Below are positions 1 through 64,000 of a stretch of 64,000 nt of DNA, piece by piece. The position numbers and the translations under genes were made by a program. Source of the DNA: a bacterium (GTDB taxonomy: Bacteria; UBA8248); assembly GCA_965199855.1 (NCBI GenBank), contig OZ241326.1, positions 2,240,001 to 2,304,000 on the forward strand, read 5' to 3'. Under the pieces are notes generated by a model. The model was given only the letters and a program-made list of their open reading frames with translations. It ran no database searches and was not told where the DNA came from. How positions within the stretch are numbered: the first letter of the stretch is position 1; every line of letters starts with the position of its first letter.

Positions 1-600
1 CTCGGCCGGCAGCATCGTGGAGGGGCCGCAGAAGGTGACCTCGGCGCCGAGCTTCAGGAGGCCGGCCGCGTTCGAGCGCGCCACGCGGCTGCGCGCGATG
101 TCTCCCACGATGGAGACGCGGAGCCCCTCGAACTTCTCCTTGTGCGCCCGGATGGTGTAGAGGTCGAGGAGCGCCTGGGTGGGATGCTCGTGGCAGCCGT
201 CGCCCGCGTTCACGACGGCGCACCCGAGTTCGCGGCCCAGATAGGCGGGCGCGCCGGACGCCCAATGCCGCACGACGAGGACGTCCGTGGCCATCGCCTC
301 GATGTTTCTCGCCGTGTCCCGCAGGGTCTCCCCCTTGCTCGCCGAGCTCGCGGCGACGGAGAGGTTGATGACGTCCGCCGAGAGGCGCTTGCCGGCGATC
401 TCGAAGGAGGCGCGCGTCCTCGTGCTGTTCTCGAAGAACAGGTTGACGATCGTCTTGCCCCGCAGGGTGGGAACCTTCTTGACGGCGCGCTCGTTGATCT
501 CGCGGAAGGAATCCGTCTGGTCGAGGAGAAACAATATCTCCCCGGGCTCGAGCTCCCGAATCGAGAGCAGATCCTTTCTCCGGTACGGCTCCGTTTTCAT
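1..600 (-). CDS. pyrB: Aspartate carbamoyltransferase catalytic subunit (3' part runs off the window)
   Basis: Own minus-strand translation from ATG 600: [22 protein letters not shown]...[33 protein letters not shown]...SKGETLRDT. Carries the FxExSTRT carbamoyl-phosphate motif, has a GGAG RBS and lies directly downstream of pyrR. Confidence 0.96.
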
Positions 601-622
601 GGCGTCTCCCCCGCGGGCGTTT

Positions 623-1159
623 TCATTCCGGCTGCCGGAATCGCTTGAAGACGGCGTCCTCGCCGTCGGTCTCCTCAAGATGCACCCGCACCTCCTCGCC
701 CCGCGCCGCCTCGACGTTCCTGCCGACGAAATCGGCGCGAATCGGCAGTTCGCGCCCCCCCCTGTCCACCAGAATCGCGAGCCGCGCCCTGCGGGGCCGG
801 CCGAAGCTGACCAGCGCCGCCAGGGCGGCGCGCGCCGTCCGCCCCGTGCAGAGCACGTCGTCGACGAGAATCACGTCCTTCCCCTCGCAGGAGAAGGGAA
901 GCTCCGTCTTCTTGAGCTTCGTCCGCGCGCCGCCGCCCCGGTTCAGGTCGTCCCGATAGAGGGTGACGTCGAGCGCGCCCACCGGCGGGCGCGAACCCGC
1001 CAGCGCGCGCAGCTCCCCGGCCAGCCTCTCGGCGAGCGGCGCGCCCCTCGTGCGGATGCCGATGAGCGCGAGCGCCGGCAGCTCCGCCGTCTGCTCGAGA
1101 ATCTCGTGCGCGAGGCGCCTCAGCGTCCGCCTCAGCTGCCCGCCGTCGAGCTGCTTCAT
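623..1159 (-). CDS. pyrR: Bifunctional pyr operon attenuation regulator / uracil phosphoribosyltransferase PyrR
   Basis: [54 protein letters not shown]. Start moved to ATG 1159 because the upstream part of the ORF is the attenuator. Confidence 0.95.
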
Positions 1160-1197
1160 CTTCGGGGCGAAGGCCGCCGGCCTGCCGGCCGCGCGCG

Positions 1198-1231
1198 AAA
1201 AAAAACGCCACGCCCCGGGGGGCATGGCGTT
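1198..1231 (-). terminator. Intrinsic terminator of the pyr leader (attenuator)
   Basis: Minus strand AACGCCATGCCC...GGGCGTGGCGTT stem followed by a T8 run, about 40 nt before the pyrR start. Confidence 0.85.
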
Positions 1232-1271
1232 CGGACGATGAGCGAAAAGACACCGGGCATCCGCGCTTCCT

Positions 1272-1302
1272 CCTTCGCCGCCTCACGGGACGGCATTAAA
1301 GG
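1272..1302 (-). promoter_or_regulatory. PyrR RNA binding loop (anti-antiterminator)
   Basis: Minus strand CCUUUAAU-GCCGUC-CCGUGA-GGCGGC-GAAGG. It has the lower CCUUU/GAAGG stem, a UUUAA motif and a CNGNGA hexaloop, as in the PyrR binding-site consensus. Confidence 0.88.
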
Positions 1303-1394
1303 GGAATCCCACGCTGTTCTCGTTCGGCGGCGGGCGCGCCGAGACTATTTGGCCGAACCTAGCAGTATTCTCCGCCGGGGGCAAGCGGAATTCC

Positions 1395-1709
1395 TTACGC
1401 GCGCTTCAGAAAATCCATCGCCTCGCCCGAAGCCTCCCCGCGCGCGTCCGCCGGGGGGGCGGATTCCTCCAGAATCTCGAACAGGGCGGCGGCTTCTTTC
1501 TTCGACATCCGGCGTCCGGCCTCGCCCAGCACCCGAACGCGCAGCGTCCTGCTTTCGAGCCGCACCCTCAGCACGTCCCCGACCTCGACCCGCGAGGAGG
1601 CTTTCGCCGCCCTTCCGTCGATGAGAACGGCGCCCTCATCCACGAGGCTCCTGGCCGCCGAGCGCCGCTTCACCAGGCGGCTGTCGCGCAAAAAGCGATC
1701 CAGGCGCAT
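1395..1709 (-). CDS. S4-domain RNA-binding protein (YabO/RqcP/Hsp15 family)
   Basis: MRLDRFL...LVKRRSAAR...G.V.IDGR.AKASSRVEVGD S4 signature, 104 aa. Confidence 0.88.
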   Translation of the reverse strand: MRLDRFLRDSRLVKRRSAARSLVDEGAVLIDGRAAKASSRVEVGDVLRVRLESRTLRVRVLGEAGRRMSKKEAAALFEILEESAPPADARGEASGEAMDFLKRA

Positions 1710-1718
1710 CGCGCGCCG

Positions 1719-3197
1719 TCACCGGGAGATTGCTTTCGGGTCCGCCGAGATGCTGCGCGTCCTCTCCACCTCCGCCTCGAACTCGAACCGCGCGGAGCCG
1801 GTGTCCGTGCCGAACGCGAGATTCCTCTTTCCCTCGCCGTCGGCCCGCAGCGAGAACGCTTTGATGACGTCCGCGAAGCTTATCTTCCCCATATACGTGT
1901 TCGGCAGCAGGTAGCTGTGCCGGAACAGGTAGAGATTCGCGGCGGGGCTGGGGTTGACGAACAGCCGGTGCTTCGCGCCCAGCGCGTCGATGGCGTCCTT
2001 GTCCAGGCTGAGGGCGCGGCCCACGGTCAGCCTGTCGGACCGCCAGCGCGGGCTTTTCCGGTTCGAGCCATACGCCCAGAAAATCCTGCCCTGACCGAGA
2101 AGGGCCCCGCCCTTCGCCTCGGCGAGGGTGATTCCGACCAGACGGAAGGATATCTGCTCGCGCACGTCCCGGAAAAGGGAGGCGAGCCCGCCGCTCGCCG
2201 CGCCGGGGTCGTAGTTGATTTCCAGAAAGGCGCCCCGCCTGAGATCCGCCACCCACTCGCGGCGGCGCTTCGTGAATTTCTCGCCGAAAATCTTGCCGCG
2301 GATTTCGCCCGCCACGCGATCCAGGGTGACCGGCCGCCCCGGATTCACCTTCTCGACGCGGATGACGTGATAGCCGACCCTCGTTCTCGTGGGCCGGCTC
2401 GTCCCGCCCTCCTCCGTCGAGAAGACGAGCTGCTCCAGTTCCGGGAAAACCTCGCCCTTCTTCAGGGCGCCCAGCAGCCCGCCCCGGCTCGCGGCGGGGC
2501 CCTCGGAGGCCTTCCGCGCCACTTCGGCGAAATCCGCGCCGGGCGCGGCGGCCCGCTCGTAGGCGCGCTGCGCCTTCGCGCGCTGCGCCTCCGCGTCGGC
2601 GGCGGAGGCCCCCTCGGCGAGAGGAAAGAAAATCTGGCGCGCCACCCGGGTCTCGCCCTCGCGGTAGTCCTCCGAATGGGCGGCGTAGTAGTCCGCGACT
2701 TCCTGCTCGCCCACGGAGACGCGCGAGCCGACCTCCATGCGCTCCACCTTGCGCGCCAGCATCCTCCTGCGCATCTCCTCGCGGTATTTCTCGAACGACG
2801 TCCCCCGCGTCGAGAGGTAGCGGCGCAGCTGGGCGGTCGTCATCTTGTTCTTGCGGAGCATGTCCGCGATGGCGCTCTCGAGCTCCTTCTCATCGACCTC
2901 CGCGCGGATGGCGGCGGCGCGCGCCAGGATGAGCTTGTTCTCCACCATGGCGTCGAGCGCCCGGAGCTCCAGTTCGCGGACGCGGCGGTTCAGCTCCTCT
3001 CCCTTGTAGGCTTTCTTCAGCTTGTCGGCGTTCGGCTTGACCAGATCCTGAAGCTCGGACAGCGTGATGATCTCGTCGTTCACCTTGGCGATGATCCTCT
3101 CGATCGTCACCAGCGCCGGCATCGCCGGCGCTGGCGCTCCCGCGAGAGCGCACATCGCCATCCCCAGAATCCGGAGCCGCCTAGCCCGATGCGCCAT
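1719..3197 (-). CDS. SurA-like peptidyl-prolyl isomerase/chaperone with an extra C-terminal region
   Basis: Signal peptide, IERIIAKVNDEIITLSEL (SurA N-domain) and a parvulin domain (DFAEVARKASEGP...GGLLG...GYHVIRV). Confidence 0.85.
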   Translation of the reverse strand: MAHRARRLRILGMAMCALAGAPAPAMPALVTIERIIAKVNDEIITLSELQDLVKPNADKLKKAYKGEELNRRVRELELRALDAMVENKLILARAAAIRAEVDEKELESAIADMLRKNKMTTAQLRRYLSTRGTSFEKYREEMRRRMLARKVERMEVGSRVSVGEQEVADYYAAHSEDYREGETRVARQIFFPLAEGASAADAEAQRAKAQRAYERAAAPGADFAEVARKASEGPAASRGGLLGALKKGEVFPELEQLVFSTEEGGTSRPTRTRVGYHVIRVEKVNPGRPVTLDRVAGEIRGKIFGEKFTKRRREWVADLRRGAFLEINYDPGAASGGLASLFRDVREQISFRLVGITLAEAKGGALLGQGRIFWAYGSNRKSPRWRSDRLTVGRALSLDKDAIDALGAKHRLFVNPSPAANLYLFRHSYLLPNTYMGKISFADVIKAFSLRADGEGKRNLAFGTDTGSARFEFEAEVERTRSISADPKAISR

Positions 3198-4167
3198 TTT
3201 CGAGATTTTCCCAATGATATTGAACGTTCGCGCTTCGCCTCAGTTTCCCGATCCAGTCCTTGAGCCTCTCCCTGCCCTTCTCGGCCAGCAGCCGCTTCCG
3301 GATATCCTCGCGCGCGGACGCCAGCGTCCGCAAGCTCGGCAGCCTTCTCTCCGAAACCTCCAGCAGGTGGAAGCCCAGGGGACTCTTGAATACCCGGCTC
3401 GTCCCGCCCTGCTTCAGGGACTTCACCACGCTTTCGATGTTCTCGGGCAACTCCCCTCTCTCAAAATACCCCAAATCGCCGCCCGCGTCACGCCCGGGGC
3501 CGCGGGAATGCCTTCGCGCGAGAGAGGCGAACGACTCGCCATCCAGAATCCGCTTCCTCAATTCGGAAGCCACCTTGCGCGAGCCGACGATGATCTGGCG
3601 GATCCGCCAGCGCCGCCCGACCCGGAATTCCTCCCTGTTCCGCTCGTAGTAGGCCGCTATCTCGGCCTCGGAGACGCTCAGGCCGGAATACACCTCTCTC
3701 TCCAGGAGCTGCTCGATCTCCAGCGTCTCGCGCATGGCCCTGAGCCACCGCTCCCTGTCGATTCCCTCCTCCTTCATCACCGCGTCCAGGTTCCGGCCGC
3801 CATACTGGCGGCGAACGAACTCGACGAAGCGCTCCACTTTGCCCTCGCTCACGTATTCGCCCGTCTCCCGGAAGCGCTGAAGCAGAAGGCGCTTCTCCAC
3901 GAGCTGCTCCACCGGGACCCTGGCGGCGGAGCCTCCGGCCGCGCCCGCGCGCCCGCCCCGCGCCATCAGGTGCGCGCGCACGTCCGCCCTGGTGATCGGC
4001 TCGCCGTTCACCTCCGCGACCAGCTCGCCCCCGCTCCCCGTCCGAAGCGGGGAGTCGCACCCGGCCAGCGCGAGCGGCGCCGCCAGGCAGAGGCGCGCCG
4101 CCCAGGCGCCGCCGCGCGAAAGCAGGCGCCGCGCGGCGATCCCGCCTTTCGATGACGCGATCCTCAT
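3181..4167 (-). CDS. PpiC/PrsA-type peptidyl-prolyl isomerase lipoprotein
   Basis: Lipobox LALAG-C, VAEVNGEPIT, FASLARRHS...GGDLGYF...SPLGFHLL. Typical mfd-PPIase-surA order. Confidence 0.88.
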   Translation of the reverse strand: MRIASSKGGIAARRLLSRGGAWAARLCLAAPLALAGCDSPLRTGSGGELVAEVNGEPITRADVRAHLMARGGRAGAAGGSAARVPVEQLVEKRLLLQRFRETGEYVSEGKVERFVEFVRRQYGGRNLDAVMKEEGIDRERWLRAMRETLEIEQLLEREVYSGLSVSEAEIAAYYERNREEFRVGRRWRIRQIIVGSRKVASELRKRILDGESFASLARRHSRGPGRDAGGDLGYFERGELPENIESVVKSLKQGGTSRVFKSPLGFHLLEVSERRLPSLRTLASAREDIRKRLLAEKGRERLKDWIGKLRRSANVQYHWENLENGASG

Positions 4168-7100
4168 GCCTCCTCCGCCGCCAATTCCTCCCCGGAGACC
4201 CTGCGCATCTCCAAAGCATCCATGACCTGGACGAGAAAGTCAAAATCCTCCGCCCAGCGCCCCCGGACGCCCGCGCGGAAGGCGCGCGCGTCGATGGGCT
4301 CCACCCCCGGCGCGTCCAGGAAGGCGGCCGCCAGCTCGTAGTCTCCCGGAAAAACCTCGAAGCGCGCCTCCTTCCCGCGCACGTGGATCGCCTTGATTCC
4401 GCAAAGGCGGGCGCGCAGGCGGATTTCCCCCAGCTGCAGGAGGTGGAGGGCGCGCGCGGGCAGCTCGCCGAACTTGTCCCGCAGCTCGACCGCCAGCTCC
4501 CGCAGCTCGCCCGGCGCTCGCGCGGACGCGATTCTCCGATAGACCTCCAGGCGCTCGGCCCGCGCCGGAATCCACGAGGAAGGCAGCGCGCCCGCCACCG
4601 GCGCGACGACGTCGGGCTCGAGGCGCTCGACGGCCTCGCCCTTCGTCTCCTGAACGACCTCCTCCAGCAGCCGGCAATACATGTCGAACCCCACGGCCGA
4701 GATTTGCCCCGACTGCCGATGCCCCAGCAGATGCCCGGCGCCGCGAATCTCCAGATCGCGCATGGCGAGCCTGAAGCCGCCCCCCAGCTCGCTCAGCTCC
4801 TCGAGCGCGCGCAGCCGCTCCTTCGCCCGCCTCGTCAGGGATTCCGCCGCCGAGACCAGCAGATAGGCGTGCGCCTGGAACCTGTCGCGCCCCACCCGGC
4901 CGCGCAGCTGGTAGAGCTGCGCCATGCCGAAGGTGTCCGCCCGGTTGATCATGATGGTGTTCACCGAGGGAATGTCGAGGCCGCTCTCGATGATCGTCGT
5001 GCAGAGCAGGACGTCGGCCCGGCGGGTGACGAACCGCTCCATCACCTCCTCGAGCTCCTTTTCCTTCATCTGTCCGTGCCCCACCAGAATGCGCGCGTCC
5101 GGCAGAAGCCTCGCCAGAAGCCTGCGCATGGCGGGCAGGCTGGTCACCCGGTTGTGCACGAAAAACGCCTGGCCGCCGCGGTCGATCTCCTTCGTGATGG
5201 CCTCCCGTATCAGCTTCTCGCTGAAGCGCGAGATGTAGGTGCGCGGCGCGACCCTGTGGAGCGGGGGCGTTTCGATGACGCTCAGGTCCCGCGCGCCGGA
5301 AAGCGCCATCTGCATGGTTCGGGGAATGGGCGTCGCGGTCAGGGTGAGAACGTCCACGGCCACGCGGAGCTTCTTGAGCTTCTCCTTGTGGGAGACGCCG
5401 AAGCGGTGCTCCTCGTCGACGATCAGCAGCCCCAGGTCGCGGAACGCCACGTCCTTCTGCAGGAGGCGGTGGGTGCCGATGACGATGTCCACGCTTCCAT
5501 GGGCGAGGCCCTCCGCCACCTCCTTCTGCTCCTTCCGGCTCCGGAAGCGCGAGAGCGTCTCCACGCGGACGGGCAGCGGCTCGAAGCGCTTCCCGAAGGT
5601 TTCGCGGTGCTGATGCGCCAGCAGCGTCGTCGGCACGACGACGGCGACCTGCTTGCCCGCCGAAACCGCCCGGGCGGCGGCGCGGAGCGCCACCTCCGTC
5701 TTCCCGTAGCCCACGTCCCCGCAAACGAGGCGATCCATCGGCCGGGCGCGCTCCATGTCCTCGAGCACGTCGCGAATCGCCTGATCCTGATCCGGCGTCT
5801 CCTCGAACTCGAAGCCGGCGGATATTTCCCGGTCGAACGCCCCCTCCCCCGAAAAGGCGTGCCCCCGGGCGGCGCTTCGCTCGGAGTAGAGGCGCACCAG
5901 GTCGCGCGCGATGCCCCGGAGCGACTTCTTGACGCTGTTCTTCGTCCTGCCCCAGCGGGTTCCCCCCAGCCTGTCCAGAGGCGGAGCGGCGCCCGCCCCG
6001 TGATACTTGTGGATGCGCTCCACGTCGTCCATCGGCACGTAGAGCCTGTCGCCGCCCGCGTATTGCAGGGTGAGAAACTCATCCTCCCCGTCCCGGTGCT
6101 CGATCACGCGCGTGCCCACGTAGCGCCCCACGCCGTGCTCCGCGTGCACCACCAGGTCGTTCTCGCTCAAGTCCCTGAAGCCCTCGCCGGGCCTCAAGCG
6201 GGGCGCGCTGCGGGCGCTCCCCCCCGGGGCGCCGGCCAGCAAATCCTCCGCGCGGAAGAACACCCTCCCCTCGTCGGGCAGCCGGAAGCTGGCGCCGAGC
6301 CTGCCCTCGACCAGGGCGGCGTCGCGGCGCTCGTCCAGCAGCGGGGCGCCCCTGGGCAGAATCTCCACGCCCAGCTCGTGTTCGCGCAGGAGCGTCCGGA
6401 CTCTCAGGGCGAGGGTCTTCTCCCCGGCCGCGATGACGACGCTTTCGTCCCGCTCGCGCCACGCGCGCAACTGCCGGACGAACGCCTCCACGCGCCCCCG
6501 GAAGGGATTGATGATTTCCGCGGAAAAAGTCTCGCCCGCCTCCGGCGCCTCCTCCCCGCCGCCGGAGTCCAGCCCCAGGGAGTCGAACGCGAGGCGCGGC
6601 CAGATGGAGAGCTCCTCCCGAACCTCCTCCGGCCCGAGCCACAGGAGGCCCGGCTCGAAGGAGACGAGGCCCCGCTCGGGCGCGAGCCGCAGCTCCTCGT
6701 TCACCTCCTCCCACAGGCGCTCCACCGCCTCGTTCAGGCTTTCCGGCTCGTTCAGAACCCACAGCGCGTCGCCGGGCGCGGCGTCGAACAGCGTGCTCAT
6801 CTCGGCGAGAAACATCGGCGCGAGGCCCTCGATGCCCGAAAAGCGCCCCTCCGCCTCCAGGTGATCGAGGAGGCGCTCTACCCTCGCGCCCGTCCCGGCG
6901 CCGGCGGCCTCCATGAGCGCGCGGCGGCCGTCTTCGAGCTCCTCCGGCGAGAGAACGATCTCCCGGGCGGGGAAAGCCTCGACGCTCCGCCGCGTGTTCA
7001 GGTTGCGCTGCGTCTGGGGATGGAAATCCCGCAGGGAGTCGAGCTCGTCGCCGCGAAACTCCAGGCGCGTCGGCCAGGCGCTCTGGGGGGAGAAGAAATC

Positions 7101-7634
7101 CAGAATGCCGCCCCTCACCGCGTATTCGCCGGGAGATTCCACGACCGATCTTCTCAGATACGTCAGCGACTCGAGCGAGCCGATGAACCCGTCGCGATCC
7201 AGCTCCATCCCCTCGCGCAGGGGAATCACGGCGGCGTCCAGCCGGGCGGGCGGAGGGATGCGCGTCGCCATCGCGGCGGCCGTCGTCAGGACGACGCCCC
7301 GCCCCCCGCCGCGCAGAAGCCGCAACGCGGCCATCCTCGCGCCGACGACCTCGCTGGAGGGCGACAGCCTCGAAAACGGATACGCATCCCACGCCGGGAA
7401 GCTCGCCGCCGGCAGGCCGGGCGCGCCCGGGTCGCCCACGAACAGCCTCATGCCCGCCTCTATCGTCTTGAGGCGGCGCGCGTCCTCCTCCACGAAAACG
7501 ACGGGGCCCTCGCGCTCGCGCGCGATTCCCGCCAGCCACCAGGCGATGGCCGCCCCGTTCGCCCCCCGCAGGCGAACGCGCTTCTCCCCCTCGAACGCCC
7601 ACCGAGAGGCCGGGGGCTTATCCGCCACGCGCAT
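4164..7634 (-). CDS. mfd: Transcription-repair coupling factor
   Basis: GEYAVRGGILD, CarD-like VVHAEHGVGRY, MDRLVCGDVGYGKT, DEEHRFG, TATPIPRT, QLRGRVGR, TRCF C-terminus; 1156 aa. Confidence 0.98.
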   Translation of the reverse strand: MRVADKPPASRWAFEGEKRVRLRGANGAAIAWWLAGIAREREGPVVFVEEDARRLKTIEAGMRLFVGDPGAPGLPAASFPAWDAYPFSRLSPSSEVVGARMAALRLLRGGGRGVVLTTAAAMATRIPPPARLDAAVIPLREGMELDRDGFIGSLESLTYLRRSVVESPGEYAVRGGILDFFSPQSAWPTRLEFRGDELDSLRDFHPQTQRNLNTRRSVEAFPAREIVLSPEELEDGRRALMEAAGAGTGARVERLLDHLEAEGRFSGIEGLAPMFLAEMSTLFDAAPGDALWVLNEPESLNEAVERLWEEVNEELRLAPERGLVSFEPGLLWLGPEEVREELSIWPRLAFDSLGLDSGGGEEAPEAGETFSAEIINPFRGRVEAFVRQLRAWRERDESVVIAAGEKTLALRVRTLLREHELGVEILPRGAPLLDERRDAALVEGRLGASFRLPDEGRVFFRAEDLLAGAPGGSARSAPRLRPGEGFRDLSENDLVVHAEHGVGRYVGTRVIEHRDGEDEFLTLQYAGGDRLYVPMDDVERIHKYHGAGAAPPLDRLGGTRWGRTKNSVKKSLRGIARDLVRLYSERSAARGHAFSGEGAFDREISAGFEFEETPDQDQAIRDVLEDMERARPMDRLVCGDVGYGKTEVALRAAARAVSAGKQVAVVVPTTLLAHQHRETFGKRFEPLPVRVETLSRFRSRKEQKEVAEGLAHGSVDIVIGTHRLLQKDVAFRDLGLLIVDEEHRFGVSHKEKLKKLRVAVDVLTLTATPIPRTMQMALSGARDLSVIETPPLHRVAPRTYISRFSEKLIREAITKEIDRGGQAFFVHNRVTSLPAMRRLLARLLPDARILVGHGQMKEKELEEVMERFVTRRADVLLCTTIIESGLDIPSVNTIMINRADTFGMAQLYQLRGRVGRDRFQAHAYLLVSAAESLTRRAKERLRALEELSELGGGFRLAMRDLEIRGAGHLLGHRQSGQISAVGFDMYCRLLEEVVQETKGEAVERLEPDVVAPVAGALPSSWIPARAERLEVYRRIASARAPGELRELAVELRDKFGELPARALHLLQLGEIRLRARLCGIKAIHVRGKEARFEVFPGDYELAAAFLDAPGVEPIDARAFRAGVRGRWAEDFDFLVQVMDALEMRRVSGEELAAEEA

Positions 7635-7715
7635 TTTCGGATTCGGCGCGGCGGCGCGCGGGAAGAGAGAGCGGGCGGATCGTTTCTGGCGGCATGAAAA
7701 TTTCCCGGAACCGGC

Positions 7716-8840
7716 CTAGTTCAGCGATTTTCTGGTGATGACGAAATCCCGAAGCACGTTGGAGGGGTTTTTGGGCAGGGCGACGTTCGCGCCGTTCAGC
7801 GATACCCGCGCTCCCGCGATGTTTCCCAGGGTGAGGGTGAATTTCCCGGACGCCCTCCAGCTCTTCTCCTCGCCCGCCAGCAAAAGGAATTCTTCCACGC
7901 CTTCCGCGTCGGCGATGATCCGCACCCACGTATCCCCGAGGGCGAAAATCCTCAGCGTGAGCGGAAAAGCGGCGGTCTCCGGGGTTCGACGCTCCCGCGG
8001 CGCGCCGGCAGCGGGAGGGTTCTCCCGCGTCGGGGGATTCCCGCCGGCCGGCGCGCTCGCCGCCGGGGGAGCGTCTTGAGCGGCAGGCGTCTTCTCCGCC
8101 GGGGCCCGCTCCGCGGGCGGAGAATTTCCCGGCGGGGCGCTTTCCCCGCCCGAAGCGTCCTCCCGCGCCCGCGGAGGCGCGCCGGGCGACGGGTTCTCCT
8201 TCTCCTCACCAGGGGACGCCTGCGGCGCGGCCGGGAGGGAGGAGCGAGCCCGCTCCGGCGCCTGCTCCTTCACCACGGAGGCGGTCGCCTCCCGCTCCCG
8301 CGCGTCCCGGCCGCCGTCCGCCTTCGTCATCAAGGGGGGAGCGTTGGCGGCGGGCGTGAGCGCGGCCCTGATTCTGGCGGGGAGCGACCCGACGAAAGCG
8401 AGCGGGTTCGTCTCTCCCTTCACGAGCCAGAGAGCCCCGCCGCCGGCGAGAAGAAAAAGCAGCACGGGCAGGGCGGCCGCCACGAATTTGACGCGCTGCT
8501 GCCGGCGGGAAGGACTGAAGCGGGCCTGGAGGTCGGAATCCGCCCCCGGCCGGTTCAACGCGGGGCCGAGCCCGATTTCCCGCCTGAAGGCGGCGGCCGC
8601 GGCGTCGGCGTCCACGCCAATCTCCTCCGCGAAGGCGCGAACGAACCCCACGCCGACCGGGCCCCTCGGCAGTCGGTCGAAAGACCCGCTTTCGATGCCT
8701 TCGAGATAATACGATCGGATTCGCGTCCGGTCGGATATGACGCGAAGGGACAGCGCCTTCTCCTCGCGGGCGCTCCGCAGGAAAGGCCCTATCCCCTCCT
8801 CTTCCATCCGCGCCATGATTTCCGGGTCGGTTTCCGCCAT
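7716..8840 (-). CDS. RodZ-like protein (N-terminal HTH, TM helix, Pro/Ala linker, DUF4115-like C-terminus)
   Basis: IGPFLRSAREEKALSL..IS.RTRIRSYYLEGIESG, one TM segment, C-terminal TWVRI.AD...LTLGNIAG...LNG. Confidence 0.85.
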   Translation of the reverse strand: MAETDPEIMARMEEEGIGPFLRSAREEKALSLRVISDRTRIRSYYLEGIESGSFDRLPRGPVGVGFVRAFAEEIGVDADAAAAAFRREIGLGPALNRPGADSDLQARFSPSRRQQRVKFVAAALPVLLFLLAGGGALWLVKGETNPLAFVGSLPARIRAALTPAANAPPLMTKADGGRDAREREATASVVKEQAPERARSSLPAAPQASPGEEKENPSPGAPPRAREDASGGESAPPGNSPPAERAPAEKTPAAQDAPPAASAPAGGNPPTRENPPAAGAPRERRTPETAAFPLTLRIFALGDTWVRIIADAEGVEEFLLLAGEEKSWRASGKFTLTLGNIAGARVSLNGANVALPKNPSNVLRDFVITRKSLN

Positions 8841-8988
8841 CACCCGTCCCCTCTTCTCGAAGCCCAACGAAACAAGTCGGGGCCGGAAGGAGCAGTATAC
8901 GCGCAAGGAGGCCGAAAGTCAACGCTCGGGAGGCGCCGCCCCTTCGCGTCGGGGAGAATCCCCCCCGCGCGGCGCGCGAAGCGGCGGC

Positions 8989-9858
8989 TCAGGGAAGGAT
9001 GGAGAGAATCGCGGGCGTCACGTCGCGGATGCTGGGGTTCGCCGCGTCCGCGAGCAGGACGTCGGCGTGTTTGCCGTAGAGCAGTATCGGGACGGGGTTT
9101 TTCGTGTGGGAGGAGGTCGAGGCGTCCTCCACGTTTCCGTGATCGCTGCTCAGGACGAACGTATCCTCCCCCGCGTCGAGCCGCCGCAGCGCGGCGCGCA
9201 AAAACCCGTTCAAATCCCTTAAAACCTCGAAGGCGTCGTCCGCGCCTCCGCGGTGGCCGACGTGGTCGGTGTGAAAAAACTCGTAGATCAGCAAATCCCT
9301 TCTCTTCGCCAGTTTTCCGAGGCGATCGCCCGCCTCCGCGGCGTCGAGCCCCGCCACCTCGTGGCCCTGCTCCGCCGCGATCCCGTTCGTGTAGTCCCGA
9401 TAGACGGCCTCTCCCCGCGCGAGATCCTCCAGGCGGTTCAGGGGGATTCCCGCGCTTTCGGCCATCACCGTGGTCACGGAGCGTCTGCGGGCGCGCCCGC
9501 GCGCGAAGAAAGGGGGCGTATAGGCGTTGGCGAACCCGACGAGCGCGCCCCGCTCCCGCGCGCGCCTGAGCAGGCCGCTTCGGCAGACGAGGCGGCGCAG
9601 GCGCTCGTTCGGCAGCCCCTGGCGGTGGCCGCCCTCCAGTTCGGGCGCGTTCGCGCCCGTGAACAGCGCGGCGCCTCCCGTCGCGCTCTGGGGAACGCCC
9701 CCGACGCCGAGGCGGGCGTCCGCCTCGATGAGCCTGAAGCCGGGCGCCCGCCCGCCGCGCAAAAGCGCCAGCGGCGGCTCCTCCAGCCCCGAGAGGGGAT
9801 TGTCCGGCCCCGGCGGGGCGACGCCCAGGCCGTCCACGAACACGAAAAGAACGGCCAT
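8989..9858 (-). CDS. Alkaline-phosphatase-superfamily metalloenzyme (phosphoglycerate mutase/phosphopentomutase-like)
   Basis: FVDGLG, PQSATG, TDHVGH, SSDHGNVED, HTKNPVP metal-binding motifs. Confidence 0.82.
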   Translation of the reverse strand: MAVLFVFVDGLGVAPPGPDNPLSGLEEPPLALLRGGRAPGFRLIEADARLGVGGVPQSATGGAALFTGANAPELEGGHRQGLPNERLRRLVCRSGLLRRARERGALVGFANAYTPPFFARGRARRRSVTTVMAESAGIPLNRLEDLARGEAVYRDYTNGIAAEQGHEVAGLDAAEAGDRLGKLAKRRDLLIYEFFHTDHVGHRGGADDAFEVLRDLNGFLRAALRRLDAGEDTFVLSSDHGNVEDASTSSHTKNPVPILLYGKHADVLLADAANPSIRDVTPAILSILP

Positions 9859-9859
9859 G

Positions 9860-10879
9860 CTAGAGCGTTCGTCCGACGGCCTCTGCGAACGCCCGCAGCT
9901 CCCCGAGCAGGGCGGCGAACCGCTCGGGCTTGAGCGACTGCGGCCCGTCGCTCATCGCCTTTTCGGGCTCGGGGTGGAGTTCGAGCATCAGGCCGTCCGC
10001 CCCGACGGCCACGGCCGCCTTCGCCAGGGGCGCGACGAACCGCCAGGCACCCGCCGCGTGGCTCGGGTCCACCACCACCGGCAGGTGCGTCTGCTCCTTG
10101 AGCACCGGCACGGCGCTGATGTCCAGCGTGTTGCGCGTGGCCGTCTCGAAGGTTCGTATCCCCCGCTCGCACAGCACCACGTTCGGGTTTCCCTGGCTCA
10201 TGACGTATTCCGCCGACATCAGGAACTCCTCGATCGTCGTGGACATGCCGCGCTTGAGGAAGATGGTCTTGTTCGTCCGGCCGACCTTCTTCAGCAGGGA
10301 GAAGTTCTGCACGTTGCGCGCGCCGATCTGCAGGACGTCCGCGTAGGCGCAGCACGCCGCGATGTCCTCGGAGTCCATCACCTCCGTCTGGACGGGAAGC
10401 CCCGTCCTCTCGCGCGCCTCCGCGAGGAGCCTGAGGCCCTCCTCCGCCATGCCCTGGAAGCTGTAGGGCGAGGTGCGCGGCTTGTAGGCGCCGCCCCGCA
10501 GCACGTGGCCGCCGCCCGCCTTCACGGCCTCGGCGGACTTCAGTATCTGCTCCCGGTTCTCCACCGAGCACGGCCCGCCGATGACGACGATGCGCTCGCC
10601 GCCGATTTCCACCCCCTCGCCCATCGGCAGACGGCTGGGCTCGGACCTGCCCTCCGCGCTCGCCAGCTTGAAGGGCTTGAGAATGGGCGTCACGCTCTCC
10701 ACGCCGTTCAGCGAGACGAGCGACTCCAGCATGTATTTTCCGCGCTCGTCCCCGATGGCGCCGATCACCGTGCGCTCCACCCCTTCCATGACGTGTTCCT
10801 TGTAGCCGAGTTCGTTGATGCTCCTGATGGCGTTTTTCACCTCATCCTTCGTCGCGCCGCGCTTCATCACGATAATCAA
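9860..10879 (-). CDS. aroF: DAHP synthase class I-beta with N-terminal ferredoxin-like/ACT regulatory domain
   Basis: TTG start with GGAGG RBS (LIIVMKRG). [50 protein letters not shown]. Confidence 0.95.
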
Positions 10880-10923
10880 GCCGAACCTCCTTCCATCCGC
10901 GCGGAACCCGCGCGCGTCTCCCC

Positions 10924-10958
10924 AAAAAAATCGCCGCGAGGCCGGAAGCCCACGGCGA
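10924..10958 (-). terminator. Intrinsic terminator/attenuator about 45 nt upstream of aroF
   Basis: Minus strand TCGCCGTG-GGC-TTCCG-GCC-T-CGCGGCGA followed by T7. Confidence 0.8.
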
Positions 10959-11015
10959 ACGTTCCTGCTCAGCGTCCGGTGGCGGGCGGCTCGTCCGCCC
11001 CCCGCCGCTCGGGTC

Positions 11016-11081
11016 TTACGAAACGGCGGGCGGACGGACGGTGATAAAGCCGAAAAAGAAGCGCCCGCCAATCGCCCGCAT
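11016..11081 (-). CDS. Putative Phe-rich leader peptide [21 protein letters not shown] (21 aa)
   Basis: ATG 11081 with GGGAG 9 nt upstream, codons TTC TTT TTC GGC TTT, TAA at 11018-11016. Lies between a promoter and a terminator upstream of aroF. Confidence 0.75.
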
Positions 11082-11102
11082 CGCGTCCGTCTCCCGGAAA
11101 TT

Positions 11103-12473
11103 TCATCTTTCGCCGAAAAACAAGGGCTTACGATAATCCCGAAGGGAGGGAGCGTCAACCCCCGACGGCGGCGATTCCCGGATGGGCGGCGAGGGGGGCG
11201 ATCCCCGGTCATCGCCCCGCGCCCGAGGAGCCGCCGGAAAAGAGACGGGTTCGGGAGAAAAGCCGCCCGCCCGCGCGTGAAAAAACGGTCGGACGCGCGA
11301 ACCCCCGCGCGCTATTTCCTCGTTCTTCCCGCTCCGGCGGCTCCGCCCCGCCCGGGGCGGCCGGACGAGCCTGCCGCCCAGAACCACGTGCGCGGCCTCG
11401 AGCATCCGGCTCCCCGCGCGCCGCGCCCCCATGCAGTCCTCGAAGGAGAACCTGCCCTCCTTCATCCGGAACACGGCGACGTCGCCCCGGGCGCCCTTCT
11501 TGAGCGTCCCCACCTCGTCTTTCAGGCCAATCCACTCCGCCGCCGTCTGCGCGCTGAGCCGCACCACCTCGGAGAGGGGAAAGCCGAGCGCCAGAAACTT
11601 GCTCATCAGGGTCGGAAAGTCATACACCGGCCCATGAAGGCAGTGGGCATGGAGGTCGGTGCTCAGGTTGCCCGGCATGAGGCCCTGGGCCATGGCCCTC
11701 TCCAGAATCTCGAAGCTGAAGCTCGAGCGCCCGTGGGCTACGTCGAGCAGGACGCCCGCATCCCGCGCCTCCCACACCGCGCGGCGCACCCGGCCCCGCC
11801 TGTCCAGAATGTTCTCGCGCCGGCCGTGAAACGCATGGGTGAGCACGTCGCCCGGGCGGAGTTTCCTGAGAATTCTCGAGAGGGGGACGGGCGTATCCCC
11901 CACGTGCGCCATGAGCGGAACCTTGAGGAACTCCGCCGCCTCGAGCGCCGCGTCCAGGGGCCTGGCGCCGCTGCCCTCCACCACGTTGCGGCTCAGGCGC
12001 ACCTTCATGCCGATGAGATGCTCGCGGTTCCTCTCGTAGCACTCCACCGCCCTGTCCACCCGAAGCGCGCGCATGTCGACGTTCTCGCCCAGGCCGTCGA
12101 TGAGAAGCCCGCCCTCGGAGATGTTCAGATAGGCGCGAACCGTCGGCCGCGCCTTCTCCAGGAACCATTTCCGGAAGGCCGGATAGGTCTGCGCGCCGGC
12201 GCTGCCCGTGTCCACCGCCGTCGTCACCCCGCGCGCGAGCATCGCCGCCTCCAGGCTCACGCCGTAGTGGGTCACGCCCTCGTAGAAGTGGCAGTGGAGA
12301 TCGACCAGGCCCGGTGTGACGATTTTCCCCGCGGCGTTCAGGGCGCGCCTCCCCGCGGGATCGATGCGGGGCGCCACCCTCCGCACGCGGCCGCCGGCGA
12401 TTTCCACGTCCATCGTCCCCTCCAGCCCCTGGGAGGGATCGATGACGTAGCCGCCGCGTATGACGATGTCCAT
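11103..12473 (-). CDS. Amidohydrolase / dihydroorotase-like metallohydrolase
   Basis: [22 protein letters not shown] (HxH), [31 protein letters not shown]. The last roughly 70 codons look like an unconserved read-through tail. Confidence 0.88.
11130..11158 (-). promoter_or_regulatory. Sigma70-type promoter for the leader-aroF transcript
   Basis: TTGACG-N17-TATCGT on the minus strand. Confidence 0.6.
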
Positions 12474-12655
12474 CCCCGAAGCTCCCCGGAGAAGCGAGGC
12501 GCGCGCCGGAATCCCCGGCGAGGCCCGGCGCAATCCCGAATCGCCGGGACGCGGCGCCGCTCCGCCGGGCGCGTTGACACGCAATCGCCGCAGGGTGGAT
12601 CATGGCGGGCGTCGAGCGCAACCATCATCCCAAACCAGCCTGCGGGAGCCGCGAG

Positions 12656-13828
12656 ATGAGCCTGCAAACCGAAGCCGCGCTTCAGTTCGACCTGGACGAC
12701 ACGCAAAAGATGCTTCGCCGGACGGTGCGGGAGCTCTCCGAGCGCCACATCGCCCCGCGCGCCGCCGAAATCGACGAGAACGAGGAATACCCCGAAGACA
12801 TCTATCAGATGCAGAAGGAGCACGGCCTCCTCGGCATCTTCTTCCCCGAGGAATACGGCGGCGGCGGAATGGGCTTTCTGGGCGGCTGCGTCGCCATCGA
12901 GGAGATCGCGCGCTTCTGCTCGAACTCCCCGCTCTTCATCGTGCTCAACATGCTCTCGAGCCGCGTCATCGACCTGAGCGGCACGCCGGAGCAGAAGACG
13001 CATTATATGACGGGCCTCGCCAGGGGCGAACTTCGGGGCTCCTACGCCCTCACGGAGCCCCACGCGGGCTCCGACGCCGGGAACATCCGCACGCGCGCCG
13101 TCCGGGAGGGCGAGGAGTGGGTCATCAACGGGACGAAATGCTTCTGCACGGGACCCGACAAGGCGGACTTCATCACCGTCGCCGCCAAGACCGACCCCGG
13201 CGCGGGCGCGCGGGGCATCACCTACTACGTCGTCCCCACGGACGCGCCCGGCTTCAGCATCGACAAGCACGAGCGCAAGATGGGGATGCGCGGCATCTCG
13301 ACCTGCATGCTGCGCTTCGACAGCGTGGCCGTGCCCCTCGAGAACCAGATCGGCGAGCTGAACCAGGGCTTCAGAACCGCGATGATCGGCTTCAACCAGA
13401 TGCGGCCCGCCATCGGCGCGCGCGCGGTCGGCCTCGCCCAGGGGTGCCTCGACTACGCCGCGGGCTACGCGAAGGAGCGCGAGGCCTTCGGGAAGCCCAT
13501 CGCCCGCCACCAGGCCGTCCAGTTCATGCTCGCCGACATGTTCATGGACATCGAGGCGTCGCGCCTGCTCGTCTATCGCGCCGCCTCGATGGTGGACGCC
13601 GGACAAATCGGCAAGGAGAACGCCCGGTATTTCTCGACGGCCAAGACCTACGCGGCCGACATGGCGATGAAGTGCGCGATAGACGGCATCCAGGTGCTGG
13701 GCGGGGCGGGCTACATGAAGGATCACCCGCTCGAGCGCTTCATGCGCGACGCCAAGCAGATCCAGATCGTCGAGGGGACGAGCCAGATTCAGCGGATCAT
13801 CATCGCCCGCAACCTGCTCGACCTCTAG
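12656..13828 (+). CDS. Acyl-CoA dehydrogenase (copy 1)
   Basis: PEEYGGGG, ALTEPHAGSD, INGTKCF, KMGMRG, REAFGKPI..HQAVQF, QVLGG.GY, IVEGT. Confidence 0.95.
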   Translation: MSLQTEAALQFDLDDTQKMLRRTVRELSERHIAPRAAEIDENEEYPEDIYQMQKEHGLLGIFFPEEYGGGGMGFLGGCVAIEEIARFCSNSPLFIVLNMLSSRVIDLSGTPEQKTHYMTGLARGELRGSYALTEPHAGSDAGNIRTRAVREGEEWVINGTKCFCTGPDKADFITVAAKTDPGAGARGITYYVVPTDAPGFSIDKHERKMGMRGISTCMLRFDSVAVPLENQIGELNQGFRTAMIGFNQMRPAIGARAVGLAQGCLDYAAGYAKEREAFGKPIARHQAVQFMLADMFMDIEASRLLVYRAASMVDAGQIGKENARYFSTAKTYAADMAMKCAIDGIQVLGGAGYMKDHPLERFMRDAKQIQIVEGTSQIQRIIIARNLLDL

Positions 13829-13840
13829 GAGCGCGCGGAG

Positions 13841-15010
13841 GTGGGGCCGGGGGCGGAGCCGCCCGCCGCGTTCGGGCTGAGCCGGGCGCAGCGAGCGCTG
13901 GGAGAGAGGGTCTATGCGCTGAGCCGCCGCCGCGTCGCGCCCCGCGCCGCCGACATCGACGAAAGCGGGGAATACCCCGAGGATATTTTCCAGCTCCTGA
14001 AGTCCCGCGGCCTCCTCGGCCTCTACGTCCCCGAAGAATACGGCGGGGCGGGCCTCGGCGTCCTGGAGACGTGCGTCGCCATCGAGCAGATGGCGCGCTT
14101 CTGCTCGAACTCTCCCCTTTTCTTCTCCGTCCACCTGCTCGCCACCCGCGCCGTCGCCATAGGCGGAACCGGGGCGCAGAAGAGCGTCTGGCTCCGCGGC
14201 GTAGCCCGGGGCGAGCTGCGCCCCGCCTTCTCGCTCACCGAGCCGCACGCGGGCTCCGACGCCGCGAACATATCGGCGCGCGCGGCGCGGGAGGGGGACT
14301 CGTGGGTCATCAACGGCCAGAAGTGCTACTGCACCGGCGCGAGCGTCGCCGACTTCCTCACCGTGGCGGCGAAGACCGAGGCCGGGGCGGGGGCGCGCGG
14401 CGTCTCCTTCTTCATCGTTCCCAAGGGCGAATTCCGGGTGGGCCGCCGCGAGAGGAAGATGGGGATGCGGGGAATCCCCACCTGCGAGGTGTTTTTGGAG
14501 AACGCCCACGTCCCCCTCGAAAACATCATCGGCGATCGGGCGACGGGCTTCAGAACCGCCATGCTCGGCTTCAACCAGGCGCGGCCCGCCATCGGCGCGC
14601 GCGCGGTCGGCCTCGCCCAGGGGTGCCTCGACCACGCCGCGGGCTACGCCAAGGAGCGCGAGGCCTTCGGGAAGCCCATCGCCCGCCATCAGGCCGTCCA
14701 GTTCATGCTCGCCGACATGTTCATGGACGTCGAGGCGTCGCGCCTGCTCGTTTACCGCGCCGCCTCGATGGTGGATAATGGGCGCTATCAAAAGGAGGAC
14801 GCGCATTTCATCTGCGCCGCGAAGTGCTTCGCGTCCGACGCGGCCATGAAGGCGGCCGTGGACGCGGTTCAGACCCTGGGCGGGGCGGGCTATACGAGGG
14901 ATCACCCGCTCGAGCGGTTTATGAGAGACGCCAAGCAGCTGCAAATCATCGAGGGGACGAACCAGATTCAGCGCATGGCGATCGCCCGGAATCTGCTGGG
15001 CCTGAACTGA
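13841..15010 (+). CDS. Acyl-CoA dehydrogenase (copy 2)
   Basis: Same motifs (LTEPHAGSD, KMGMRG, IIEGTNQIQ); tandem paralog of copy 1. Confidence 0.95.
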   Translation: MGPGAEPPAAFGLSRAQRALGERVYALSRRRVAPRAADIDESGEYPEDIFQLLKSRGLLGLYVPEEYGGAGLGVLETCVAIEQMARFCSNSPLFFSVHLLATRAVAIGGTGAQKSVWLRGVARGELRPAFSLTEPHAGSDAANISARAAREGDSWVINGQKCYCTGASVADFLTVAAKTEAGAGARGVSFFIVPKGEFRVGRRERKMGMRGIPTCEVFLENAHVPLENIIGDRATGFRTAMLGFNQARPAIGARAVGLAQGCLDHAAGYAKEREAFGKPIARHQAVQFMLADMFMDVEASRLLVYRAASMVDNGRYQKEDAHFICAAKCFASDAAMKAAVDAVQTLGGAGYTRDHPLERFMRDAKQLQIIEGTNQIQRMAIARNLLGLN

Positions 15011-15040
15011 CGCCTCGCTTCCCGCCGCCGGAGGTTACGG

Positions 15041-15661
15041 ATGAGCCGGACCATTGAAATTCTCACGCCCACCTCGTTCGTCCGCGCGGGCGATCATCCC
15101 CTGGCGGCGCGGCCGGGAGAGCTCGGCGGACTCAGAATCGGCTTTTTCCACAACAACAAGCCGAACGCCGACGCCCTCCTGGAGCGCATCGAGGAGCTCC
15201 TCGCGCGGGAGGACGAAACCCTCCGCTTCGTCCGCTGGGGAAAGCCGAACCCGACGCTGCCGGAGGCGCGCCTCGGCGAGTTCATCAAGCAGGTGGACGC
15301 GGCCGTCTGCGCGGTGGGCGACTGAGGCAGCTGCACGTCGTGGAGTATCCACGACGCGGTGGAGATGGAGAAAGCGGGGATTCCGACGGCCACGTTCTGC
15401 TCCAGCGAATTCTCCGCCCTGGGCGCGAACGAGCGGGTCGCCCTGGGGATGCCGGGCCTTCCGATAGTCGTCGTGCCGCACCCCGTGGGGGGGATTCCGC
15501 CCGAACGGGCGCGCGCCCTGGGGGACGCGGCGCTGGACGAGGTTCGGCGCGTCCTCACGGAGGACGCGGAATCGCTGCGAAGGGAATACCGCGAGCGCGC
15601 CTACGCCCCGCCCCGCCGGACGGTGCGCCACAAGGCGCTTTTCGCCCGGGGGTCGGCGTGA
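15041..15661 (+). CDS. UGSC-family selenoprotein (Sec at TGA 15323-15325), 206 aa
   Basis: ORFs 15041-15325 and 15359-15661 are in the same frame and joined by a single TGA: VDAAVCAVGD-U-GSCTSWSIHDAVEMEKAGIPT. This gives a UxxC motif, with a SECIS-like hairpin downstream. Confidence 0.88.
15336..15356 (+). promoter_or_regulatory. Bacterial SECIS-like hairpin
   Basis: CGTCGTGGA-GTA-TCCACGACG, a perfect 9-bp stem with G in the loop, starting at the 11th nt after the UGA. Confidence 0.8.
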
Positions 15662-15707
15662 GACGCCGGACGGACGGGAGCGCGCGCGGCGCAAGCGGGA
15701 GCGCGGC

Positions 15708-16799
15708 ATGAGCGATCCCTCCTCCGAAGCGCCTCCAGAAGCGGCGTCCCTCCCGAGCGAGCGGGTGAAGGTTCGGGACGCGCCCGAGGCGCTCGCGCGT
15801 CTCCTCGAGGCGAGGGGATGGGGCGACGGCCTGCCCGTCGTTCCCCCCACGCCCGGGCGCGTCGCCCGCATGGTGGAGGGGGCGGGGCTGGCCGCTGGGG
15901 AGGAAATCGGCCGGATGCCGCCCCGCCAGGGAGTCGTCACGGTCGAGGCGCTCGCCGTCAACGCCGTGATGGCCGGATGCCTCCCGGCCTACATGCCCGT
16001 TCTCGTGGCGGCGGCGCGGGGGGCGCTCCAGCCGGAATTCTCGCTCCACGCGCTCCAGGCGACGACCCACCCGGTGGCGCCCCTGATCATCGTGAACGGC
16101 CCCGTCGCCGCGAGAATCGACATGAACGCGGCGTATGGATGCTTCGCCCCCGGAAACCGGGCGAACGCGACGATTGGCCGCGCGATGCGCCTGACGCTCC
16201 TGAACGTAGGCGGGGCGAGCCCGGGCGTTCTGGATCGCGCCACCCAGGGCTCGCCCGCGAAATACGCATTCTGCATCGCCGAGAACGAGGAGGAATCCCC
16301 CTGGGAGCCGCTGCACGTCGAGCGCGGCTTCGCGCCCGGGGAGAGCGCCGTCACGGTCGTGGGCTGCGAGGGGCCCCACAACGTCAACGATCACGTGAGC
16401 CACGCGGCGGAGGGCATTCTCGCCGCCGCCGCCGACACGATGTCCGTCATGGGCGGCAACAACTTCTATCTGAGGGGCGAGCCGCTCCTCGCGCTCGGCC
16501 CCGAGCACGCGGCGACGATAGCGGGGGACGGGCTGTCGAAGGCGGACGTGAAGCGAAGGATTTTCGAGCTCGCCCGAAAGCCCGCGCGCCAGCTCCGGCG
16601 CGGCGCCATGTGGGGGATGCAGACCTGGGGGGAGGAGATAGCGAGAAACGAGGGAGATGACGACTACGAGATTCCGCTTCTGGATCGGCCCGAAGACCTC
16701 ATCGTCATCGTGGCGGGCGGCGCCGGCAAGCACTCCTCCTACCTGCCGACGTTCGGCCCCACGCGCTCGGTGACCACCCGGGTCGATTCGCCGGCCTGA
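15708..16799 (+). CDS. Conserved protein of unknown function, partner of the UGSC protein
   Basis: Motifs GWGDGLPVVPPT, AVNAVMAGC, GNRANATIGRA, AENEEESPWEPLH, VAGG.GKHS. Strong GC3 coding bias. From recall, this family typically neighbours UGSC genes. Confidence 0.8.
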   Translation: MSDPSSEAPPEAASLPSERVKVRDAPEALARLLEARGWGDGLPVVPPTPGRVARMVEGAGLAAGEEIGRMPPRQGVVTVEALAVNAVMAGCLPAYMPVLVAAARGALQPEFSLHALQATTHPVAPLIIVNGPVAARIDMNAAYGCFAPGNRANATIGRAMRLTLLNVGGASPGVLDRATQGSPAKYAFCIAENEEESPWEPLHVERGFAPGESAVTVVGCEGPHNVNDHVSHAAEGILAAAADTMSVMGGNNFYLRGEPLLALGPEHAATIAGDGLSKADVKRRIFELARKPARQLRRGAMWGMQTWGEEIARNEGDDDYEIPLLDRPEDLIVIVAGGAGKHSSYLPTFGPTRSVTTRVDSPA

Positions 16800-16913
16800 G
16801 CGAAAGCGGGAAAACGAGGCTTCGTCCCCGCCGGGAGCGCCCCCCCTCTCGCCCGGCTTCACGGATTCCCCAAAATCCCGCTCCGCGCGCGGCCCGCGAA
16901 TTGCGTCTTCGCG

Positions 16914-16943
16914 TTGCCCGCGGCTTCGCCTCCGTGCTAGATT
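16914..16943 (+). promoter_or_regulatory. Possible promoter for the rid-yqeB-AAA-VWA-yqeC-xdhC unit
   Basis: TTGCCC-N18-TAGATT with an extended TG motif, in the 177-bp gap. Confidence 0.4.
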
Positions 16944-16976
16944 CCCGCTTCCGTAGAGCCTCAGAGGGAGAAAGCC

Positions 16977-17378
16977 ATGCCGAAGCAGCAGATCGACTCG
17001 GAGAAGGTGAGGCCGGTGGCCGCGTATTCCACGGGCTGGAAGGTGTCGAACGGGCATCTCGTCATGCTGGCGGGCCAGGTGGCGACCGACACGGAGGGCC
17101 GCACCGTCGGCGGAGACGACATCAAGGCCCAGGCGCGGCAGGTCTATGAGAACGTCAAGGCCGCGCTCGAGGCCGCCGGCGCCGGAATGGAGGACGTCAT
17201 CCGCCTCACCGTCTATCTCACGGATCGGGCGAATTTTCCGGGAAGCGCGGAGGTGCGGCAAGCCTACTTCAGCCCGCCCTATCCGGCGAGCACGCTCCTC
17301 ATCGTGAGCGGACTGGCGAACCCGGAATGGCTCATCGAAATCGACGCCGTCGCCTTCGTGGAGGACGGGACGCCGTGA
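16977..17378 (+). CDS. Rid (YjgF/YER057c/UK114) family protein
   Basis: AYS, LAGQV, QARQVYENVKAALEAAG, YPASTL, LIEIDAVA. Confidence 0.92.
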   Translation: MPKQQIDSEKVRPVAAYSTGWKVSNGHLVMLAGQVATDTEGRTVGGDDIKAQARQVYENVKAALEAAGAGMEDVIRLTVYLTDRANFPGSAEVRQAYFSPPYPASTLLIVSGLANPEWLIEIDAVAFVEDGTP

Positions 17379-18232
17379 GAGGCGGCAGGGCGGTTTCCGA
17401 GACGCTCGTTCTCGTGAAGGGGGGCGGCGACCTCGCCACCGGCGCGGCGCACCGCCTGCGCCGCTCGGGCTTTCCCGTGATGATGACGGAAATCGAGCGT
17501 CCGACCATGGTCCGCCGCGCCGTCTCCTTCGCCGAATGCCTCTACGCCGGCGAATGGCGGGTGGAGGGCGTGGCTTCCGCGAGGGCGGAGGGCGGCTCCC
17601 TGGAGGAGAAAATCGCCGGCGCGCGCGCGCTGATGGAGGCGGGCGCCGTTCCCGTGATGGTCGATCCGCGCGCCGAGGCGGTCGCCCGCGTCCGGCCCGC
17701 CGTCGTGATCGACGCGATTCTCGCCAAGCGAAACCTCGGCACCCGCATCGAGGACGCCGAGGTGGTCATCGGCCTGGGGCCCGGCTTCACGGCGGGGGTC
17801 GATTGCCACGCCGTCATCGAGACCGCCCGGGGGCACGACCTGGGGCGGGTGATACTCGAAGGGGCGGCGAAGCCGGACACGGGCGCGCCGGGCGCCATCG
17901 CGGGCTACGCCGCCGAGCGGCTGCTGCGCGCCCCGCGCGCCGGCGCGTTCGCCTCCGCCGCCCGCATCGGGGACGCGGTGCGGGCGGGACAGGCCGTCGC
18001 CCGGGTGGACGGGGAGGAGGTGACGGCCCGCATCGACGGCGTCCTGCGCGGCCTGCTCAGGGACGGCATCGAGGTGAGCGCGGGCTTCAAGGTGGGCGAC
18101 GTCGACCCCAGGGCCGAGCCTTCCCACTGCGTGACGATATCGGACAAGTCGCGCGCCGTCGGCGGCGGCGCGCTCGAGGCCGTCATGATGTTCCTGTTCG
18201 GCGTCTCCCCGGCCGCGGAGCGCGCGAATTGA
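17375..18232 (+). CDS. yqeB: Selenium-dependent molybdenum hydroxylase system protein, YqeB/EF2563 family
   Basis: VKGGGDLATGAAHRL, PTMVRRAVSF, DAILAKRNLGT, IGLGPGF, ETARGHDLGR, LRGLL.DG, KVGDVDPR, ISDKSRAVGGGALEA. GTGA overlap with the rid gene. Confidence 0.93.
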   Translation: MRGGRAVSETLVLVKGGGDLATGAAHRLRRSGFPVMMTEIERPTMVRRAVSFAECLYAGEWRVEGVASARAEGGSLEEKIAGARALMEAGAVPVMVDPRAEAVARVRPAVVIDAILAKRNLGTRIEDAEVVIGLGPGFTAGVDCHAVIETARGHDLGRVILEGAAKPDTGAPGAIAGYAAERLLRAPRAGAFASAARIGDAVRAGQAVARVDGEEVTARIDGVLRGLLRDGIEVSAGFKVGDVDPRAEPSHCVTISDKSRAVGGGALEAVMMFLFGVSPAAERAN

Positions 18233-19113
18233 GTCCCGACATTCTGGCGGAAACGGTGGAAAGCGGCGCCTACCGCATCGGGCGCAGCGAAATCCCGATC
18301 AACCAGGCGAACGGCAACGCCTTCGTCCCCCCCGCGCAGTTCTATCTGGCGGCGGGCGACGCGCTCGAGCGCATCGCGTGGGCGGTGAGCCAGAACCTCC
18401 CCGTCCTGCTCGTCGGAGAGACCGGCGTCGGCAAGACGCTCTCGGTGCGCTACCTCGCCCACATGACGAACAACGGCTTCAGGCGCGTGAACCTCAACGG
18501 CATGACCACGGTCGATGAATTCGTGGGCAAGCTGATGATCAACGAGCAGGGCACCTACTGGGTGAACGGCATCCTGATCGACGCGATGCAGTCGGGAGAC
18601 TGGCTGCTCATCGACGAGATCAACGCCTGCCTGCCCGAAATCGCCTTCTGCCTCCACAGCCTGCTCGACGACGACCGCATGATCGTCCTCTCGGAGTATG
18701 ACGGCCGCGTCGTCAAGCCCCATCCGGACTTCAGGCTCTTCGCCAGCATGAACCCCCACGAGGACAGGAGATACGGCGGCACGAAGCCCCTGAACGAGGC
18801 GCTTCTGGATCGCTTCCCCGTCACCGTGAGGATGGACTACCTGCCCTTCGAGGCGGAGGTCGAGGTCATCATGCGGCAGAGCGGGAACGGCGACGAGGAG
18901 CTCGTCCGGCGCATGGTGCGCGTGGGCCACGACGCGCGCGAGGCCATGAGGAACGAAAAGGTGTTCTGCACCTTCAGCACCCGGCGCCTGATTGACTGGG
19001 CGCGCATGGCGGCGCGGTTCGACCCCATGGAGGCCGCCGTCTCGACCATCTTCAGCAAGGTCAACTCGTTCGACGCCAAGGTGCTCGAGGACATCGTGGA
19101 CAACCACTTCTAG
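18229..19113 (+). CDS. MoxR-class AAA+ ATPase, CbbQ/NirQ/NorQ type
   Basis: TTG start overlapping the yqeB stop. Walker A GETGVGKT, Walker B LLIDEIN, FASMNP, ALLDRF and a CbbQ-like C-terminal STRRL. Confidence 0.92.
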   Translation: MSPDILAETVESGAYRIGRSEIPINQANGNAFVPPAQFYLAAGDALERIAWAVSQNLPVLLVGETGVGKTLSVRYLAHMTNNGFRRVNLNGMTTVDEFVGKLMINEQGTYWVNGILIDAMQSGDWLLIDEINACLPEIAFCLHSLLDDDRMIVLSEYDGRVVKPHPDFRLFASMNPHEDRRYGGTKPLNEALLDRFPVTVRMDYLPFEAEVEVIMRQSGNGDEELVRRMVRVGHDAREAMRNEKVFCTFSTRRLIDWARMAARFDPMEAAVSTIFSKVNSFDAKVLEDIVDNHF

Positions 19114-19128
19114 CCGGGAGACGCAGGC

Positions 19129-20898
19129 ATGGAGCGCCGACGCGCCCGCCTCGAGACCCTCGCGCAGGTGACGGCGCGCGACTACGGCCTCGCCCTGCTG
19201 TTCGGCTCCCGGACGGAGACCGGGGACGACGCCGTCCTCGTCGAGGACCCGGAGCGGACCCTGGCGCGCCTGGGCGGCGGCCTCGACGACGAGCGCGTCC
19301 TGCGATACCAGAAGGGCATGACGCTCATCGAGGTGGCCCGCAGGCTCCAGGGGACGCTTCGCTGGGCGGGCCGCGCGGCCCTCGCCAACCGGGAGACGCC
19401 GGGCCTTTTCCACCTCTGGCGCGCCCTCGAGGACGCCAGATGCGAGAACCGCCTCGCCGAGTCGCTGCCCGGCACGAGAAAGAATTTCCGCGCCTTCGTC
19501 CGTCCCGCGATCGAGGACGCCGAGCGAAGCCACGCGCGGGGGGAGCTCCCCCTGCTTCTCCAGATTCAATGGGGCATCTACCTCGCCGGCGTCGGCCAGA
19601 CGCCCGGCGCCGCCTCCTCAAGGCCCGGGGATTTGCCCTCGGCCTGGTTCGATTCCGTCATCGCCCAGATTCTTCAGAGGCTCGTCCCGATCATCGACCG
19701 CGCCTGCGCGGCCAAAGAGCCGAAGACCGCCTTCGACTGCGCGAACGAAATCTACGACGCCGTGCGGCGCTTCCTCACCGAGGAGCAGCTCGCGCAGATG
19801 CGCGAGAGCGAGGAGCTCTCGGAGCTTCCGGATGAAATTCTGGAGAAAATCGAGAACCAGAAACTCCAGGGGGAGGAGTCCGAGTCGCCGGAGGCGCTCC
19901 ACCCGGAGGCGCTCGACGAGGTGGACGCGGACGAGGGCGAGCAGGTCGAGCTCACGCCCGAGGAGCTCGCCGCCCTGGGCCGCTGGGCGTCTCCCTGGTT
20001 CGAGATGGAGGGCGGCGGGAAGGAAGTCCACCCGACGGCGGAGCATCCCGACGAGCGCACCATCGTCCTGCCCCCGGAGGGCAAGGCGGAGGAATACGCG
20101 GCGATCATGGACGGCGCGGGCAGCCACATCAAGGTGCTGGCGTGGAAGCTCACGCAGATCATTCAGGAGAGAGCCTACGCCCGCTTCAGCGGCTCGCACC
20201 GCTCCGGCAAGCTGAACGTCCCGAAGCTCTGGAAGCAGCGCCTGGGCAAATTTCATCTTTTTCACCGCAAGGAGGAGCCCGAGAAGCTCGACGTCTGCTT
20301 CACCCTCCTCGTGGACGAGAGCGGCAGCATGAACCGCGAATCGAAATACGTAGCCGCCAGGGAGGCGACCGTGTTCTTCGCGGAAGTCCTCGACCGGCTG
20401 GACGTGCCCTTCGAGGTGATCGGCTACTCCACCGAGAGCTCGGAGGCGGCCATGGCGGCCGCGCTCGGCCACATCCCCGCCTTCAAGTTCAGGCACATCC
20501 GGCACTCCCCCCTTCAGCACCGCATCTACAAGGGCTTCGAGGACGCCTTCCCCCAGGTCAAGAACCGTCTCGTCAACATTTATCCGCGCTTCAACAACTG
20601 GGACGAGGAGCATCTGCTGTTCGCCTACCGAAGGCTCAGCCAGCGGCCCGAGGAGGAGAAGATCATCATCATCACCTCGGACGGCCAGCCCAACGGCGAC
20701 GCGGCCCACCTCGTGAGCGCGGTCGGCCGCCTCCAGGCGCTCGGCGTGCGGATCATCGGCGTCGGCGTGGTGGACCCCTTCGTCGAGCAGATCTACCCGA
20801 ACCACATCGTGGTGCAGGACCTCTCCCAGCTCTCCACGGAGCTGGTGAACATTCTGCGGCGCGAGCTGCTCGGGGGGGCGGAGGGCCGCCCTTGGTAG
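19129..20898 (+). CDS. VWA-domain protein, CbbO/NorD/CobT-like
   Basis: N-terminal LEDARCE, acidic linker, SGKLN, MIDAS DESGS, ITSDGQPN. Confidence 0.88.
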   Translation: MERRRARLETLAQVTARDYGLALLFGSRTETGDDAVLVEDPERTLARLGGGLDDERVLRYQKGMTLIEVARRLQGTLRWAGRAALANRETPGLFHLWRALEDARCENRLAESLPGTRKNFRAFVRPAIEDAERSHARGELPLLLQIQWGIYLAGVGQTPGAASSRPGDLPSAWFDSVIAQILQRLVPIIDRACAAKEPKTAFDCANEIYDAVRRFLTEEQLAQMRESEELSELPDEILEKIENQKLQGEESESPEALHPEALDEVDADEGEQVELTPEELAALGRWASPWFEMEGGGKEVHPTAEHPDERTIVLPPEGKAEEYAAIMDGAGSHIKVLAWKLTQIIQERAYARFSGSHRSGKLNVPKLWKQRLGKFHLFHRKEEPEKLDVCFTLLVDESGSMNRESKYVAAREATVFFAEVLDRLDVPFEVIGYSTESSEAAMAAALGHIPAFKFRHIRHSPLQHRIYKGFEDAFPQVKNRLVNIYPRFNNWDEEHLLFAYRRLSQRPEEEKIIIITSDGQPNGDAAHLVSAVGRLQALGVRIIGVGVVDPFVEQIYPNHIVVQDLSQLSTELVNILRRELLGGAEGRPW

Positions 20899-21719
20899 CG
20901 GAAGGCGGCCTCGCGCGGATGATCGGCGCCCGAGCGGGGCGGATCGTCGCGGCGGTCGGGGCGGGGGGGAAAACGAGCCTGCTCACGGCGCTCGCCCGGG
21001 AGTTTCACGCCCGAAGCGGCGCGCCCGCCCTCCTCACGACGACCACCAGAATTTTCGCGCCCCTGCCGGAGGAGGGGATTCCCCTCGCCCTGGGCGACGC
21101 CGCCGCCCTCTCGAGGAGGCTGCGCCCCTACATGAGAGCCTGCGGCGTCTCCTGGCTCGCCCGCGGACGCGAGGGCCGCGCGCCGGTTCCGGGCCGGGAG
21201 GGCGAGCGCCGCATGAAGCTGCGCGGCTTCGCGCCCTCCGAAATCGAGGGATTGCGTCTCGCGGAGGGCCTCACCCTCATCGAGGCGGACGGGGCGAGGC
21301 GCCTGCCCGTCAAGGCGCCCGGCGCGCGGGAGCCCGTCCTGCCCGAAGGCGTGGACGCCGTGCTGGGCGTCGTGGGGCTGGACGCCCTGGGCGCGCCCCT
21401 GGACGAGGCCCATGCGTTCCGCCCGGAGCTGCTCTCGCGGATATGCCGCCTGGACGCCGGCGCGGAGATCACGGCGGAGGCGATCGGGGCGCTGTGCGCG
21501 CACCCCGAGGGGCTGTTTCGCAAGGCGGACGGCGGCGCGCGCAGGTGGATCGTCCTCAACAAGGCCGATTTGGAAGCCTCGCTGGAAAAACGAAGAAAGA
21601 TCGCCTATACTATCCGGGAAATGGCGGGAAAGCCCCATGGGCCGGCGGACGGGGTTCTCCTGACCTCCTGCCTGAAGAACAGGCCGGAAGTTTTGCTGCG
21701 AATCGGGCCGGACGCCTGA
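20892..21719 (+). CDS. yqeC: Selenium cofactor biosynthesis accessory protein YqeC
   Basis: VAAVGAGGKTSL, LTTTTRI, LIEADGARRLPVKAPG.REPVLP, VVGLDALG, HPEGLFR, LNKAD. Start is either TTG 20892 or ATG 20919. Confidence 0.9.
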   Translation: MVAEGGLARMIGARAGRIVAAVGAGGKTSLLTALAREFHARSGAPALLTTTTRIFAPLPEEGIPLALGDAAALSRRLRPYMRACGVSWLARGREGRAPVPGREGERRMKLRGFAPSEIEGLRLAEGLTLIEADGARRLPVKAPGAREPVLPEGVDAVLGVVGLDALGAPLDEAHAFRPELLSRICRLDAGAEITAEAIGALCAHPEGLFRKADGGARRWIVLNKADLEASLEKRRKIAYTIREMAGKPHGPADGVLLTSCLKNRPEVLLRIGPDA

Positions 21720-21749
21720 GAGGAGGCGGCCCGCCTGCGCGGAGGAGAG

Positions 21750-22895
21750 ATGAGCGAGGACGTTTTCAGGGAAATGGCGAGGATGAAGGAGAAGGGGCAG
21801 GCGGGCGCGCTCGCCACCGTCGTGGCCCGCAAGGGCTCCGCGCCCATGAGCGGCGACGCGAAGATGCTCGTGCGCGAGGACGGCAGCGCCGAGGGCACCG
21901 TCGGGGGCGGCTGCCTGGAGGCCGAGGTCTGGGAGACCGCGATGAGCGTCCTCGAAACGGGCGCGCCCGAGAAGCTCTCCTTCGACCTCACCCAGAAGGA
22001 GGCGGAGGACAGCGGCCACATCTGCGGCGGCGTGGTGGAGATACTGGTGGAGCCGCTCCGGGCGTTTCCCCGGGAGCTGCTCGATGAGATCAACCGCGTG
22101 AAAAACCGGGGCGGAAGTGCCGCGCTGGCGACCATCGTCCAGCCGGGGGCGCTCGACATCCCGAAGCCCGAGGCCGGGAAAATGCTCTTCAGGCGCGACG
22201 GCAGCTCCGTGGGGGAAATTCCGCGCTATTCGGCGGAAGTCTGGGCGGAGAGCGCGCAGGTGATTCGCCAGGGCAGCCCCACCCTCCTGCACTTCAGCCA
22301 GGGCGCCGCGCGCGGCGGAGGAAAGAAGCCCGCGCCCGGCGAGGCGACCGAAATTTTCGTGGAGCCCATCTCCGGCCAGCCGCTCGTCTATATCTTCGGC
22401 GGCGGGCACGTATCCTTCTGCGTCGCGCAGGCGGCCTGGCTCGCCGGCTTCCGGGTCGCCATCGTGGAGGACAGACCCTCCTTCGCCAACAAGGAGCGCT
22501 TCCCGATGGCCGAGGCGTTCCACGTGGGCGATTTCCCGGAAGTTTTCAGGGAAATTCCGGTGGACGAGGCGGACTACCTGGCCATCATCACCCGGGGCCA
22601 CGCGAACGACGAGGTCGTCCTCGAATGGGCGATGAAGACGAAGGCGCGCTACATCGGGATGATCGGCTCGAAGAGCAAGGTGCTGCTCACCTACCGCCAT
22701 CTTCAGGAGAAGGGCTTCGCGCGGAGCGAGCTCATCGAGCGCGTCCACGCGCCCATCGGCCTGGACATCGGCGCCGACACGCCGGGCGAGATCGGAATCG
22801 CCATCGCCGCCGAGTTCGTCCGCCATCGCCGCCGGGGCGAGGCGGAAAGCGAGGGCGCGGGCAGCAAGCGGGTGCGCCTGGGAAGAAAGGCGTAA
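21750..22895 (+). CDS. xdhC: XdhC/CoxF family molybdenum-cofactor chaperone
   Basis: ATVVARKGSAP, GTVGGGCLE, ICGG, FGGGHV, TRGH..D, YIGMIGS, APIGLDIGADTPGEI. Confidence 0.92.
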   Translation: MSEDVFREMARMKEKGQAGALATVVARKGSAPMSGDAKMLVREDGSAEGTVGGGCLEAEVWETAMSVLETGAPEKLSFDLTQKEAEDSGHICGGVVEILVEPLRAFPRELLDEINRVKNRGGSAALATIVQPGALDIPKPEAGKMLFRRDGSSVGEIPRYSAEVWAESAQVIRQGSPTLLHFSQGAARGGGKKPAPGEATEIFVEPISGQPLVYIFGGGHVSFCVAQAAWLAGFRVAIVEDRPSFANKERFPMAEAFHVGDFPEVFREIPVDEADYLAIITRGHANDEVVLEWAMKTKARYIGMIGSKSKVLLTYRHLQEKGFARSELIERVHAPIGLDIGADTPGEIGIAIAAEFVRHRRRGEAESEGAGSKRVRLGRKA

Positions 22896-22939
22896 AAGCC
22901 TCTCGCCTCCGGCCCCCGAGCGGGATTCGCCCGAACGCC

Positions 22940-23752
22940 ATGAGCCACCTGCGCGCGCTCGCCGCGGCGGCGACGGACTTCCTCATCCCCCCGAAATGCC
23001 TTTTGTGCGCGAGCGCCCTGGAAATCGGCGGCGCGCGGACGATATGCGCGCCCTGCGACGAGGCGCTCGATCGCTTCGAGCCGCCCTGGTGCCCCAGGTG
23101 CGGCGCGCCCTTCCCCTCCCACGCCGCCCTGTCGCACTCCCCCGCCCACCACTGCGCGGAGTGCGCGGAAAACGTCTTTCACTTCGACGGGGCGCGCGCC
23201 GTCGGCGCCTTCAAGGGCTCTCTCCGGGAGCTGGTCCACCTGTTCAAATACGGAGGCGTCACCAAGCTGGCGCACGAGTTCGCCCCCCGGCTCGCCGCGC
23301 TCGCCGCGGACGAGCTGGGCGTCGGGCGGGACGATCCGGACGTGATCGTAACCCACGTGCCGATAGCGTCCGCGCGCTGGCGGGAGCGGGGCTTCGATCA
23401 AACGCGCCTGCTCGCGCTCCGGACGGCGAAGAGCCTCGGAGCGCCGCACGCGGACTGTCTGGAGCGCGCGAAGGAGACCCGTCCGCAAACCGGGCTCTCC
23501 GCGAGCGAGCGGCGCCGCAACGTACGGGGCGCCTTCCGGGCGCGCCCGAAGGCGGCGCGGATGCTCGAAGGGAAGACGTGCATCCTCCTCGACGACGTCA
23601 TCACCACCGGCTTCACCGCCTCGGCCTGCGCCCGCGAGCTCAAGCGGGCGGGCGCCGCCGCCGTGCACGCGCTCACCATCTGCCGCTCGCGAGGGCCCGC
23701 GCCCCCGCCGCGCGCGGAGGGGGTCAACGAGAGGGCTACGCATAACCTGTAA
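22940..23752 (+). CDS. comF: ComF family protein (double zinc ribbon + PRTase domain)
   Basis: CLLC/CAPC/CPRCG/CAEC, FKYGG, ERGFDQ, RRRNVRGAF, LLDDVITTG.T. Confidence 0.9.
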   Translation: MSHLRALAAAATDFLIPPKCLLCASALEIGGARTICAPCDEALDRFEPPWCPRCGAPFPSHAALSHSPAHHCAECAENVFHFDGARAVGAFKGSLRELVHLFKYGGVTKLAHEFAPRLAALAADELGVGRDDPDVIVTHVPIASARWRERGFDQTRLLALRTAKSLGAPHADCLERAKETRPQTGLSASERRRNVRGAFRARPKAARMLEGKTCILLDDVITTGFTASACARELKRAGAAAVHALTICRSRGPAPPPRAEGVNERATHNL

Positions 23753-23780
23753 TTTTTCCCGCCCGTCAGGAGGAGCAAAA

Positions 23781-24587
23781 ATGCAGGATCGATACACGGG
23801 CGACGTAGGGGATTTCGGCAAATACGGACTGCTCCGCGCCATCACCCGGCCCGGGATTACGAAAAAAGACGGCCAGGAGACATTGAGCCTCGGCGTCGTG
23901 TGGTATCGCCATCCCGACGAGAAAGACACGAACGACGGCGAGCATATCGACTATCTCGGCCCTTCCGGGCGCGAGAATTTTCGGAAGTGCGATCCTGAAC
24001 TATATGATTGCCTGAGCAAGATCGTCAGATATGACTCCAAAACCAGGAAGGCAAAGGGTCGCAGGGCGATATCGAAGATCGAGAATAGCGAGATACTCGG
24101 TTCGCAAACTCGTTTTTTCGGCAGGCGATGTCCTTATGACGCGGATGCTCGTAAAAAATGGCGCCGAGAAGCGTTGAACGAAATGAAGGGATGCGATTTG
24201 GTATTCCTCGACCCGGACAACGGGCTCAGGTGCAACCAGAACCTTGACAGCGGAAAACACGCCTACCTTGAGGAAGTCTTGAGCTTTGTTCTTCAAGGCA
24301 GCGCAGTAATTTTCTATCATCATCCTGACAGGTGAAAAACGCATAATGAACAAATCAGAAAACTCGCTCAATATATTGCTCGCAAGTTGGATAAAAATCA
24401 CCGCGTATCCGCTTTCCGTTACCGCAGAGGGAACTCCCGGGCGTTTTTCATCATTTGGCCGCGGGATCGGCAGAAAGTATTCAAGCCCCGCATGAAGGCG
24501 ATTCGTGATGGCCTGTGGGGCCGGGAATGTCGCTTTGAACTCACGGCGCGTTCCATCTCCGGCAAAAGCAGGGGCAACCCGAGTTAG
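23781..24587 (+). pseudogene. Conserved hypothetical gene (MQDRYTGDVGDFGKYGLLR type) interrupted by an in-frame TGA at 24333-24335
   Basis: AT-richer islet with an AGGAG RBS and a LVFLDPDNGL motif. The frame continues past the TGA (KTHNEQIRK...FRYRRGNSRAFFII) to TAG 24587. Confidence 0.65.
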
Positions 24588-24611
24588 ATAAAGGGTTCCG
24601 CGCGTTTCCCC

Positions 24612-25646
24612 TCACCTCCTCCCGCTCCCGGCCATGCGGGCGGCGAGGAGGAGGGCGTCCACCATGCTGGCGTGATCCGCCGCGCCCTCCCCCGCGATGG
24701 GAAACCCCGTCCCGTGCTCCACCGAGGTTCTGACGATGGGCAGGCCCAGCGTCACGTTGACGCCGCGCACGGCGGCGCGCCCGCTCGCGTCGAAGCGAAA
24801 GCACATGAGCTTGCCGGGAATGTGTCCCTGGTCGTGATACATGGCCACGACGCCGTCGTAGCGTCCGCCCCGCAGCTCCGCGAAAATCGTGTCCGGCGGC
24901 GCGGGGCCATGCGCGTCAACCCCCGCCTCCCGCAAATCCGAGACGGCGGGGGCTATCTCCCGCGCCTCCTCCTCCCCGAACAGGCCGGATTCCCCCGCGT
25001 GGGGGTTGAGGCCCGCGACGCCGACGCGGGGCGCCCTGCGATCCAGCCGGCGCAGGGCGTCGGCCAGAACCCGCCCCACGTGGACGATTCGCTTCCTCTT
25101 CACGCGCCTGATCGCCTCCCGGAGCGGGCAGTGGGTGGAGAGGTGGGCGATGCGCATCCTCCCGCGCGCCAGCATCATGACGGGGCGCCCGCCGCCGCAC
25201 AGGTCGGCGAGCATCTCGGTATGCCCCGGATAGTCGTAGCCGCCGGCGCGCAGGGCCTCCTTGCTTATCGGCGCGGTCGCCACGGCGTCCGCCAGACCCG
25301 CGCGCGCCATCGAGACGGCCGCCTCGACGCATTCTCCCGCCGCCCTGCCCAGTTCGGGCAGGACTTTTCCGAAAACCCGGCTCCCGGCGGGGACGTTCCC
25401 CAGGTCCACCACCGGCGTCCGCGCGGACGCCGGACGCGGGGCGCGCGCCTCCTCGCGCGCGATGGATTCCAGCCGCGCGGGAATCCCCATCCTGCGGGCG
25501 TGCCTGCGAAGCGCCGCCACGTCGCCGACGATGAGGGGCGCGCATCTCTTCCGAACGCGGGGTTCGAGGACGGCTTTCAGGCACACCTCCGGCCCCACGC
25601 CCGCCGGATCGCCCATGGTCATCGCTATGACGGGTCGTCCCTTCAC
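24612..25646 (-). CDS. pdxA: PdxA family dehydrogenase (PdxA or the four-carbon acid sugar PdxA2)
   Basis: TMGDPAGVGPE, TAPISKEAL, GHTE, GLNPHAGE.GLFG.EE, MYHDQGH, TLGLPIVRTSVEHGT. Confidence 0.92.
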   Translation of the reverse strand: MKGRPVIAMTMGDPAGVGPEVCLKAVLEPRVRKRCAPLIVGDVAALRRHARRMGIPARLESIAREEARAPRPASARTPVVDLGNVPAGSRVFGKVLPELGRAAGECVEAAVSMARAGLADAVATAPISKEALRAGGYDYPGHTEMLADLCGGGRPVMMLARGRMRIAHLSTHCPLREAIRRVKRKRIVHVGRVLADALRRLDRRAPRVGVAGLNPHAGESGLFGEEEAREIAPAVSDLREAGVDAHGPAPPDTIFAELRGGRYDGVVAMYHDQGHIPGKLMCFRFDASGRAAVRGVNVTLGLPIVRTSVEHGTGFPIAGEGAADHASMVDALLLAARMAGSGRR

Positions 25647-25783
25647 GGCGGCCCCTTCCCTCCCTTCGCCCCCTCGGCTCCGGGAGCGCATCGGGGGAAA
25701 CCCTTGACTTCGGCGGCGCGTCCTCCCCAAGATGCGCCTCGCACTATGAAGGCATCCGAAGCCCCCATCAAGAGGAAAACCCC

Positions 25784-26293
25784 TTGGGAGAGAAGGGCGC
25801 GAGCGCGCGGAGGACGACGCGCAAACTCCATGAGCTCGGCTTCACGCACGTCCTGATGATTCCGGACAGCGAGAGCCGGCTCCTTTACGAGGCGCTGGAG
25901 CGCGACGAGAGGATCGACCTCATCACCCCCTGCCGGGAGGGCGAGTCCGTCGCCATCGCCGCGGGGCTCTGGACGGGCGGCCAAAAGCCCCTGCTCGTGA
26001 TTCAGAACACCGGGCTGATGGAGGCGGGAGACGCCCTGCGGGGCTGCGGGACGGGCCCCGGGGCGCCTTTGCGGATGATGGTCGGCTGGCGGGGATACGG
26101 CGGGGCGACCGCCGGAAAGCTGCCGATTGATTCGGCCTACGCCTTCACGGAGCCCCTGCTTGAGGCTTGGAGAATCCCGACCTGGCGGCTCATGTCCGAC
26201 GACGACCTGGGGGCGCTCGACCTGATGGACGAGGCGGCGGCGTCCGCCTCCTACCCGGCGGCCGTCCTCACCGGCTACGGGTTCAGACCATGA
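25784..26293 (+). CDS. ThDP-dependent decarboxylase alpha subunit (sulfopyruvate/phosphonopyruvate decarboxylase, ComD-like)
   Basis: IPDS, REGESVAIAAG, IQNTGL pyrimidine-binding domain motifs. Confidence 0.8.
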   Translation: MGEKGASARRTTRKLHELGFTHVLMIPDSESRLLYEALERDERIDLITPCREGESVAIAAGLWTGGQKPLLVIQNTGLMEAGDALRGCGTGPGAPLRMMVGWRGYGGATAGKLPIDSAYAFTEPLLEAWRIPTWRLMSDDDLGALDLMDEAAASASYPAAVLTGYGFRP

Positions 26294-26306
26294 GGGGCGA
26301 ATCCTC

Positions 26307-26891
26307 TTGATAGAGCGCATGGAGCTGTTCCGGGCGCTGGCCGCGCGCAGGACGGACGAAATCGTGGTGATGACCATGACCGCCACCCTCCAGTGGCCGC
26401 TGGTCTCGAAGAGCGACCTCGATTTCGACTTTCTGGCGTTCGGCATGGGCCACGCCGCCGACTTCGGCCTGGGTCTCGCCCTCGCGCGTCCCGAGCGGAA
26501 GACCATCGTCTGGAAAGGGGACGGGGGACTCCTGATGAGCCTGGGTTCGCTGGTGACGCTGGCGCGCTACGCGCCGGGAAACCTCGTCGTCTTCCTGCTC
26601 GAGAACAGGAGCTACGAGATGGTGGGCGGGCAGGCGCTTCCGCCCCGCGCCGATTTCGTGGAGCTGGCGCGCGCCTCGGGCTTCGAGGGCGGCGGCGCGA
26701 CGGGCGCGGGCAAGGTCGCGCGCGTTGACTCTCTCGAAGGGTTTCAGGACGCCCTGCCGCGGATGCTCGCCGAGCAAGGCCCCCATTTCATCGTTCTTCC
26801 GGTCAAGAACAGCGAGGAGCTCCCGCCCGTGAACCATTCCGACCACGCCGGGAGAATCAGGACGCTGAGAGGGGCGCTGGGCGTCCAGTGA
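26307..26891 (+). CDS. ThDP-dependent decarboxylase beta subunit (ComE-like)
   Basis: GMG...GLGLALARP, GDG..LM.LGSL...N.SY...GGQ ThDP-binding motif. Confidence 0.82.
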   Translation: MIERMELFRALAARRTDEIVVMTMTATLQWPLVSKSDLDFDFLAFGMGHAADFGLGLALARPERKTIVWKGDGGLLMSLGSLVTLARYAPGNLVVFLLENRSYEMVGGQALPPRADFVELARASGFEGGGATGAGKVARVDSLEGFQDALPRMLAEQGPHFIVLPVKNSEELPPVNHSDHAGRIRTLRGALGVQ

Positions 26892-26934
26892 TCGGCGCGG
26901 GCGGAGAAAGCGCCCGGACCCGCGAGCCTGCGCC

Positions 26935-27624
26935 TCAGTCGAGAGTCAGGACGCTCTCCAGCTCGTCGAGCGAGCGGATTTCCGCGTCGATCTCGTGGGG
27001 AACGCGCTCTTTTTTCTGCGCGAGGCGATTCACCCAGACCACGCGGAACCCGAAGCAGGACGCGCCCGCAACGTCCCACCCGTTCGAGGAGAAGAAGCAG
27101 ATTCTCCCGGCGGGAACGCCGAGCCTGTCCGCCGCCAGCCGATAGGCGTCGGGATGCGTCTTGAAAACGCCCGCCTCCTCCACGGAGAGGACGGCTTCGA
27201 GGTATTCCCCGATTCCGGCGCTTTCCACCGCGCTGGCGAGCATTTCGGGCGATCCGTTCGAGAGAATCGCCGCCCGCGCCCGCTTCTCCCTCAGCCTTTC
27301 CAGGACGCCCCGCACCTCGGGATACGCGCTCAGCCGCCCGTAGAGCGCCATGAGCTCCTCCCGAAGCTTCGGGTCGCCCACGTCCAGCGCGTCCAGGGCG
27401 AAATCGAGCGCGTCGCCCGTCACCCGCCAGAAATCCGCGTGGCGGCCCATCAGGCTCCTCAGCCACGAGTACTCGATCTGCTTCGCGCGCCAGAGCGAGG
27501 AGAGCTCCCGCCACCGCTCGCCCAGCTCCGCCCGCTTTTCCTCCGCCGCCGCGGATACGTCGAACAGCGTGCCGTAGGCGTCGAACACGCAGGCGTCAAC
27601 TTCATGCTCGCCCAGCAGGATCAT
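26935..27624 (-). CDS. Haloacid dehalogenase, type II (HAD superfamily)
   Basis: FDAYGTLFDV, WRAKQIEYSW, LSNG, SSNGWDVAGA..FG. Confidence 0.93.
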   Translation of the reverse strand: MILLGEHEVDACVFDAYGTLFDVSAAAEEKRAELGERWRELSSLWRAKQIEYSWLRSLMGRHADFWRVTGDALDFALDALDVGDPKLREELMALYGRLSAYPEVRGVLERLREKRARAAILSNGSPEMLASAVESAGIGEYLEAVLSVEEAGVFKTHPDAYRLAADRLGVPAGRICFFSSNGWDVAGASCFGFRVVWVNRLAQKKERVPHEIDAEIRSLDELESVLTLD

Positions 27625-27658
27625 CTCGTCCTCCCCGCGTCGAGGCGCGCGCGCCCTC

Positions 27659-28633
27659 TCAAGGCGTCAGATTCACCTTGCCCAGAAACTTTTCGCCCAG
27701 CAGAAGCTCGTGGGAATCGTTCGCCCGCTCCAGGGGAAGTTCCCGCCCGACGTGGGGCTTGACGGCGCCTCTCTCCAGCAGGGGACGCAGGCGCTTGAGG
27801 ATGCCCGGGACGAGCGGATTCAGATTCCCCGAGGAGAGCGCGAGAATCCTGGCGTCGCGGCCCATGGCCGCCGGCAGGGAAATCGCCGCGTCGGGCCCCT
27901 TGCCCGTCCCCGTTCCGACGACGACGATTCGGCCGTTGACGGCGATGAGCTCCAGGTCCGCGGGCAGGTTCTCGCAGGCCGCGGTTTCGACGACCACGTC
28001 CGCGCCGCGTCCGGCACTCAGCTCCATGACGCGCCCGGGGACGCTCTCCTCCCTGTAGTTGACGACCGCCCCGGCGCCCGCCGCGAGGCAGAAATCCGCC
28101 TTCTCCTTCGAGCTCGCGGTGGCGAATACCCGGCAGCCCATCGCGCGCGCCAGCTGAATCGCCAGGTGGCCCACGCCGCCCGCGCCCCCCTGGACGAGGA
28201 CGCAGTCGCCCGGCGCCGCCTCTCCCTTGACGACCAGGGCGTTCCAGGCCGTGAGAAGCGGGATGGGCAGGGCGGCGCCCTCGGCGAAGGACATCGCGTC
28301 CGGGAGCCTCCCCGTGGAGGCCGCGGACAGGAGCGCCTTCCCGGCGTATGCCCCCGTCAGGGCGCGGCCCCACACCCGATCCCCCGGGGCGAACGCATCG
28401 ACGCCCTCGCCCACCGCCTCCACCTCGCCGGCTACGTCCGTCCCGCACGTGTAGGGCGGGCGCATCTCGCGGGCGCGCGGATGCTTCCCCGAACGAATGG
28501 CGATTTCCAGGGGATTCACCCCGGCGGCCGCCACGCGCGCGAGAATTTCGCCCGCGCCGGGCCGCGGCTCCTCCGCGTCTTCGAGAACCATGGGATGCTC
28601 AAGTCCGAACCGCGTCACCCGCACCGCCTTCAT
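27659..28633 (-). CDS. NADPH:quinone oxidoreductase (zeta-crystallin/MDR family)
   Basis: AAGVNP, QGGAGGVG, GADVVVE, GKV.L. Confidence 0.9.
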   Translation of the reverse strand: MKAVRVTRFGLEHPMVLEDAEEPRPGAGEILARVAAAGVNPLEIAIRSGKHPRAREMRPPYTCGTDVAGEVEAVGEGVDAFAPGDRVWGRALTGAYAGKALLSAASTGRLPDAMSFAEGAALPIPLLTAWNALVVKGEAAPGDCVLVQGGAGGVGHLAIQLARAMGCRVFATASSKEKADFCLAAGAGAVVNYREESVPGRVMELSAGRGADVVVETAACENLPADLELIAVNGRIVVVGTGTGKGPDAAISLPAAMGRDARILALSSGNLNPLVPGILKRLRPLLERGAVKPHVGRELPLERANDSHELLLGEKFLGKVNLTP

Positions 28634-28665
28634 GCCGCTCTCCTCATCGCGCCCGGCGCCGCGCC

Positions 28666-29640
28666 TTAGGGGATCAGGACGACCTTCCCGACGAACCGGC
28701 CCTCCAGCACGTGGTCGTGCGCCTCGTTCGCCTCCTCGAAGCGCGCCGTCCTGTCAACGTGGACGCGGAACGCGCCCTCGCGCAGCAGGGGCGCGAAGCG
28801 GCGCACCAGCTCCGGCAGCTTGGGAAACAGGTTCACCACGGCCAGCCCCAGCACCACGGCGTCCTTCGTCATCACGGCCGGAACCCGGAACTCCGCGCCC
28901 GGCCCCTTGCCCGTGCCCGTGCCGATGACGATGATTCTTCCGTCCACGCGGATGGCGTCCAGGTCCCTGTCGAAATTGTCGCACGCGCAAAGCTCGACGA
29001 TGACGTCAACGCCGCGCCCGCCGGTGAGCTCCAGGCAGCGCGCGGCGAAGTCCTCCTCGCGGTAGTTGATCACCGCGTCCGCGCCCAGGCTCCGGCAGAA
29101 TTCCGCCTTCTCCTCCGAGCTCACCGTCGCGAAAACGCGGCACCCCAGACGCCTGGCGAGCTGAATCGCCGCCATGCCGACGCCTCCCGCCCCGCCCTGC
29201 ACCAGCACCGTCTCGCCGGGGCCCGCCGCCGCCTTGATGACGAGCGCGTTCCAGGCCGTATAGAACGCCACCGTGACGCACGCTCCCTCCTCCCAGGAAT
29301 AGGCGTCGGGCAGCTCCGCCGCGGCGTCGGCCGCAAGCCGGACGCGCTCGGCGTAGCTTCCGCCGACGGCGCGGCCATAGACGCGCTGGCCGACTCGCCA
29401 GTTCTCCACCCCCTCGCCCAGGGCGATGACCTCCCCCGCCGCCTCGGCGCCGGGAACGTAGGGCGGCGAAACCAGTTTGGCGTAGGGGTGCCGGGCGGCG
29501 CGGATGGCCAGGTCCACCGGATTGACGCCCACTGCGCCGGTTCGTATCAGCACCTCGCCGGGCTGGGGCGCGGCGTCCTCCACGTCATCCACCCGCATGG
29601 GAACGTCCAGGTTGAATTCATGTACGCGCACCGCTTTCAT
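28666..29640 (-). CDS. NADPH:quinone oxidoreductase (MDR family), tandem paralog
   Basis: MKAVRVHEF, GVNPVD, QGGAGGVG, GRGVDVI, GKVVL; GGAG RBS. Confidence 0.9.
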   Translation of the reverse strand: MKAVRVHEFNLDVPMRVDDVEDAAPQPGEVLIRTGAVGVNPVDLAIRAARHPYAKLVSPPYVPGAEAAGEVIALGEGVENWRVGQRVYGRAVGGSYAERVRLAADAAAELPDAYSWEEGACVTVAFYTAWNALVIKAAAGPGETVLVQGGAGGVGMAAIQLARRLGCRVFATVSSEEKAEFCRSLGADAVINYREEDFAARCLELTGGRGVDVIVELCACDNFDRDLDAIRVDGRIIVIGTGTGKGPGAEFRVPAVMTKDAVVLGLAVVNLFPKLPELVRRFAPLLREGAFRVHVDRTARFEEANEAHDHVLEGRFVGKVVLIP

Positions 29641-29736
29641 CAGCCGCTTCGCTCCTCCGTTCGGGAAATCGCCCCGCAAGCCGCCGGACGACAAAAGAGA
29701 CCTGAACCATATCCCATAACCGCGCGCGGGCGAAGC

Positions 29737-30606
29737 CTAGAACGCATCCGACCAGCTTCCGCGGCGGCGCTCGCCCGCGTCGCACGGCGGCGCCGCTCTC
29801 GACGCGGGGAGCGCTCCCGCCGCGGCCGCCGCTCCCGAAGCGAGAAGGGGGGTTCGCTTCGCGCTCCGCGCCGGGCGCGGAGCCGGCGCGCCGACGATCT
29901 CCAGCGCCAGCTTTCTCCTGACGGCGCGCCCGAAGGACCCGAAGCCGTCGGCGACCACCAGAAAGGAGCGCCTGCCCCCGATGACGCATTTTCGATAATA
30001 CAAATCCAGGTTCGGCATCGGGGCTCTCCCCCAGGGGCTGGGCCGGCCGTTCATGATGGGGAGTCCGTTGATCGTCACCCCCGCGCGCAGGGCCTTCGCG
30101 CGCGCCGCGGTCACGAAGTCCCCGCTGTTGTTGGGGCCGTCGCCGGAGATGTCGATGACGCGGCGCTCCCCCCTGAAGCCGCTGCCCTCGAACAGCGTCA
30201 GCGCGAACTCTATCGCGCCGCTTATGGAGGTGTAGGGCCCCCTGCCCACCGGCCTGCGGGCGAGGAGAGCGGCGAACGCCTCGGCACTCGCCCTGTCGTG
30301 AATCCCCCGCCAGCCCACCACGCTGGTCTGAAAATCGTAGCCTGCCCACTCCACGTAGGTCGCCGCGATGCGCTTTCGCCTGCCCGAGCGGATGGCGCGC
30401 AGGACGGAGGGGGAGCGAAAGGCGCTCACGTATCCCATGCGCTGGAGCTTCCCCTCTTCTTCGTCCACGCTGCCGGAGACGTCGATGGCGAGAACCAGCT
30501 CCAGGTCCACGGCGACCTCGGCGGAGCGCGCGAGACCCGCGTGAAGGGAGACAGCGAGCGCCGCCGCCAAAGCCGCCGGAGCGATTCGCGTGAAGGAGCG
30601 AGCCAT
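29737..30606 (-). CDS. DUF1194 (VWA-like) secreted protein
   Basis: Signal peptide, VDLELVLAIDVSGSVD, RRVIDISGDGPNN, TINGLPI, YY..CVIGG. Confidence 0.85.
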   Translation of the reverse strand: MARSFTRIAPAALAAALAVSLHAGLARSAEVAVDLELVLAIDVSGSVDEEEGKLQRMGYVSAFRSPSVLRAIRSGRRKRIAATYVEWAGYDFQTSVVGWRGIHDRASAEAFAALLARRPVGRGPYTSISGAIEFALTLFEGSGFRGERRVIDISGDGPNNSGDFVTAARAKALRAGVTINGLPIMNGRPSPWGRAPMPNLDLYYRKCVIGGRRSFLVVADGFGSFGRAVRRKLALEIVGAPAPRPARSAKRTPLLASGAAAAAGALPASRAAPPCDAGERRRGSWSDAF

Positions 30607-30770
30607 CGCCTCTCCTGAAGCCTGCGCCTTTCCGCGCCGCGCGGGAACGGCCCGCTCCCCGCGGCGCGCCCCCGGCCGGACGCGGCGCCGGAGGCGCCCG
30701 GTTCGCTCGCGCCCGGAACCGGGCTATCGTAATATGAAACGCTGGGTTGCTTCACCATGGAGAGTTGGCG

Positions 30771-32162
30771 ATGCTCGACCTCAAGCCTCCCGACGCGGCG
30801 ATCGAAATCCTCCGCGCCCTGCGCGCCGCGGGCCACCGGGCGCTTCTCGCGGGAGGCTGCGTGCGCGACGCCCTCCTCGGCCGCGAGCCCAGGGACTGGG
30901 ACATCGCCACGGACGCGGGCCCCGAAGCCGCGCGGACCCTCTTCGAGAAGACCGTGGCCGTGGGCGCGCGGTTCGGCGTCTCGCGCGTCCTGCTGGACGG
31001 CCGGGAGTTCGAGGTGGCGCAGTTCCGGCGGGACGGCGCCTACGAGGACGGCAGGCGGCCCGCCTCGGTTCTTCCCACCAGCGAGGAGGAGGACGCGAGG
31101 CGGCGCGACTTCACCATCAACGGAATGTTCTACGACCCGTTCGAGCGCCGCGCGCTCGACTACGTCGGCGGCCTGCGCGACCTCGACGGAAAAATCATCC
31201 GCGCCATCGGGGACCCGAACCTCCGCTTCCGGGAAGATCATCTGCGGATGATGCGGGCGGCGCGCTTCTCGGCGCGGTTCGGCTTCGACATCGAGCCGGC
31301 GACCGCCGCCGCCGTCCGCGCCAACGCCGGGCGCATCTCCAGAATAAGCCCCGAGAGGATTCAGGAGGAGCTGACGGCGATGCTCACCGGGGAGAATCCC
31401 CATCGCGCCCTCGCCGCGCTGGATTCGCTCGGACTCCTCGAATGCGTCCTGCCCGAGGTCGCCGCCATGAAGGGGGTGGCGCAGCCGCCGGAATTCCACC
31501 CCGAGGGCGACGTCTGGACGCACGTCCTCCTCATGCTGGCGCTCATGCGCGCCCCCTCGCCCGCGCTCGCCTGGGGCGTCCTGCTCCACGACGTCGGAAA
31601 GCCCGCCACCTACGCGGAGGCCGACCGCATCCGCTTCAACGGGCACGACAGGGCGGGGGCGGAGATGAGCGCGAACGTCTGCGGCAGGCTGCGCATGTCC
31701 GGCGCGCGCGCGTCGAGGATTCGGGAGCTGGTCGCCAACCACATGCGCTTCATGCGCGTGGAGAAGATGCGGGAGAGCCGCCTGAAGCGGCTGCTCCGCG
31801 AGCCCTGCTTCGAGGAGCTCCTGGAGCTGCACCGCCTCGACTGCCTCGCCAGCCACGGCGATTTGAGAACCCATGAATTCTGCGTCCGGAAACGGCGCGC
31901 GCTCCGGGAGGAGGCCCTCCGCCCGCCGCGCCTGCTGGACGGCCGCGAACTGATGAAAATGGGCTATCCGCCGGGGCCGGGGCTGGGGGAGATTCTCGCC
32001 GCCATCGAGGACGCGCAGCTCGAGGGCCGCGTCTCCACCGCCGCGCAGGCCAGGGATTTCACGAGGCGAAACTTCGCCCTTCCGGAGACTCGCCCCTCCG
32101 GAAAGCCGCGCGCTCCCGCGCGGGCCGACCCGCCTCCCGGCGACCGCGGGGAGCGGCCATGA
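30771..32162 (+). CDS. CCA-adding tRNA nucleotidyltransferase / poly(A) polymerase family with HD domain
   Basis: GGCVRD.LLG..P.DWDIAT, RRDFTING, EDHLRM.RA.RF, ERI..EL, HPEGDVWTH, LHDVGK. Confidence 0.93.
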   Translation: MLDLKPPDAAIEILRALRAAGHRALLAGGCVRDALLGREPRDWDIATDAGPEAARTLFEKTVAVGARFGVSRVLLDGREFEVAQFRRDGAYEDGRRPASVLPTSEEEDARRRDFTINGMFYDPFERRALDYVGGLRDLDGKIIRAIGDPNLRFREDHLRMMRAARFSARFGFDIEPATAAAVRANAGRISRISPERIQEELTAMLTGENPHRALAALDSLGLLECVLPEVAAMKGVAQPPEFHPEGDVWTHVLLMLALMRAPSPALAWGVLLHDVGKPATYAEADRIRFNGHDRAGAEMSANVCGRLRMSGARASRIRELVANHMRFMRVEKMRESRLKRLLREPCFEELLELHRLDCLASHGDLRTHEFCVRKRRALREEALRPPRLLDGRELMKMGYPPGPGLGEILAAIEDAQLEGRVSTAAQARDFTRRNFALPETRPSGKPRAPARADPPPGDRGERP

Positions 32163-32692
32163 CGCGAACCTCCATCATGACGGCGCGCGAGCTCGAAATC
32201 TCCCTCGGAAGAATCGCTTCCGAGATGGCGGAGGCGCGCGCGGCGGACGCGGGTCTCGCCCTCGTCGGAATCCTCACGCGCGGCGAGCCGCTGGCGCGGA
32301 GGCTCCGCAGGCGCATTCAGGAGCTCGAGAACGTCGCGCCCGCCCTCGGCGCCCTCGACATCGGAATTCACCGCGACGACGCGGGACACCCCGCGAAGGG
32401 GCGCGGCTTCGAGCCGACGCTCATCGACTTCGACATCACCGACCGCCACGTCTTCCTGGTGGACGACGTGTTCTTCACGGGCCGAACCGCGCGCGCCGCC
32501 CTGGACGCCCTGATGGAGCTGGGGCGGCCGAAGCGCATCTGGCTCGCCGTCCTGATAGATCGGGGACACCGGGAGCTGCCCTTCCGCCCCGACTTCATCG
32601 GCAAGAGCGTGCCCACCTCGCTCGATGAGCGCGTCCAGGTGCGGATGCGGGAGGTGGACGGCGAGGACGGGGTATGGCTCGCGAAAGGATGA
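32159..32692 (+). CDS. pyrR: Second PyrR/UPRTase paralog
   Basis: GILTRG, LDI..HRDD, LVDDVFFTGRT, GRPKRI.LAVLIDRGHRELP. ATGA overlap with the CCA gene. Confidence 0.88.
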   Translation: MTRTSIMTARELEISLGRIASEMAEARAADAGLALVGILTRGEPLARRLRRRIQELENVAPALGALDIGIHRDDAGHPAKGRGFEPTLIDFDITDRHVFLVDDVFFTGRTARAALDALMELGRPKRIWLAVLIDRGHRELPFRPDFIGKSVPTSLDERVQVRMREVDGEDGVWLAKG

Positions 32693-32707
32693 GCCGCTGC
32701 GGGGGAG

Positions 32708-32739
32708 AGGCGGCCGCGCTTCCCCAGGTTGCCTTTTTT
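32708..32739 (+). terminator. Probable intrinsic terminator after the second pyrR
   Basis: AGGCGGCC/GGTTGCCT stem followed by a T-run. Confidence 0.55.
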
Positions 32740-32855
32740 ATATTTTGAAGTCCAGGTCGATTTACGCACCCTCAATGCCCTGCAACCTGTCTCGCAGGGC
32801 CGCTCGCTGTTCAGGGGACATAGCCGCCGCTAACTTCTTGAATTCATGTATTTCT

Positions 32856-33296
32856 TTATCCTTTTTCATCCGAATAGGGCATTCTATCGAATCTCTTCAG
32901 TTCGACGTTGATCTTATCAATACGGAGGCAGTCTCCGCGCGATCTGACCATAAACTGATACTGATTTTCTCCTCCTAGTGGAGCTCGAGAAAATTCGTTT
33001 CTCGCATTTACGAATGGAGCCAAACGTCCGCAGAACGCCTCAAGACTCCGCGTTTTAAGCTGGGCGATGACGAGCCTTCCCTCAATACGCGCTTGTTCTT
33101 CATCTTTCATCATCTCTTCTGGTATGCCGTGCCAATCCTTCTTTCCACCCAGAACCCACCAGTTTCGGCCTGATTCATCTTGCAACCACTTTTGGCGTTT
33201 CCCTACTGGCGTCAGGGTGACGTCGAATTTTGCGTGAATAGCATCTATGACGGGCCGCCTATCAAAATTGTTGAATTTTTCCGATGACTTCTTCAT
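32856..33296 (-). CDS. Hypothetical protein in an AT-richer islet
   Basis: ORF with a GGAGAGG RBS before MKKSS; WWVLGG..DWHGIP motif; family not recognised. Confidence 0.6.
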   Translation of the reverse strand: MKKSSEKFNNFDRRPVIDAIHAKFDVTLTPVGKRQKWLQDESGRNWWVLGGKKDWHGIPEEMMKDEEQARIEGRLVIAQLKTRSLEAFCGRLAPFVNARNEFSRAPLGGENQYQFMVRSRGDCLRIDKINVELKRFDRMPYSDEKG

Positions 33297-33331
33297 GCTT
33301 TCCTCTCCCAAGCGGCTTGAAAGCTCCATCG

Positions 33332-33862
33332 CTAGTCCTCCTGTCTCTCTTCGTCCTCCTCTCCGGATTGATTGAGGGTCGCCGCGTCCAGCCCCGCTCC
33401 CAGGTTGTCGGCCAGCTCACCCCAGCCGTCCATAAAATCTCTTGCATCGTTGAACACGACGAAGGCAGCGCCGCCAGCCTCATAGAGCTGAGGAGCCGCC
33501 GCGAGTAGAGCGGCATCATCAAGGCTGGATATGTTGTCCGCCACAATCCGACCGACTGGCCCTTGAGTGTCGCAGACGGAATAGCTGGCCCCATTTTTGA
33601 CGGGGATCCAGCTCCGGGGCGGCCGTATGGATCGGCTCAACAGGACGCCGAACGCGAGCTTGGCCAGCACCGGAATCTTCTTGCCCGGCTTGAACCAACC
33701 GTTTATAGTGGTTTCGGGCACATCCAGAACCGCGCTGAGATTGCGTTGCCAGCCGCGTCGCCCGTATCTCCGCTCGAAAGCGGACCTGAGATCCATATCT
33801 TTCACATAGTTGGTCAGCCCTTCCCGGAAATCAGCGTCGGCGATCATTCTCAAGTTGCCCAT
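33332..33862 (-). CDS. Hypothetical protein with a Cro/XRE-like HTH
   Basis: WQRNLSAVLDVPETTINGWF..GKKIP resembles a Cro/C1 HTH. GGAG RBS and a TTGACA at 33936-33931 upstream. Confidence 0.6.
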   Translation of the reverse strand: MGNLRMIADADFREGLTNYVKDMDLRSAFERRYGRRGWQRNLSAVLDVPETTINGWFKPGKKIPVLAKLAFGVLLSRSIRPPRSWIPVKNGASYSVCDTQGPVGRIVADNISSLDDAALLAAAPQLYEAGGAAFVVFNDARDFMDGWGELADNLGAGLDAATLNQSGEEDEERQED

Positions 33863-34008
33863 TCCATCAATCTCCCGCGTAAAATTACGAATCTCATTCT
33901 AAAAACTCTTGTAATACACGAAATTAAGTTTGTCAAGAATTAAAATAACATTTATTTAAGGAATTTCGGGTTTCAAGGGATTCCCCGGAATGAAATCAAA
34001 GATTTCCC

Positions 34009-34884
34009 CTACGCGCTCGCCCAGGCGATCATGATCGTGGCGAAGAACAGCAGGGCCGCCCCCGCCCACTTCTGCCAGGTCAGCCGCTCCTCCTCCCCCA
34101 GCCAGACGCGCGCCAACGCGAGCGAGAACAGCGGCGCCGTATAGCTCAGGGGCATGACGACGAACACCTCCCCATACTGAAACGCCGAGAAGAACGCCAG
34201 ATAGGCCGCGGCGTTGACGGCGCCCGCGACGAGGAGCCACCTCAGCCCGGCCGCGTCCATCCGGAAGCGCTCGGCGGCGGGCAGGGCGGGAGCGAGCAGC
34301 AGGAGCGTGGGCAACGAGACGGCGTTGGCGATGGTCGCGCCGATGAGGGGGTCGCCGTAGAGGAGCAGCCCGTAGCGCCGCAGGGTGGAGGCGAGCGCCA
34401 TGACGAGGGCGTGAAGCAGGGGGAAGATCATGTGCGCGCGCCGCCAGTCGGCGTCTCCTTCCGGCTTCATGGTCAGGAACGCGCAGCCCGCCATCACGAA
34501 AAAAATGGCGATCCACGCCGCCGCGCCCGGCTCCTCTCCGAGCCACGCGATGGCCGCCAGGGTCGAGAGAAACGGGGTAATCGTCACCAGGGGCATGGTG
34601 CGGCCGACGCCTATCGTCCTGAAGCCCAGAAAGAGGAGGAAGCGGCTGAACCCGGGCGCCAGGACGCCGCCGACGACGAACCAGAGCGCCGCCCGGGGCG
34701 AGAGCGCCCCCCAGTCCGAGAAGGCGAGAGAGAGGCCCCCCAGAAGCGGAATCCCCAGCCCCAGGCCGATGAGGGCGCCCACGTAGGGCGAGGTTCCCCC
34801 CAGCCCCTTGCGCGCGACGACGCTGAAGACGGCGAACAGAACCGAGGACGCCAGGCTCAGGCCCACGGCGAGATAATGCTCCAA
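34009..34884 (-). CDS. DMT/EamA family transporter
   Basis: About 10 hydrophobic segments in two EamA repeats (P..S..LA..WLGE twice). Confidence 0.88.
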   Translation of the reverse strand: MEHYLAVGLSLASSVLFAVFSVVARKGLGGTSPYVGALIGLGLGIPLLGGLSLAFSDWGALSPRAALWFVVGGVLAPGFSRFLLFLGFRTIGVGRTMPLVTITPFLSTLAAIAWLGEEPGAAAWIAIFFVMAGCAFLTMKPEGDADWRRAHMIFPLLHALVMALASTLRRYGLLLYGDPLIGATIANAVSLPTLLLLAPALPAAERFRMDAAGLRWLLVAGAVNAAAYLAFFSAFQYGEVFVVMPLSYTAPLFSLALARVWLGEEERLTWQKWAGAALLFFATIMIAWASA

Positions 34885-34912
34885 GGCGTCCCCCTGCGGC
34901 GCGCGGGCGTCC

Positions 34913-34951
34913 AAAAAAGCCGGGGCGGAAGGCTCGCCCCTCCGCCCCGGC
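34913..34951 (-). terminator. Intrinsic terminator after the alpha/beta hydrolase gene
   Basis: 11-bp stem GCCGGGGCGGA/TCCGCCCCGGC followed by T6 on the minus strand. Confidence 0.8.
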
Positions 34952-34997
34952 GCGTCAAACGCTCAGGCTTCCGCCCGATTCGGCGATTCCCGCTCCC

Positions 34998-36218
34998 CTA
35001 GTAATACGCCTGCCCGGGCGCCACCGGCGGCGTCCACTCGCAATCGCCGAAGGGCCCGTCCCCGTTCTCCTTCACGTAGGCGACGCGCGCGTCGCTCACG
35101 CTCTCATCCATCAGGGCGCGGCGGAGCCAGTCCAGGATGTACTGGTGATTGTCCATGCCGCCCAGGTTCGTGAGGCTCACCAGGGGATGAAACTGGTTCT
35201 CGAACACCCACAGCTCTTTCCTGCAGGTGAGGTCCTCATACACCTCGATGGCGTCCTCGAGCGGGCAAAGCGGGTCGAACTCGCCCGTCACCAGCAGGGT
35301 GGGGCACTGTATCTTGTCCATGTAGCCCTTGACGGTCATCGCGCGCGCCATCTCGTCGAACTCGTCCTCATCCTTCATGCCCGCCATGTACATGAAAATC
35401 TGCTTGAAGCGCGGCGAGGACTGCGTGAAGATGGTGTTGTTGGGGTTGAAGCAGGCCACCGCGCTCGCCACCGCCGCCGCCCGGTGGTCGTAGCTCGCCA
35501 GACGAAGCGACCAGAAGCTGCCCATGCTGATGCCGTAGATGCCGATTTTCGTCGGCTCGACTTCCTCGCGGCCCAGCAGGTGGTCGATCACCGCGGCGCC
35601 GGCGCGCTCGTAGTTGTCCCCGACGGCGCGTATCTTCTGCATGTTGGAGTTGCCCTGCCCCGGGCCGTCCATCGCCAGCACGTGAAAGCCCCGCTCGGCG
35701 GCGACGTTGCGCCTCGCGTGGGGAAACACCTCTTTCGTCTGGTCCATGCCCGGCACGTAGATCACGCAGGGCGCCTTTCGGCGATCCGGCAGAAGGTGCA
35801 GGAGGCACGAGATGGTCTTGCCGTCGTCGAAGGGAACCTCGACGCGCTCGATGGGGTAGGCGGCCGTCTCGGATCGCCTGTCCACCATCTCCCCGAGCTT
35901 GTTGTTGAGGTAGATTTTCACCGGGTTGTCGTCGTAGAAAATCGGGTGCTGCGCCATGCGATACGCCTCGACGGCGTGGTCGTAGTGCTCCGTGGCCGTG
36001 GCGCGGAAGCCCTCCTTCTGCGCCTTCTTCGCGAGCTTCTCGTGCTCCTCGGCGGACTCGCGCCAGACCTTGGGCAGCATCTGGTAGTTGTGGGCGCGCC
36101 TGCCCTGGGGGACTTCCAGGAAGTCGCGCTCGAAGTTCTGGACGCGCCCCCGCATGTTGAGCGCCAGGTCGAGCATCCACTGCTGGTTGTCTCTTTCGGT
36201 GCGCAGTTTCCGTATCAT
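34998..36218 (-). CDS. Alpha/beta hydrolase (2,6-dihydroxypseudooxynicotine hydrolase/FrsA-like)
   Basis: ERVEVPF, PGMDQTKE, DGPGQG, nucleophile elbow GISMG, GEFDPL, C-terminal His. Confidence 0.85.
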   Translation of the reverse strand: MIRKLRTERDNQQWMLDLALNMRGRVQNFERDFLEVPQGRRAHNYQMLPKVWRESAEEHEKLAKKAQKEGFRATATEHYDHAVEAYRMAQHPIFYDDNPVKIYLNNKLGEMVDRRSETAAYPIERVEVPFDDGKTISCLLHLLPDRRKAPCVIYVPGMDQTKEVFPHARRNVAAERGFHVLAMDGPGQGNSNMQKIRAVGDNYERAGAAVIDHLLGREEVEPTKIGIYGISMGSFWSLRLASYDHRAAAVASAVACFNPNNTIFTQSSPRFKQIFMYMAGMKDEDEFDEMARAMTVKGYMDKIQCPTLLVTGEFDPLCPLEDAIEVYEDLTCRKELWVFENQFHPLVSLTNLGGMDNHQYILDWLRRALMDESVSDARVAYVKENGDGPFGDCEWTPPVAPGQAYY

Positions 36219-36356
36219 TTTTCTCTCCACGATTTTGACGGCGAAAATCGCCTTCAGCCGAAAAGGGCCGCTTCTCCGCGCCGGATCGCGCCGAATGCTA
36301 AGCGGAGCGCGCGGCGGCGGTCAATCGCGCGGGGGCGCGCGGGAGGGCGGCGTCCC

Positions 36357-37529
36357 TCAGCGGACGATTCCCCCCGCCCTCAGCTCGGCTATCTCCTCCC
36401 CGGAGAAGCCGAGCTCGCCCAGCGCCTCGTTCGTGTGCTGCCCGAGCGTGGGCGGCGGCCTTCGCGCGGCGGAGGGGGTCTTGTCCAGCCTCACGGGAAC
36501 CCCCGCCATGCGCAGGACCCCGTATTCGGGATGCTCCGCCCGCGCCAGATAGCCCATCGCCCGCATCTGCTCGTCCTCGAACAGATCCGCCGGCCTTCGC
36601 GCGCGCGCGCAGGGCACGCCCACGCTCTCGAACCTTCGCACCCACTCCTCCGCCGTCGCGCCGCGCAGAGCCTCCTGCACGCGGGGGATGATGACGCCGC
36701 GCGCCGCGTGCCTGCCCCGGAAGACCCGCCAGGCCTCCTCTTCGAGCAGTTCGGGGAGCCCCAGCGCCTCGCAGGCGCGCTCCCAGAAGCCGTCCACGTC
36801 CATGTAGAGGTAGATGTGCCCGTCGGCGACCTCATAGACCCGGGCGATCCTGTCGCTCAGGGCGTCCTCCACCCTCGAGAGAGGCTCGCTCTCCGACGCC
36901 CAGACGAGGCGCCCGAACTGCATGGCCGCGGCGCCTCCCAGAAGCGAGGCGTCGATGCGCTGGCCCCCGCCTCCGCGCTCGCGCGCGTAAAGCGCCGTCA
37001 TCACGGCGCCGAACGCCAGCGCCCCCGTCATGTAGTCCACGAAAGAGCCCTGCACGAGCCGGGGCGCGCCGCCCGCCCCCTGCTCGGCGGGAATGCCCGC
37101 CGTCGTCTGGATGATGGGGTCGATGCCCCGGCGTTCGCGCAGGGGGCCTTCCCGCCCGTAGGCGGAGATCGAGAGATAGACGAGCCGGGGGTTTTCGCGC
37201 GTCAGGGCGTCCGCGCCCAGCCCGAGCTTCTCGACGACGCCCGGACGATAGCCCTCCACGAAGACGTCCGCGCGCGCGGCCAGCCTCCGGGCGATCTCCC
37301 GCCCCCTCTCCTCCCGCAGGTTGACGGCGAGGCTGCGCTTGCTGCGGTTCAGGCCCAGGAACAGGCGGCTCTCCCCCTCGAACGAGGAGGGAAACCTCCG
37401 GACGCGATCCCCCTCCGGCGGCTCCAGCTTGACGACGTCCGCGCCCGCGTCGCCCATCATCAGCGTGCAGAAGGGCCCCGCCACGTAATGCGTCAAATCC
37501 AGAACCCGAATCCCGTCCAGCGCGCCCAT
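36357..37529 (-). CDS. Family III CoA-transferase (CaiB/BaiF)
   Basis: LDGIRVLDLT..VAGP, GADVVKLE, NRSKRS, P.LGQHT. Confidence 0.95.
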   Translation of the reverse strand: MGALDGIRVLDLTHYVAGPFCTLMMGDAGADVVKLEPPEGDRVRRFPSSFEGESRLFLGLNRSKRSLAVNLREERGREIARRLAARADVFVEGYRPGVVEKLGLGADALTRENPRLVYLSISAYGREGPLRERRGIDPIIQTTAGIPAEQGAGGAPRLVQGSFVDYMTGALAFGAVMTALYARERGGGGQRIDASLLGGAAAMQFGRLVWASESEPLSRVEDALSDRIARVYEVADGHIYLYMDVDGFWERACEALGLPELLEEEAWRVFRGRHAARGVIIPRVQEALRGATAEEWVRRFESVGVPCARARRPADLFEDEQMRAMGYLARAEHPEYGVLRMAGVPVRLDKTPSAARRPPPTLGQHTNEALGELGFSGEEIAELRAGGIVR

Positions 37530-37584
37530 GTCTTTCCTTGAAATTTCATCTGCCCAACATCAGGACTGATTGTCTGATCGTTTG

Positions 37585-38343
37585 TTAATGGAGCATGTTA
37601 TGGACGGCTCCCTTGATCGCGCCGATAATGCTCATCGTGGTTTTTTCTCCCGAATAGACGAGAAGGCAACCGGTCGCGAGAACGCACGCGCTGATTATCG
37701 CCCACCGCCGCCGCGCCCGAGGAGGCGAGACGCTCCGACCTGGAGGAGCCTGGCCCGAGCCTGCTTTCAGTGGGACAGCCGCTTTCTCAACAGGAGACAC
37801 TTCGCGGGCGGGGCGCGCCCAATCCCCGCTTCTGAGCGTTCTGATGAGCATGTCGGCTTCGTGCCTGGTGAGTTCGGAAACGCGGCGCTTGCCCTCCGCC
37901 CTCCACGCGCCCAACAGTATCGAGTGATGCTACTCCAGCCGCTCGCCCTCACCGGAGACGTAGCGCGTGAAAAGGGTCTCGGCAATCCTCACGAACCCCT
38001 CGTCGGGGAAGTGGTGACCTCCCTGCCGCAATAAATCCACGATGTAGGATTTCTGTCTTTCGGTGAGCCTGTCGGCGTCCGCTCCCGCTTCTGAGCGTTT
38101 CTCCGACTCGGCCGCGGCGAGCGTCTTGCGGAGCGCGGTAATTATTCCGTGGCAGAGGTCGCAAAGTCCCGTAAGGTGGTCGGGCGTGATTTCCGCGTCG
38201 GGGCTATAGCGCTTTTGCCAGTGGTGCGCGGCCGTCGCCCGGAAGTGTCCGCAAGCCTGACACACCCCGCTTGAGCGCGCCAGCGCCGCCTCTCGCGCCT
38301 TTTGAAATCCGGGACCGTAGTCGTCCGCCATTTTCTCACTCAT
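37585..38343 (-). pseudogene. HNH-like zinc-finger nuclease fused to a C-terminal TM region, interrupted by an in-frame TAG at 37932-37930
   Basis: CQACG...AHHW...LTGLCDLCH. The ORFs 37930-38346 and 37585-37914 share a frame (RLE*HHSILLGAW). Confidence 0.55.
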
Positions 38344-38391
38344 CAAAAATCCCCTATCCCTGCTTTTGGGCGAAGCGTTTCTCGCAAGCCT

Positions 38392-38724
38392 TCAATTACA
38401 AGTGAAAAGATGCTCCATGGCCTCGCATTCACCATCATAGCAAGATACGAAACCATTGTAGGCCGAACAAAACCTCTTGCTACTTACGCACAACGAGCTC
38501 ACAAATTGCGCACTCTTGCCGTAGCGAACACAGCCTCTCTGGGCCTCGTTCCATATCTGATTCGGCGACGCCCACTGCCGGAACATGTTTTCTTTCGTGT
38601 TTCGCACCCTCACCATCGAATCGCTGATATCGGATATGACCGGAGGATTCGGAATGGTCATTTCAGCGCATCCTGCCGCTGTGAGCACCACCATTAGCAT
38701 CAGTGCCAAAATAATTTTCCGCAT
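38392..38724 (-). CDS. Small Cys-rich lipoprotein
   Basis: MRKIILALMLMVVLTAAG-C lipobox, with 6 further Cys in the mature part. Confidence 0.7.
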   Translation of the reverse strand: MRKIILALMLMVVLTAAGCAEMTIPNPPVISDISDSMVRVRNTKENMFRQWASPNQIWNEAQRGCVRYGKSAQFVSSLCVSSKRFCSAYNGFVSCYDGECEAMEHLFTCN

Positions 38725-39019
38725 GATTTCCCCAAAAACCGCCGCGATCCGGATCGGCGCTTCGTGAGCTGCGACCCAAATTTGTTGCGCTTTAGGTTTT
38801 TTAGCAACCACGAGGAAGGTCTTGCACTCGTGCTTCTAGGACAATTCGCCCGCTGACACTCAACAGCTTCTGTCTTCCGCATCAGCTTTTCAATCGCCCC
38901 CCAAAATGCGAGGGACGATGAAGCGCTCCTACACCGCGGCGGCGGAACGCGCCCCTCGCGCCCAGGCCGAAGCGGGTCGCCAAGCATGGTCGGCACGCCT
39001 GGGCGGACGAAGGAGCCGG

Positions 39020-40000
39020 CTAGCCGTCCATCGTCAGGACGATTTTTCCGAAAACCCCGCCCGTCATCAGCGTCTCGTGGGCGCGGGCGGCCTCGGCGAG
39101 CGGCATCGTCTCCCCCACGGCGGCGCGCACCTGGCCCTCGGCGAGCAGCAGATCGAGCTGGCGAATCATTTCGGGGAAAACGGGATCGGAGTTGAAGAGG
39201 CTCAGACCCCGGACGTCGATGTCCTTCGAGTAGAAGGGAGGATAGTTCACCGCGCCCACGGGGTTCTTGCCCGTTCCCGCGCCCAGGACGACGACGCAGC
39301 CGTATTTCTTCACCGCGCGGCAGTCGGCGTCGAAATTCTCCGTCGCCACCATTTCGATCACGGCGTCCACCCCGCGCCCGCCGGTCTCCGCCAGGCAGCG
39401 CTCGGCGAAATCCTCGTCGCGGTAGTTGACGATCACGTCCGCGCCGAAGCCGCGGCAGAACTCCGCCTTCCCGGCCGAGCTCACCGTGGTGATGACGCGC
39501 GCCCCCGCCGCCTTGGCGATTTGAATCGCCATGCAGCCCACGCCGCCCGCGCCCGCGTGGATGAGGACGGTCTCGCCCGCCTTGACGCGCGCCTTGTATA
39601 TCAGCGCGTAGTAGGCCGTATACAAAACCACCGGAAAGGAGGCGCCCTCCTCGAAGGAGAGACTCTCGGGAAGCCTCGCCGTCCGGGAGGGATTCAGAAT
39701 CGCCTTCTCCGCGTAGCTACCGCTCGACGCGGCGCCGAATACCCTGTCCCCCGGGGAGAACCCCTCCACGCCCTCGCCCACGGCGAGCACCTCGCCCGCC
39801 GCGTCGATGCCGGGCGTCCAGGGCAGGGACAGGCTCTTCGAGAGCGGATGGGCACCCGAGCGAAAGGTCGTGTCCACGGGGTTCACCCCCGCCGCGCGCA
39901 CCCGCGCGAGAATTTCTCCCGCCGAGGGGGTCGGCTCCTCCGCCTCCTCGAGAACCATCACCTCGGGGCCTCCGAACTCGCGCACATGTATGGCTTTCAT
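39020..40000 (-). CDS. NADPH:quinone oxidoreductase (MDR family), third paralog
   Basis: MKAI.V.EFGGPEV, AAGVNPVD, HAGAGGVG, GKIVL. Confidence 0.92.
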   Translation of the reverse strand: MKAIHVREFGGPEVMVLEEAEEPTPSAGEILARVRAAGVNPVDTTFRSGAHPLSKSLSLPWTPGIDAAGEVLAVGEGVEGFSPGDRVFGAASSGSYAEKAILNPSRTARLPESLSFEEGASFPVVLYTAYYALIYKARVKAGETVLIHAGAGGVGCMAIQIAKAAGARVITTVSSAGKAEFCRGFGADVIVNYRDEDFAERCLAETGGRGVDAVIEMVATENFDADCRAVKKYGCVVVLGAGTGKNPVGAVNYPPFYSKDIDVRGLSLFNSDPVFPEMIRQLDLLLAEGQVRAAVGETMPLAEAARAHETLMTGGVFGKIVLTMDG

Positions 40001-40147
40001 CGTCGTCTCCCGTTGGAAAAAGCAGGACGCCGCGGCGCGCGGCTCTTTCTCGCCGCCGCCCGAAGCGCCGCTCTCGATAAAGCTGTTCCATATTCTCTAT
40101 CACACCCGCGCAGAAAACGCTCCCGCGCCGGCCGATCGCCGAAGGTC

Positions 40148-40175
40148 TTGACACGGCCGGCGGAGCGTAGATAAT
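40148..40175 (+). promoter_or_regulatory. Sigma70-type promoter of the TRAP/catabolic operon
   Basis: TTGACA-N16-GATAAT. Confidence 0.6.
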
Positions 40176-40354
40176 GAGGCATTCTTCCAGACGGAATCGA
40201 CGCGCTCCCCGCCGGCGCGAGCCATGGAGGCGGGAAGCCCGAAGAACGCGCGCGGCTTCGGGGAGATTTCCGCAGGGGCAGGGCCTTCATCGGGTGATGC
40301 GGCGTCATCACCATTGCAATCGCGCATGACCTCACCACCGAAAAGGAGTCGGCA

Positions 40355-41344
40355 ATGAAGAAATTCTCGTTCTTCCTGGCAGCGGCGGCCACGGCGCTCA
40401 TGATGGGCGCGGCGGACGCGGCGGAGCGCTACCGCTTCGGGGGCGGCCCCTCCGGCGGGGGCTGGCATCCGGCCATCAGCGCGGGAACCCAGCTGCTCAA
40501 CAGAAAGCTGGGCGGCAAGTTCTACTTCCAGTATTCCCCCTCGGCCGGCTCGGTGGCCAACGTGCGCCGCGTGGGCCTCGGCGAGTTCGGCACCTCGTGG
40601 GGGCACGTGGGCCAAGTCTATCAATCCTGGACGGGCACGGGCCTTTTCAAGAAGGACGGAGCGAACAAGAACTTCCGCATCGTGGCCAACGTCCGCGCCC
40701 AGGGGCAGATCATCGCCGTGCTGGCGGACAGCCCCATCAAGTCCTACAAGGACATGGCGGGCAAGCGGGTGAACCTGCTCAAGCAGGGCACCGGCAGCCA
40801 CGTGAACTGCAAGAACATCTTCGCGGCCATCGGGCTTCTCGACAAGGTTCAGCCGCGGTATCTCGGCTTCTCCGCCTCGGGCCGCGCCCTGGGGGATCGC
40901 CAGATCGACGTCTACTGCTCGGCCGGCGCCCCCTTCACCATCCCCGCGCTCACCCGGCTCTCCATCCAGAAGCCGGTGCGCTACGTAAGCCTCACCGAGG
41001 CCGAGCAGAAGGCCGTGACCTCCCGGCACAAGTTCTACGTGCCGGTCACCATCCCGCCCCAGAAGGAAGTCCGCGGGATGACGCAGTCCGCCCGCTCCAT
41101 CGCCTACGACGTGTGGTGGATCGCGCACAAGCAGATGTCCGACGCCGCCATCTACAACATGCTGAAGGTCATCGCCGATCCGAACAACCTCAAGCAGCTC
41201 ACCAAGACGGCGCGGTATTGGCGCGACCTGAGCGGCAACTTCAACGCCCTGAAGGTGCACAAGATCTGGGTGCACCCCGCCGCCGCGCGCTACTGGAAGG
41301 AGCGCGGCGTGAGCGTGCCCGCCGAAGTCGTGAAGGGCTACTAG
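40355..41344 (+). CDS. TAXI-family TRAP transporter solute-binding subunit
   Basis: Signal peptide, GG.SGG.W, S.GSVAN, GKRVN....GTG, VHPAAARYWKE. Confidence 0.9.
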   Translation: MKKFSFFLAAAATALMMGAADAAERYRFGGGPSGGGWHPAISAGTQLLNRKLGGKFYFQYSPSAGSVANVRRVGLGEFGTSWGHVGQVYQSWTGTGLFKKDGANKNFRIVANVRAQGQIIAVLADSPIKSYKDMAGKRVNLLKQGTGSHVNCKNIFAAIGLLDKVQPRYLGFSASGRALGDRQIDVYCSAGAPFTIPALTRLSIQKPVRYVSLTEAEQKAVTSRHKFYVPVTIPPQKEVRGMTQSARSIAYDVWWIAHKQMSDAAIYNMLKVIADPNNLKQLTKTARYWRDLSGNFNALKVHKIWVHPAAARYWKERGVSVPAEVVKGY

Positions 41345-41382
41345 GGAATTCCCGCGCCGCGGGCGCGAACGCGGAAGAAATC

Positions 41383-41421
41383 CCCCGGGGAGGAGACGCG
41401 GAGGCGCCCTCCTCCCCGGGG
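41383..41421 (+). other. Intercistronic stem-loop after the solute-binding gene
   Basis: Perfect 13-bp stem CCCCGGGGAGGAG/CTCCTCCCCGGGG, a typical mRNA-stabilising or partial-termination position. Confidence 0.6.
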
Positions 41422-41483
41422 TTCCCTCGCGCTTCTTTCCCCTGAACCGGGGGCTGAACCGCCCATGCCGAGGTAAGGACGCG

Positions 41484-43955
41484 ATGCTCCGGAATCTCCT
41501 CCCCATCCTGATGAAGATCGGCCTCATCTCGGACGAAATGATCAGGCCCCGCGATCTGCGGGGCTTCTCGCGCGCGGTCGTCTCCGTCATATCGGTGGCG
41601 TTCTCCTACTTTTTCGTGCACATCTCCTACTTCGGCCCGCCGCGCTCGGAAATCTTCAAGGGCGTCTATATTCTGGCGACCGCCGCGCTGTGCATCCTCG
41701 TCTATAAAAGCCGGCAGCGGCCCGTCCGCGAGGGCTTCGCCTGGCTGGACGAAATCTTCTCGCTCCTCGCCCTCGCCGCCCTGTGCGCGTCGCTCGCCCT
41801 GTGGCTCTACTGGGCCGCCTTCCACCGGGGCGGGCTGTGGAGCGAGTTCATGGTCGGGGCGGCGTGGCCCGTCGCCCTGGGCGGCGGGCTGTTCGGCGTC
41901 TTCCTGTATCGCCGCGAGGCCGCGCGGGAGCGCGTCCCGGAGCTCCCGACGCTCGCCGACTGGCTGTTCATCGCCGCCGCCGTCGCCCCCATCATCTGGT
42001 GGAACATCTACAACATCGAGCTCACCACGCGCATCGGCGGCCCCGTGCCCGCCTCGGTGGTCATCTACACCGCCCTGCTCACGGCGGTGAGCTTCGACGT
42101 CGCGCGGCGGGTCATCGGCCCCGTCATCCCCTTCATCGGCTTCCTGTTTCTCATCTACACCTTCCGGCCCGTCGCGCAGATCTCGCCGGGCCTCCTGTTC
42201 CACGACGGCTTCGGGCTCGACCGCGTGGCCGAGTTCCTCATGCTCGAGGCCGACGGCATCACCGGCCTCATCGTCGAGGTGTTCGCCACCTACATCGTCA
42301 TCTTCGTGGTGCTCGGCGCCTTTCTGGAGAAGACGGGCCTCGGCGAGTTCCTCATCGACGCCACCTACCGGCTCACGGGGCAGAAGACGGGCGGCCCCGG
42401 CCTCACGGCCGTCATGTCGAGCGGGCTGTTCGGCATGATATCGGGCAGCGGCGTGGCCAACGTGGTGACGACGGGAACCTTCACCATCCCGCTCATGAAG
42501 CGGGTGGGCTACCGCTCCGAGTTCGCCGGCGCGGTCGAGGCGGCCGCCTCCACGGGCGGCGCCTACATGCCGCCCATCATGGCGGGCGCCGCCTTCCTCG
42601 TCGCGCAGCTCACCGAAACGCCCTATTTCGAGATCGTCAAAATCGCGACGCTGCCCGCCATCCTCTACTATCTCTCCGTGGGCTACATGGTCTATATCCG
42701 CGCCGTGCGGCGCGGGCTTCACGGCGTGCCCGCCTCGGAGCTGCCGCCGTGGAGCAAAATCGTCCCGCGCCTCCACTTCCTGCTGCCGATTCCGGTGATG
42801 GTGTATTACCTCGTCATCGGAGACTCCGCCTTCCTGGCGGCCTTCAAGACCATCTGCATCATCGTCATGCTGAAGTCCTGCGAACTGCTCTCGGCCTTCA
42901 AAACCCCGACGGCGGAGAAGACGGCGCGCCCGTTCCTGCTCATCTCCATCGTCTTCGGCGTCTTCTCCTATTACTTCGGGCTGAAGGTCGGCGCGCCCTT
43001 CTCCTGGTTCGCGGACACGCTGCGCGGGATGAACTGGGGAGACGGCCTGATGTGGACGATAGCCGCCTTCCTCCTCCTGAAGCTCGGCGAAATCCTCACG
43101 GCCGCCCTCCAAAGCGGCTCCTCCGCCGGCCCCGAATACGAAACGGGGCCCATCCTCTTCACGCGGCTGCGCGAATTCGTCCTCGAAATCATCAGAATCA
43201 CCTGGGTCTCCCTGGAGGCCGGCGCGAGAAACACCCTCGTCATCGGCTGCATCGCCTGCGTTCTGGGCATCCTTCTTTCCTGCGCGACGCAGAGCGACCT
43301 GTCCGGGCGCATCTCCATCCTGCTGACGGAGTTCAGCTTCGGGCTTCTGCCGCTCACCATCATCTGGGTGATCATCGCCGGCTACATCGTCGGCATGGGC
43401 CTGCCCATCACGGCGAGCTACGTGGTGCTGGTCATCTTCGGCGTCATCGCGCTCACCAACCTGGGGATTCCCACGGTGCACGCCCACCTCATCTGCTACT
43501 GGGTGGCCGTCGTGAGCGCGGTGACCCCTCCGGTCGCCCTGGCGGCCTACGCGGCGAGCGCCATCGCCGTCTCCGACCCGGTGAAGACCGGCTTTCAGGC
43601 GCTCAAGCTCGCCTCCTGGCTCTTCATCATGCCGTTTCTGTTCGTCTATACCCCGCTGCTCCTGAACGGCACGCCGACCGAGGTGGCCATCACCTTCGGG
43701 GCGTGCCTCGTCGGCATCGTCGGCTGGGCCGGGTGGATGGAGAATTTCATGACGCGCCCCGCCAACGGCGTCGAGCGCGCGCTGATGTTCGTGAGTTCGG
43801 TGTGCCTGCTCCTGCCCGTGGGAAATTTCGTGGTGTTCATCACCCCGATGGAGGGAGACCTGAGGTACGCCTCATACGCCGTCGGGCTGCTCGCCATCGC
43901 GGCGGCGCTCGTCATGCAGAGAACCCGCGCGGGCGGAAGCCCGCGCGCCGCCTGA
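41484..43955 (+). CDS. TRAP transporter fused 4TM/12TM permease
   Basis: SSGLFGMISGS.VANV.TTG.FTIPLM, EAAASTGG..MPPIM, GMGLP.TA.Y, TPPVALAAYA. Confidence 0.95.
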   Translation: MLRNLLPILMKIGLISDEMIRPRDLRGFSRAVVSVISVAFSYFFVHISYFGPPRSEIFKGVYILATAALCILVYKSRQRPVREGFAWLDEIFSLLALAALCASLALWLYWAAFHRGGLWSEFMVGAAWPVALGGGLFGVFLYRREAARERVPELPTLADWLFIAAAVAPIIWWNIYNIELTTRIGGPVPASVVIYTALLTAVSFDVARRVIGPVIPFIGFLFLIYTFRPVAQISPGLLFHDGFGLDRVAEFLMLEADGITGLIVEVFATYIVIFVVLGAFLEKTGLGEFLIDATYRLTGQKTGGPGLTAVMSSGLFGMISGSGVANVVTTGTFTIPLMKRVGYRSEFAGAVEAAASTGGAYMPPIMAGAAFLVAQLTETPYFEIVKIATLPAILYYLSVGYMVYIRAVRRGLHGVPASELPPWSKIVPRLHFLLPIPVMVYYLVIGDSAFLAAFKTICIIVMLKSCELLSAFKTPTAEKTARPFLLISIVFGVFSYYFGLKVGAPFSWFADTLRGMNWGDGLMWTIAAFLLLKLGEILTAALQSGSSAGPEYETGPILFTRLREFVLEIIRITWVSLEAGARNTLVIGCIACVLGILLSCATQSDLSGRISILLTEFSFGLLPLTIIWVIIAGYIVGMGLPITASYVVLVIFGVIALTNLGIPTVHAHLICYWVAVVSAVTPPVALAAYAASAIAVSDPVKTGFQALKLASWLFIMPFLFVYTPLLLNGTPTEVAITFGACLVGIVGWAGWMENFMTRPANGVERALMFVSSVCLLLPVGNFVVFITPMEGDLRYASYAVGLLAIAAALVMQRTRAGGSPRAA

Positions 43956-43982
43956 TTCATCCATCCCCCGAAAGGAGGCGAG

Positions 43983-44612
43983 ATGAGCGGCGCTCCTCCC
44001 CTCAGGCGCGTCCAGCACGTGGGTCTGAAAGTCCACGACCTCGACGAGGCGGTGAATTTCTACGGCGGCGTCATGGGGCTCACCATCTCGGATCGCTACG
44101 AGCCGGGCGACAACCCCCACAATCCCTGGGGCATCTGCTTCATGCGCTGCGGCGAGGGGCATCACGAAATATCCCTCATCGCGTATCCCGAAGAAGCCGG
44201 CCTCTCGCCGAAGGAGGGCGGCATGAGAAAGCCCGAGGTCGGCCTCCACCACGTCGCCTTCGAGGTGGACTCCAGGGAGGAGCTGGAAGCCTGGGCGGCC
44301 CACGTCCGCTCGCGGGGAATCGACATCGCGGCGGGGCCGCTCGTCCACAGCCCGACGCACCCCGAGGGGGACGGCACCCTGGGCGAGAACCGCGCCTTTT
44401 ACTTTCACGACCCCTCCGGAAACGGAATCGAGATTTTCTGCGACATGGCGCGGATGGACGCGGGCGCGAACCGGGTGAGCGAGGAATGGCATCGGGCGCG
44501 CCTGGAGCGGGACGGATACGCGCGCGACGCCGCGGACCCGCCCCCCGCGTGGCGGCCCGGCGTCTCCAGCATGGCGGGGGCGAAGGAGAAATTCGGCCGG
44601 CCCTCCTCCTGA
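43983..44612 (+). CDS. VOC/glyoxalase family protein (extradiol dioxygenase-like domain)
   Basis: HVGLKV.D, HHEISL, LHHVAFEV, FYF.DPSGN.IEIF. Confidence 0.88.
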   Translation: MSGAPPLRRVQHVGLKVHDLDEAVNFYGGVMGLTISDRYEPGDNPHNPWGICFMRCGEGHHEISLIAYPEEAGLSPKEGGMRKPEVGLHHVAFEVDSREELEAWAAHVRSRGIDIAAGPLVHSPTHPEGDGTLGENRAFYFHDPSGNGIEIFCDMARMDAGANRVSEEWHRARLERDGYARDAADPPPAWRPGVSSMAGAKEKFGRPSS

Positions 44613-44640
44613 CGCCCGAGACCGAGAGAGAAAGCGCAAA

Positions 44641-45597
44641 ATGCCGCATCGCGTCGTAAGCGTGGACGAGCGCAGCAGAACGCAGCCGGCGCGCCGGGCG
44701 TTCATGGAGGAATACCTGCATGAGGGCTACGAGTTCATCGTGCCGGACTCGTTCGCCGAGGACGCCCTGCTGGAGGAGGCGCGAGGCGCCTGCGCGCTCG
44801 TCACCGGCTTCGCCCCCATCACGCGGAAGCTCATGGAGGCGGGGCCCGGCATCAAGGTCGTCGGCAAGGCGGGCGCCGGCGTGGACAACATCGACCTGGC
44901 GGCCGCCACCGAGCTCGGCATCCCCGTCGCCAACGCCCCCGGCTGGATGCGCTGCGTCCCCGTGGCGGAGCACGCCATGGCGCTCATGCTCATGCTGGCG
45001 CGCAGGCCCCGGCTCTGGCCGACGGGGGAGCGCAGGCTCCACGTTCAGCTTCAGGGGGCGACGCTCGGCGTCGTGGGCCTCGGCAACATCGGCCGGGCGC
45101 TCGCCCGGCGCGCCGCCGGCTTCGAGATGGAAATTCTCGCCCACACGCGCACGCGGGGAAAATTCCGGCCGGAAGGCTTCCGGGTGGAGGAGACGGCGAC
45201 GCTCGAGGAGCTCCTGCCGCGCGCCGACTTCGTGGCGCTCACCCTGCCCCTGACGCCGGAGAGCCGGGGGCTGATCGGCGCGAGGGAGCTCGGGCTGATG
45301 AAGGAGACGGCGCTTCTCGTCAACGTCTCGCGCGGCGCCCACGTGGAGACGGACGCGCTCGTCCGCGCCCTGCGCGAGGGGGGCATAGCCGGCGCGGGAC
45401 TCGACGTCACCGACCCGGAGCCCCTGCCCGGGGATCACCCCCTGCGCCGGCTTCCCGGCGTCGTCCTCTCCCCGCACAACGCCGCCCAGACCGAGAGCGT
45501 CCAGCGCGAGAGCTACAGGCTTTTGTGCGATAATATCAGGCGGGCGGTGGAGGGCGAGAAGGTCACCTCGCTCGCCAACCCCGGGCTCTACGACTGA
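44641..45597 (+). CDS. D-isomer-specific 2-hydroxyacid dehydrogenase
   Basis: GAGVDNID, VAEHA, GVVGLGNIG, NVSRG, GLDV...EP, SPHNA. Confidence 0.92.
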   Translation: MPHRVVSVDERSRTQPARRAFMEEYLHEGYEFIVPDSFAEDALLEEARGACALVTGFAPITRKLMEAGPGIKVVGKAGAGVDNIDLAAATELGIPVANAPGWMRCVPVAEHAMALMLMLARRPRLWPTGERRLHVQLQGATLGVVGLGNIGRALARRAAGFEMEILAHTRTRGKFRPEGFRVEETATLEELLPRADFVALTLPLTPESRGLIGARELGLMKETALLVNVSRGAHVETDALVRALREGGIAGAGLDVTDPEPLPGDHPLRRLPGVVLSPHNAAQTESVQRESYRLLCDNIRRAVEGEKVTSLANPGLYD

Positions 45598-45623
45598 AGC
45601 GCGCCCGCGAAGGAGGACCCCTC

Positions 45624-46760
45624 ATGGAGGATGCGCCCGTTCGGGGTCTCGAAGGCGTAGTAGCCGCCGATACGCGGATATGCGATCTGGACGGCGTGAA
45701 CGGCGCGCTGGCCTATCGCGGCTACGACGCGCCGGAAATGGCGCGCGAAGGGGCGACGTTCGAGGAAATCGCCCATCTCCTGTGGCGCGGCGAGCTGCCG
45801 GACCGGGAGCAGTTCAAGGCGTTCGACGCGCAGCTCAAGGCCGAGCGCGCGCTCTCGCCGGAGCTCCTGCGCGCTCTCGGACGGATGCCCCCCGGCAGGC
45901 AGCGGACGGCGGCGCTGCGGGCGGGCGTCGGCGCGATGGGGCTTTTCGACCCCGAGGCGGAGGACGACGCGCCGGAGGCGAACCTCAGAAAAGCGATGCG
46001 CCTCACCGCGAAAATGCCCACCCTCATCGCCGCCCAGCACAGGCTGGCGGCGGGCCTCAGGCCCTTAAGTCCCCGCAGGGGACTCGGCCACGCGGCGAAC
46101 TTCCTCTACATGATCACCGGCGAGGCGCCCGACGGGGAGGACGCCCGCGCGCTCGACGCCTCCCTCGTCCTCTACGCCGAGCACGAGATCAACGCCTCCA
46201 CCTTCGCGGCGCGGGTCGCCGCATCCACGATGTCGGACATCTACTCCGCCGTCACGGCGGGCGTCTGCGCCCTGAAGGGCCCGCTGCACGGGGGCGCCGG
46301 CCTGGCGGTGATGGAGACGCTGCGCGAGATCGGCGAAGTCGAGAACGTGGAGCCCTTCGTGGAGGCGGCGCTCGCGCGAAAGAGGCTGTTCATGGGGTTC
46401 GGCCACCGCGTCTATGCGAAGAGCGGAGACCCGCGCGCGGGCGTCCTCGCCGCGCTGGCCGAGGAGGTGTGCCGCCGCCCCGGCCGGGAGAGCAAGTGGT
46501 TCGAGATGGCGAAGGCGCTCGACCGCGCGGTGGGCAGCCGAAAGGGCGTCATCCCCAACGTGGACTTCTACTCCGCTCCCCTCTGGCAGGGGCTGGGGAT
46601 TCCCATGGAGCTCTTCGTCCCCGTCATCGCCATGTCGAGGGTCGCCGGCTGGACGGCCAACGTTCTGGAGCAGAAGGCCGACAACCGCCTCATCCGCCCC
46701 CGCGCGCGCTACGTCGGCGCGGCCAGGCGGCCCTACAGCCCCCTCGGAAGCCGTGGCTGA
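45624..46760 (+). CDS. Citrate synthase / 2-methylcitrate synthase family
   Basis: GLEGV, EHEINASTF, GPLHGGA, GFGHRVY, PNVDFY; the catalytic His/His/Asp are retained. Confidence 0.93.
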   Translation: MEDAPVRGLEGVVAADTRICDLDGVNGALAYRGYDAPEMAREGATFEEIAHLLWRGELPDREQFKAFDAQLKAERALSPELLRALGRMPPGRQRTAALRAGVGAMGLFDPEAEDDAPEANLRKAMRLTAKMPTLIAAQHRLAAGLRPLSPRRGLGHAANFLYMITGEAPDGEDARALDASLVLYAEHEINASTFAARVAASTMSDIYSAVTAGVCALKGPLHGGAGLAVMETLREIGEVENVEPFVEAALARKRLFMGFGHRVYAKSGDPRAGVLAALAEEVCRRPGRESKWFEMAKALDRAVGSRKGVIPNVDFYSAPLWQGLGIPMELFVPVIAMSRVAGWTANVLEQKADNRLIRPRARYVGAARRPYSPLGSRG

Positions 46761-48723
46761 GCCGGGGGCGCGCAGCCTCGCGCAGAAGCTTCTCGACGCC
46801 CATCTCGTATCGGGGGCGGCGAGGACGCCGGGCGAGGAAATCGAGCTCAGAATCGATCAGGCGCTTCTCCAGGACGCCTCGGGACCCATGGCGTTGCTCC
46901 AGTTCGAGGCCATGGGCTTCGAGAGAGTCCGCCAGAAGACGGCCGTCATGTACGCCGACCACCAGAGCCTCCAGGTTCACAGCCTTCACGCGGAAGCGCA
47001 CCGCTTCATGCTCGCCTTCTGCCGAAAGCGCGGCATCCACTTCTCCAAGCCCGGAAACGGCGTTTGTCACAACGTTCACCTCGAGGAATTCTCGGTTCCG
47101 GGCGAGAGCCTGCTCGGCACCGATTCGCACACCCCGCAGGCGGGCGCGGTGGGGATGCTGGCGCTAGGCGCGGGGGGGCTGGACGTGGCGGCGGCCATGG
47201 CGACGGGCGCGGCGATTCTCCCCCGCCCGCGCGTCGTTGAGGTGAGTCTGTCGGGCAGGCTCGCGCCCTGGTGCGCGGCGAAGGACGTGGGGCTGGAGCT
47301 CCTCCGGCGCCTGGGCATTCACGGGGGAATCGGCAAGTTTTTTGAATACGCGGGCGCGGGCGTCCGCTCGCTCTCGGCGCCGGAGCGCTTCACCATCGCG
47401 AGCATGGGAACCGAGCTGGGGCTGACGGGCAGCGTGTTCCCGAGCGACGCGCAGACCCGGCTGTTCTACGAGCGCATCGGCCGCCCCGGCGACTGGTCAC
47501 CCCAGGAGGCGGACGCCAACGCCGCCTACGACGAGAAAATGGCGCTCGACCTGGGCGAGGTGCAGCCCCTCGTCGCCCTGCCCTCCAGCCCGGACGGCGT
47601 GGTTCCCGCCGCCGAGGCCGCCGGGACGCCCATTCATCAGGTCGTCATCGGCAGCTGCACGAACGGCTCGTTCACCGACATCGCCTCGTTCGCGCAGGCG
47701 CTCCGGGGCCGCAAGGTGGCGGACGGCGTGGACGCCATTGTCTTCCCGGGCAGCCGGCAGGCGTTCGAGGAGCTCGCCCGGGAGGGGCATCTCGCCGACC
47801 TGCTCGCCGCGGGCGCGTGCGTCTCGGAGTCCACGTGCGGGGCGTGCCCCGGCTACGCCCACGTCCCCGCCCCGGGCATGAACTCCCTGCGCGCGTTCAA
47901 CCGCAACTTCCGCGGACGCTCGGGTCTGAGCGAGGATTCCGTCTATCTCGCCAGCCCCGAGACGGCCGCCGTAGCCGCCCTGCACGGCGAGCTGCGCGAC
48001 CCGAGGAGCGAGGGAAAGCCCCCCGGGGTTCTGCTTCCCTACCGCCTCGCCTCCGACAGGACGGGCATCGTTCCCCCGGCGGAGGATCCGTCCTCCGTGG
48101 AAATTCCCCGGGGGCCGAACATCGGCCCCGTTCCGGTGGGGACGCCCCCGGGCGATTCCTTCGACGGGGAGGTTCTCATCAAGCTCGGCGACGGCGTCTC
48201 CACCGACCACATCAGCCCGGCGGGGGTCGAGGCCATCACCTACCGGACGAACATGCCCGCCCTGGCCGACTTCACGTTCAGGCGCGTGGACCCGGGGTTC
48301 GTCCCGCGCGCCCGAGAGGCGGGCGGCGGCGTCATCGTCGCGGGAGAAACCTACGGACAGGGCTCCGCGCGCGAGCAGGCGGCCATCTGCCCGATGATCC
48401 TGGGGATTCGCGCCGTCATCGCCAAGAGCTTCGCCAGAATCCACCGGGCGAACCTCATCAACTGGGGCGTCCTGCCCCTCTCGTTCCTCGACGAGGCGGA
48501 CTACGACGAAGCGGCGCCCGGGCAGAGGCTCTCCGTCTCCCGTCTGCGGGATTCCCTCGCCGAGGACGCGCTGGAGGTGAGGAACGAGGACGCGGGCCGC
48601 GCCTTCCGCGTCTCCTGCCCGCTGACGGAGCGCGAGCGGCGCGTTCTGCTGGCGGGCGGGGCGCTCGCCCTGGCGCGCGGCGAGGGGGCCGCCGCCTCGA
48701 CCGGGGCGCGGGAGGGCGCGTGA
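46753..48723 (+). CDS. Aconitate hydratase family, short (~656 aa) type
   Basis: GTG start overlapping the synthase stop. QDASG, DSHT, GSCTN, CGAC [4Fe-4S] ligands, NRNF.GR, STDHI, YGQGSARE. Confidence 0.92.
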   Translation: MAEPGARSLAQKLLDAHLVSGAARTPGEEIELRIDQALLQDASGPMALLQFEAMGFERVRQKTAVMYADHQSLQVHSLHAEAHRFMLAFCRKRGIHFSKPGNGVCHNVHLEEFSVPGESLLGTDSHTPQAGAVGMLALGAGGLDVAAAMATGAAILPRPRVVEVSLSGRLAPWCAAKDVGLELLRRLGIHGGIGKFFEYAGAGVRSLSAPERFTIASMGTELGLTGSVFPSDAQTRLFYERIGRPGDWSPQEADANAAYDEKMALDLGEVQPLVALPSSPDGVVPAAEAAGTPIHQVVIGSCTNGSFTDIASFAQALRGRKVADGVDAIVFPGSRQAFEELAREGHLADLLAAGACVSESTCGACPGYAHVPAPGMNSLRAFNRNFRGRSGLSEDSVYLASPETAAVAALHGELRDPRSEGKPPGVLLPYRLASDRTGIVPPAEDPSSVEIPRGPNIGPVPVGTPPGDSFDGEVLIKLGDGVSTDHISPAGVEAITYRTNMPALADFTFRRVDPGFVPRAREAGGGVIVAGETYGQGSAREQAAICPMILGIRAVIAKSFARIHRANLINWGVLPLSFLDEADYDEAAPGQRLSVSRLRDSLAEDALEVRNEDAGRAFRVSCPLTERERRVLLAGGALALARGEGAAASTGAREGA

Positions 48724-48724
48724 C

Positions 48725-49873
48725 GTGAGGCAGAGGAAATACCCGGCCGTATTCATGCGCGGAGGCACGAGCCGCGCCATCTTCTTTCACGAGCGCGACC
48801 TGCCGAAGGCGCGCGCCGAGCGCGACGCCGTCTTCCTCAAGGCGCTGGGCAGTCCCGACCCGAACGGCCGCCAGCTGGACGGGCTGGGGGGCGGCGTCTC
48901 CTCCCTGAGCAAGGTCGCCGTCGTCGCGCTCTCCGAACGCGCGGACGCGGACGTGGACTTCACCTTCGCGCAGGTGGGCGTGCGGGAGAAAATCGTGGAC
49001 TACGCGGGCGCGTGCGGGAACATATCGAGCGCGGTCGGCCCCTTCGCCGTGGACGAGGGGCTGGCGCCCGCGGAGGAGAACGGTGCCGCCCTCGTCCGCG
49101 TCCACAACGCGAACACGGGGAAAATCTTCCACGCCCGCTTCCCGGTGGAGGACGGCGCGGCCGCCGTGGACGGCTCCTGCGAGCTGCCGGGCGTCTCCGG
49201 CGCGGGGGCGCGCATCACGCTCGAATTCATGGACCCGGGAGGCGCAGCCACGGGGAAGCTCCTGCCCTCGGGCGGCCCGGTGGACGTTTTCGATATCGAG
49301 GGGCTGGGAAGCGTGGAAGTCAGCATGGTGGACGCGACCAACCCGATGGCGTTCCTCCGCGCGAAGGACCTGGGGCTGAGCGGCGGAGAAGCCCCCGGCG
49401 CCATCGACGCCCGCGTCGAACTGATGGTGAACCTCGAGCAGATTCGCGCCGAGGCGGCCGTTCGCATGGGCATGGCGCGAAGCAGGCGGGAGGCCTCCGA
49501 GAGCGTCCGCGCGGTGCCGAAAGTCGCCCTCGTCGCGCCGCCGGCGGAATACGTGGACATCAGGGGCGAGGTCGTCCCGGCGGAGGCGTGCGACGTCGTG
49601 AGCCGCGTCGTCTCGATGGGCAAGACCCACCGCGCCTACGCGCTCACGGGGGCGATGTGCCTCGCGGTCGCCGCGCGGATTCCCGGCACCCTCGTTCACG
49701 AGGCAGCCCGGGGCGGGGCGGGCGACATTCGCCTGGGCCATCCCTCCGGCGTCCAGCGGGTGAACGCCCGGGTCTCCGCCTCTCCGCAGGGATGCGAGGC
49801 CGAGAAGGTCGTCGTCTATCGCACGGCGCGGAGGCTCATGGAGGGCCTCGTGTGCGTGCCCGCCGATTCGTGA
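48725..49873 (+). CDS. prpF: PrpF family isomerase
   Basis: MRGGTSR, GSPDP...QLDGLGGG.SSLSK, CGN, HPSG, RTARRLMEG. Confidence 0.9.
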   Translation: MRQRKYPAVFMRGGTSRAIFFHERDLPKARAERDAVFLKALGSPDPNGRQLDGLGGGVSSLSKVAVVALSERADADVDFTFAQVGVREKIVDYAGACGNISSAVGPFAVDEGLAPAEENGAALVRVHNANTGKIFHARFPVEDGAAAVDGSCELPGVSGAGARITLEFMDPGGAATGKLLPSGGPVDVFDIEGLGSVEVSMVDATNPMAFLRAKDLGLSGGEAPGAIDARVELMVNLEQIRAEAAVRMGMARSRREASESVRAVPKVALVAPPAEYVDIRGEVVPAEACDVVSRVVSMGKTHRAYALTGAMCLAVAARIPGTLVHEAARGGAGDIRLGHPSGVQRVNARVSASPQGCEAEKVVVYRTARRLMEGLVCVPADS

Positions 49874-49891
49874 GGCGGGGCGGGGCCGCGC

Positions 49892-50854
49892 CTACGCCTT
49901 TCGCCCGCCCCTCTTCTCTCCCGTCACCAGCCAGACGCCGGCCGCCGTCAGCGCGGCTCCCGCCGCCAGACGCCAGCTCACCCGCTCGCCCAGATACAGG
50001 GCGCTGCCCAGCACGCCGACGATCGGGTTCAGGAACAGGAACACCGACACCCGCGCGGGCGAATACTTCAGGAGCAGGTAGCCCCAGTAGGCCAGCAGAA
50101 GCGCGCTCGAAGCCACGCCCATATAGACGACCGCGAGAATCTGCGCGCCCCCGAAGGAGAGAATCCCGAAGCCGGGATCGGACGAGGCGAGGAGAAAATA
50201 GGCCGGCGCGCCGATGAGCATGGCCCATCGGGAGATGGACACCACGTCCGAGTTCCAGAGGCAGCGGCGGTAGTGAATCGTCTGCGCCGCCCAGAGGACG
50301 GCGGCGAGGAGGATGTAGGAATCCGCCCAGAGCGCGCCGTCCGCCCCGAGGCGGTTCGAGAACACCGTGACAGTTCCTCCCATCGCCAGGGCGAAGCCCG
50401 CCGCCCGCGCCGGGGTGACGCGCTCGCCCGACAGAAACGCCGCGCCCAGCAGCATGACCCAGATCGGCTGCGAATAGAGCAGCACCGAGGCGCGCGCGGC
50501 GGCCGTTCCGAACATCCCCTGATAGAGGAACCAGATATAGACGTTGTGCAGAAGGCCGCTCAGCGCCCGGTGCCCCTTCTCCTTCCAGGCGCTCTTGTGG
50601 GTCGCCCGGTCGGGGGCGCCCAGGAGAAGGCCGTAGATCGTCAGGGTGAGGACGGCCGCGGAGCAGCGCATCCAGATGAGGCCGAAGGGGGTGAGCCCCC
50701 CGTAGGCGCCCTTGATGACGGGCTGCGCCATCCCCCAGATCAGGGTGAGGAGCAGCGAGCCGAACACCAGCTCGAGCGGCGCTCCCGCGGACGGCTGCCG
50801 GACGCCCGGGCGGCCGCTCAACCGGCTTTCCCGGAAGCGCGGGGCCGCCCGCAA
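49892..50854 (-). CDS. DMT/EamA family transporter
   Basis: LIWG, Y.QPIWV..L...FL..ER, FL.PI.GV......LGE. True start uncertain. Confidence 0.85.
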   Translation of the reverse strand: MRAAPRFRESRLSGRPGVRQPSAGAPLELVFGSLLLTLIWGMAQPVIKGAYGGLTPFGLIWMRCSAAVLTLTIYGLLLGAPDRATHKSAWKEKGHRALSGLLHNVYIWFLYQGMFGTAAARASVLLYSQPIWVMLLGAAFLSGERVTPARAAGFALAMGGTVTVFSNRLGADGALWADSYILLAAVLWAAQTIHYRRCLWNSDVVSISRWAMLIGAPAYFLLASSDPGFGILSFGGAQILAVVYMGVASSALLLAYWGYLLLKYSPARVSVFLFLNPIVGVLGSALYLGERVSWRLAAGAALTAAGVWLVTGEKRGGRKA

Positions 50855-51154
50855 GTCTCGATGCGGACGTTTTCAGCCCCCCTGACGCGGGCGATCATCC
50901 GACCGCCTCCGCGGGCGCGCCCCTGAAGCCCTCCTCGCGGGAGAGAGGCTCCGGCCCCGGGGCGCGCGCTCCGGGGCGGGAAGTGAACGTGGTCGCATCG
51001 AAATTCCACCCGTGAAGCCCCTTCCGCGATTTTCCGCCTCCCCGCCTCCCGGATCGGCTCCGGGCGAGAATCCCACAGGAAGCGCCGCTTCCACAAACCA
51101 TTTTCCCGGCCGGGCGTGAAGCGCGCCCCACCCGCGACGCCCCTCGCCGCCCGC

Positions 51155-51183
51155 TTGATTCGCGCGGGGGATGGGGCTAGATT
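51155..51183 (+). promoter_or_regulatory. Sigma70-type promoter upstream of the MBL-ACS genes
   Basis: TTGATT-N17-TAGATT. Confidence 0.5.
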
Positions 51184-51280
51184 GAAAGCCTCTATCGACG
51201 CCAGCGGCATGAGTGACGCGGAGCATTCCTCCGGACAGGAGCGCGTGAACTTTTCACCCTTCGACAGGAAAGGCGCCTAC

Positions 51281-52102
51281 ATGGAAACCCAGGACTGGTA
51301 TTCCGTCAACGAATTCGCCCCGGGCAGCTACCAGATTACCGAAGGCGGCCGCTTCAACATGCTCCTTCTCGTGGGAGACGAGAAGGCGGTCGCCATTGAC
51401 GGCGGCATCGGGGTCGGCGACCTGAGAAAACTCCACGAGAGCATCACGGACAAGCCCATCGACTTCATCCTCACCCACACCCACTGGGATCACCTGGGCG
51501 CGGCGTGGCGGTGGGAGAAGGTGGGCGTTCACCCCGTCGGCAGGAGTCTGCTCGCCAACGACTTCTCCAAGCTCGAAAAAGCCTTCGTGAACACGTGGAA
51601 GACGAACGGAAACGCCTTTCCCGACTGGTTCGACGAGGAGACCTACTCCATCAGGCCCGCCGCGTTCGGCTGGACGCTCCGGGAGGGCGACTCCTTCGAC
51701 CTGGGCGGCAGAAAATTCCGCGTCTATGAGACGCCCGGGCACTCGCCGTGCAGCATCTCGCTCTACGACGAGCGCGAGAAGATTCTCGTATCGGGCGACC
51801 TGATCCGCTGCGAGGAATGCCTCTTCCTCCAGGTGCCGACGGCCGTGCTCTCCGACTACGCGCCCTCGCTGCGCAAGATGGAGAAGGTGGCGCGGGAAAA
51901 CGAGGTGCGCTGGATCACGTCGGGACACACCGCCCCCTACCCGGACCCCTCCATCATCGGCGAGCTGGCCCAGAACATGGAGGAGCTCGAAGCGGGCGCG
52001 CACGACCCGCCCGCCAAGGTGGACGGCGGCGCGTGGGGCGAGGTGGACGAGTACGTCTTCCCCCGCGTGAAGGTGTGGATTCAGGATCACGCGAGAAAGT
52101 AG
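51281..52102 (+). CDS. Metallo-beta-lactamase-fold hydrolase
   Basis: THTHWDH (HxHxDH), TPGHS, SGD, SGH. Confidence 0.9.
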   Translation: METQDWYSVNEFAPGSYQITEGGRFNMLLLVGDEKAVAIDGGIGVGDLRKLHESITDKPIDFILTHTHWDHLGAAWRWEKVGVHPVGRSLLANDFSKLEKAFVNTWKTNGNAFPDWFDEETYSIRPAAFGWTLREGDSFDLGGRKFRVYETPGHSPCSISLYDEREKILVSGDLIRCEECLFLQVPTAVLSDYAPSLRKMEKVARENEVRWITSGHTAPYPDPSIIGELAQNMEELEAGAHDPPAKVDGGAWGEVDEYVFPRVKVWIQDHARK

Positions 52103-52135
52103 CGGCGCGGCGAAAACAGCGGAGGGCAAACGACA

Positions 52136-54082
52136 ATGAGCGCCCCGGACATCATCTGGCGTCCGAACGAGGATTTTCTGACGAACAGCCACGTCGCCAG
52201 GCTGATGAGGAAGCTCGGCATCGCCGACCACCGGGAGTTTCTGAAGTGGTCGGTTCGGGACATCCGCCGCTTCTGGGAGGTCGTCCTGGAGGACATGGGA
52301 CTCGCGTGGTACAGGCGCTATGACGAGCTTCTCGACATGAGCGGCGGCTTCCCCTGGGCGAAATGGTTCGTCGGCGGGGAGACGAACATCGTCCTGAACT
52401 GCATCGACCGCCACCTGGAGAGCGGCCGCAGGGATCAGACCGCCCTCGTCTGGGAGAGCGACGCGGGCGAGGTGCGCCAATTCACCTACGCCGAGCTCTC
52501 GGCGGAGGTCTCCCGCCTGGCCTGCGCCATGCGCGGGATGGGGCTGGGGCGCGGAGACGTGGCGGGCGTGTTCCTGCCCATGGTGCCCGAGGCCGCCATC
52601 GTCATGTATGCGTGCTTCAAGACGGGGGTGGCCGTCCTGCCCGTGTTCTCAGGCTTCGGGCCCGAGGGGCTGGCCGAGCGGCTCATCCACGCGGAGGCGC
52701 GCATCCTCTTCACGGCGGACGGCGCGGTTCGCCGGGGCAAAAAGGTTCCCCTGAAGGGGACGGCGGACGCCGCCCTCGAGCGGGCCTCGAAGGTGGAGAA
52801 GGTGGTGGTCGTCCGCCGCTCGGGCGATGCGGCGCCCATGCGCGCCGGGCGCGACGTATACTGGGAGGACTTCACGGAGGGCCAGGCCGCGGAGGCGGAG
52901 ACCGCGCGGCTTCCCGCCGACGCCGTCTCGATGATCATGTACACCTCCGGCACCACCGGCAAGCCCAAGGGAACCGTCTACACCCACGCCGGGCTGATGA
53001 GCGGCCCCGGGCGCGAACTCCGATACTGCCTGGACATGCGCGAGGGCGACGCGATTTTCTGGGTCACGGACTTCGGCTGGGTCATGGCGCCCTACGAGCT
53101 GGTGGGGGCGCACTTCAGCGGCCATTCCTGCCTCCTCTACGAGAGCGTGCCGAACCACCCGGCGCCCGACCGCCTCTGGCGCATCGTGGAGAGGCACCGG
53201 GTCAGCCACCTGGGGCTTTCGCCCACGGCCGTTCGCGTGCTGATCAGCGCGGGCGACGAATGGGTGGAGAAGCGCGATCTCTCCTCCCTGCGCGTGCTGG
53301 CCTCCACGGGCGAGCCCTGGGACCCGGAATCCTACATGTGGTATTTCGAGAAAGTGGGCGGGGGGCGGTGTCCCGTCATGAACATTTCGGGCGGCACGGA
53401 AATCGGCGCCTGCCTGCTCCAGCCCCTGCCCGTCATGGAGCTGAGCCCCTGCACGCTGGGCGCCCCCGCCATGGGAACGGACGCGGACGTGTTCGGCGAG
53501 GACGCCCGGCCGGTGCGCGGCGAGGTGGGCCACCTCGTTCTCAAGCAGCCCCTCCCCTCGCTCACCAACGGCTTCTGGAAGGAGCCGGAGCGCTACCTGG
53601 AGACCTATTTCTCCCGCTGGGAGGGCGTCTGGTATCACGGCGACTGGGCGAAGGTGGACGAGAAGGGCCTCTGGTATCTCTACGGACGCTCGGACGACAC
53701 CATCAAGGTGTCGGGCAAGCGCGTGGGCCCCAGCGAGATAGAATCCCAGCTCATCAAGCACCCGGACGTCATAGAGGCCGCCGTCGTGGGAACGCCGCAC
53801 CCGGTGAAGGGCGAGGGCCTCACCTGCTTCGTCGTCACGCGCGACTCCCGCGAGCCGGGCGACGCCCTGCGCGAGGAGCTCAAGGATCAGGCGGCGCGAT
53901 ACCTGGGCAAGAGCCTGCGCCCCGACGAGGTGCGCTTCGTCCGCGCCCTGCCCAAGACCCGCTCCGCCAAAATCGTGCGCAGCGCGATCAAGAAGGTCCA
54001 TCTGGGCCAGCCGGTGGACCACATGGACCTCAACTCGCTCGAAAACCCGGCGCACCTCGACGCCATCCGGGAGGCGCTCTAG
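52136..54082 (+). CDS. Acetate/short-chain acyl-CoA ligase (copy 1)
   Basis: YTSGTTGKPKG, STGEPW, ISGGTEI, WYHGD, GRSDD, PKTRSAKI. Confidence 0.94.
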   Translation: MSAPDIIWRPNEDFLTNSHVARLMRKLGIADHREFLKWSVRDIRRFWEVVLEDMGLAWYRRYDELLDMSGGFPWAKWFVGGETNIVLNCIDRHLESGRRDQTALVWESDAGEVRQFTYAELSAEVSRLACAMRGMGLGRGDVAGVFLPMVPEAAIVMYACFKTGVAVLPVFSGFGPEGLAERLIHAEARILFTADGAVRRGKKVPLKGTADAALERASKVEKVVVVRRSGDAAPMRAGRDVYWEDFTEGQAAEAETARLPADAVSMIMYTSGTTGKPKGTVYTHAGLMSGPGRELRYCLDMREGDAIFWVTDFGWVMAPYELVGAHFSGHSCLLYESVPNHPAPDRLWRIVERHRVSHLGLSPTAVRVLISAGDEWVEKRDLSSLRVLASTGEPWDPESYMWYFEKVGGGRCPVMNISGGTEIGACLLQPLPVMELSPCTLGAPAMGTDADVFGEDARPVRGEVGHLVLKQPLPSLTNGFWKEPERYLETYFSRWEGVWYHGDWAKVDEKGLWYLYGRSDDTIKVSGKRVGPSEIESQLIKHPDVIEAAVVGTPHPVKGEGLTCFVVTRDSREPGDALREELKDQAARYLGKSLRPDEVRFVRALPKTRSAKIVRSAIKKVHLGQPVDHMDLNSLENPAHLDAIREAL

Positions 54083-54084
54083 CC

Positions 54085-56031
54085 ATGAGCGCGGACAACA
54101 TCATCTGGCGGCCGGGGGAGGATTTTCTCCAAAACTCGAACGTCGCCCGCTTCATGCGAAAGCATGATCTGGCGGACTACGAGGCGCTGCTCGCCTTCTC
54201 CCGGGAGGACATCGGCCGCTTCTGGGAGGCGATAGAGAAGGACATGGGCGTCTCCTGGCAGAAGCCCTACGAGCGGATCATCGACGCCTCGGGCGGCCTC
54301 CCCTGGACGAAGTGGTTCATCGGAGGCGAGCTCAACGTCGTCCACAACTGCATCGACAGGCACCTGGAGGGCGCCGCGCGCGACAGAACCGCCCTCGTCT
54401 GGGAGGGGGACGGCGGGGAGGTCCGCCGCTTCACCTACGCGGAGATGAGCGCGCGGGTCTGCCGGCTGGCGAACGCCATGCGCGGGATGGGGATGGGCGC
54501 GGGAGACGCCGCCGGCATCTTCATGCCCATGATTCCCGAAACCGTATTCGCCATGTTCGCCTGCCTGAAAATCGGGGCGGCGGCGATTCCCATCTTCTCG
54601 GGCTTCGGCCCTGAGGCGGTCGCCGAGCGTCTCGCCCACGCCGAGGCGCGGCTCGTCTTCACCGCGGACGGCGGGATGCGGCGCGGGAAGGAGGTCGGCG
54701 TGAAGGGGCTGATGGACGAGGCGCTCGCCCTCGGAACGCGGGTGGAGAAGGCGGTCGTCTTCCGGAGAACCGGGACGAGCGTCCCCATGCGGGAGGGGCG
54801 CGACGTATTCTGGGAGGACTTCATCGACGGCCAGCCCGACGACGCCGAAACCGCGCGCCTGCCCGCCGAGGCGCGCGCGCTCATCATCTACACCTCCGGC
54901 ACGACGGGCAAGCCCAAGGGCGCGGCGCACACCCACGCGGGGTGCATGATCAACGCGGCGAAGGAGATTCGCTACTGCCTGGATCTGAGGGAGCCGGACG
55001 TGTTCTTCTGGGTGACCGACATCGGCTGGATGATGGGCCCCTGGGAGATGCTGGGCGTCCAGTTCGCGGGCGGAACCTACCTCATCTACGAGGGCGCCCC
55101 GGACTGGCCCGCGCCCGACAGGCTGTGGAGGCTCCTGGAGGATCACGGGGTGACCATCTTCGGCGTCTCGCCCACCGCCGCGCGGCTCCTGATCAGCAGG
55201 GGCGACGAATGGGTGGAGAGGCGCGACCTCTCGCGGCTGCGCGTGCTGGGCTCCACCGGAGAGCCCTGGGATCCTGAATCCTACATGTGGTTCTTCGAGA
55301 AGGTGGGCGGCGGGCGATGCCCCGTCATGAACATCTCGGGCGGCACCGAGCTGTTCGGCTGCCTGCTCCAGCCCTACCCCGTCGCTCCGCTCGCCCCCTG
55401 CTCCCTGGGCGGCCCCGCCCTGGGCGCGGACGCGGACGTGTTCAACGAGGCGGGCGAACCCGCGCGGGGCGAAATCGGCCATCTCGTCTGCAAACAGCCG
55501 ACGCCCTCGATGACGAAGGGCTTTCTGAAGGACGACGAGCGATACCTCGAGACCTATTTCTCGCGCTGGCCGGACGTCTGGTATCACGGCGACTGGGCCA
55601 TGGCGGACGAGGACGGGCAGTGGTATCTCTACGGCCGCTCGGACGACGCCATCAACGTGGCGGGCAAGCGCGTGGGGCCCGCCGAGGTGGAGGCCGCCCT
55701 CATCCGGCACCCCGACGTCGTGGAGGCCGCCGTCATCGGCGCGCCGCACCCCGTCAAGGGGGAGGGGCTGTGCTGCTTCGTGGTGCTGGGCGAGGGCGCG
55801 GCGCCCGACGACGCGCTGCGCGAGGCGCTCAAGGACGAGGCCGTGAAGTATCTCGGCAAGAGCCTGCGGCCCGACGAGGTGAAGTTCGTCCGCGCCCTGC
55901 CCAAGACGCGCTCGGCGAAAATCGTCCGCGGCGCGATCCGCAAAATCCATCTGGGCGAGGACCCGGCGAGCATCGACGCCTCCTCCATCGAGACGCCCGA
56001 ATTCCTCCACGCCATCAGGGAGGCGCTGTGA
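54085..56031 (+). CDS. Acetate/short-chain acyl-CoA ligase (copy 2)
   Basis: Starts MSADNIIWRP at 54085, with the same AMP-binding motifs; tandem paralog. Confidence 0.94.
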   Translation: MSADNIIWRPGEDFLQNSNVARFMRKHDLADYEALLAFSREDIGRFWEAIEKDMGVSWQKPYERIIDASGGLPWTKWFIGGELNVVHNCIDRHLEGAARDRTALVWEGDGGEVRRFTYAEMSARVCRLANAMRGMGMGAGDAAGIFMPMIPETVFAMFACLKIGAAAIPIFSGFGPEAVAERLAHAEARLVFTADGGMRRGKEVGVKGLMDEALALGTRVEKAVVFRRTGTSVPMREGRDVFWEDFIDGQPDDAETARLPAEARALIIYTSGTTGKPKGAAHTHAGCMINAAKEIRYCLDLREPDVFFWVTDIGWMMGPWEMLGVQFAGGTYLIYEGAPDWPAPDRLWRLLEDHGVTIFGVSPTAARLLISRGDEWVERRDLSRLRVLGSTGEPWDPESYMWFFEKVGGGRCPVMNISGGTELFGCLLQPYPVAPLAPCSLGGPALGADADVFNEAGEPARGEIGHLVCKQPTPSMTKGFLKDDERYLETYFSRWPDVWYHGDWAMADEDGQWYLYGRSDDAINVAGKRVGPAEVEAALIRHPDVVEAAVIGAPHPVKGEGLCCFVVLGEGAAPDDALREALKDEAVKYLGKSLRPDEVKFVRALPKTRSAKIVRGAIRKIHLGEDPASIDASSIETPEFLHAIREAL

Positions 56032-56073
56032 GGCTCCCGCTCCCGCCTCCCGCGCGCGGGGAAGCGCCCTGAC

Positions 56074-56439
56074 GTGCTTCTCGACTGCCCGGAATGCGGG
56101 GGAGCCTTGAGCTCGGAGGCCGAATCCTGCCCGAACTGCGGCTACGTTCTGAACCCGCGGCCCACCTCGCTCGATCAGATTTTCGGCATCCTCGGCTGCT
56201 TCCTGAAGGCCATTCTGCTCCTGGTCGCCGCGGTTTTTCTTCTGTCGCTGTGCTCGGGCGAGAGCGGAATCAAGCGCATCCAGGCGCTGCGCGCGCCCTC
56301 CCCGCTCCCTCCATCCATGACCGCGCGCGAGGGCCGGAGCGCGAGTTCGGGAGAGAGCGTCGTCGGGGCGGCGGCGACGCGGCGCGGGAAGACGCGGGGA
56401 ATCACCGGAACGGCCGGACGCTTGAAGACGGCTCCGTGA
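56074..56439 (+). CDS. Zinc-ribbon membrane protein
   Basis: CPECG...S..AESCPNCG followed by one TM helix. Confidence 0.7.
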   Translation: MLLDCPECGGALSSEAESCPNCGYVLNPRPTSLDQIFGILGCFLKAILLLVAAVFLLSLCSGESGIKRIQALRAPSPLPPSMTAREGRSASSGESVVGAAATRRGKTRGITGTAGRLKTAP

Positions 56440-56594
56440 GCGGGATGAGCGCCTAGGGCGACTCCCCTCACCGCCCCGAAGTGAACGGGGGCGACGGCCG
56501 AACTTCCCGGCCGTCCGCCGCGCCCTTGTCCGCGCCCCCCCGAATCGCTAAGGTGGCCTCTCTCCATTCACGCGCGCGGGGGACGCCTCCTCTC

Positions 56595-57344
56595 TTGGAA
56601 TACTCGGGCCATCAGCTGCTCGCGGTGGGAATCGCCGCCTTCTGCGTGGGCTTTCTCAAGACCACCTTCAGCTCCGGCGTCGGCGTCTTCCTCGTCCCGG
56701 CCATGATCATGTTCTGGCCCACGCGCTTCATCATCGGAATCGTGGCCGTCGTCATGTGGGTGACGGATTTTTTCGCCGCCCCCATGTTCTGGAGGCAGTG
56801 GGAGGCGCGGTTTCTGCGCTTTCTCGTGCCGGGCTTCTACGCGGGCGTCGCCGTCGGCGTATTCGCGCTCGTGAACACGCCGGACTACTGGCTGAGAAAG
56901 GGAATCGGCCTCGCCTGCGTCTGCTTCGCCTCCCTGCTCGTCTGGCGCGAGCTCAGGGGGGAGATGAAGCCGCCGCCCGTCCACCCGGCGGTGGGGGTGG
57001 GCGTGGGCGTGGGCGGCGGAATCGTGAGCGCCATGTTCCACTCGGGCGGCCTGGTGCTGAGCCTCTTCTTCATCGGCCAGGGGCTTTCCAAGACGGCGGT
57101 GGTGGCGAGCATCATCATCACCTGGCTCTGGGTCAATCCCTTCAAGGTCGCCTCGCTCTGGGTCGGGGGCGTCGTGCGCGGCGAGATGATCATCGCGGGC
57201 CTCCTCGCCTTTCCCCTCGCCTGGGCCGGAAGCTGGTGCGGGCGCGCGACGCTCAGGAGAATCCCCCAGCGGGCGTTCACCCTCATCTTCCTGCTGCTCT
57301 CGCTCGTCACGGCGCTGCGCCTGCTCTCCGAGCCGAATCCGTGA
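56595..57344 (+). CDS. TauE/SafE (TSUP) family membrane transporter (copy 1)
   Basis: About 8 TM segments, GF.K...SSG.G, G..SA..HSGG. Confidence 0.8.
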   Translation: MEYSGHQLLAVGIAAFCVGFLKTTFSSGVGVFLVPAMIMFWPTRFIIGIVAVVMWVTDFFAAPMFWRQWEARFLRFLVPGFYAGVAVGVFALVNTPDYWLRKGIGLACVCFASLLVWRELRGEMKPPPVHPAVGVGVGVGGGIVSAMFHSGGLVLSLFFIGQGLSKTAVVASIIITWLWVNPFKVASLWVGGVVRGEMIIAGLLAFPLAWAGSWCGRATLRRIPQRAFTLIFLLLSLVTALRLLSEPNP

Positions 57345-58090
57345 CGCCCGACTTCTCCCTCCTCGAGTGGGCCTTCGCGCTGGCGGCGGCGTTCTGCAGC
57401 GGCTTCCTCGTGCGCACGTTCGGGGCGGGGGTGGGCCTTACCATCACGCCGTTCCTCATCCTCGCGTTCTCGCCCACCTTCTCGCTCGGCCTCATCGCGC
57501 TCCTCAGCTGCTGGTCGGGGCTGGGCGCCGTCCCCGACCTCTGGGGCAAGTGGAACCCGCGCTACGTCCTCCTCTTCGCCCCCGGCGTCCTGCTGGGAAT
57601 CGCCGGCGGCGTCTGGCTGCTCACCCTGCTTCCGGGGACGGGGCTGAAAATCCTCATCGGCGTCATCTGCCTCTGCCTCGCCTCCTGGCAGACGATCGTC
57701 GAAATCCGGGGGCGCCCCTTCGAGATTCCTCCCCTGCCCGCGTGGCAGGGGGCGGGCTTCGGCTTCATGAGCGGGCTCTGCTCCGCGCTCGCCAACAGCG
57801 GGGCGATCTTCCTCACCCCCGTCCTCATCAGCCAGAGGCTGGACAAGCGCGCCCTCGTCAGCACGATATGGATCCTCTACTCGGTGATGAACCCCATCAA
57901 GGTCGCCGCCTACTGGCGCGTCTCGGTCGTCACGGCGGACACCTTCTGGGCGAGCCTGGTCGGGCTTCCCGCGCTGTGGCTGGGGCTGAGGACGGGCGCC
58001 CGGGCGCAGGAGAGGCTGAGCGGGCGCGCCTTCAACCTGTGCGTGCTGGGCATCGCCCTGGGCGGCTCGATTCGCCTGCTGTTCGGCTGA
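57341..58090 (+). CDS. TauE/SafE (TSUP) family membrane transporter (copy 2)
   Basis: GTG start overlapping the previous stop (GTGA); SGF...FGAG.GL, SG..SALANSG. Confidence 0.8.
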   Translation: MTPDFSLLEWAFALAAAFCSGFLVRTFGAGVGLTITPFLILAFSPTFSLGLIALLSCWSGLGAVPDLWGKWNPRYVLLFAPGVLLGIAGGVWLLTLLPGTGLKILIGVICLCLASWQTIVEIRGRPFEIPPLPAWQGAGFGFMSGLCSALANSGAIFLTPVLISQRLDKRALVSTIWILYSVMNPIKVAAYWRVSVVTADTFWASLVGLPALWLGLRTGARAQERLSGRAFNLCVLGIALGGSIRLLFG

Positions 58091-58168
58091 AGGCCCGCGC
58101 CCCCGCGTCACGCGCGAGAACGCGATGGCGCTTTACGGGTTCGGGGAGCGAGGGGGGAGGAGAGATTT

Positions 58169-58197
58169 TTGACGGGGAAACATTCAGTTGGCATAAT
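58169..58197 (+). promoter_or_regulatory. Strong sigma70-type promoter of the ATPase-PIN cassette
   Basis: TTGACG-N17-CATAAT with an extended TG motif. Confidence 0.7.
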
Positions 58198-58281
58198 TGC
58201 TAAGGATTCGATTAAAGTAGCCGGAAGAATCCGACCCGTCAAGGCGAGGCTCTGCCGTCTCCGGTTGCTCATGGGGAGCGC

Positions 58282-59655
58282 GTGATGTTCAAGCATATCA
58301 ACCTCAAAAACTTCAAGGCGTGGCGGGAGCTCGACATCCCCCTAGGCCGGAGAATTACGGGACTTTTCGGGACCAACAGCTCGGGCAAGAGCAGCCTGAT
58401 CCAGTTCCTGCTCATGCTAAAAGAGACGAAGAACAACCCAGATCGCAACCTGGTCCTGGATTTCGGGGAATTCGGCGAGTTGATTAATCTGGGCAGCTTC
58501 GGCGACGTCATCCACGGAAAAGACGAAAAGCAGAAACTGGAATGGCGTTTGGATTGGAATGCCAAGGAGGAGGTCAAACTCCAAGATACCACCAAGGGCC
58601 GAAACAAAAACCTGGTTTCTTCCAAAGAGCTTTCAACAGAATCAGCTGTGACAATGCCGAAAGGGTCAAAGTCTCCGAAAACCCTGTTCATCAAATACGC
58701 AATCGGAGATATGACTTTCAAAATCGAGACGAAAGCTAAGCAGGAAAGCAGTTTTCGCCTTAGCTCATCCGGCTCGGATTTCGAGTTCCGCCGAATCCAG
58801 GGCAGGCCCTGGCAACTGCCCGGCCCCATTAAAACACATCTATTTCCCGACCAAGCGAAAACGTATCACCAGAATGCCGATTTACTAAGCGATCTGGAGG
58901 TAGCGTACGAAAAACTGTTTGATAGCGTTTTCTATCTCGGCCCGCTCCGAGAATATCCACACCGGCAATACAACTGGAGTGGCGGCAGTCCTCTCGACGT
59001 AGGCGTTCGAGGCGAACTCACCATGAACGCGATCCTCGCCGCATCGGAAAATGGAAGCGACTATCAGATGAGAAAAAGGGGCAGAAAACGCTCTTTTCAG
59101 GAAGTAGTCGCCATGAGACTTCAGGAAGTGGGGCTCGTCCATTCCTTTTCGGTAGCCGAAATCGCCAAGGGCTCCAACATCTACCAAGCGAAGGTGTCGG
59201 TGAAAAAAGAGAGCCCGGAAGTCCTTTTGACGGACGTGGGCTTCGGCGTATCCCAGGTTCTTCCGGCCGTCGTACTCCTGAATTATGTCCCGAAAAATTC
59301 TACGGTCATCCTTGAGCAACCGGAAATTCACCTGCATCCCAGGGTTCAAAGCGAGGTGGCGGACGCTATCATCGCCATTGCCGAAACGAGGGATTTACAA
59401 GTGATCGTAGAAAGCCACAGCGAGCACATTCTGCGCCGGCTTCAGCGGCGGGTGGCCGACGAAACCATACAGGCGGACTTGGTGAAACTCTATTTCGTAT
59501 CGCAGGAGAACGGCGAGGCGCGCCTTTCGGACATCGGCCTGAACGAATACGGAGAAATACAGAACTGGCCTGAGCATTTCTTCGGCGACGATATGGAGGA
59601 AATCTCGGAGACCAGAAAGGCCGCTCTGAAGCGCAGAATGGCCGCCGGGCAATGA
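58282..59655 (+). CDS. ABC/SMC-like ATPase (AAA_15/AAA_21) with a DUF3696-like C-terminus
   Basis: I.LKNFK, Walker A GTNSSGKS, DVGFGVSQ, Walker B VILEQPEIHLHP, VESHS, G.I.NWP..FF. Confidence 0.9.
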   Translation: MMFKHINLKNFKAWRELDIPLGRRITGLFGTNSSGKSSLIQFLLMLKETKNNPDRNLVLDFGEFGELINLGSFGDVIHGKDEKQKLEWRLDWNAKEEVKLQDTTKGRNKNLVSSKELSTESAVTMPKGSKSPKTLFIKYAIGDMTFKIETKAKQESSFRLSSSGSDFEFRRIQGRPWQLPGPIKTHLFPDQAKTYHQNADLLSDLEVAYEKLFDSVFYLGPLREYPHRQYNWSGGSPLDVGVRGELTMNAILAASENGSDYQMRKRGRKRSFQEVVAMRLQEVGLVHSFSVAEIAKGSNIYQAKVSVKKESPEVLLTDVGFGVSQVLPAVVLLNYVPKNSTVILEQPEIHLHPRVQSEVADAIIAIAETRDLQVIVESHSEHILRRLQRRVADETIQADLVKLYFVSQENGEARLSDIGLNEYGEIQNWPEHFFGDDMEEISETRKAALKRRMAAGQ

Positions 59656-60143
59656 CGGACAGGTTTGTCATTGACACCAACGTCTTGGTCGTGGCGAACG
59701 GAAAGAGTCGTCAAGCCGATCCCAAATGCCAAATCGCTTGTATCGAGATGTTGGAGGGAGCTACCAAAGGGAAACGGGTTGCTCTCATCGACACCTGCAA
59801 TCTCATCATGGATGAGTACAAACTTCATTGCAGCTTTGCGGGAGAACCCGGCCCCGGGAACGCCTTCTTCAAGTTCCTGCATGACAACGAGTTTTCACAA
59901 AACAGCGTCATTCCCGTCCCGGTTCAAAAAACGCCGGACAAGGCCGGTGGATTCTCGAACCTTCCCCCGAACAAACTCGACAGGAGCGACAGGAAATTTC
60001 TGGCCGTCGCAAAGGCAGGGAGCGGGCGAATCGTCAACGCCACGGATTCGGACTGGTCGCAACATGCCGAGTTCATCGCCTCCGTCGGCGTCCAAGTCCG
60101 CGAACTCTGCCCGCAATGTCTGAAACAAAATGAGATAGGATAG
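59652..60143 (+). CDS. PIN-domain ribonuclease-like protein
   Basis: FVIDTNVL, IMDEY, DRSDRKFLAVA, NATDSDW acidic PIN active-site pattern. ATGA overlap with the ATPase gene. Confidence 0.82.
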   Translation: MTDRFVIDTNVLVVANGKSRQADPKCQIACIEMLEGATKGKRVALIDTCNLIMDEYKLHCSFAGEPGPGNAFFKFLHDNEFSQNSVIPVPVQKTPDKAGGFSNLPPNKLDRSDRKFLAVAKAGSGRIVNATDSDWSQHAEFIASVGVQVRELCPQCLKQNEIG

Positions 60144-60437
60144 AAACCAAACGTCGTAATCTTCGTTTTCCATCCCCCCCCGCAATCAGCCGAAAGAGGC
60201 GCTCTTTCCGGCGCGTTGTCCGCCATCCGGCTGAAACCTTGCGTTTTTCCCATGCGTCCGCGCGGTGCGCATTTGCCCGCATTTGCGCGTTGCGCGCCGT
60301 AAAGCCGATGCGTCAGAATCCCGCGCGTGAGGGCCGGAGAGAATTCTCCCGCCGTTCCCGGAGGATGGGACGACGTATTCAACGCGCGTGAAACAGATAT
60401 GGCGGCGCGAATGAAAATCATCCCGCATTTCTGCAAA

Positions 60438-60483
60438 TTCAGACAAATTCACAGCTGTTTCAAAGCTTTTTCAGACAAATTCA
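60438..60483. repeat. 14-bp direct repeat TTCAGACAAATTCA, two copies
   Basis: Copies at 60438-60451 and 60470-60483; the core CAAATTCA also occurs at 60434-60441. Confidence 0.8.
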
Positions 60484-60580
60484 TGGCCCTTTCACAACCT
60501 TTTTCGGCGCGGGGAAAAGGCGGAAGGAGGCTTTCGTCATCCCCATAAGCGTTTGATATGTGAAGGGATGGGCGGATTTC

Positions 60581-61453
60581 TCAGGATTCGGAGTTGACGA
60601 GGTAGATGCCCGCCGAAATCAGCGCCGCGCCGCCGAGCATGAGAATCGTCAACGGCTCGGCGAGCAGCAGCGCGCCCAGAAAGACGCCGAAAACGGGTGT
60701 GAGGAACATGAAAGCGCTCACGCGGCCCGCCGGGTAGTCCTTGAGCAGCCACAGCCAGGGAATCATGGCGAGGCCGGTGCCGATGACGCCGTTGTAGCCC
60801 ACGCCCAGAAGCACGTTGGCGTCCCCCAGGTCGGGCCAGGGCTCCCCCCGGAGCGAGGCGATGAGGAAAAAGGGCGGGACGGCGAGCGCCTGCGTCCAGG
60901 CGGTGATCCGGAAGGCGTCGAAGCTCCTGAGCCGCGTCTTGAGAAACACCGACTGCGCCGCCCACAGGACGGCCGCCAGGATGACGATGACGTCGCCCAG
61001 CCAGGTGGAGCCGCCGGCGGAGGAGAGCTTGTCGCCGAACAGGAGCGCCATGCCGAGGCTCGCCGCCCCGAACCCCGCTACGGCGCGCGCGCCCACCCGC
61101 TCCTGGGGGAGAATCCACGCCGCCAGCCCCGTGAGAATCAGCGGCTGGGCGTAGAGGAACAGCGAGGCGCGCCCGGCGGTGGTGTGGTGCACGCCGTGAT
61201 AGTAGGTGAGAAACATGAGGTTGTGCAGGCAGGCGTTGATCCAGAAATCGGCGTTTTCCCGCCCTCCGCCCAGGCGCGGCGGCTGAACGGGCATCTTCCG
61301 CAGGAGCATGACCGCAAAGACGATTCCCGCCGAGCACAGCCCCCTCAGCCAGAGAAACGTGAAGGGCTCCACCCCGCGCAGGCCGACCTTCGCCGCCGGA
61401 AAGCTCAGCCCCCAGAGGAAGGTGACGGAGAAAATCAGGACGAAAAACCGCAA
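60581..61453 (-). CDS. DMT/EamA family transporter
   Basis: TFLWGLSFPAAKVG, Y.QPL, FLTPVFGV.LG.LLL.E. TTG start with GGAG 7 nt upstream. Confidence 0.9.
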   Translation of the reverse strand: MRFFVLIFSVTFLWGLSFPAAKVGLRGVEPFTFLWLRGLCSAGIVFAVMLLRKMPVQPPRLGGGRENADFWINACLHNLMFLTYYHGVHHTTAGRASLFLYAQPLILTGLAAWILPQERVGARAVAGFGAASLGMALLFGDKLSSAGGSTWLGDVIVILAAVLWAAQSVFLKTRLRSFDAFRITAWTQALAVPPFFLIASLRGEPWPDLGDANVLLGVGYNGVIGTGLAMIPWLWLLKDYPAGRVSAFMFLTPVFGVFLGALLLAEPLTILMLGGAALISAGIYLVNSES

Positions 61454-61529
61454 CGCTCATCTCCGCCTTGAACGAATCCGCCGCGCGCCGGGAAGCGGGC
61501 GGAGGGCGAAACCCGCCGGACCGCCGCCT

Positions 61530-62153
61530 TCAGCCCTCGGATTCCATTTTGCGGGGAAACGGCTCGAGAGCCTTCAAGTCCACCTTCTGCTCCAGTTCGT
61601 CGTGGCAGGCGTCGCAGCGCGGCTGCGCCGTCGCCGCCACGAGGAAAGCCTTCTCCCGCGCCCCGCCCATCCGGTGGCCGTTGTGGCACTGCACGCAGTC
61701 CGCCTTGAGCTCCGCGTGGTCCGAGATGGCGTGAAAGGCGCCGTCGGCCAGCGCCAGCAGGCGCGCCTCGTCGTGGCACTTGACGCAGTCCTTGTCGGGA
61801 ATGGGGTGAAACACGCGTGAGGGCTGCTCGAAGTCGCCGATGACGAACTTGTAGAGATCCTTGCCCGCCAGAAGCGTCGTGCGGATCATCCCCGCGATCC
61901 CCTCCTCCCCGTGGCAGGAGATGCACCGCGCCGCGTCCGCGCCCTTGTGCCAGCCGGCCAGCGTCCGCGTCCGCGCCTTCGGGCGCATCCCGTCGTCGAG
62001 ATAATCCTGGTGATCCCGGAGATGGCAGGCCGTGCAGAAGGGATCGTAGGATTCCACGGCGCGAATCCCATGCAGTCCGCCCAAGCCGAGCAGCGGAGAG
62101 AGCGCGGCCGCGAGAATCAGCCATTTCCACCAACGCCCCCGCGCGCTTCGCAT
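61530..62153 (-). CDS. Membrane-anchored multiheme cytochrome c (NapC/NirT/NrfH-like), five CxxCH motifs
   Basis: N-terminal TM helix; CTACH, CISCH, CVKCH, CVQCH, CDACH. Confidence 0.88.
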   Translation of the reverse strand: MRSARGRWWKWLILAAALSPLLGLGGLHGIRAVESYDPFCTACHLRDHQDYLDDGMRPKARTRTLAGWHKGADAARCISCHGEEGIAGMIRTTLLAGKDLYKFVIGDFEQPSRVFHPIPDKDCVKCHDEARLLALADGAFHAISDHAELKADCVQCHNGHRMGGAREKAFLVAATAQPRCDACHDELEQKVDLKALEPFPRKMESEG

Positions 62154-62283
62154 TCAGGCTCCCCTCGGCGCGGACGCGCCGGCGTCCGTCCCGCCCGTCC
62201 GCCGGGACGAATGAACCTCCCTCCATCTTCCGCATTATAGCGCGATTTGCTAGGATGCGCCGTGAACGAGGGAGGCCGCGCCG

Positions 62284-62646
62284 ATGGCGAGAACGAGATT
62301 CAGCGCGAAAAGACGCCGCCCGGGACGCGGGAGCGCCCCCGCTCCCCCCGCCGGCTCCGCCGAAAGCGCGAGACGGATCGCCGCGCGCCTCAAGTCCTCG
62401 GCGAGCGTGGGCAGGAGCGCACGGGACTACCGCCGCAGGTCGCTCGAGATTCACGGCTGGTTCTGCGCCAAGTGCGGCCGGGACTTCGACGAGAGCAATC
62501 TCCACGCCCTCACGGTTCATCACAGGGACGGCGATCACAGGAACAACCCGCCGGACGGAAGCAACTGGGAGAACCTCTGCGTGGACTGCCATGAGGACGA
62601 GCACTCGCGCGACATGCTCGGCCGCTATCTGAGCGGCGAGCACTGA
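62284..62646 (+). CDS. YajD-family HNH nuclease
   Basis: YR..SL......CAKCGR.F...NL..LTVHHRDGDH.NNPPDGSNWENLC..CH..EHSR. Confidence 0.88.
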   Translation: MARTRFSAKRRRPGRGSAPAPPAGSAESARRIAARLKSSASVGRSARDYRRRSLEIHGWFCAKCGRDFDESNLHALTVHHRDGDHRNNPPDGSNWENLCVDCHEDEHSRDMLGRYLSGEH

Positions 62647-62661
62647 AAAGCGCCGTCTTCG

Positions 62662-63954
62662 ATGATCCTCTCGGTAAAGCCCTCCTCCGCCAGGGGAGCG
62701 GCCGGCGTCCCCGGCTCGAAATCCCACTCCATCCGCGCCGTCGCCCTCGCGTCGCTGGCCTCGGGCGAGAGCGCGATATTCAACCCCCCGGATTCCTCGG
62801 ACGGCCTCTCGGCCGCGCGCGTCTATGAGAGCCTGGGCGCCGAAATCCACAAAGAGAAAGAGGTCTGGCGCGTCAGGGGCTTCGGCGCGCGGCCTGGGGC
62901 GCCGCGCGGGGTTCTCGACGTGGGAAATTCGGGAACCACCTGCCGGATGGCGCTCGGAACGGCCGCGCTCCTGCGCGAGGGCGAGGCCCGCTTCGACGGC
63001 GACGCCCAGACCAGAAAGCGCCCGATGGGGCCGCTGCTCGAGGCGCTCTCCAACCTGGGCGCGAAGGCGGAGGCGAACAACGGCCTCCTCCCCGCCTCGG
63101 TGCGCGGCCCATGGCGCGGCGGTCGGACGAGGGTGGACGGGACGACCAGCCAGTTCACCTCCTCCCTGCTGCTGAACGCGCCCTTCGGGGAGGGCGCGAG
63201 CGTCGTCGAGCCGATCGGCCTGAACGAGCGCCCCTACGTCGAGATGACGCTCTGGTGGCTGGATCGCCTGGGTCTCGAATATGAGCGGGATGAATGCCGG
63301 AGCTTCGCGATCCCCGGCGGACAGGCGCTGTCGGGGTTCGAGATAGCCGTCCCCGCCGACTGGAGTTCCGCCGCCTTTCTCGCGGCCGCGGGCGCGCTTC
63401 CGGGCGGGGACGTCGCCCTCGAGGGCCTGGACATGGACGACCCGCAGGGCGACAGGGAAATTCTCCGGTTCCTGGAGGAGATGGGCGCGGAGGTCTCCGC
63501 CACGGAGGCGGGCGTCAGAGTCCGCGCGCGGGCGCTGCGCGGCGGAGAGTTCGACCTGAACGCCACGCCGGATCTCCTGCCCGTCATGGCCGTCCTCGGA
63601 GGGTTCGCGGATGGGGAGACCAGGCTCCTGAACGCGCCCCAGGCGCGCATCAAGGAGACGGACAGAATCTCCGCCATGCGGAAAGTCATCGAAGCCCTGG
63701 GCGGCGAGGCGAGAGAGCTGGCGGACGGCCTCGTCGTGCGGGGGGGCGGGCTGCGGGGCGGGGCGGTTCACGGCTTCGGCGATCACCGCGTCGTCATGGC
63801 CGCCGCCGTCGCCGGGCTCGCCGCTCCCGAGGGGGCGTCTGTGGACACGGCCGAAGCGATGGCGGTAACCTTCCCCGATTTTCGCGAGCGCATGGCCGCG
63901 CTGGGCGCCGAGATGGAAGCGAGGGATTCGCCCGATGCCGATCTACGAGTATGA
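62662..63954 (+). CDS. aroA: 3-phosphoshikimate 1-carboxyvinyltransferase (EPSP synthase)
   Basis: PGSKS, GNSGTT.R, RPM..L, SQF.SSLL, D.SSA, R.KETDRI, DHR..MA. Confidence 0.96.
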   Translation: MILSVKPSSARGAAGVPGSKSHSIRAVALASLASGESAIFNPPDSSDGLSAARVYESLGAEIHKEKEVWRVRGFGARPGAPRGVLDVGNSGTTCRMALGTAALLREGEARFDGDAQTRKRPMGPLLEALSNLGAKAEANNGLLPASVRGPWRGGRTRVDGTTSQFTSSLLLNAPFGEGASVVEPIGLNERPYVEMTLWWLDRLGLEYERDECRSFAIPGGQALSGFEIAVPADWSSAAFLAAAGALPGGDVALEGLDMDDPQGDREILRFLEEMGAEVSATEAGVRVRARALRGGEFDLNATPDLLPVMAVLGGFADGETRLLNAPQARIKETDRISAMRKVIEALGGEARELADGLVVRGGGLRGGAVHGFGDHRVVMAAAVAGLAAPEGASVDTAEAMAVTFPDFRERMAALGAEMEARDSPDADLRV

Positions 63955-64000
63955 ATGCAGGGGGTGCGGCTTCATTTCCGGGCACCTGGTGATGAAGCCC
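63935..64000 (+). CDS. FmdB-family zinc-ribbon protein (5' fragment, runs off the window)
   Basis: MPIYEYECRGCG N-terminal signature, overlapping the aroA end. Confidence 0.8.
   Translation, partial: MPIYEYECRGCGFISGHLVMKP

Follow-up and report, generated by a model that had tools for sequence, protein, structure and literature searches.

The labile-selenium trait of selenium-dependent Mo-hydroxylases has been described in terms of YqeB (TIGR03309), YqeC (TIGR03172) and YgfJ/MocA (Haft and Self 2008, PMC2276186; Johnstone and Self 2024, PMC11448449), and YqeB-XdhC fusions are reported to be frequent (PMC2276186). No mention of an AAA+/VWA pair with YqeB and YqeC was found in the portions of PMC2276186 available to us, and neither 'AAA' nor 'von Willebrand' occurs in the text of PMC11448449. 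For CO dehydrogenase, CoxD (AAA+), CoxE (VWA) and CoxF mature the Mo-S-Cu site (Pelzmann et al. 2014, PMC4240915), and the available part of that report thus provides a precedent for AAA+/VWA proteins in the assembly of a Mo site. AAA+/VWA pairs have also been described as remodelling their targets for metal insertion (available parts of PMC9976466 and PMC13036017). A UGSC-containing selenoprotein family (PF24696, NF041046) was described by Zhang and Gladyshev 2008 (PMC2398784).

Here, a locus was analysed within a window of 64,000 nucleotides (the whole stretch of DNA considered, from contig OZ241326.1 of assembly GCA_965199855.1). Its main interest is a putative ATP-driven motor pair within a set of genes that would load hydroxylase enzymes with selenium and molybdenum cofactor. 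The earlier note had taken the locus to be a "selenium hub" in which a selenocysteine (Sec) protein pair may link two selenium traits. The expanded yqeB/yqeC/xdhC set was borne out, as were selD and Mo-hydroxylases in the genome, but the link through the Sec pair was not. The reading favoured here, with a joint probability of roughly 0.65, divides the stretch into two separate units. In unit A, a UGSC selenoprotein and its partner would form an autonomous module. Unit B is probably a stand-alone operon for the maturation of Mo-hydroxylases, with a remodelling motor of the MoxR type that would be analogous to CoxD/CoxE.

Gene content and arrangement

All eight genes previously claimed between 15041 and 22895 are present and co-oriented on the + strand. 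Together with their neighbours, the features are:

12602-16799, + strand, unit A: two acyl-CoA dehydrogenase genes, UGSC selenoprotein and partner
12602-13828, + strand, acyl-CoA dehydrogenase gene 1 (Pfam Acyl-CoA_dh_N/M/1)
13841-15010, + strand, acyl-CoA dehydrogenase gene 2 (Pfam Acyl-CoA_dh_N/M/1)
15041-15661, + strand, UGSC-family selenoprotein, 206 aa (PF24696 and NF041046)
15337-15357, + strand, candidate bacterial SECIS hairpin, 8-bp stem and 5-nt loop (from sequence and fold)
15708-16799, + strand, UGSC partner, 363 aa, no known family (motifs DGLPVVPPT, VMAGC and RANATIGRA)
16977-22895, + strand, unit B: rid-yqeB-AAA-VWA-yqeC-xdhC
16977-17378, + strand, Rid/YjgF-family protein (PF01042, 95.8 bits)
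17375-18232, + strand, YqeB, marker of the selenium-dependent Mo-hydroxylase trait (TIGR03309, 347.8 bits; cut-off 220)
18229-19113, + strand, MoxR-class AAA+ ATPase, CobS/CbbQ/NorQ-like (AAA_5, 98.6 bits; CbbQ_C, 37.6 bits)
19129-20898, + strand, CobT-like VWA-domain protein, 589 aa (CobT_C, 63.5 bits)
20892 or 20919-21719, + strand, YqeC, P-loop protein with GAGGKTS read by eye (TIGR03172, 164.9 bits; cut-off 73)
21750-22895, + strand, XdhC-family Moco-insertion chaperone (XdhC_CoxI, 90.8 bits; XdhC_C, 127 bits)
22940-23752, + strand, ComF/GntX-like phosphoribosyltransferase with a double zinc ribbon (DZR_2 and Pribosyltran)

Two of the three stop/start overlaps proposed for unit B are real: rid and yqeB share GTGA at 17375-17378, and yqeB and the AAA gene, which starts with TTG, share TTGA at 18229-18232. 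The third, between VWA and yqeC, is uncertain; a TTG at 20892 would overlap the VWA stop at 20896-20898, but the ATG at 20919, preceded at 12 nt by GGAAGG, is no less likely to be the start. The AAA+ and VWA genes are 15 nt apart. Unit B perhaps extends to 23752, and the ComF/GntX-like gene is found 3' of xdhC in most relatives.

In unit A, 30 bp separate the second acyl-CoA dehydrogenase gene from UGSC, and the two dehydrogenase genes probably share an operon with the UGSC pair. An acyl-CoA dehydrogenase gene lies 5' of the locus in relatives with and without the UGSC pair alike. The 177-bp gap between the Sec pair and rid (16800-16976) is also real. A promoter had been proposed within it at 16914-16943, where in our own reading just 8/12 consensus positions match, and a scan of the gap reported neither promoter nor terminator; read-through from unit A into unit B is thus possible in this genome.

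No selD, selAB or hydroxylase gene lies inside the window, as had been noted, and a search of the genome located such genes elsewhere: selA, selB, selD (344 bits) and tRNA-Sec are present, together with ten Mo-hydroxylase large subunits (10 MoCoBD_1 matches). With both YqeB and YqeC above the TIGR03309 and TIGR03172 cut-offs, and selD and xanthine-oxidase-family hydroxylases in the genome, the cluster is a good candidate for the accessory set of selenium-dependent Mo-hydroxylases. YqeB is single copy (one tblastn match in the genome) and, in a genome-wide family search, xdhC is unique. The XdhC protein falls short of the NF045664 equivalog (XdhC-related aldehyde oxidoreductase maturation factor), at 303.8 bits against a cut-off of 350.

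The AAA+ ATPase combines an AAA_5 core and a CbbQ_C lid with an adjacent VWA gene, as expected of the MoxR class. Walker A (GETGVGKT) and Walker B (LLIDE) motifs were read by eye, and its PDB matches are CobS (98.5 bits), CbbQ (81.9 bits) and NorQ (77.5 bits). The VWA protein, the presumed adaptor of the ATPase, has a MIDAS-type DESGS motif (also read by eye) and matches CobT in the PDB at 43-45 bits. It was rejected as a CoxE, with CobT_C and VWA as its only domains and PF05762 (VWA_CoxE) not among them; the sole PF05762 match of the genome is a classical CoxE-type VWA gene elsewhere (C1:1997360-1997986).

The UGSC selenoprotein and its partner

The UGSC frame is read through a single in-frame TGA at 15323-15325, giving Sec95 in the motif D-U-G-S-C. 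Membership of the family follows from scores above the curated cut-offs (PF24696, 161.8 bits against 25; NF041046, 136.4 bits against 125), from Sec at the first position of the motif, and from the Sec machinery in the genome. A hairpin, CGUCGUGG-AGUAU-CCACGACG, begins 12 nt 3' of the UGA. An Rfam search of this region gave no match, and a 66-nt fold around it was no improvement over shuffled sequences (z -0.56); the hairpin is compatible with a SECIS, and no more than that.

The partner had no match in Pfam or NCBIfam. Its structure model has a pLDDT of 92.8, and comparison of the model with the PDB gave no fold match. It is the domain that Zhang and Gladyshev 2008 (PMC2398784) called 'Unknown_1': its GWTDGLPVVPPT motif is present in the 'UGSC/Unknown_1' fusion in their supplementary file 3. 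In Anaerolineae, too, UGSC and the partner are fused as a single protein.

This genome has four UGSC copies, each with one TGA, and nine copies of the partner. Acyl-CoA genes are near, and co-oriented with, three of the four UGSC copies: acyl-CoA dehydrogenases here, a CoA-transferase III at locus L026, and enoyl-CoA hydratases and an acyl-CoA dehydrogenase at locus L027. UGSC adjoins the partner in 58 of 80 metagenome partner loci.

Conservation of the operon core

A synteny survey covered 38 related loci in the same phylum, of which 33 have upstream DNA and 33 have enough downstream DNA. Without exception, yqeB-AAA is 5' of VWA (33/33) and yqeC-xdhC is 3' of it (33/33); at another locus, yqeC stands at the contig end. 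The expansion of the yqeB/yqeC/xdhC set by the AAA+/VWA pair is therefore conserved in the phylum and not peculiar to this genome. Spacing within the core yqeB-AAA-VWA-yqeC-xdhC is near constant, while the partner-rid junction ranges from ~90 bp to ~1.4 kb. The first gene, rid, varies: 24 of the 33 loci with upstream DNA have it and 9 do not. Among 51 related genomes of this one phylum, to which these conservation counts apply, YqeB is found in 49 and VWA in 48; both are missing from the same two genomes, and the third genome without VWA is 67% complete. At none of the phylum's loci is there a hydroxylase gene less than 10 kb from the operon.

Eighteen Chloroflexota loci encode the same AAA and VWA proteins (63-68% and 34-37% identical, respectively), with neither yqeB nor yqeC beside them. 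In all 14 Anaerolineae loci with upstream DNA, genes for FAD, 2Fe-2S and split Mo-binding subunits lie directly 5' of AAA. The best solved relative of this split hydroxylase is NdhL of the selenium-containing nicotinate dehydrogenase (3hrd_A, 233 bits; next 164). In the four Chloroflexota genomes examined, yqeB-yqeC follows one hydroxylase operon and AAA/VWA belongs to another. Among 120 other sampled Anaerolineae genomes the VWA family is in none and YqeB in 71; the motor is thus no general component of the YqeB system.

Proposed function and alternative readings

The maturation-operon reading of unit B builds on the gene identities, the conserved order, the co-inheritance of VWA and yqeB in the phylum, and the linkage of the AAA+/VWA pair to Mo-hydroxylase genes in another phylum, all of which are observed, although synteny from a single phylum (51 related genomes) is weak as evidence for function. 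From these observations we infer the biochemical steps, the client enzymes and any role of the motor in selenium insertion specifically. Unit B would serve the Mo-hydroxylases of the genome, with their 10 large-subunit genes and one xdhC. XdhC would hold and deliver the molybdenum cofactor, and YqeB and YqeC would furnish the labile selenium ligand, using selenophosphate from SelD. The AAA+ hexamer, with its VWA adaptor, may spend ATP on opening either the folded apo-hydroxylase or the complex of XdhC with the cofactor; this would let the buried Mo site be loaded or modified, as with CoxD and CO dehydrogenase or NorQ/NorD and NO reductase.

A narrower and more tentative version, which we hold to be possible but doubtful, sees the pair as the ATP-driven machine so far missing from the third selenium trait. 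The pair would pry open assembled xanthine-oxidase-family hydroxylases, so that YqeB and YqeC can swap the terminal Mo ligand for selenium (Mo=Se), and would have no role in selenium-independent hydroxylases. If so, the split Ndh-like enzyme beside the pair in Anaerolineae would be an unrecognised selenium-dependent hydroxylase. The location of the pair, flanked by yqeB (which it overlaps by 4 nt) and yqeC, and its co-inheritance with yqeB in the phylum are in keeping with such a role, as is the place of the Anaerolineae pair 3' of a hydroxylase whose nearest solved relative is a Mo=Se enzyme; CoxD offers an analogy, being required for sulfuration of the Mo site (available part of PMC4240915). 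Of the five Anaerolineae genomes with the pair, four have YqeB above the cut-off and all have SelD. However, YqeB is common in Anaerolineae without the pair (72/121 genomes), so that 4/5 is near the background rate, and there yqeB-yqeC accompany another hydroxylase operon. Selenium-dependent hydroxylases are, in addition, indistinguishable from others by sequence.

An alternative to two separate units is that the UGSC pair serves the YqeB/YqeC system, as a selenium carrier or a reductant of the labile-selenium cofactor, and thus couples the selenocysteine and cofactor traits. This is unlikely. The co-oriented adjacency is retained in 19 of 31 related loci with enough upstream DNA, and the loci that keep the pair include two sub-groups (VWA identity 66-72% and at least 75%), but the pair is missing from 12 related loci, and in 11 of the 19 that have it a TetR gene on the opposite strand separates it from rid. 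While the gap before rid is without a detected terminator or strong promoter here, six genomes of the phylum carry the operon (yqeB and VWA) with UGSC nowhere. Redox or selenium chemistry would fit the UxxC motif. Two other UGSC/partner loci in this genome abut Mo-hydroxylase genes (L027, divergent; L030, convergent), which exceeds a rough chance estimate of ~0.03 per locus, and a Mo-hydroxylase large subunit abuts 3 of the 80 metagenome partner loci; yet within the flanking DNA covered, yqeB, yqeC, AAA and VWA are beside none of these 80. Neighbours of the pair are heterogeneous, with no family in more than 5 of 136 ORFs, and genomes carry 2-9 UGSC copies. Nor do UGSC and YqeB correlate positively across Anaerolineae genomes: in the sample (121 genomes; 9 with UGSC, 72 with YqeB), YqeB is in 3/9 genomes with UGSC against 72/121 overall.

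An incidental adjacency, which the earlier note itself raised as a caveat, is thus the better reading, given the intervening TetR genes, the operons without UGSC and the self-contained nature of the pair. UGSC and its partner are probably an autonomous, multi-copy two-gene module that occurs in many genomic contexts and has no required tie to YqeB/YqeC; it would consist of a Sec-x-x-Cys redox subunit and a 363-aa subunit without a matched fold.

Finally, CobS and CobT are the best named matches of the pair, but that it is the true motor of aerobic cobaltochelatase (vitamin B12 synthesis), in this operon by chance, is highly improbable in view of scores far under the cut-offs (TIGR01650, 85.2 against 558.55 bits, by which the AAA+ protein was rejected as CobS; TIGR01651, 51.4 against 759.05 bits), of a 100%-complete single-contig genome with no CobN-family gene (CobN-Mg_chel), and of a position kept within yqeB...yqeC and, in another phylum, beside hydroxylase genes.

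Comparison with known systems

Unit A has a member of the published UGSC family, with Sec in the UGSC motif, but the two parts that are joined in the published UGSC/Unknown_1 fusion are separate adjoining genes here. Unit B resembles the labile-selenium trait in having YqeB and YqeC above curated cut-offs, SelD in the genome and a clustered XdhC-type chaperone; it differs in the AAA+/VWA genes between yqeB and yqeC, and in that the hydroxylase, selD and mocA are not in the cluster. By sequence, the closest solved relatives of the pair are CobS/CobT, NorQ/NorD and CbbQ/CbbO, and the two-gene AAA+/VWA layout is common to all. CobS/CobT are set apart by the scores, the missing CobN and the Mo-hydroxylase maturation context of the pair here.

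The likeness to CoxD/CoxE, as far as the available part of PMC4240915 describes them, is in a MoxR-class ATPase and a VWA protein whose genes accompany the accessory genes of a Mo enzyme from the xanthine-oxidase family. CoxD/CoxE act after folding on a buried Mo site, and the same is proposed for the present pair. In contrast, the proteins here belong to another subfamily (AAA_5/CbbQ_C and CobT_C, versus VWA_CoxE), and where CO dehydrogenase receives sulfur and copper, the ligand here would be selenium or the cofactor itself.

Gene content of the region

The source genome (G000) is a single contig (C1) of 3.04 Mb that is rated 100% complete, and the window (C1:2240001-2304000) has a G+C content of 68-70%. 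The co-oriented series of UGSC, partner, Rid, YqeB, AAA+, VWA, YqeC and XdhC genes described in the earlier note is confirmed by sequence and profile matches on the + strand.

Features of the region (profile matches in brackets, with scores in bits)
12602-13828 and 13841-15010, +, two acyl-CoA dehydrogenases (ACADs; Acyl-CoA_dh domains)
15041-15661, +, UGSC selenoprotein (PF24696, 161.8; NF041046, 136.4 against a cut-off of 125)
15708-16799, +, UGSC partner, 363 aa (without Pfam or NCBIfam match)
16977-17378, +, Rid (PF01042)
17375-18232, +, YqeB (TIGR03309, 347.8 against 220)
18229-19113, +, AAA+ protein (AAA_5 and CbbQ_C)
19129-20898, +, VWA protein (CobT_C)
End at 21719, +, YqeC (TIGR03172, 164.9 against 73)
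21750-22895, +, XdhC (XdhC_CoxI, XdhC_C)
22940-23752, +, ComF/GntX-like phosphoribosyltransferase with a double zinc ribbon, ComF-like (DZR_2, Pribosyltran)

The UGSC gene has a single in-frame TGA (15323-15325, for Sec95), which lies in the motif D-U-G-S-C. Stop/start overlaps had been proposed at three junctions. Those at rid/yqeB (GTGA) and yqeB/AAA (TTGA) are present, and that at VWA/yqeC hinges on the choice of yqeC start, for which the candidates are TTG at 20892, overlapping the VWA gene, and ATG at 20919. An Rfam search of 14900-23900 returned zero matches at E <= 1. The ComF-like gene lies 3' of xdhC both here and in most related loci, and is directly followed by a 184-aa ORF (23781-24335) that is without a Pfam match and has locally lower GC.

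Selenium and molybdenum genes across the genome

Both selD and Mo-hydroxylase genes, neither of which the earlier note had seen in the window, are present in the genome: selD scores 344 bits and carries an in-frame TGA, and there are 10 Mo-binding-domain matches to xanthine-oxidase-family hydroxylases. Also present are selA (548 bits), selB (372 bits), tRNA-Sec, a MocA/YgfJ-like gene that scores slightly below its cut-off, and a second YqeC (130.5 bits against 73) that is far from yqeB (G000:C1:668667-669344; L031:13667-14344, - strand). The genome thus has the Sec trait, by its sel genes and tRNA-Sec, together with marker genes of the cofactor trait, by its yqe genes and hydroxylases. Since xdhC is present in a single copy, that of the window, the operon from rid to xdhC is the only XdhC-type maturation set of the genome. 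With its single in-frame TGA, SelD (G000:C1:2985603-2986568; loci L001 and L032) is a selenoprotein in its own right, as it is in all five Chloroflexota genomes examined. Next to the second YqeC are genes for an iron-type alcohol dehydrogenase and an M20 peptidase; a further Mo-hydroxylase large subunit is encoded ~5 kb away.

UGSC and its partner

The genome encodes four UGSC genes with one TGA each and nine partner paralogues of 42-48% identity (positions taken from tblastn). A partner gene directly adjoins three of the four UGSC genes, and for the fourth, a tandem array of four partners is found at a distance of 5 kb. When metagenome contigs were scanned with a partner alignment, 80 loci were recovered, only 37 of which are at least 9 kb long; a UGSC homologue directly adjoins the partner on the same strand in 58 of the 80. 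Among 54 near-full-length UGSC matches in these loci, the motif has TGA in 53 and Cys in one. Furthermore, UGSC and partner matches share one frame in four Anaerolineae genomes, and translation of one such fusion gives one continuous protein of 548 aa with a single TGA. A 'UGSC/Unknown_1 fusion' has been published (Zhang and Gladyshev 2008, PMC2398784). In supplementary file 3 of that study, a GOS read under the UGSC family runs on into GWTDGLPVVPPT, the hallmark motif of the partner; therefore, the published fusion corresponds to the UGSC-partner pair. These comparisons show UGSC and 'Unknown_1' to be a single unit. Because the genes are adjacent and natural fusions exist, there is a strong case that the two proteins act together, and they may bind each other. 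This unity restricts where to look for a function of the selenoprotein, which is very abundant in the environment.

The partner matched no solved fold. Its confidently predicted structure (pLDDT 92.8) had no Foldseek match in the PDB at E <= 0.001, the best being 7xky_A (E 2.7e-3, TM 0.29), and the best hit of a wide VIA-align search (Z 5.4 over 82 residues) was under the method's own noise level. For UGSC, the PDB yielded NifN alone (E 0.1), the GRDB family was not among the Pfam matches at E <= 10, and a weak GrdB match in NCBIfam (21 bits) is a lead only. No dominant neighbour family surrounds the pair: the first 24 loci (of the 37 that reach 9 kb) gave 136 ORFs for an incomplete census, and no family accounts for more than 5 of these. 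The acyl-CoA link that the pair has in this genome does not hold generally, ACAD genes occurring in only 4 of the 80 metagenome loci.

The tandem array comprises four partner paralogues on one strand (G000:C1:383076-387204; L027:7076-11204). It is followed by a C-5 DNA methylase, an opposite-strand Mo-hydroxylase large subunit, and the lone UGSC gene, which is divergent from the hydroxylase. In one metagenome locus (L106), three tandem partners lie beside a 78%-identical hydroxylase.

Relationship of the pair to the yqeB operon

The earlier note had suggested a 'selenium hub', in which the Sec pair may link the two selenium traits. A scan of the 177 bp between partner and rid gave neither a promoter nor a terminator, which counts against a separation of pair and operon. 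However, 38 same-phylum loci with the VWA protein were found, and among the 31 with enough upstream DNA to judge the pair, UGSC and partner lie between the ACAD genes and (rid-)yqeB in 19 and are absent from 12, in most of which an ACAD gene directly precedes rid or yqeB. Moreover, an opposite-strand TetR-family gene separates partner from rid in 11 of the 19 pair-bearing loci, and in these loci pair and operon thus cannot share one transcript. The TetR gene (L040:6768-7358, - strand, and 11 further related loci) occurs in 12 close relatives and is absent from this genome.

Genome-wide distributions also argue against a link. In the 51 species genomes of the phylum in the genome taxonomy used, UGSC is present in 43, at 2-9 copies each, and is missing from eight, namely the seven that make up one family plus one other; six of these eight (completeness 93-100%) nevertheless have both YqeB and VWA. 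In a sample of 121 from Anaerolineae, nine genomes have UGSC and 72 have YqeB, and only three of the nine UGSC carriers are among the 72. YqeB, YqeC, AAA, VWA, Rid and ComF matches are found in 0/80 metagenome partner loci, a result limited by short contigs, and an XdhC-like gene lies 8 kb off in one. On the other side, Mo-hydroxylase genes directly adjoin UGSC or partner genes at two further loci of this genome, divergently at one and convergently at the other, and they do so at 3 of the 80 metagenome loci. By a rough estimate, chance would give about 0.03 such cases per locus, less than the two seen here.

Overall, the proposed hub is not supported, and from these gene distributions the pair appears to have no required tie to YqeB/YqeC. 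The pair is instead assigned to the upstream unit (12602-16799), because three of the four UGSC genes in this genome are co-oriented with and close to acyl-CoA genes and the ACAD-to-UGSC gap in the window is 30 bp. A tempting but unsupported connection between the Sec trait and the cofactor trait is thereby removed.

Conservation of the AAA+/VWA-containing operon

The expanded AAA+/VWA synteny is not unique to this genome. The yqeB and AAA genes precede the VWA gene in 33/33 related loci with upstream DNA, and yqeC and xdhC follow it in 33/33 with enough downstream DNA, whereas Rid is present in 24 of 33 loci and absent from nine. YqeB is found in 49 and VWA in 48 of the 51 phylum genomes, with joint loss in two small genomes. 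An ATPase/adaptor pair of the metal-site-remodelling class is conserved in the yqeB-yqeC-xdhC operon of a whole phylum. No hydroxylase gene was found within 10 kb of the operon in any phylum locus. The operon probably serves several hydroxylase clients, as there is one xdhC for 10 hydroxylases, and this would explain the lack of a nearby hydroxylase gene.

Counterparts of the AAA (63-68% identical) and VWA (34-37% identical) genes occur in 18 Chloroflexota loci, without adjoining yqeB or yqeC; the AAA+/VWA family includes a cluster of 148 members in which Chloroflexota dominate. In all 14 of these loci with upstream DNA, AAA is directly 3' of genes for FAD, 2Fe-2S and split-in-two Mo-binding subunits, and many of the 18 have an XdhC gene 6-8 kb beyond. 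For the first half of the split subunit, the best structure is the large subunit of nicotinate dehydrogenase from Eubacterium barkeri (3hrd_A), matched over its whole length at 233 bits; the second-best structure scores 164 bits. The 3hrd enzyme is the structurally characterised Mo=Se hydroxylase and is split in the same way. The present genome has no orthologue of the Anaerolineae split hydroxylase, the best match being 34-40% identical. The operon here and the 14/14 hydroxylase loci together tie this AAA+/VWA family to Mo-hydroxylases in two phyla. The pair is thus a defined component that can be tested, and the nicotinate-dehydrogenase-like enzyme beside it is a candidate client with which to reconstitute the system.

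YqeB is above its cut-off in four of five AAA/VWA-bearing Chloroflexota genomes, and SelD is present in all five. Selenium-cofactor markers look common in Anaerolineae, given the frequency of YqeB, and the VWA family was found only in the query genome among the 121 sampled. Co-occurrence of YqeB with the AAA+/VWA genes is thus near background, and a genome-level association between them in Anaerolineae was rejected as evidence. In the four Chloroflexota genomes examined, yqeB-yqeC lies behind a different hydroxylase operon from that of the AAA+/VWA genes. Because YqeB is common without these genes and has a separate hydroxylase operon, they are optional in the YqeB system, and the source phylum has incorporated them into its YqeB operon. 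In L169-L172 (from G001, G005, G004 and G002, respectively), yqeB-yqeC is directly 3' of a Mo-hydroxylase operon beginning with xdhC, and the YqeC of G001 carries a fused MocA/YgfJ-like cytidylyltransferase domain.

Proposed role and comparison with known systems

We know of no established mechanism for YqeB or YqeC. By analogy with related ATPases, the VWA protein would dock on an apo-hydroxylase or on XdhC, the hexameric ATPase would open the docked protein, and the XdhC-held cofactor could then enter the hydroxylase; alternatively, the terminal cofactor ligand might be swapped for selenium via SelD, YqeB and YqeC. Pairs of a MoxR-class ATPase and a VWA adaptor have been described as remodellers of folded targets into which metal is to be inserted (PMC9976466, PMC13036017), and CoxD as using ATP to drive sulfuration of the Mo site once CO dehydrogenase has folded (PMC4240915). 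The delivery of labile selenium to molybdenum hydroxylases has been called the least understood use of selenium, and work in C. difficile gives genetic support for a role of YqeB, a yqeC mutant being without phenotype (PMC11448449).

Midasin aside, the nearest solved relatives of the AAA+ ATPase are CobS (98.5 bits), CbbQ (81.9 bits) and NorQ (77.5 bits), and that of the VWA protein is CobT (43-45 bits). Identity with CobS/CobT was ruled out by equivalog scores of 85 vs 558 and 51 vs 759, and CobN was not found in the genome. CoxD/CoxE identity was likewise ruled out, as the VWA protein is without a VWA_CoxE domain and a CoxE-type gene is present elsewhere in the genome. This classical CoxE-type VWA gene (PF05762, 207 bits; in the region G000:C1:1994307-1997986) adjoins FAD-binding and 2Fe-2S subunit genes, and no MoCoBD_1 match was reported in its region.

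The clustering of YqeB, YqeC and XdhC, and the UGSC family, are already known from published work. Of the listed papers, a subset of those matched, none links YqeB or selenium-dependent molybdenum hydroxylases with AAA+/VWA, CobT, MoxR or CbbQ proteins, which falls short of proving absence; both the AAA+/VWA subfamily and its position inside yqeB...yqeC appear not to have been described before. The principle is the same as that already known from CoxD/CoxE, but here it involves a different subfamily, placed between yqeB and yqeC.

Follow-up and report, generated by a model that had tools for sequence, protein, structure and literature searches.

Introduction

The UGSC family was named in 2007 as a selenoprotein family without assigned function (PMC1976440) and is also catalogued in two other papers (PMC13188914, PMC9312934). 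In an ocean survey, it was the fifth commonest selenoprotein family, with 255 sequences (PMC2398784, Table 2); the same source proposed a thioredoxin-like fold for it and presented a fusion of UGSC to a domain labelled Unknown_1 (Fig. S1A and supplementary file 1). Both the family and its fusion to the partner discussed below are, then, matters that were in print by 2007-2008. The other systems that bear on this work are glycine and proline reductase, in which a selenolate attacks the substrate, a nearby thiol releases it and a selenenyl sulfide forms (PMC10298544, PMC11229817). A literature search that covered few subscription papers returned none that links UGSC to GrdB or gives its fold, and the comments of the family models NF041046 and PF24696 may already state the link. 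UGSC is absent from the main text of bioRxiv 10.1101/2022.07.06.499078.

Here we describe a UGSC gene in a 64-kb window, by which we mean the whole stretch of bacterial DNA that was analysed (64,000 nucleotides), and compare it with related genes and with the reductases named above. Our main reading combines four elements: recoding of an in-frame UGA as selenocysteine (Sec), a two-component enzyme formed with the product of the next gene, GrdB-like chemistry and re-reduction by thioredoxin. For this chain as a whole we estimate a probability of about 0.5, and its parts are of unequal strength. What is new is that the earlier thioredoxin guess is replaced by a link to GrdB and that a near-constant partner is named.

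The UGSC gene and its in-frame TGA

The gene lies at 15041..15661 on the forward strand, with a GGAGG ribosome-binding site visible in the sequence at 15030..15034 (+), 6 nt 5′ of the ATG at 15041, and encodes 206 amino acids when the TGA at 15323..15325 (+) is read as Sec. The initial annotation had seen two in-frame ORFs joined by this single TGA into D-U-G-S-C, and a re-reading of the sequence agrees: 94 codons (ORF 15041-15325) precede the TGA and 111 codons follow it up to the TGA at 15659-15661, so that the read-through product has V-G-D-U-G-S-C-T-S-W around the Sec and zero further internal stops. The predicted Sec95, the first residue of U-G-S-C, aligns with the Cys of homologs and with the Sec of GrdB, and the codon of Cys98, the second redox residue of the Sec-x-x-Cys centre, is at 15332-15334 (+). 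The start Met agrees with that of the four closest relatives (loci L001-L004), which terminate with TAG four codons before the true TGA stop of the window gene; in both halves of the gene, the differences from these relatives fall mainly at third codon positions.

Assignment to the UGSC family, also proposed at the outset, is borne out by NF041046, with a score of 136.4 bits for the read-through protein against a cut-off of 125, and by PF24696, with 161.8 against 25 (E 2e-47) over residues 6-173. The U/C-G-S-C motif is present at the family position, and the window protein continues past the family model with a 30-residue C-terminal extension. The suspicion that standard gene callers would truncate such a gene is confirmed by the database halves that end before or start after the TGA: proteins P0003 and P0138 stop at the codon before it and P0137 is the C-terminal half alone. 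Two plasmid records likewise annotate the UGSC gene as truncated or split hypothetical proteins. The gene call is therefore a correct rescue of a selenoprotein split by annotation pipelines, from a family already modelled in both NCBIfam and Pfam.

Two further readings of TGA were considered and rejected. Another Sec encoded by the terminal TGA (15659) finds no support in the closest relatives, which end earlier at TAG stops, or in the folding, with no hairpin 3′ of it (z +0.5); in some homologs a C-terminal Cys had aligned with this TGA, an artefact of a query in which the stop was kept as a residue. Genome-wide reassignment of UGA is ruled out, since TGA is the ordinary stop of 32 of the 50 window genes and the organism thus does not decode all UGA as sense.

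Conservation of the Sec position was followed in two samples. The protein sample held 163 database matches (all 14 of one search and the best 150 of 1,010 in another, one being shared). Among its 148 full-length homologs, 140 have Cys at position 95, and the second Cys, at the position of Cys98, is kept in 131, some members lacking it. For the DNA sample, GTDB genomes were scanned with the downstream partner protein and the best 80 of 585 loci were used; a UGSC gene is present in 78 of these 80 partner-selected loci. Of the 87 UGSC genes in these loci, 78 carry TGA and 9 carry a Cys codon; these counts are inflated by kinship, as are the codon counts given below, related genomes not being independent samples. 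One row (L018:9981), a misaligned second envelope, was removed from the codon and pairing counts. The TGA is held at one position across many phyla, the locus genes coming from Chloroflexota, Rokubacteria, Pseudomonadota, Acidobacteriota, Binatota, Nitrospinota, Bacillota and Actinomycetota, and a quick tree of 85 rows, built without the 3 of 88 whose N-terminal part was short, explains the Cys state with 4-5 changes. Together with a hairpin conserved at the RNA level, the Cys homologs and the conserved TGA uphold the original claim of a selenoprotein. Cultured, non-pathogenic hosts with Sec or Cys forms are Paracoccus, Acidovorax, Variovorax, Roseovarius, Arthrobacter and Natrinema.

A few members of these samples deserve mention in their own right. 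A Cys-type subgroup (P0002, P0004-P0009) has a C-terminal C-P-L/I motif that is absent from the window protein. A further Sec-type UGSC copy, found on the replicon of L001, groups with a Nitrospinota locus. A binning error probably explains locus L055, which bears an archaeal label (Nitrosocosmicus) but contains a UGSC gene that falls within Rokubacteria and includes a hairpin of the bacterial type.

A search of the 64-kb window for tRNA genes (tRNA-Sec included), sel genes and SelA, SelB and SelD motifs found none. Elsewhere, selA and selB flank a TGA-type UGSC copy on a Paracoccus plasmid (L086), and a tRNA-Sec gene is present in locus L034. On that plasmid (CP038202.1, Paracoccus ferrooxidans, 1-14667) the UGSC gene, complete with TGA and hairpin, is annotated as two hypothetical proteins, and dsrE, tusA and cysteine desulfurase genes lie nearby. 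With 48-54 selenoprotein genes, three Nitrospinota-labelled genomes (GTDB UBA8248) rank among the ten richest in BSepDB (PMC13326102, Table 2), and the host of the window may be of that lineage.

The predicted SECIS hairpin

The candidate SECIS element lies within the coding sequence (15336..15356, +; codons 99-106) and was assessed by folding, consensus, covariation and a codon test. It begins at the 11th nt 3′ of the UGA, and its perfect 9-bp stem, in which 15336-15344 pairs with 15348-15356, encloses a GUA loop at 15345-15347, the UGA-to-loop spacing being 19 nt. Folding of 15326-15360 gives -17.5 kcal/mol (z -2.8), with 5 of 200 shuffles equal or better, and z is weaker in two longer stretches (-0.4 and -1.2). 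There are 8 distinct perfect stems of at least 9 bp in the window, and no perfect stem of that length was found in the 30 nt after any of its 32 true TGA stops. A second perfect 9-bp hairpin occurs in the same gene at 15548-15568, with no UGA 5′ of it, and is probably a chance occurrence.

The initial annotation likened this hairpin to the SECIS of E. coli fdhF. That element has a bulged U in its upper stem, GU in its loop and a larger loop than GUA. The likeness holds for the GU common to both loops and for the general bacterial consensus; the window hairpin differs in its perfect stem, its smaller, 3-nt loop and its missing bulged U. With no bulged U in the stem, the label fdhF-type is a loose one and the likeness only general. 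Agreement with the bacterial consensus, which comprises four rules (PMC13188914, section 5 and Fig. 2A legend), extends to the 3-nt loop, the 9-bp stem, a loop with G first and then U, the spacing of 19 nt and an energy below -7.5 kcal/mol. However, a loose SECIS consensus test is also passed by 10 of the 32 true TGA stops of the window, so that, at 68% GC, a consensus match by itself carries little weight; 6 of 9 Cys-coding homologs pass the same test. Rfam gave no match at the hairpin site.

The comparison of related genes is more informative. In 79 TGA genes including that of the window (73 distinct sequences), 86.9% of cells pair and 7 of the 9 pairs vary on both sides, the structure having been drawn from one of the compared sequences; none of 500 shuffles matched these values, and sliding the partner strand lowered pairing to 19-49%. 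At stem pair +18:+24, 52 distinct sequences have G-C and 17 have C-G. In L001-L004, pair +15:+27 changes from G-C to A-U through two synonymous changes, and the outermost pair is lost. The codon test concerns Ser102, whose codon holds the loop GU: the TGA genes have AGT 64 times and AGC 0 times at this position, as against AGT 40 and AGC 176 for the Ser codons elsewhere in the same genes and AGT 13 and AGC 300 in the window genes, while Cys genes have AGC 3 times and AGT 0 times at Ser102. The loop GU is kept in 75 of 79 TGA genes; among the 9 Cys genes, only three, from Mycobacterium, keep it, and these have lost the stem. Comparison thus shows, at the sequence level, a hairpin that is conserved as RNA, a predicted SECIS under selection. 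It offers a clean example of a SECIS maintained by codon choice within a conserved protein motif. It is almost certain, judging from these comparisons, that the UGSC gene is one recoded gene, the UGA of which would be decoded by SelB-dependent Sec insertion, with the hairpin (codons 99-106) as the directing element.

The partner gene

A gene of 363 codons (15708..16799, +) starts 46 nt downstream of the UGSC gene and encodes what is, by fusion and adjacency, a probable second subunit. This partner matched no Pfam or NCBIfam family and has at least 7,991 homologs, the nearest named one (70%) being labelled Nitrospinota. Its conserved residues include T120, H121, R158, D176, H224, N225, D228 and H342. 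Its domain is the Unknown_1 of PMC2398784 (Fig. S1A), the alignment of which it matches at the AVNAVMAGC segment; its fusion to UGSC was therefore already known. The domains are fused there and encoded by two separate genes in the window, and the portion of PMC2398784 that describes the fusion does not report the near-constant adjacency that we find. Neither the partner gene nor the GrdB likeness treated below was part of the initial annotation.

Of the 87 UGSC genes, 15 are fused to the partner, 44 stand immediately upstream of it, 17 immediately downstream and 11 at a greater distance, and a fused or adjacent pair occurs in 71 of the 80 loci, which had been selected by the partner. Under the reverse selection, the partner is present in 7 of 7 plasmid loci picked by a UGSC match (8 of 175 records were sampled, and one proved to be GrdB, leaving 7). 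Both domains are on one protein in 25 of the 163 database matches, and the 3 longer UGSC proteins found contain no additional Pfam domain. It is very probable, on the grounds of fusion and adjacency, that the UGSC product and its partner act as a two-component enzyme. No third conserved gene stands beside the pair, the commonest neighbours occurring in 11-17 of 81 loci. An apparent second-commonest neighbour cluster turned out to be an antisense frame of the partner, and the gene that separates UGSC from its partner in L008 and L009 encodes a DUF6282 protein and is not trxB. Several UGSC or partner copies occur within 20 kb in L037, L043, L062 and L070-L072, L037 having four tandem partner genes.

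The structure model of the partner (pLDDT 92.9) had no match at Z >=8 in a search of 48,161 chains and 453 Foldseek picks, which barely covered the N-terminal 90 residues, so that a new fold is not established. The best structural match reaches Z 6.5 and spans 90 residues. A match to class I fumarate hydratase alpha (7xky_A), with a Foldseek E of 6e-3, Z 5.5 and an rmsd of 5.4 over 190 residues, is within the chance range. The ESM Atlas gave no usable match for the partner, and a sequence search of the PDB, with protein or profile, gave none for either UGSC or the partner.

Relationship to GrdB and PrdB

When 114 UGSC family members were searched, matches at E <=0.01 were to TIGR01917 GrdB (27 members), GrdF (12), TIGR01918 (11), PrdB (6) and GrdH (4), every other non-UGSC family being matched once at most; Pfam gave no recurrent glycine-reductase match among UGSC members. 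The UGSC profile scores 27.8 bits against a real GrdB, that of the Acetoanaerobium grd operon (L081, a locus that had been picked as a weak match, E 3), and the best of 300 shuffles reaches 2.6. In hhalign, UGSC and GrdB align over 71 columns with a probability of 95.5 and Sec on Sec. The match is limited to the C-terminal half, spanning residues 84-176 or, in hhalign, 83-159. Two PrdB-like proteins, encoded in L032 and L078, aligned in register with scores no better than shuffles; PrdB/GrdB-like genes with an in-frame TGA lie in these loci (L032:2-292 and L078 about 17700-18500), less than 10 kb from UGSC pairs.

Comparison thus shows the Sec segment of UGSC, as a predicted protein, to be homologous to that of GrdB. 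The relationship is a distant one. The window protein is far under the family cut-offs (21 versus 602 bits for TIGR01917, 15 versus 65 for TIGR01918), and tblastn with GrdA, GrdC and GrdE of L081 against 88 loci and the window matched L081 alone, which leaves the UGSC loci without the carbonyl-activating subunit of the Grd and Prd systems. Given the short match, the scores below cut-off and the loci without Grd genes, UGSC is best described as a distant relative of GrdB and not as a member of its family.

Proposed function and alternatives

In the mechanism that we propose, the hairpin in codons 99-106 would direct SelB-dependent Sec insertion at the UGA, and the 206-residue UGSC product would pair with the product of the next gene as a two-component reductase for a small organic substrate. 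With the substrate held by the partner, the Sec selenolate would attack an electrophilic atom, Cys98 would resolve the adduct to leave a selenenyl sulfide, and the thioredoxin/thioredoxin-reductase system would re-reduce it. The same mode of action as in GrdB is the most likely one because the Sec-x-x-Cys centre is homologous. Re-reduction by thioredoxin is proposed because 3 of 7 plasmid loci have trxB next to the pair and a UGSC-TrxB fusion exists (P0264); a trxB-like gene occurs in 3 of 80 genome loci and none in the window. By analogy, GrdB-like attack, resolution by Cys98 and re-reduction by thioredoxin have, in our judgment, an even chance of being correct.

The neighbourhood bears on the substrate. 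Two acyl-CoA dehydrogenase genes (12656..15010, +) lie directly upstream of the UGSC gene with a 30-nt gap and are probably on the same transcript; a sigma-70-like site is found at 12574-12603, and there is no terminator-like site between the acyl-CoA dehydrogenase and UGSC genes. In 81 loci, counted with no background control, the neighbours include short-chain dehydrogenases (17), acyl-CoA dehydrogenases and CoA-transferases III (14 each), 3-hydroxyacyl-CoA dehydrogenases (12) and flavin monooxygenases (11). These neighbours point weakly to the catabolism of organic acids or CoA esters, possibly sulfur-containing. Phosphosulfolactate synthase genes lie near two Cys-type pairs (L084, L085), and DUF6282 occurs near pairs in 8 of 80 genome loci (L008, L009, L020, L025, L028, L031, L033, L061) and in L084; both are possible hints at sulfur or amide substrates.

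Other genes of the window may be recorded here. At 25784-26891 there is a two-gene thiamine-pyrophosphate enzyme, like the subunits of sulfopyruvate/phosphonopyruvate decarboxylase and below the cut-offs, and similar pairs are found near the UGSC loci L059, L066 and L080. Citrate/methylcitrate synthase, aconitase and PrpF-like genes stand in a row at 45696-49873, a probable propionate-use cluster, and a PyrR binding site (RF00515) lies at 1198-1306 (-), upstream of a pyrR-pyrB-like pair.

As a tentative extension, on which we would not insist, UGSC and its partner may be a widespread, hitherto undescribed two-subunit selenoenzyme, a pared-down relative of the glycine-reductase Sec subunit, that reductively cleaves a C-heteroatom bond, perhaps C-S, in organic acids or CoA esters in aerobic and facultative bacteria of many phyla, with the partner in place of the pyruvoyl subunit and thioredoxin as the donor. 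If true, this would give a catabolic role to one of the commonest environmental selenoprotein families and take Stickland-type selenium chemistry beyond anaerobes.

The alternative that survives best, possible though on balance doubtful, is that the gene encodes a real selenoprotein that works as a general thiol-disulfide oxidoreductase, or as a redox servicing subunit that reduces cysteines of the partner or of other proteins, with no GrdB-like bond cleavage. A U-x-x-C motif at the start of a helix is typical of thiol oxidoreductases, and in the UGSC model (Cys for Sec, pLDDT 92.7) Sec95 sits at the start of helix 96-111. Neighbouring trxA and trxB genes and the TrxB fusion are compatible with such a role, and Cys91 of the partner is kept in 119 of 120 close homologs, but in just 15 of 19 fusions. 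The fold speaks against it. The model is an alternating beta/alpha sandwich, with strands 32-37, 62-67, 87-93, 116-121 and 142-145, a helix after each and no beta-hairpin; the order of elements in the thioredoxin fold includes a C-terminal beta-hairpin. With a helix after every strand and no hairpin, the model is unlike the thioredoxin-like fold proposed in PMC2398784, which, in its treatment of the family, placed UGSC among the thiol oxidoreductases. Among the structural matches listed, the best, with Z up to 10.8 and an rmsd of 3.2 over 128 residues, are of Rossmann-like, flavodoxin-like or periplasmic-binding-like type, and none is outstanding. GrdB, PrdB and thioredoxin chains are absent among the matches listed, which excludes neither relationship. 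The conserved non-Cys residues N38, K40, D94, D105, H147 and P148 follow strand ends, an arrangement that suggests a small-ligand site and so counts against a general oxidoreductase.

It is improbable that the protein carries selenium for, or helps to mature, selenium-dependent molybdenum hydroxylases, acting with yqeB, yqeC, xdhC and the AAA+ and VWA genes. This idea comes from the block at 16977..22895 (+), which follows the partner and encodes a Rid-family protein, YqeB (347.6 bits, cut-off 220), an AAA+ ATPase, a VWA protein, YqeC (164.9 bits, cut-off 73) and an XdhC-like protein, a context of Se/Mo cofactor maturation. The yqeB, yqeC and xdhC-like genes lie 0.6-6 kb downstream on the same strand, no terminator-like site was found between the genes up to 18300, and a xanthine-dehydrogenase-family subunit is present in 5 of 81 loci. 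The block is probably a maturation block for such hydroxylases, syntenic in L001-L004; yqeB together with yqeC marks the selenium trait if SelD is present too (PMC9312934). However, yqeB and yqeC are confined to the window and these four closest relatives (5 of 81 loci), outside the conserved UGSC-partner pair, and Cys-type pairs occur in haloarchaea and actinobacteria with annotated neighbours that include no such genes.

That there is no recoding at all, the TGA being a nonsense mutation, the end of the first of two small genes or a codon of a genome that decodes all UGA as an amino acid, is very hard to sustain: the halves do exist as separate database proteins, a search of the window showed no Sec machinery and the loose SECIS test lacks specificity in this DNA, but the TGA position is constant across many phyla, both halves diverge from L001-L004 at third positions, the hairpin covaries, TGA ends 32 of 50 ordinary window genes and, in the model, the break would cut one five-stranded sheet between strands 3 and 4.

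Comparison with known systems

We therefore retain, as the main reading, a recoded selenoprotein that would act with its partner in a GrdB-like manner and be re-reduced by thioredoxin. Given the partner, the GrdB link and the cultured hosts, the old question of UGSC function becomes testable.

At the family level, the window protein is the same as the UGSC family of NF041046 and PF24696, with the motif, Sec and Cys forms and a match over nearly the whole model. It differs from other members in its setting, the operon of the window copy, which also contains acyl-CoA dehydrogenase genes and yqeB/yqeC, being specific to its clade. Unlike GrdB, UGSC is less than half as long, has neither grdA, grdC and grdE nor a pyruvoyl-type partner, is paired with a protein unrelated in sequence and is found in hosts that include aerobes. 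The likeness to GrdB, GrdF, GrdH and PrdB (TIGR01917, TIGR01918, TIGR04483) lies in U-G-S-C and U-G-T-C in register, in the next helix, in a G-x-P strand and in an H-P motif. As in GrdB and PrdB, the Sec subunit of UGSC is paired with a second protein, and thioredoxin genes lie near some of the loci.

Follow-up and report, generated by a model that had tools for sequence, protein, structure and literature searches.

The two genes that lie between yqeB and yqeC in this bacterium probably encode a CobST-like motor and its adaptor, which would act together at the last step in the maturation of molybdenum hydroxylases (rough probability 0.6). A maturation role by client remodelling, as in NorQD, CbbQO, or CoxDE, is the best reading of the pair because both genes are intact, they are embedded in a yqeB/yqeC/xdhC set, and their family is tied to Mo hydroxylases in two phyla. 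The pair was not found described in print. In the window, i.e., the whole 64-kb stretch of DNA that was analysed, the genes follow one another in the order yqeB, AAA+ ATPase, VWA/MIDAS protein, yqeC, and xdhC (Table 1).

Table 1. Features of the locus (positions in the window) and parts of the VWA protein (positions in residues)
Feature	Position	Strand	Remarks
Sigma-70-like promoter match, 10/12 positions	12574-12603	+	ahead of gene row 12602-24335
RidA-family gene	16977-17378	+	Pfam Ribonuc_L-PSP, 95.8 bits
yqeB	17327-18232	+	YqeB TIGR03309, 347.6 bits (cut-off 220)
AAA+ ATPase, MoxR-class, CobS-like, 294 aa, TTG start	18229-19113	+	Pfam AAA_5, CbbQ_C
VWA/MIDAS protein, CobT-like, 589 aa, ATG start	19129-20898	+	Pfam CobT_C, VWA
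yqeC, P-loop, TTG start	20892-21719	+	YqeC TIGR03172, 162 bits (cut-off 73)
XdhC-family gene (putative Moco insertion chaperone)	21750-22895	+	XdhC_C 127 bits, XdhC_CoxI 90.8 bits
VWA protein, N-domain, helical	residues about 1-245
VWA protein, linker, acidic, disordered, 33% D+E	residues about 246-289
VWA protein, pre-VWA extension: long helix and low-confidence finger loop	residues about 290-385		predicted model
VWA protein, VWA domain with complete MIDAS	residues 386-581

The pair overlaps both of its flanking genes, as claimed in an earlier note on this DNA, with TTGA at 18229-18232 containing both the stop codon of yqeB and the start codon of the AAA+ gene and TTGGTAG at 20892-20898 doing likewise for the VWA gene and yqeC, and each overlap is kept in some relatives. 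An NTGA overlap of yqeB with the AAA+ gene was found in five of the 10 relatives listed (L016, L017, L020, L034, and L036), while two (L040 and L042) had a separate AAA+ start and the alignment of the other three stopped short of AAA+ residue 1. At the VWA/yqeC junction, TTGGTAG or GTGA occurred in 6/14 relatives listed, GTGA occurred also in five of the next six, and the two most distant relatives (L042 and L047) had no overlap. In addition, GGGAGA is located 8-13 nt ahead of the VWA ATG. The yqeB gene is single copy in the host genome (one tblastn match), and the RidA-family gene immediately 5' of it overlaps the longest yqeB ORF. A majority of the closest relatives retain it in this upstream place, and at the listed class I loci RidA adjoins YqeB. 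Downstream of the pair, the GxGGKT motif of YqeC was invariant in the alignment, and the XdhC-family protein exceeded the Pfam cut-offs of both XdhC_C and XdhC_CoxI and scored 303.8 bits with NF045664, under its cut-off of 350. A gene encoding a UGSC selenoprotein and a partner gene were also observed 1.5 kb upstream. The composition of the pair is native (~68-69% GC, the same as its flanks). That 12602-24335 forms a single long transcription unit is weakly suggested by the sequence, the sigma-70-like match in Table 1 being the only strong one ahead of this same-strand row; such sites numbered 4 against 0.5 expected, and terminators were not in excess (6 observed, 7.2 expected).

Judged by its sequence, the AAA+ protein is MoxR-class, passing the cut-offs of both AAA_5 (98.6 bits, cut-off 22) and CbbQ_C (37.6 bits, cut-off 20.6). 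The Walker A and B motifs, Arg finger, and MIDAS, which had been described as intact, were confirmed and are invariant throughout the aligned homologs. In the 22 aligned AAA+ family members these are Walker A (G63-E-T-G-V-G-K-T70), Walker B (D129-E130), and the Arg finger (R195), together with sensor 1 (N175) and sensor 2 (R252/R253), at positions that parallel those given for CobS in the accessible part of 10.64898/2026.10.09.757910. Against PDB chains, the AAA+ profile scored 127 bits with CobS, 94 with CbbQ, and 79 with NorQ, giving the ranking CobS > CbbQ > NorQ > MoxR. The predicted model (pLDDT 83, pTM 0.82) matched the fold of NorQ (TM 0.70) and CbbQ (TM 0.74), and when it was searched for the helix-2 and pre-sensor-1 inserts, a hairpin spanning 152-162 was seen, along with isolated residues in strand conformation around 104 and 110 (pLDDT ~70).

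Its partner exceeded the Pfam cut-offs of CobT_C (63.5 bits) and VWA (25.6 bits). The MIDAS residues D396, S398, S400, N489/N490, and D518 were invariant in the 37 VWA homologs and align with the DxSxS, N, and D of CobT, as these are given in 10.64898/2026.07.21.739949. With the VWA profile, CobT alone was matched in the PDB (110 bits, near full length, 81-570), and no NorD or CbbO chain appeared at E<=0.01. The predicted model resembles the NorD VWA (target TM 0.60-0.69) and the midasin MIDAS. Accordingly, the type CbbQ/NorQ assigned in the earlier note is correct at the level of fold (TM 0.70-0.74), whereas by sequence CobS and CobT are the nearest characterised relatives of the pair.

The VWA family is discrete, as 64 of the 67 matches scored at least 312 bits and the other three 42-45 bits, two of these three carrying the source name CobT. 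Gene order was surveyed at 73 loci from species-representative genomes. The order yqeB-AAA-VWA-yqeC-xdhC was found at 39 loci of the host phylum (31 complete; eight truncated at contig ends yet in agreement), and the order yqeB-AAA-VWA, with xdhC not adjoining, at five, so that yqeB was joined to the pair in 44/44 loci of these two orders, wherever upstream DNA was present. Chloroflexota contributed 27 further loci, 23 of them with any upstream DNA, and in 22 of these 23 the pair followed genes for FAD, 2Fe-2S, MoCoBD_1, and MoCoBD_2 proteins (15 directly, three after a 2.3-kb insert, and four on cut contigs); the remaining locus, L063, was too short to tell. The earlier note had named, as evidence against itself, closest homologs lying mostly in non-Se, non-Mo contexts; instead, 71/73 loci showed a Mo-hydroxylase or yqeB context, the two exceptions being distant phage-like matches. 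On the VWA tree, each of the three gene orders fell into a clade of its own, indicating three independent contexts, all Mo-hydroxylase-related, and the synteny therefore counts as three independent arrangements rather than 71.

The host genome is a single contig of 100% completeness and encodes 10 Mo-hydroxylase large subunits (MoCoBD_1 matches), none of them in the window or its surroundings. YqeB, YqeC, SelD (344 bits, with an in-frame TGA), and Mo hydroxylases, the components by which a Se-dependent Mo-hydroxylase accessory system is recognised, were all present, and a MocA/YgfJ-like gene, at 171.8 bits, narrowly missed its cut-off of 186. The XdhC-family gene in the cluster of the pair is the only one found genome-wide with two XdhC queries. 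Moreover, a CoxE-type VWA gene (C1:1997360-1997986, PF05762 207 bits) lies beside CoxM/CoxS-like genes, suggesting that another maturation system coexists in this genome. Across the host phylum, the VWA protein was detected in 48 and YqeB in 49 of 51 species; two genomes of the one genus in which the family is absent (G010 and G011, 95% complete) had neither of the two proteins and no MoCoBD_1 match.

In Chloroflexota, the neighbour of the pair is a four-subunit molybdenum hydroxylase in which the large subunit is split in two. The best matches of the two parts are 3HRD chains A and B, and we take 3HRD to be the structurally proven Mo-Se nicotinate dehydrogenase. The first half scored 233 bits with 3HRD versus 164 for the next entry, and for the second half 3HRD (218 bits) was the only match at E<=1e-45. 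This hydroxylase shows 66-77% identity among the pair-bearing Chloroflexota loci, as opposed to 59% for its best match in 300 other sampled genomes of the class, all without the pair, indicating that the pair tracks one hydroxylase subclade. Related split NDH-like hydroxylases without the pair were present in 18 of those 300 genomes, and the 10 hydroxylases of the host reached at most 34% identity to the Chloroflexota enzyme.

The evidence on selenium itself is mixed. In the Anaerolineae-class sample of Chloroflexota, YqeB was present in 179/301 genomes and the pair in 1/301 (the centre genome), illustrating that selenium-cofactor maturation has no general need of the pair. Among the pair-bearing Chloroflexota, YqeB was over its cut-off in 23 of 26 genomes, with one further contig-end fragment; this is only a modest enrichment over the 59% background, and the genomes are kin. 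SelD and YqeC were each detected in the five such genomes tested, and yqeB and yqeC sit together in Chloroflexota, away from the pair. With yqeB present and the pair absent in 178/300 sampled genomes, a role specific to selenium is no more than plausible. Thus, of the dedicated chaperone for Se-Mo cofactor insertion put forward in the earlier note, the context of Mo-hydroxylase maturation stands, in two phyla, while the restriction to selenium does not follow from a comparison in which YqeB far outnumbers the pair.

For the preferred maturation role, the homology to CobST and NorQD suggests a working order. The AAA+ protein would form a hexameric ring, on which the VWA protein would dock via its N-domain with the finger loop reaching into the pore, and the MIDAS face of the adaptor would be presented to the client. 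The client could be a xanthine-oxidase-family molybdenum hydroxylase or its cofactor donors XdhC/YqeB/YqeC, and not CobN. An ATP-driven pull on the adaptor would then open the buried active site, and the opened site may receive, in what we infer to be the assisted step, the molybdenum cofactor and a labile terminal selenium (or sulfur) ligand. A more daring version, which we offer tentatively as a minority possibility, is that the operon acts as a "selenium chelatase", with the CobST-like motor driving either a Mo-cofactor carrier (XdhC/YqeB/YqeC) or the folded hydroxylase through an ATP-powered replacement of the oxo/sulfido ligand by SelD-derived selenide. If true, this would be the first catalyst to be identified for Mo=Se formation and would give AAA+/VWA systems a new class of client, and the phage relatives of the CobS/CobT type might likewise be motors that load cofactors.

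Alternatively, the pair could be a selenium-independent chaperone that aids the loading of the molybdenum (MCD) cofactor by XdhC, or subunit assembly, with yqeB and yqeC merely sharing its operon. A general service function of this kind is suggested by the about 70 MoCoBD_1 matches in a relative (G009), and it would suit the single XdhC-family gene found beside 10 hydroxylase large subunits, the Chloroflexota pairs that accompany structural genes with yqeB-yqeC elsewhere, and the frequency of YqeB without the pair. We nevertheless consider it rather unlikely, given the unbroken junction with yqeB in 44/44 loci, five of which keep yqeB and not xdhC adjoining, the likeness of the Chloroflexota hydroxylase to the Mo-Se enzyme 3HRD above all others, and the co-occurrence with SelD and YqeC in 5/5 and YqeB in 23-24/26 pair-bearing genomes. 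Very improbable, in our view, is a role unrelated to molybdenum enzymes, be it as a general MoxR/VWA stress chaperone, in a system of conflict or of phage origin, or in assisting the UGSC selenoprotein. Phage families do outscore cellular CobS/CobT (182.7 and 152.7 bits), two distant matches have phage-like contexts, and the UGSC gene and its partner are close by; however, no PADLOC match was obtained, UGSC and partner are absent at many pair loci (L025, L026, L030, L031, and all of class II/III), the GC content is native, and the context is kept across two phyla. Finally, the possibility that the pair drives an authentic aerobic cobaltochelatase (CobST) in the synthesis of vitamin B12 can be dismissed even though CobS and CobT are its top names in NCBIfam, in PDB sequence comparisons, and in the source annotation, since the scores fall far under the equivalog cut-offs (85 vs 558 and 51 vs 759), CobN is absent from the 100%-complete genome (PF02514, 0 matches genome-wide; control genomes responded), the 64 family members stand apart from CobT (312 bits or more, then 45), and the flanks examined hold no cobalamin genes.

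Membership in the CbbQ/CbbO, NorQ/NorD, or CoxD/CoxE systems was not supported. No RuBisCO, NO reductase, or CobN domain was detected in the 50 window ORFs scanned, which bears out their reported absence, and no RuBisCO large subunit was detected genome-wide (PF00016, 0 matches), speaking against a CbbQ/CbbO Rubisco activase. NorQ/NorD is disfavoured by the lack of a NorD match to the VWA profile (E<=0.01) and of nor genes in the window, and CoxD/CoxE because VWA_CoxE (PF05762) reached 15.9 bits, under its cut-off of 26.4.

Considering known systems in turn, the pair is embedded within the SDMH accessory set YqeB/YqeC(/YgfJ) described by Haft and Self (2008). In C. difficile, genetic evidence shows that purine use dependent on selenium requires YqeB (PMC11448449). 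Word searches of papers on the accessory set, as far as their text was accessible, found no mention of AAA, VWA, CobT, or MoxR, and the classical organisms (E. coli, clostridia, and enterococci) were unmatched in the family search. The locus offers a testable lead on how selenium-dependent molybdenum enzymes obtain their cofactor or labile selenium, and a motor and adaptor that overlap yqeB and yqeC, to which they are probably coupled in translation, in one phylum and stand in a Mo-Se-like hydroxylase operon in another make up an expressible set for reconstitution. To our knowledge, YqeB and YqeC have served as markers only, and we know of no description of their biochemistry.

Among characterised proteins, CobS/CobT of the cobaltochelatase CobNST (PDB 9UJV and 9UKA) are the best match, sharing the AAA+-then-VWA order and, in CobT, a four-part build in which a helical N-domain is followed by a disordered linker of about 70-90 residues, a finger/shaft ahead of the VWA domain, and the MIDAS. 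However, TIGR01650 scored 85.2 against a cut-off of 558.55 and TIGR01651 51.4 against 759.05 (7- to 15-fold below), the genes nearby are those of yqeB/yqeC/xdhC or of Mo hydroxylases instead of cobalamin genes, and the AAA+ protein is 34 residues shorter than CobS, mainly at the C-terminus, where CobS binds CobT-N. The only AAA+/VWA set known to us to act on a xanthine-oxidase-family molybdoenzyme is CoxD/CoxE/CoxF of Oligotropha carboxidovorans, which matures the Mo-S-Cu site of CO dehydrogenase. The pair differs from it in the AAA+ domain (AAA_3 37 bits vs AAA_5 98.6) as well as in the weak VWA_CoxE score, and is accompanied by yqeB and yqeC in place of a CoxF-type partner. CoxD, an AAA+ protein, is needed for the ATP-dependent sulfuration of Mo in the folded CO dehydrogenase apoenzyme, according to the accessible text of PMC4240915, and this reaction corresponds, with sulfur in place of selenium, to the step suggested for the pair.

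The highest profile scores came from phage CobS/CobT-like pairs (PHROG 249; 1576 and 17276), with 182.7 bits for phrog_249 (AAA+) and 152.7 bits for phrog_1576 (VWA part). Their fold is similar (TM up to 0.79) and CobN-type neighbours were lacking in the two loci seen, but they are longer or differently built, and the VWA match covers only residues 336-581; the Lachnospiraceae examples are proteins of 604 and 689 aa, encoded alongside SSB, HTH, methylase, and ligase genes. The unexplained phage "CobS/CobT" genes thus gain a relative of cellular origin in the pair. NorQ/NorD, which inserts iron into NO reductase, and the Rubisco activase CbbQ/CbbO share with it the fold and the Pfam CbbQ_C domain of the AAA+ protein, as well as the logic, outlined in the accessible part of PMC13036017, of a MoxR ring and a VWA finger that remodel a metalloenzyme, and differ in lacking any sequence match in the VWA protein and in their nor and cbb genes, which the window does not contain. 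The theme of an AAA+ ring and a VWA finger, known from CobST, NorQD, CbbQO, and CoxDE, would therefore extend to a new family with, probably, a new client.

Homology with CobST and NorQD, conserved gene neighbours and the CoxD precedent together suggest that the AAA+–VWA pair may be a motor by which a folded molybdenum hydroxylase is opened so that cofactor or selenide can be delivered, a reading to which we assign a probability of roughly 0.6. The two genes lie within an unbroken row of plus-strand genes extending from 12602 to about 24335 of the window, whose GC content is approximately 69%.

Genes of the row that holds the AAA+–VWA pair, and one gene outside it (window positions)
Feature	Position	Strand	Remarks
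Two acyl-CoA dehydrogenases	start of row	+	
UGSC-family selenoprotein	15041-15661	+	in-frame TGA 15323-15325; NF041046 136 bits (cut-off 125) with TGA read as U
363-aa protein without family	15708-16799	+	
RidA	16977-17378	+	
YqeB	17327-18232	+	
AAA+ ATPase	18229-19113	+	Pfam AAA_5 and CbbQ_C lid
VWA adaptor	19129-20898	+	Pfam CobT_C and VWA
YqeC	20892-21719	+	
XdhC family	21750-22895	+	
ComF-like phosphoribosyltransferase, then small unknown gene	end of row	+	
DUF1194 protein	29737-30606	-	238 bits; 9 kb downstream

The pair coordinates given in the earlier note were exact, and its claims of intact ATPase and MIDAS motifs and of overlaps with both flanking genes were borne out. Alignment of 22 family members revealed invariant Walker A, Walker B, sensor 1, Arg finger, and sensor 2 motifs in the AAA+ protein, and residues D396, S398, S400, N489/N490, and D518 of the VWA protein were invariant in 37 homologs, coinciding in a pairwise alignment with the DxSxS, N, and D of the CobT MIDAS reported in a preprint (10.64898/2026.07.21.739949). 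Moreover, TTGA holds both the stop codon of yqeB and the start codon of the AAA+ gene, as TTGGTAG does for the VWA gene and yqeC; among the relatives compared, most of the closer ones show overlaps of the NTGA, TTGGTAG, or GTGA type, and the most distant ones do not. These recurring start/stop overlaps point to putative translational coupling of the pair with yqeB and yqeC.

A VWA search of 5.8 billion proteins returned 67 matches, 64 of them at 312 bits or more and the remaining three at only 42–45 bits, two of the latter labelled CobT by their source. Within this discrete family, the AAA+ protein (62–96% identity) is far more conserved than the adaptor (34–99%). Scanning one genome per species yielded 73 loci, which were classed by tblastn with the window's own proteins, Pfam, and probes from the Chloroflexota reference locus (L059). 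The order yqeB-AAA-VWA-yqeC-xdhC (class I) was found in 39 of the 73 loci, 31 complete and eight cut by contig ends but consistent, and five loci had yqeB-AAA-VWA with neither yqeC nor xdhC adjoining (class II), YqeC being encoded elsewhere in all five genomes. The other 27 loci with an assigned order, all from Chloroflexota (class III), had no adjoining yqeB, and the pair stood behind genes for an FAD subunit, a 2Fe-2S subunit, MoCoBD_1, and MoCoBD_2 (positions 4291-7992 in L059). These hydroxylase genes were immediately upstream in 15 of the 27, and in three a 2.3-kb insert with two sugar-type genes came between them and the pair; four further contigs ended inside the hydroxylase, four had no upstream DNA, and one locus (L063) contained only an insert gene within its 1.1 kb of upstream DNA. 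Neighbourhood statistics, proposed as a check in the earlier note, place yqeB beside the pair in classes I and II (39 + 5 loci) and hydroxylase genes before it in 22 of the 23 class III loci with any upstream DNA. In a quick maximum-likelihood IQ-TREE analysis of the VWA protein (57 rows: the window plus 56 of the 73 loci, namely those in which a single stop-free alignment extended over 520 residues), each class fell on one side of a branch (supports 85, 100, and 100), so that the loci amount to three independent arrangements, not 71.

Two Lachnospiraceae loci (L087 and L088) were not counted as belonging to the family, owing to their 28–29% identity, confined to the VWA part, and their phage-like context. 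They encode a 604-aa AAA_5 protein, a small HTH protein, and a 689-aa CobT_C/VWA protein (L088:5424-9549, L087:30-2114) near SSB, MazE-like, methylase, and NAD-ligase genes, and are a putative phage or mobile-element version of a CobS/CobT-like pair. In two class II loci, genes for a two-domain rhodanese and a BioD-like protein lie just downstream on the opposite strand, beside aminotransferase genes (L049:11727-13336, L057:11684-13379). Rhodaneses can carry sulfur or selenium; the biotin-type neighbours suggest that their proximity to the pair is a coincidence.

The class III arrangement offers a candidate client. Its hydroxylase large subunit is split into proteins of 433–436 and 336 aa, whose best matches among solved structures are 3HRD chains A and B (in their titles, the large and medium molybdopterin subunits of nicotinate dehydrogenase). 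Both halves are colinear with these chains over their full length, the first at 233 bits (next entry 164) and the second at 218 bits, the only match at E ≤ 1e-45. The 3HRD enzyme is the structurally proven Mo–Se case. Among pair-bearing loci, the large subunit was 66–77% identical to its L059 counterpart, whereas the best match reached 59% in an even sample of 300 other genomes from their class, and relatives of 43–59% identity without the pair occurred in 18 of the 300. On these identities, the pair in Chloroflexota goes with one hydroxylase subclade.

In the window's own genome, the XdhC gene of the row is the only one of its family found, YqeB is single-copy, and ten hydroxylase large subunits are encoded, none near the operon, which accordingly looks like the core maturation locus serving every hydroxylase in the cell. 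A MocA/YgfJ-like gene is located elsewhere. The SelD gene (C1:2985603-2986568, on the genome's single contig) has one in-frame TGA, as in all five Chloroflexota genomes tested, indicating that SelD contains selenocysteine; the 'SelD-like' gene that neighbours a hydroxylase, at C1:665 kb, proved to be ThiL. Across the phylum, hydroxylases of the xanthine oxidase family showed a large, variable expansion (own genome G000 compared with relatives G009, G047, G010, and G011), with 10 MoCoBD_1 matches in the own 3.04-Mb genome, 6 in a 2.2-Mb relative, and 73 in a 5.2-Mb relative, a few of the latter being fragments of a single gene. Elsewhere in the genome, a VWA gene of the CoxE type (PF05762, 207 bits) adjoins CoxM-like FAD and CoxS-like 2Fe-2S genes (C1:1994307-1997986), suggesting a second, CoxDE-style maturation system besides the pair. 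The UGSC selenoprotein and its 363-aa partner have paralog pairs at C1:383076-392650, 2857569-2860862, 884651-886269, and 211664-213259. Two of these sets directly flank hydroxylase large-subunit genes: one, at about 383–393 kb, combines a hydroxylase and a UGSC gene with four partner copies in tandem, and in the other, at about 2857–2861 kb, a partner copy adjoins a hydroxylase. In addition, hand-chosen coordinates C1:667500-669400 (L095:11500-13400, minus strand), 5 kb from a hydroxylase gene, hold an open reading frame spanning 633 aa or more, with an M20 peptidase domain at 272–633 and an N-terminal part 30% identical to YqeC (tblastn).

The relation of the pair to selenium bears on its proposed role. 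Among 51 species of the own phylum, the adaptor was found in 48 and YqeB in 49; the exceptions were a 67%-complete genome, in which YqeB is truncated, and G010 and G011 (2.1 Mb, 95% complete), which belong to a single genus and lack adaptor, YqeB, and any MoCoBD_1 domain. In pair-bearing Chloroflexota, YqeB scored above cut-off in 23 of 26 genomes, with one further fragment at a contig end, and all five genomes tested had SelD as well as YqeC, the latter immediately beside YqeB. This YqeB enrichment, in organisms that are kin, is weak evidence for a selenium role. In the same class at large, YqeB was detected in 178 of 300 genomes and the pair in none, so the selenium trait clearly does not require it. 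A selenium-specific version of the motor is plausible but, in our estimation, less likely than not. The main rival to the motor reading, by which the pair would insert cofactor independently of selenium, is considered rather unlikely.

Family placement rested on how the two proteins scored against PDB, NCBIfam, Pfam, and PHROGs, together with fold searches. CobS (85 bits) and CobT (51 bits) ranked first in NCBIfam, both 7- to 15-fold below their cut-offs. Against PDB sequences, the AAA+ profile scored 127 bits with CobS, 94 with CbbQ, 79 with NorQ, and 47 with a MoxR, and midasin outscored CobS only because several midasin AAA domains add up; the VWA profile matched CobT at 110 bits over positions 81–570 of 576, and no NorD or CbbO chain. 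The AAA+ model (pLDDT 83, pTM 0.82) was closest in fold to NorQ and CbbQ (TM 0.70–0.74), and the VWA model (pLDDT 77.7) to the midasin MIDAS domain and the NorD VWA; the fold library, ending 2026-04-08, listed no CobS or CobT chain, and fold therefore cannot rank CobST. The label 'CbbQ/NorQ-type' in the earlier note holds for fold, but by sequence CobS and CobT are nearest. The absence of Rubisco and CobN it had reported for the window extends to the whole genome (one contig, 100% complete). With this build and these absences, the pair is CobST-like but is not a cobaltochelatase. Phage families outscored cellular relatives (phrog_249, 182.7 bits; phrog_1576, 152.7 bits). Moreover, the own genome has a single weak paralog of the AAA+ protein; multi-domain midasin-like giants dominated an AAA+ search of protein representatives, with one family representative (P0100) among the 150 matches listed; a search for longer proteins with the VWA part revealed no fused forms, which is weak evidence; and PADLOC gave no match for a defence role.

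The papers examined on the YqeB/YqeC system make no mention of AAA, VWA (von Willebrand), CobT, or MoxR, and the best 12 of 354 matches in a search that covered subscription journals thinly included no publication joining selenium-dependent molybdenum with MoxR, CobS, CobT, VWA, or AAA+. All organisms involved are uncultured. Sponge metagenomes, from several studies, made up most of the runs with near-identical DNA (window 16900-22900), which makes a sponge-associated bacterium the probable source; none of the 22 sequencing runs listed was of RNA.

By homology with CobST and NorQD, the AAA+ protein would form a hexamer whose lid is gripped by the adaptor N-domain while a finger enters the pore; ATP turnover would then pull or twist the adaptor, whose MIDAS face may bind the client. 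CobN has that role in CobNST, and the conserved neighbours nominate a molybdenum hydroxylase or its cofactor donors here. The adaptor model, with a confident helical N-domain, a disordered linker (246–289; 33% Asp+Glu; 59–87 residues in homologs), and then a long helix, a low-confidence loop (351–383), and the VWA fold, follows the plan described for CobT, namely a CobS-lid-binding N-domain, a disordered linker of about 90 residues, a shaft/finger into the CobS pore, and a CobN-facing MIDAS (10.64898/2026.07.21.739949; 10.64898/2026.10.09.757910). In function, the closest precedent for the proposed role is the AAA+ protein CoxD, which has CoxE as its VWA partner and is reported to be required if the Mo site of CO dehydrogenase is to undergo ATP-dependent sulfuration once the enzyme has folded (PMC4240915).
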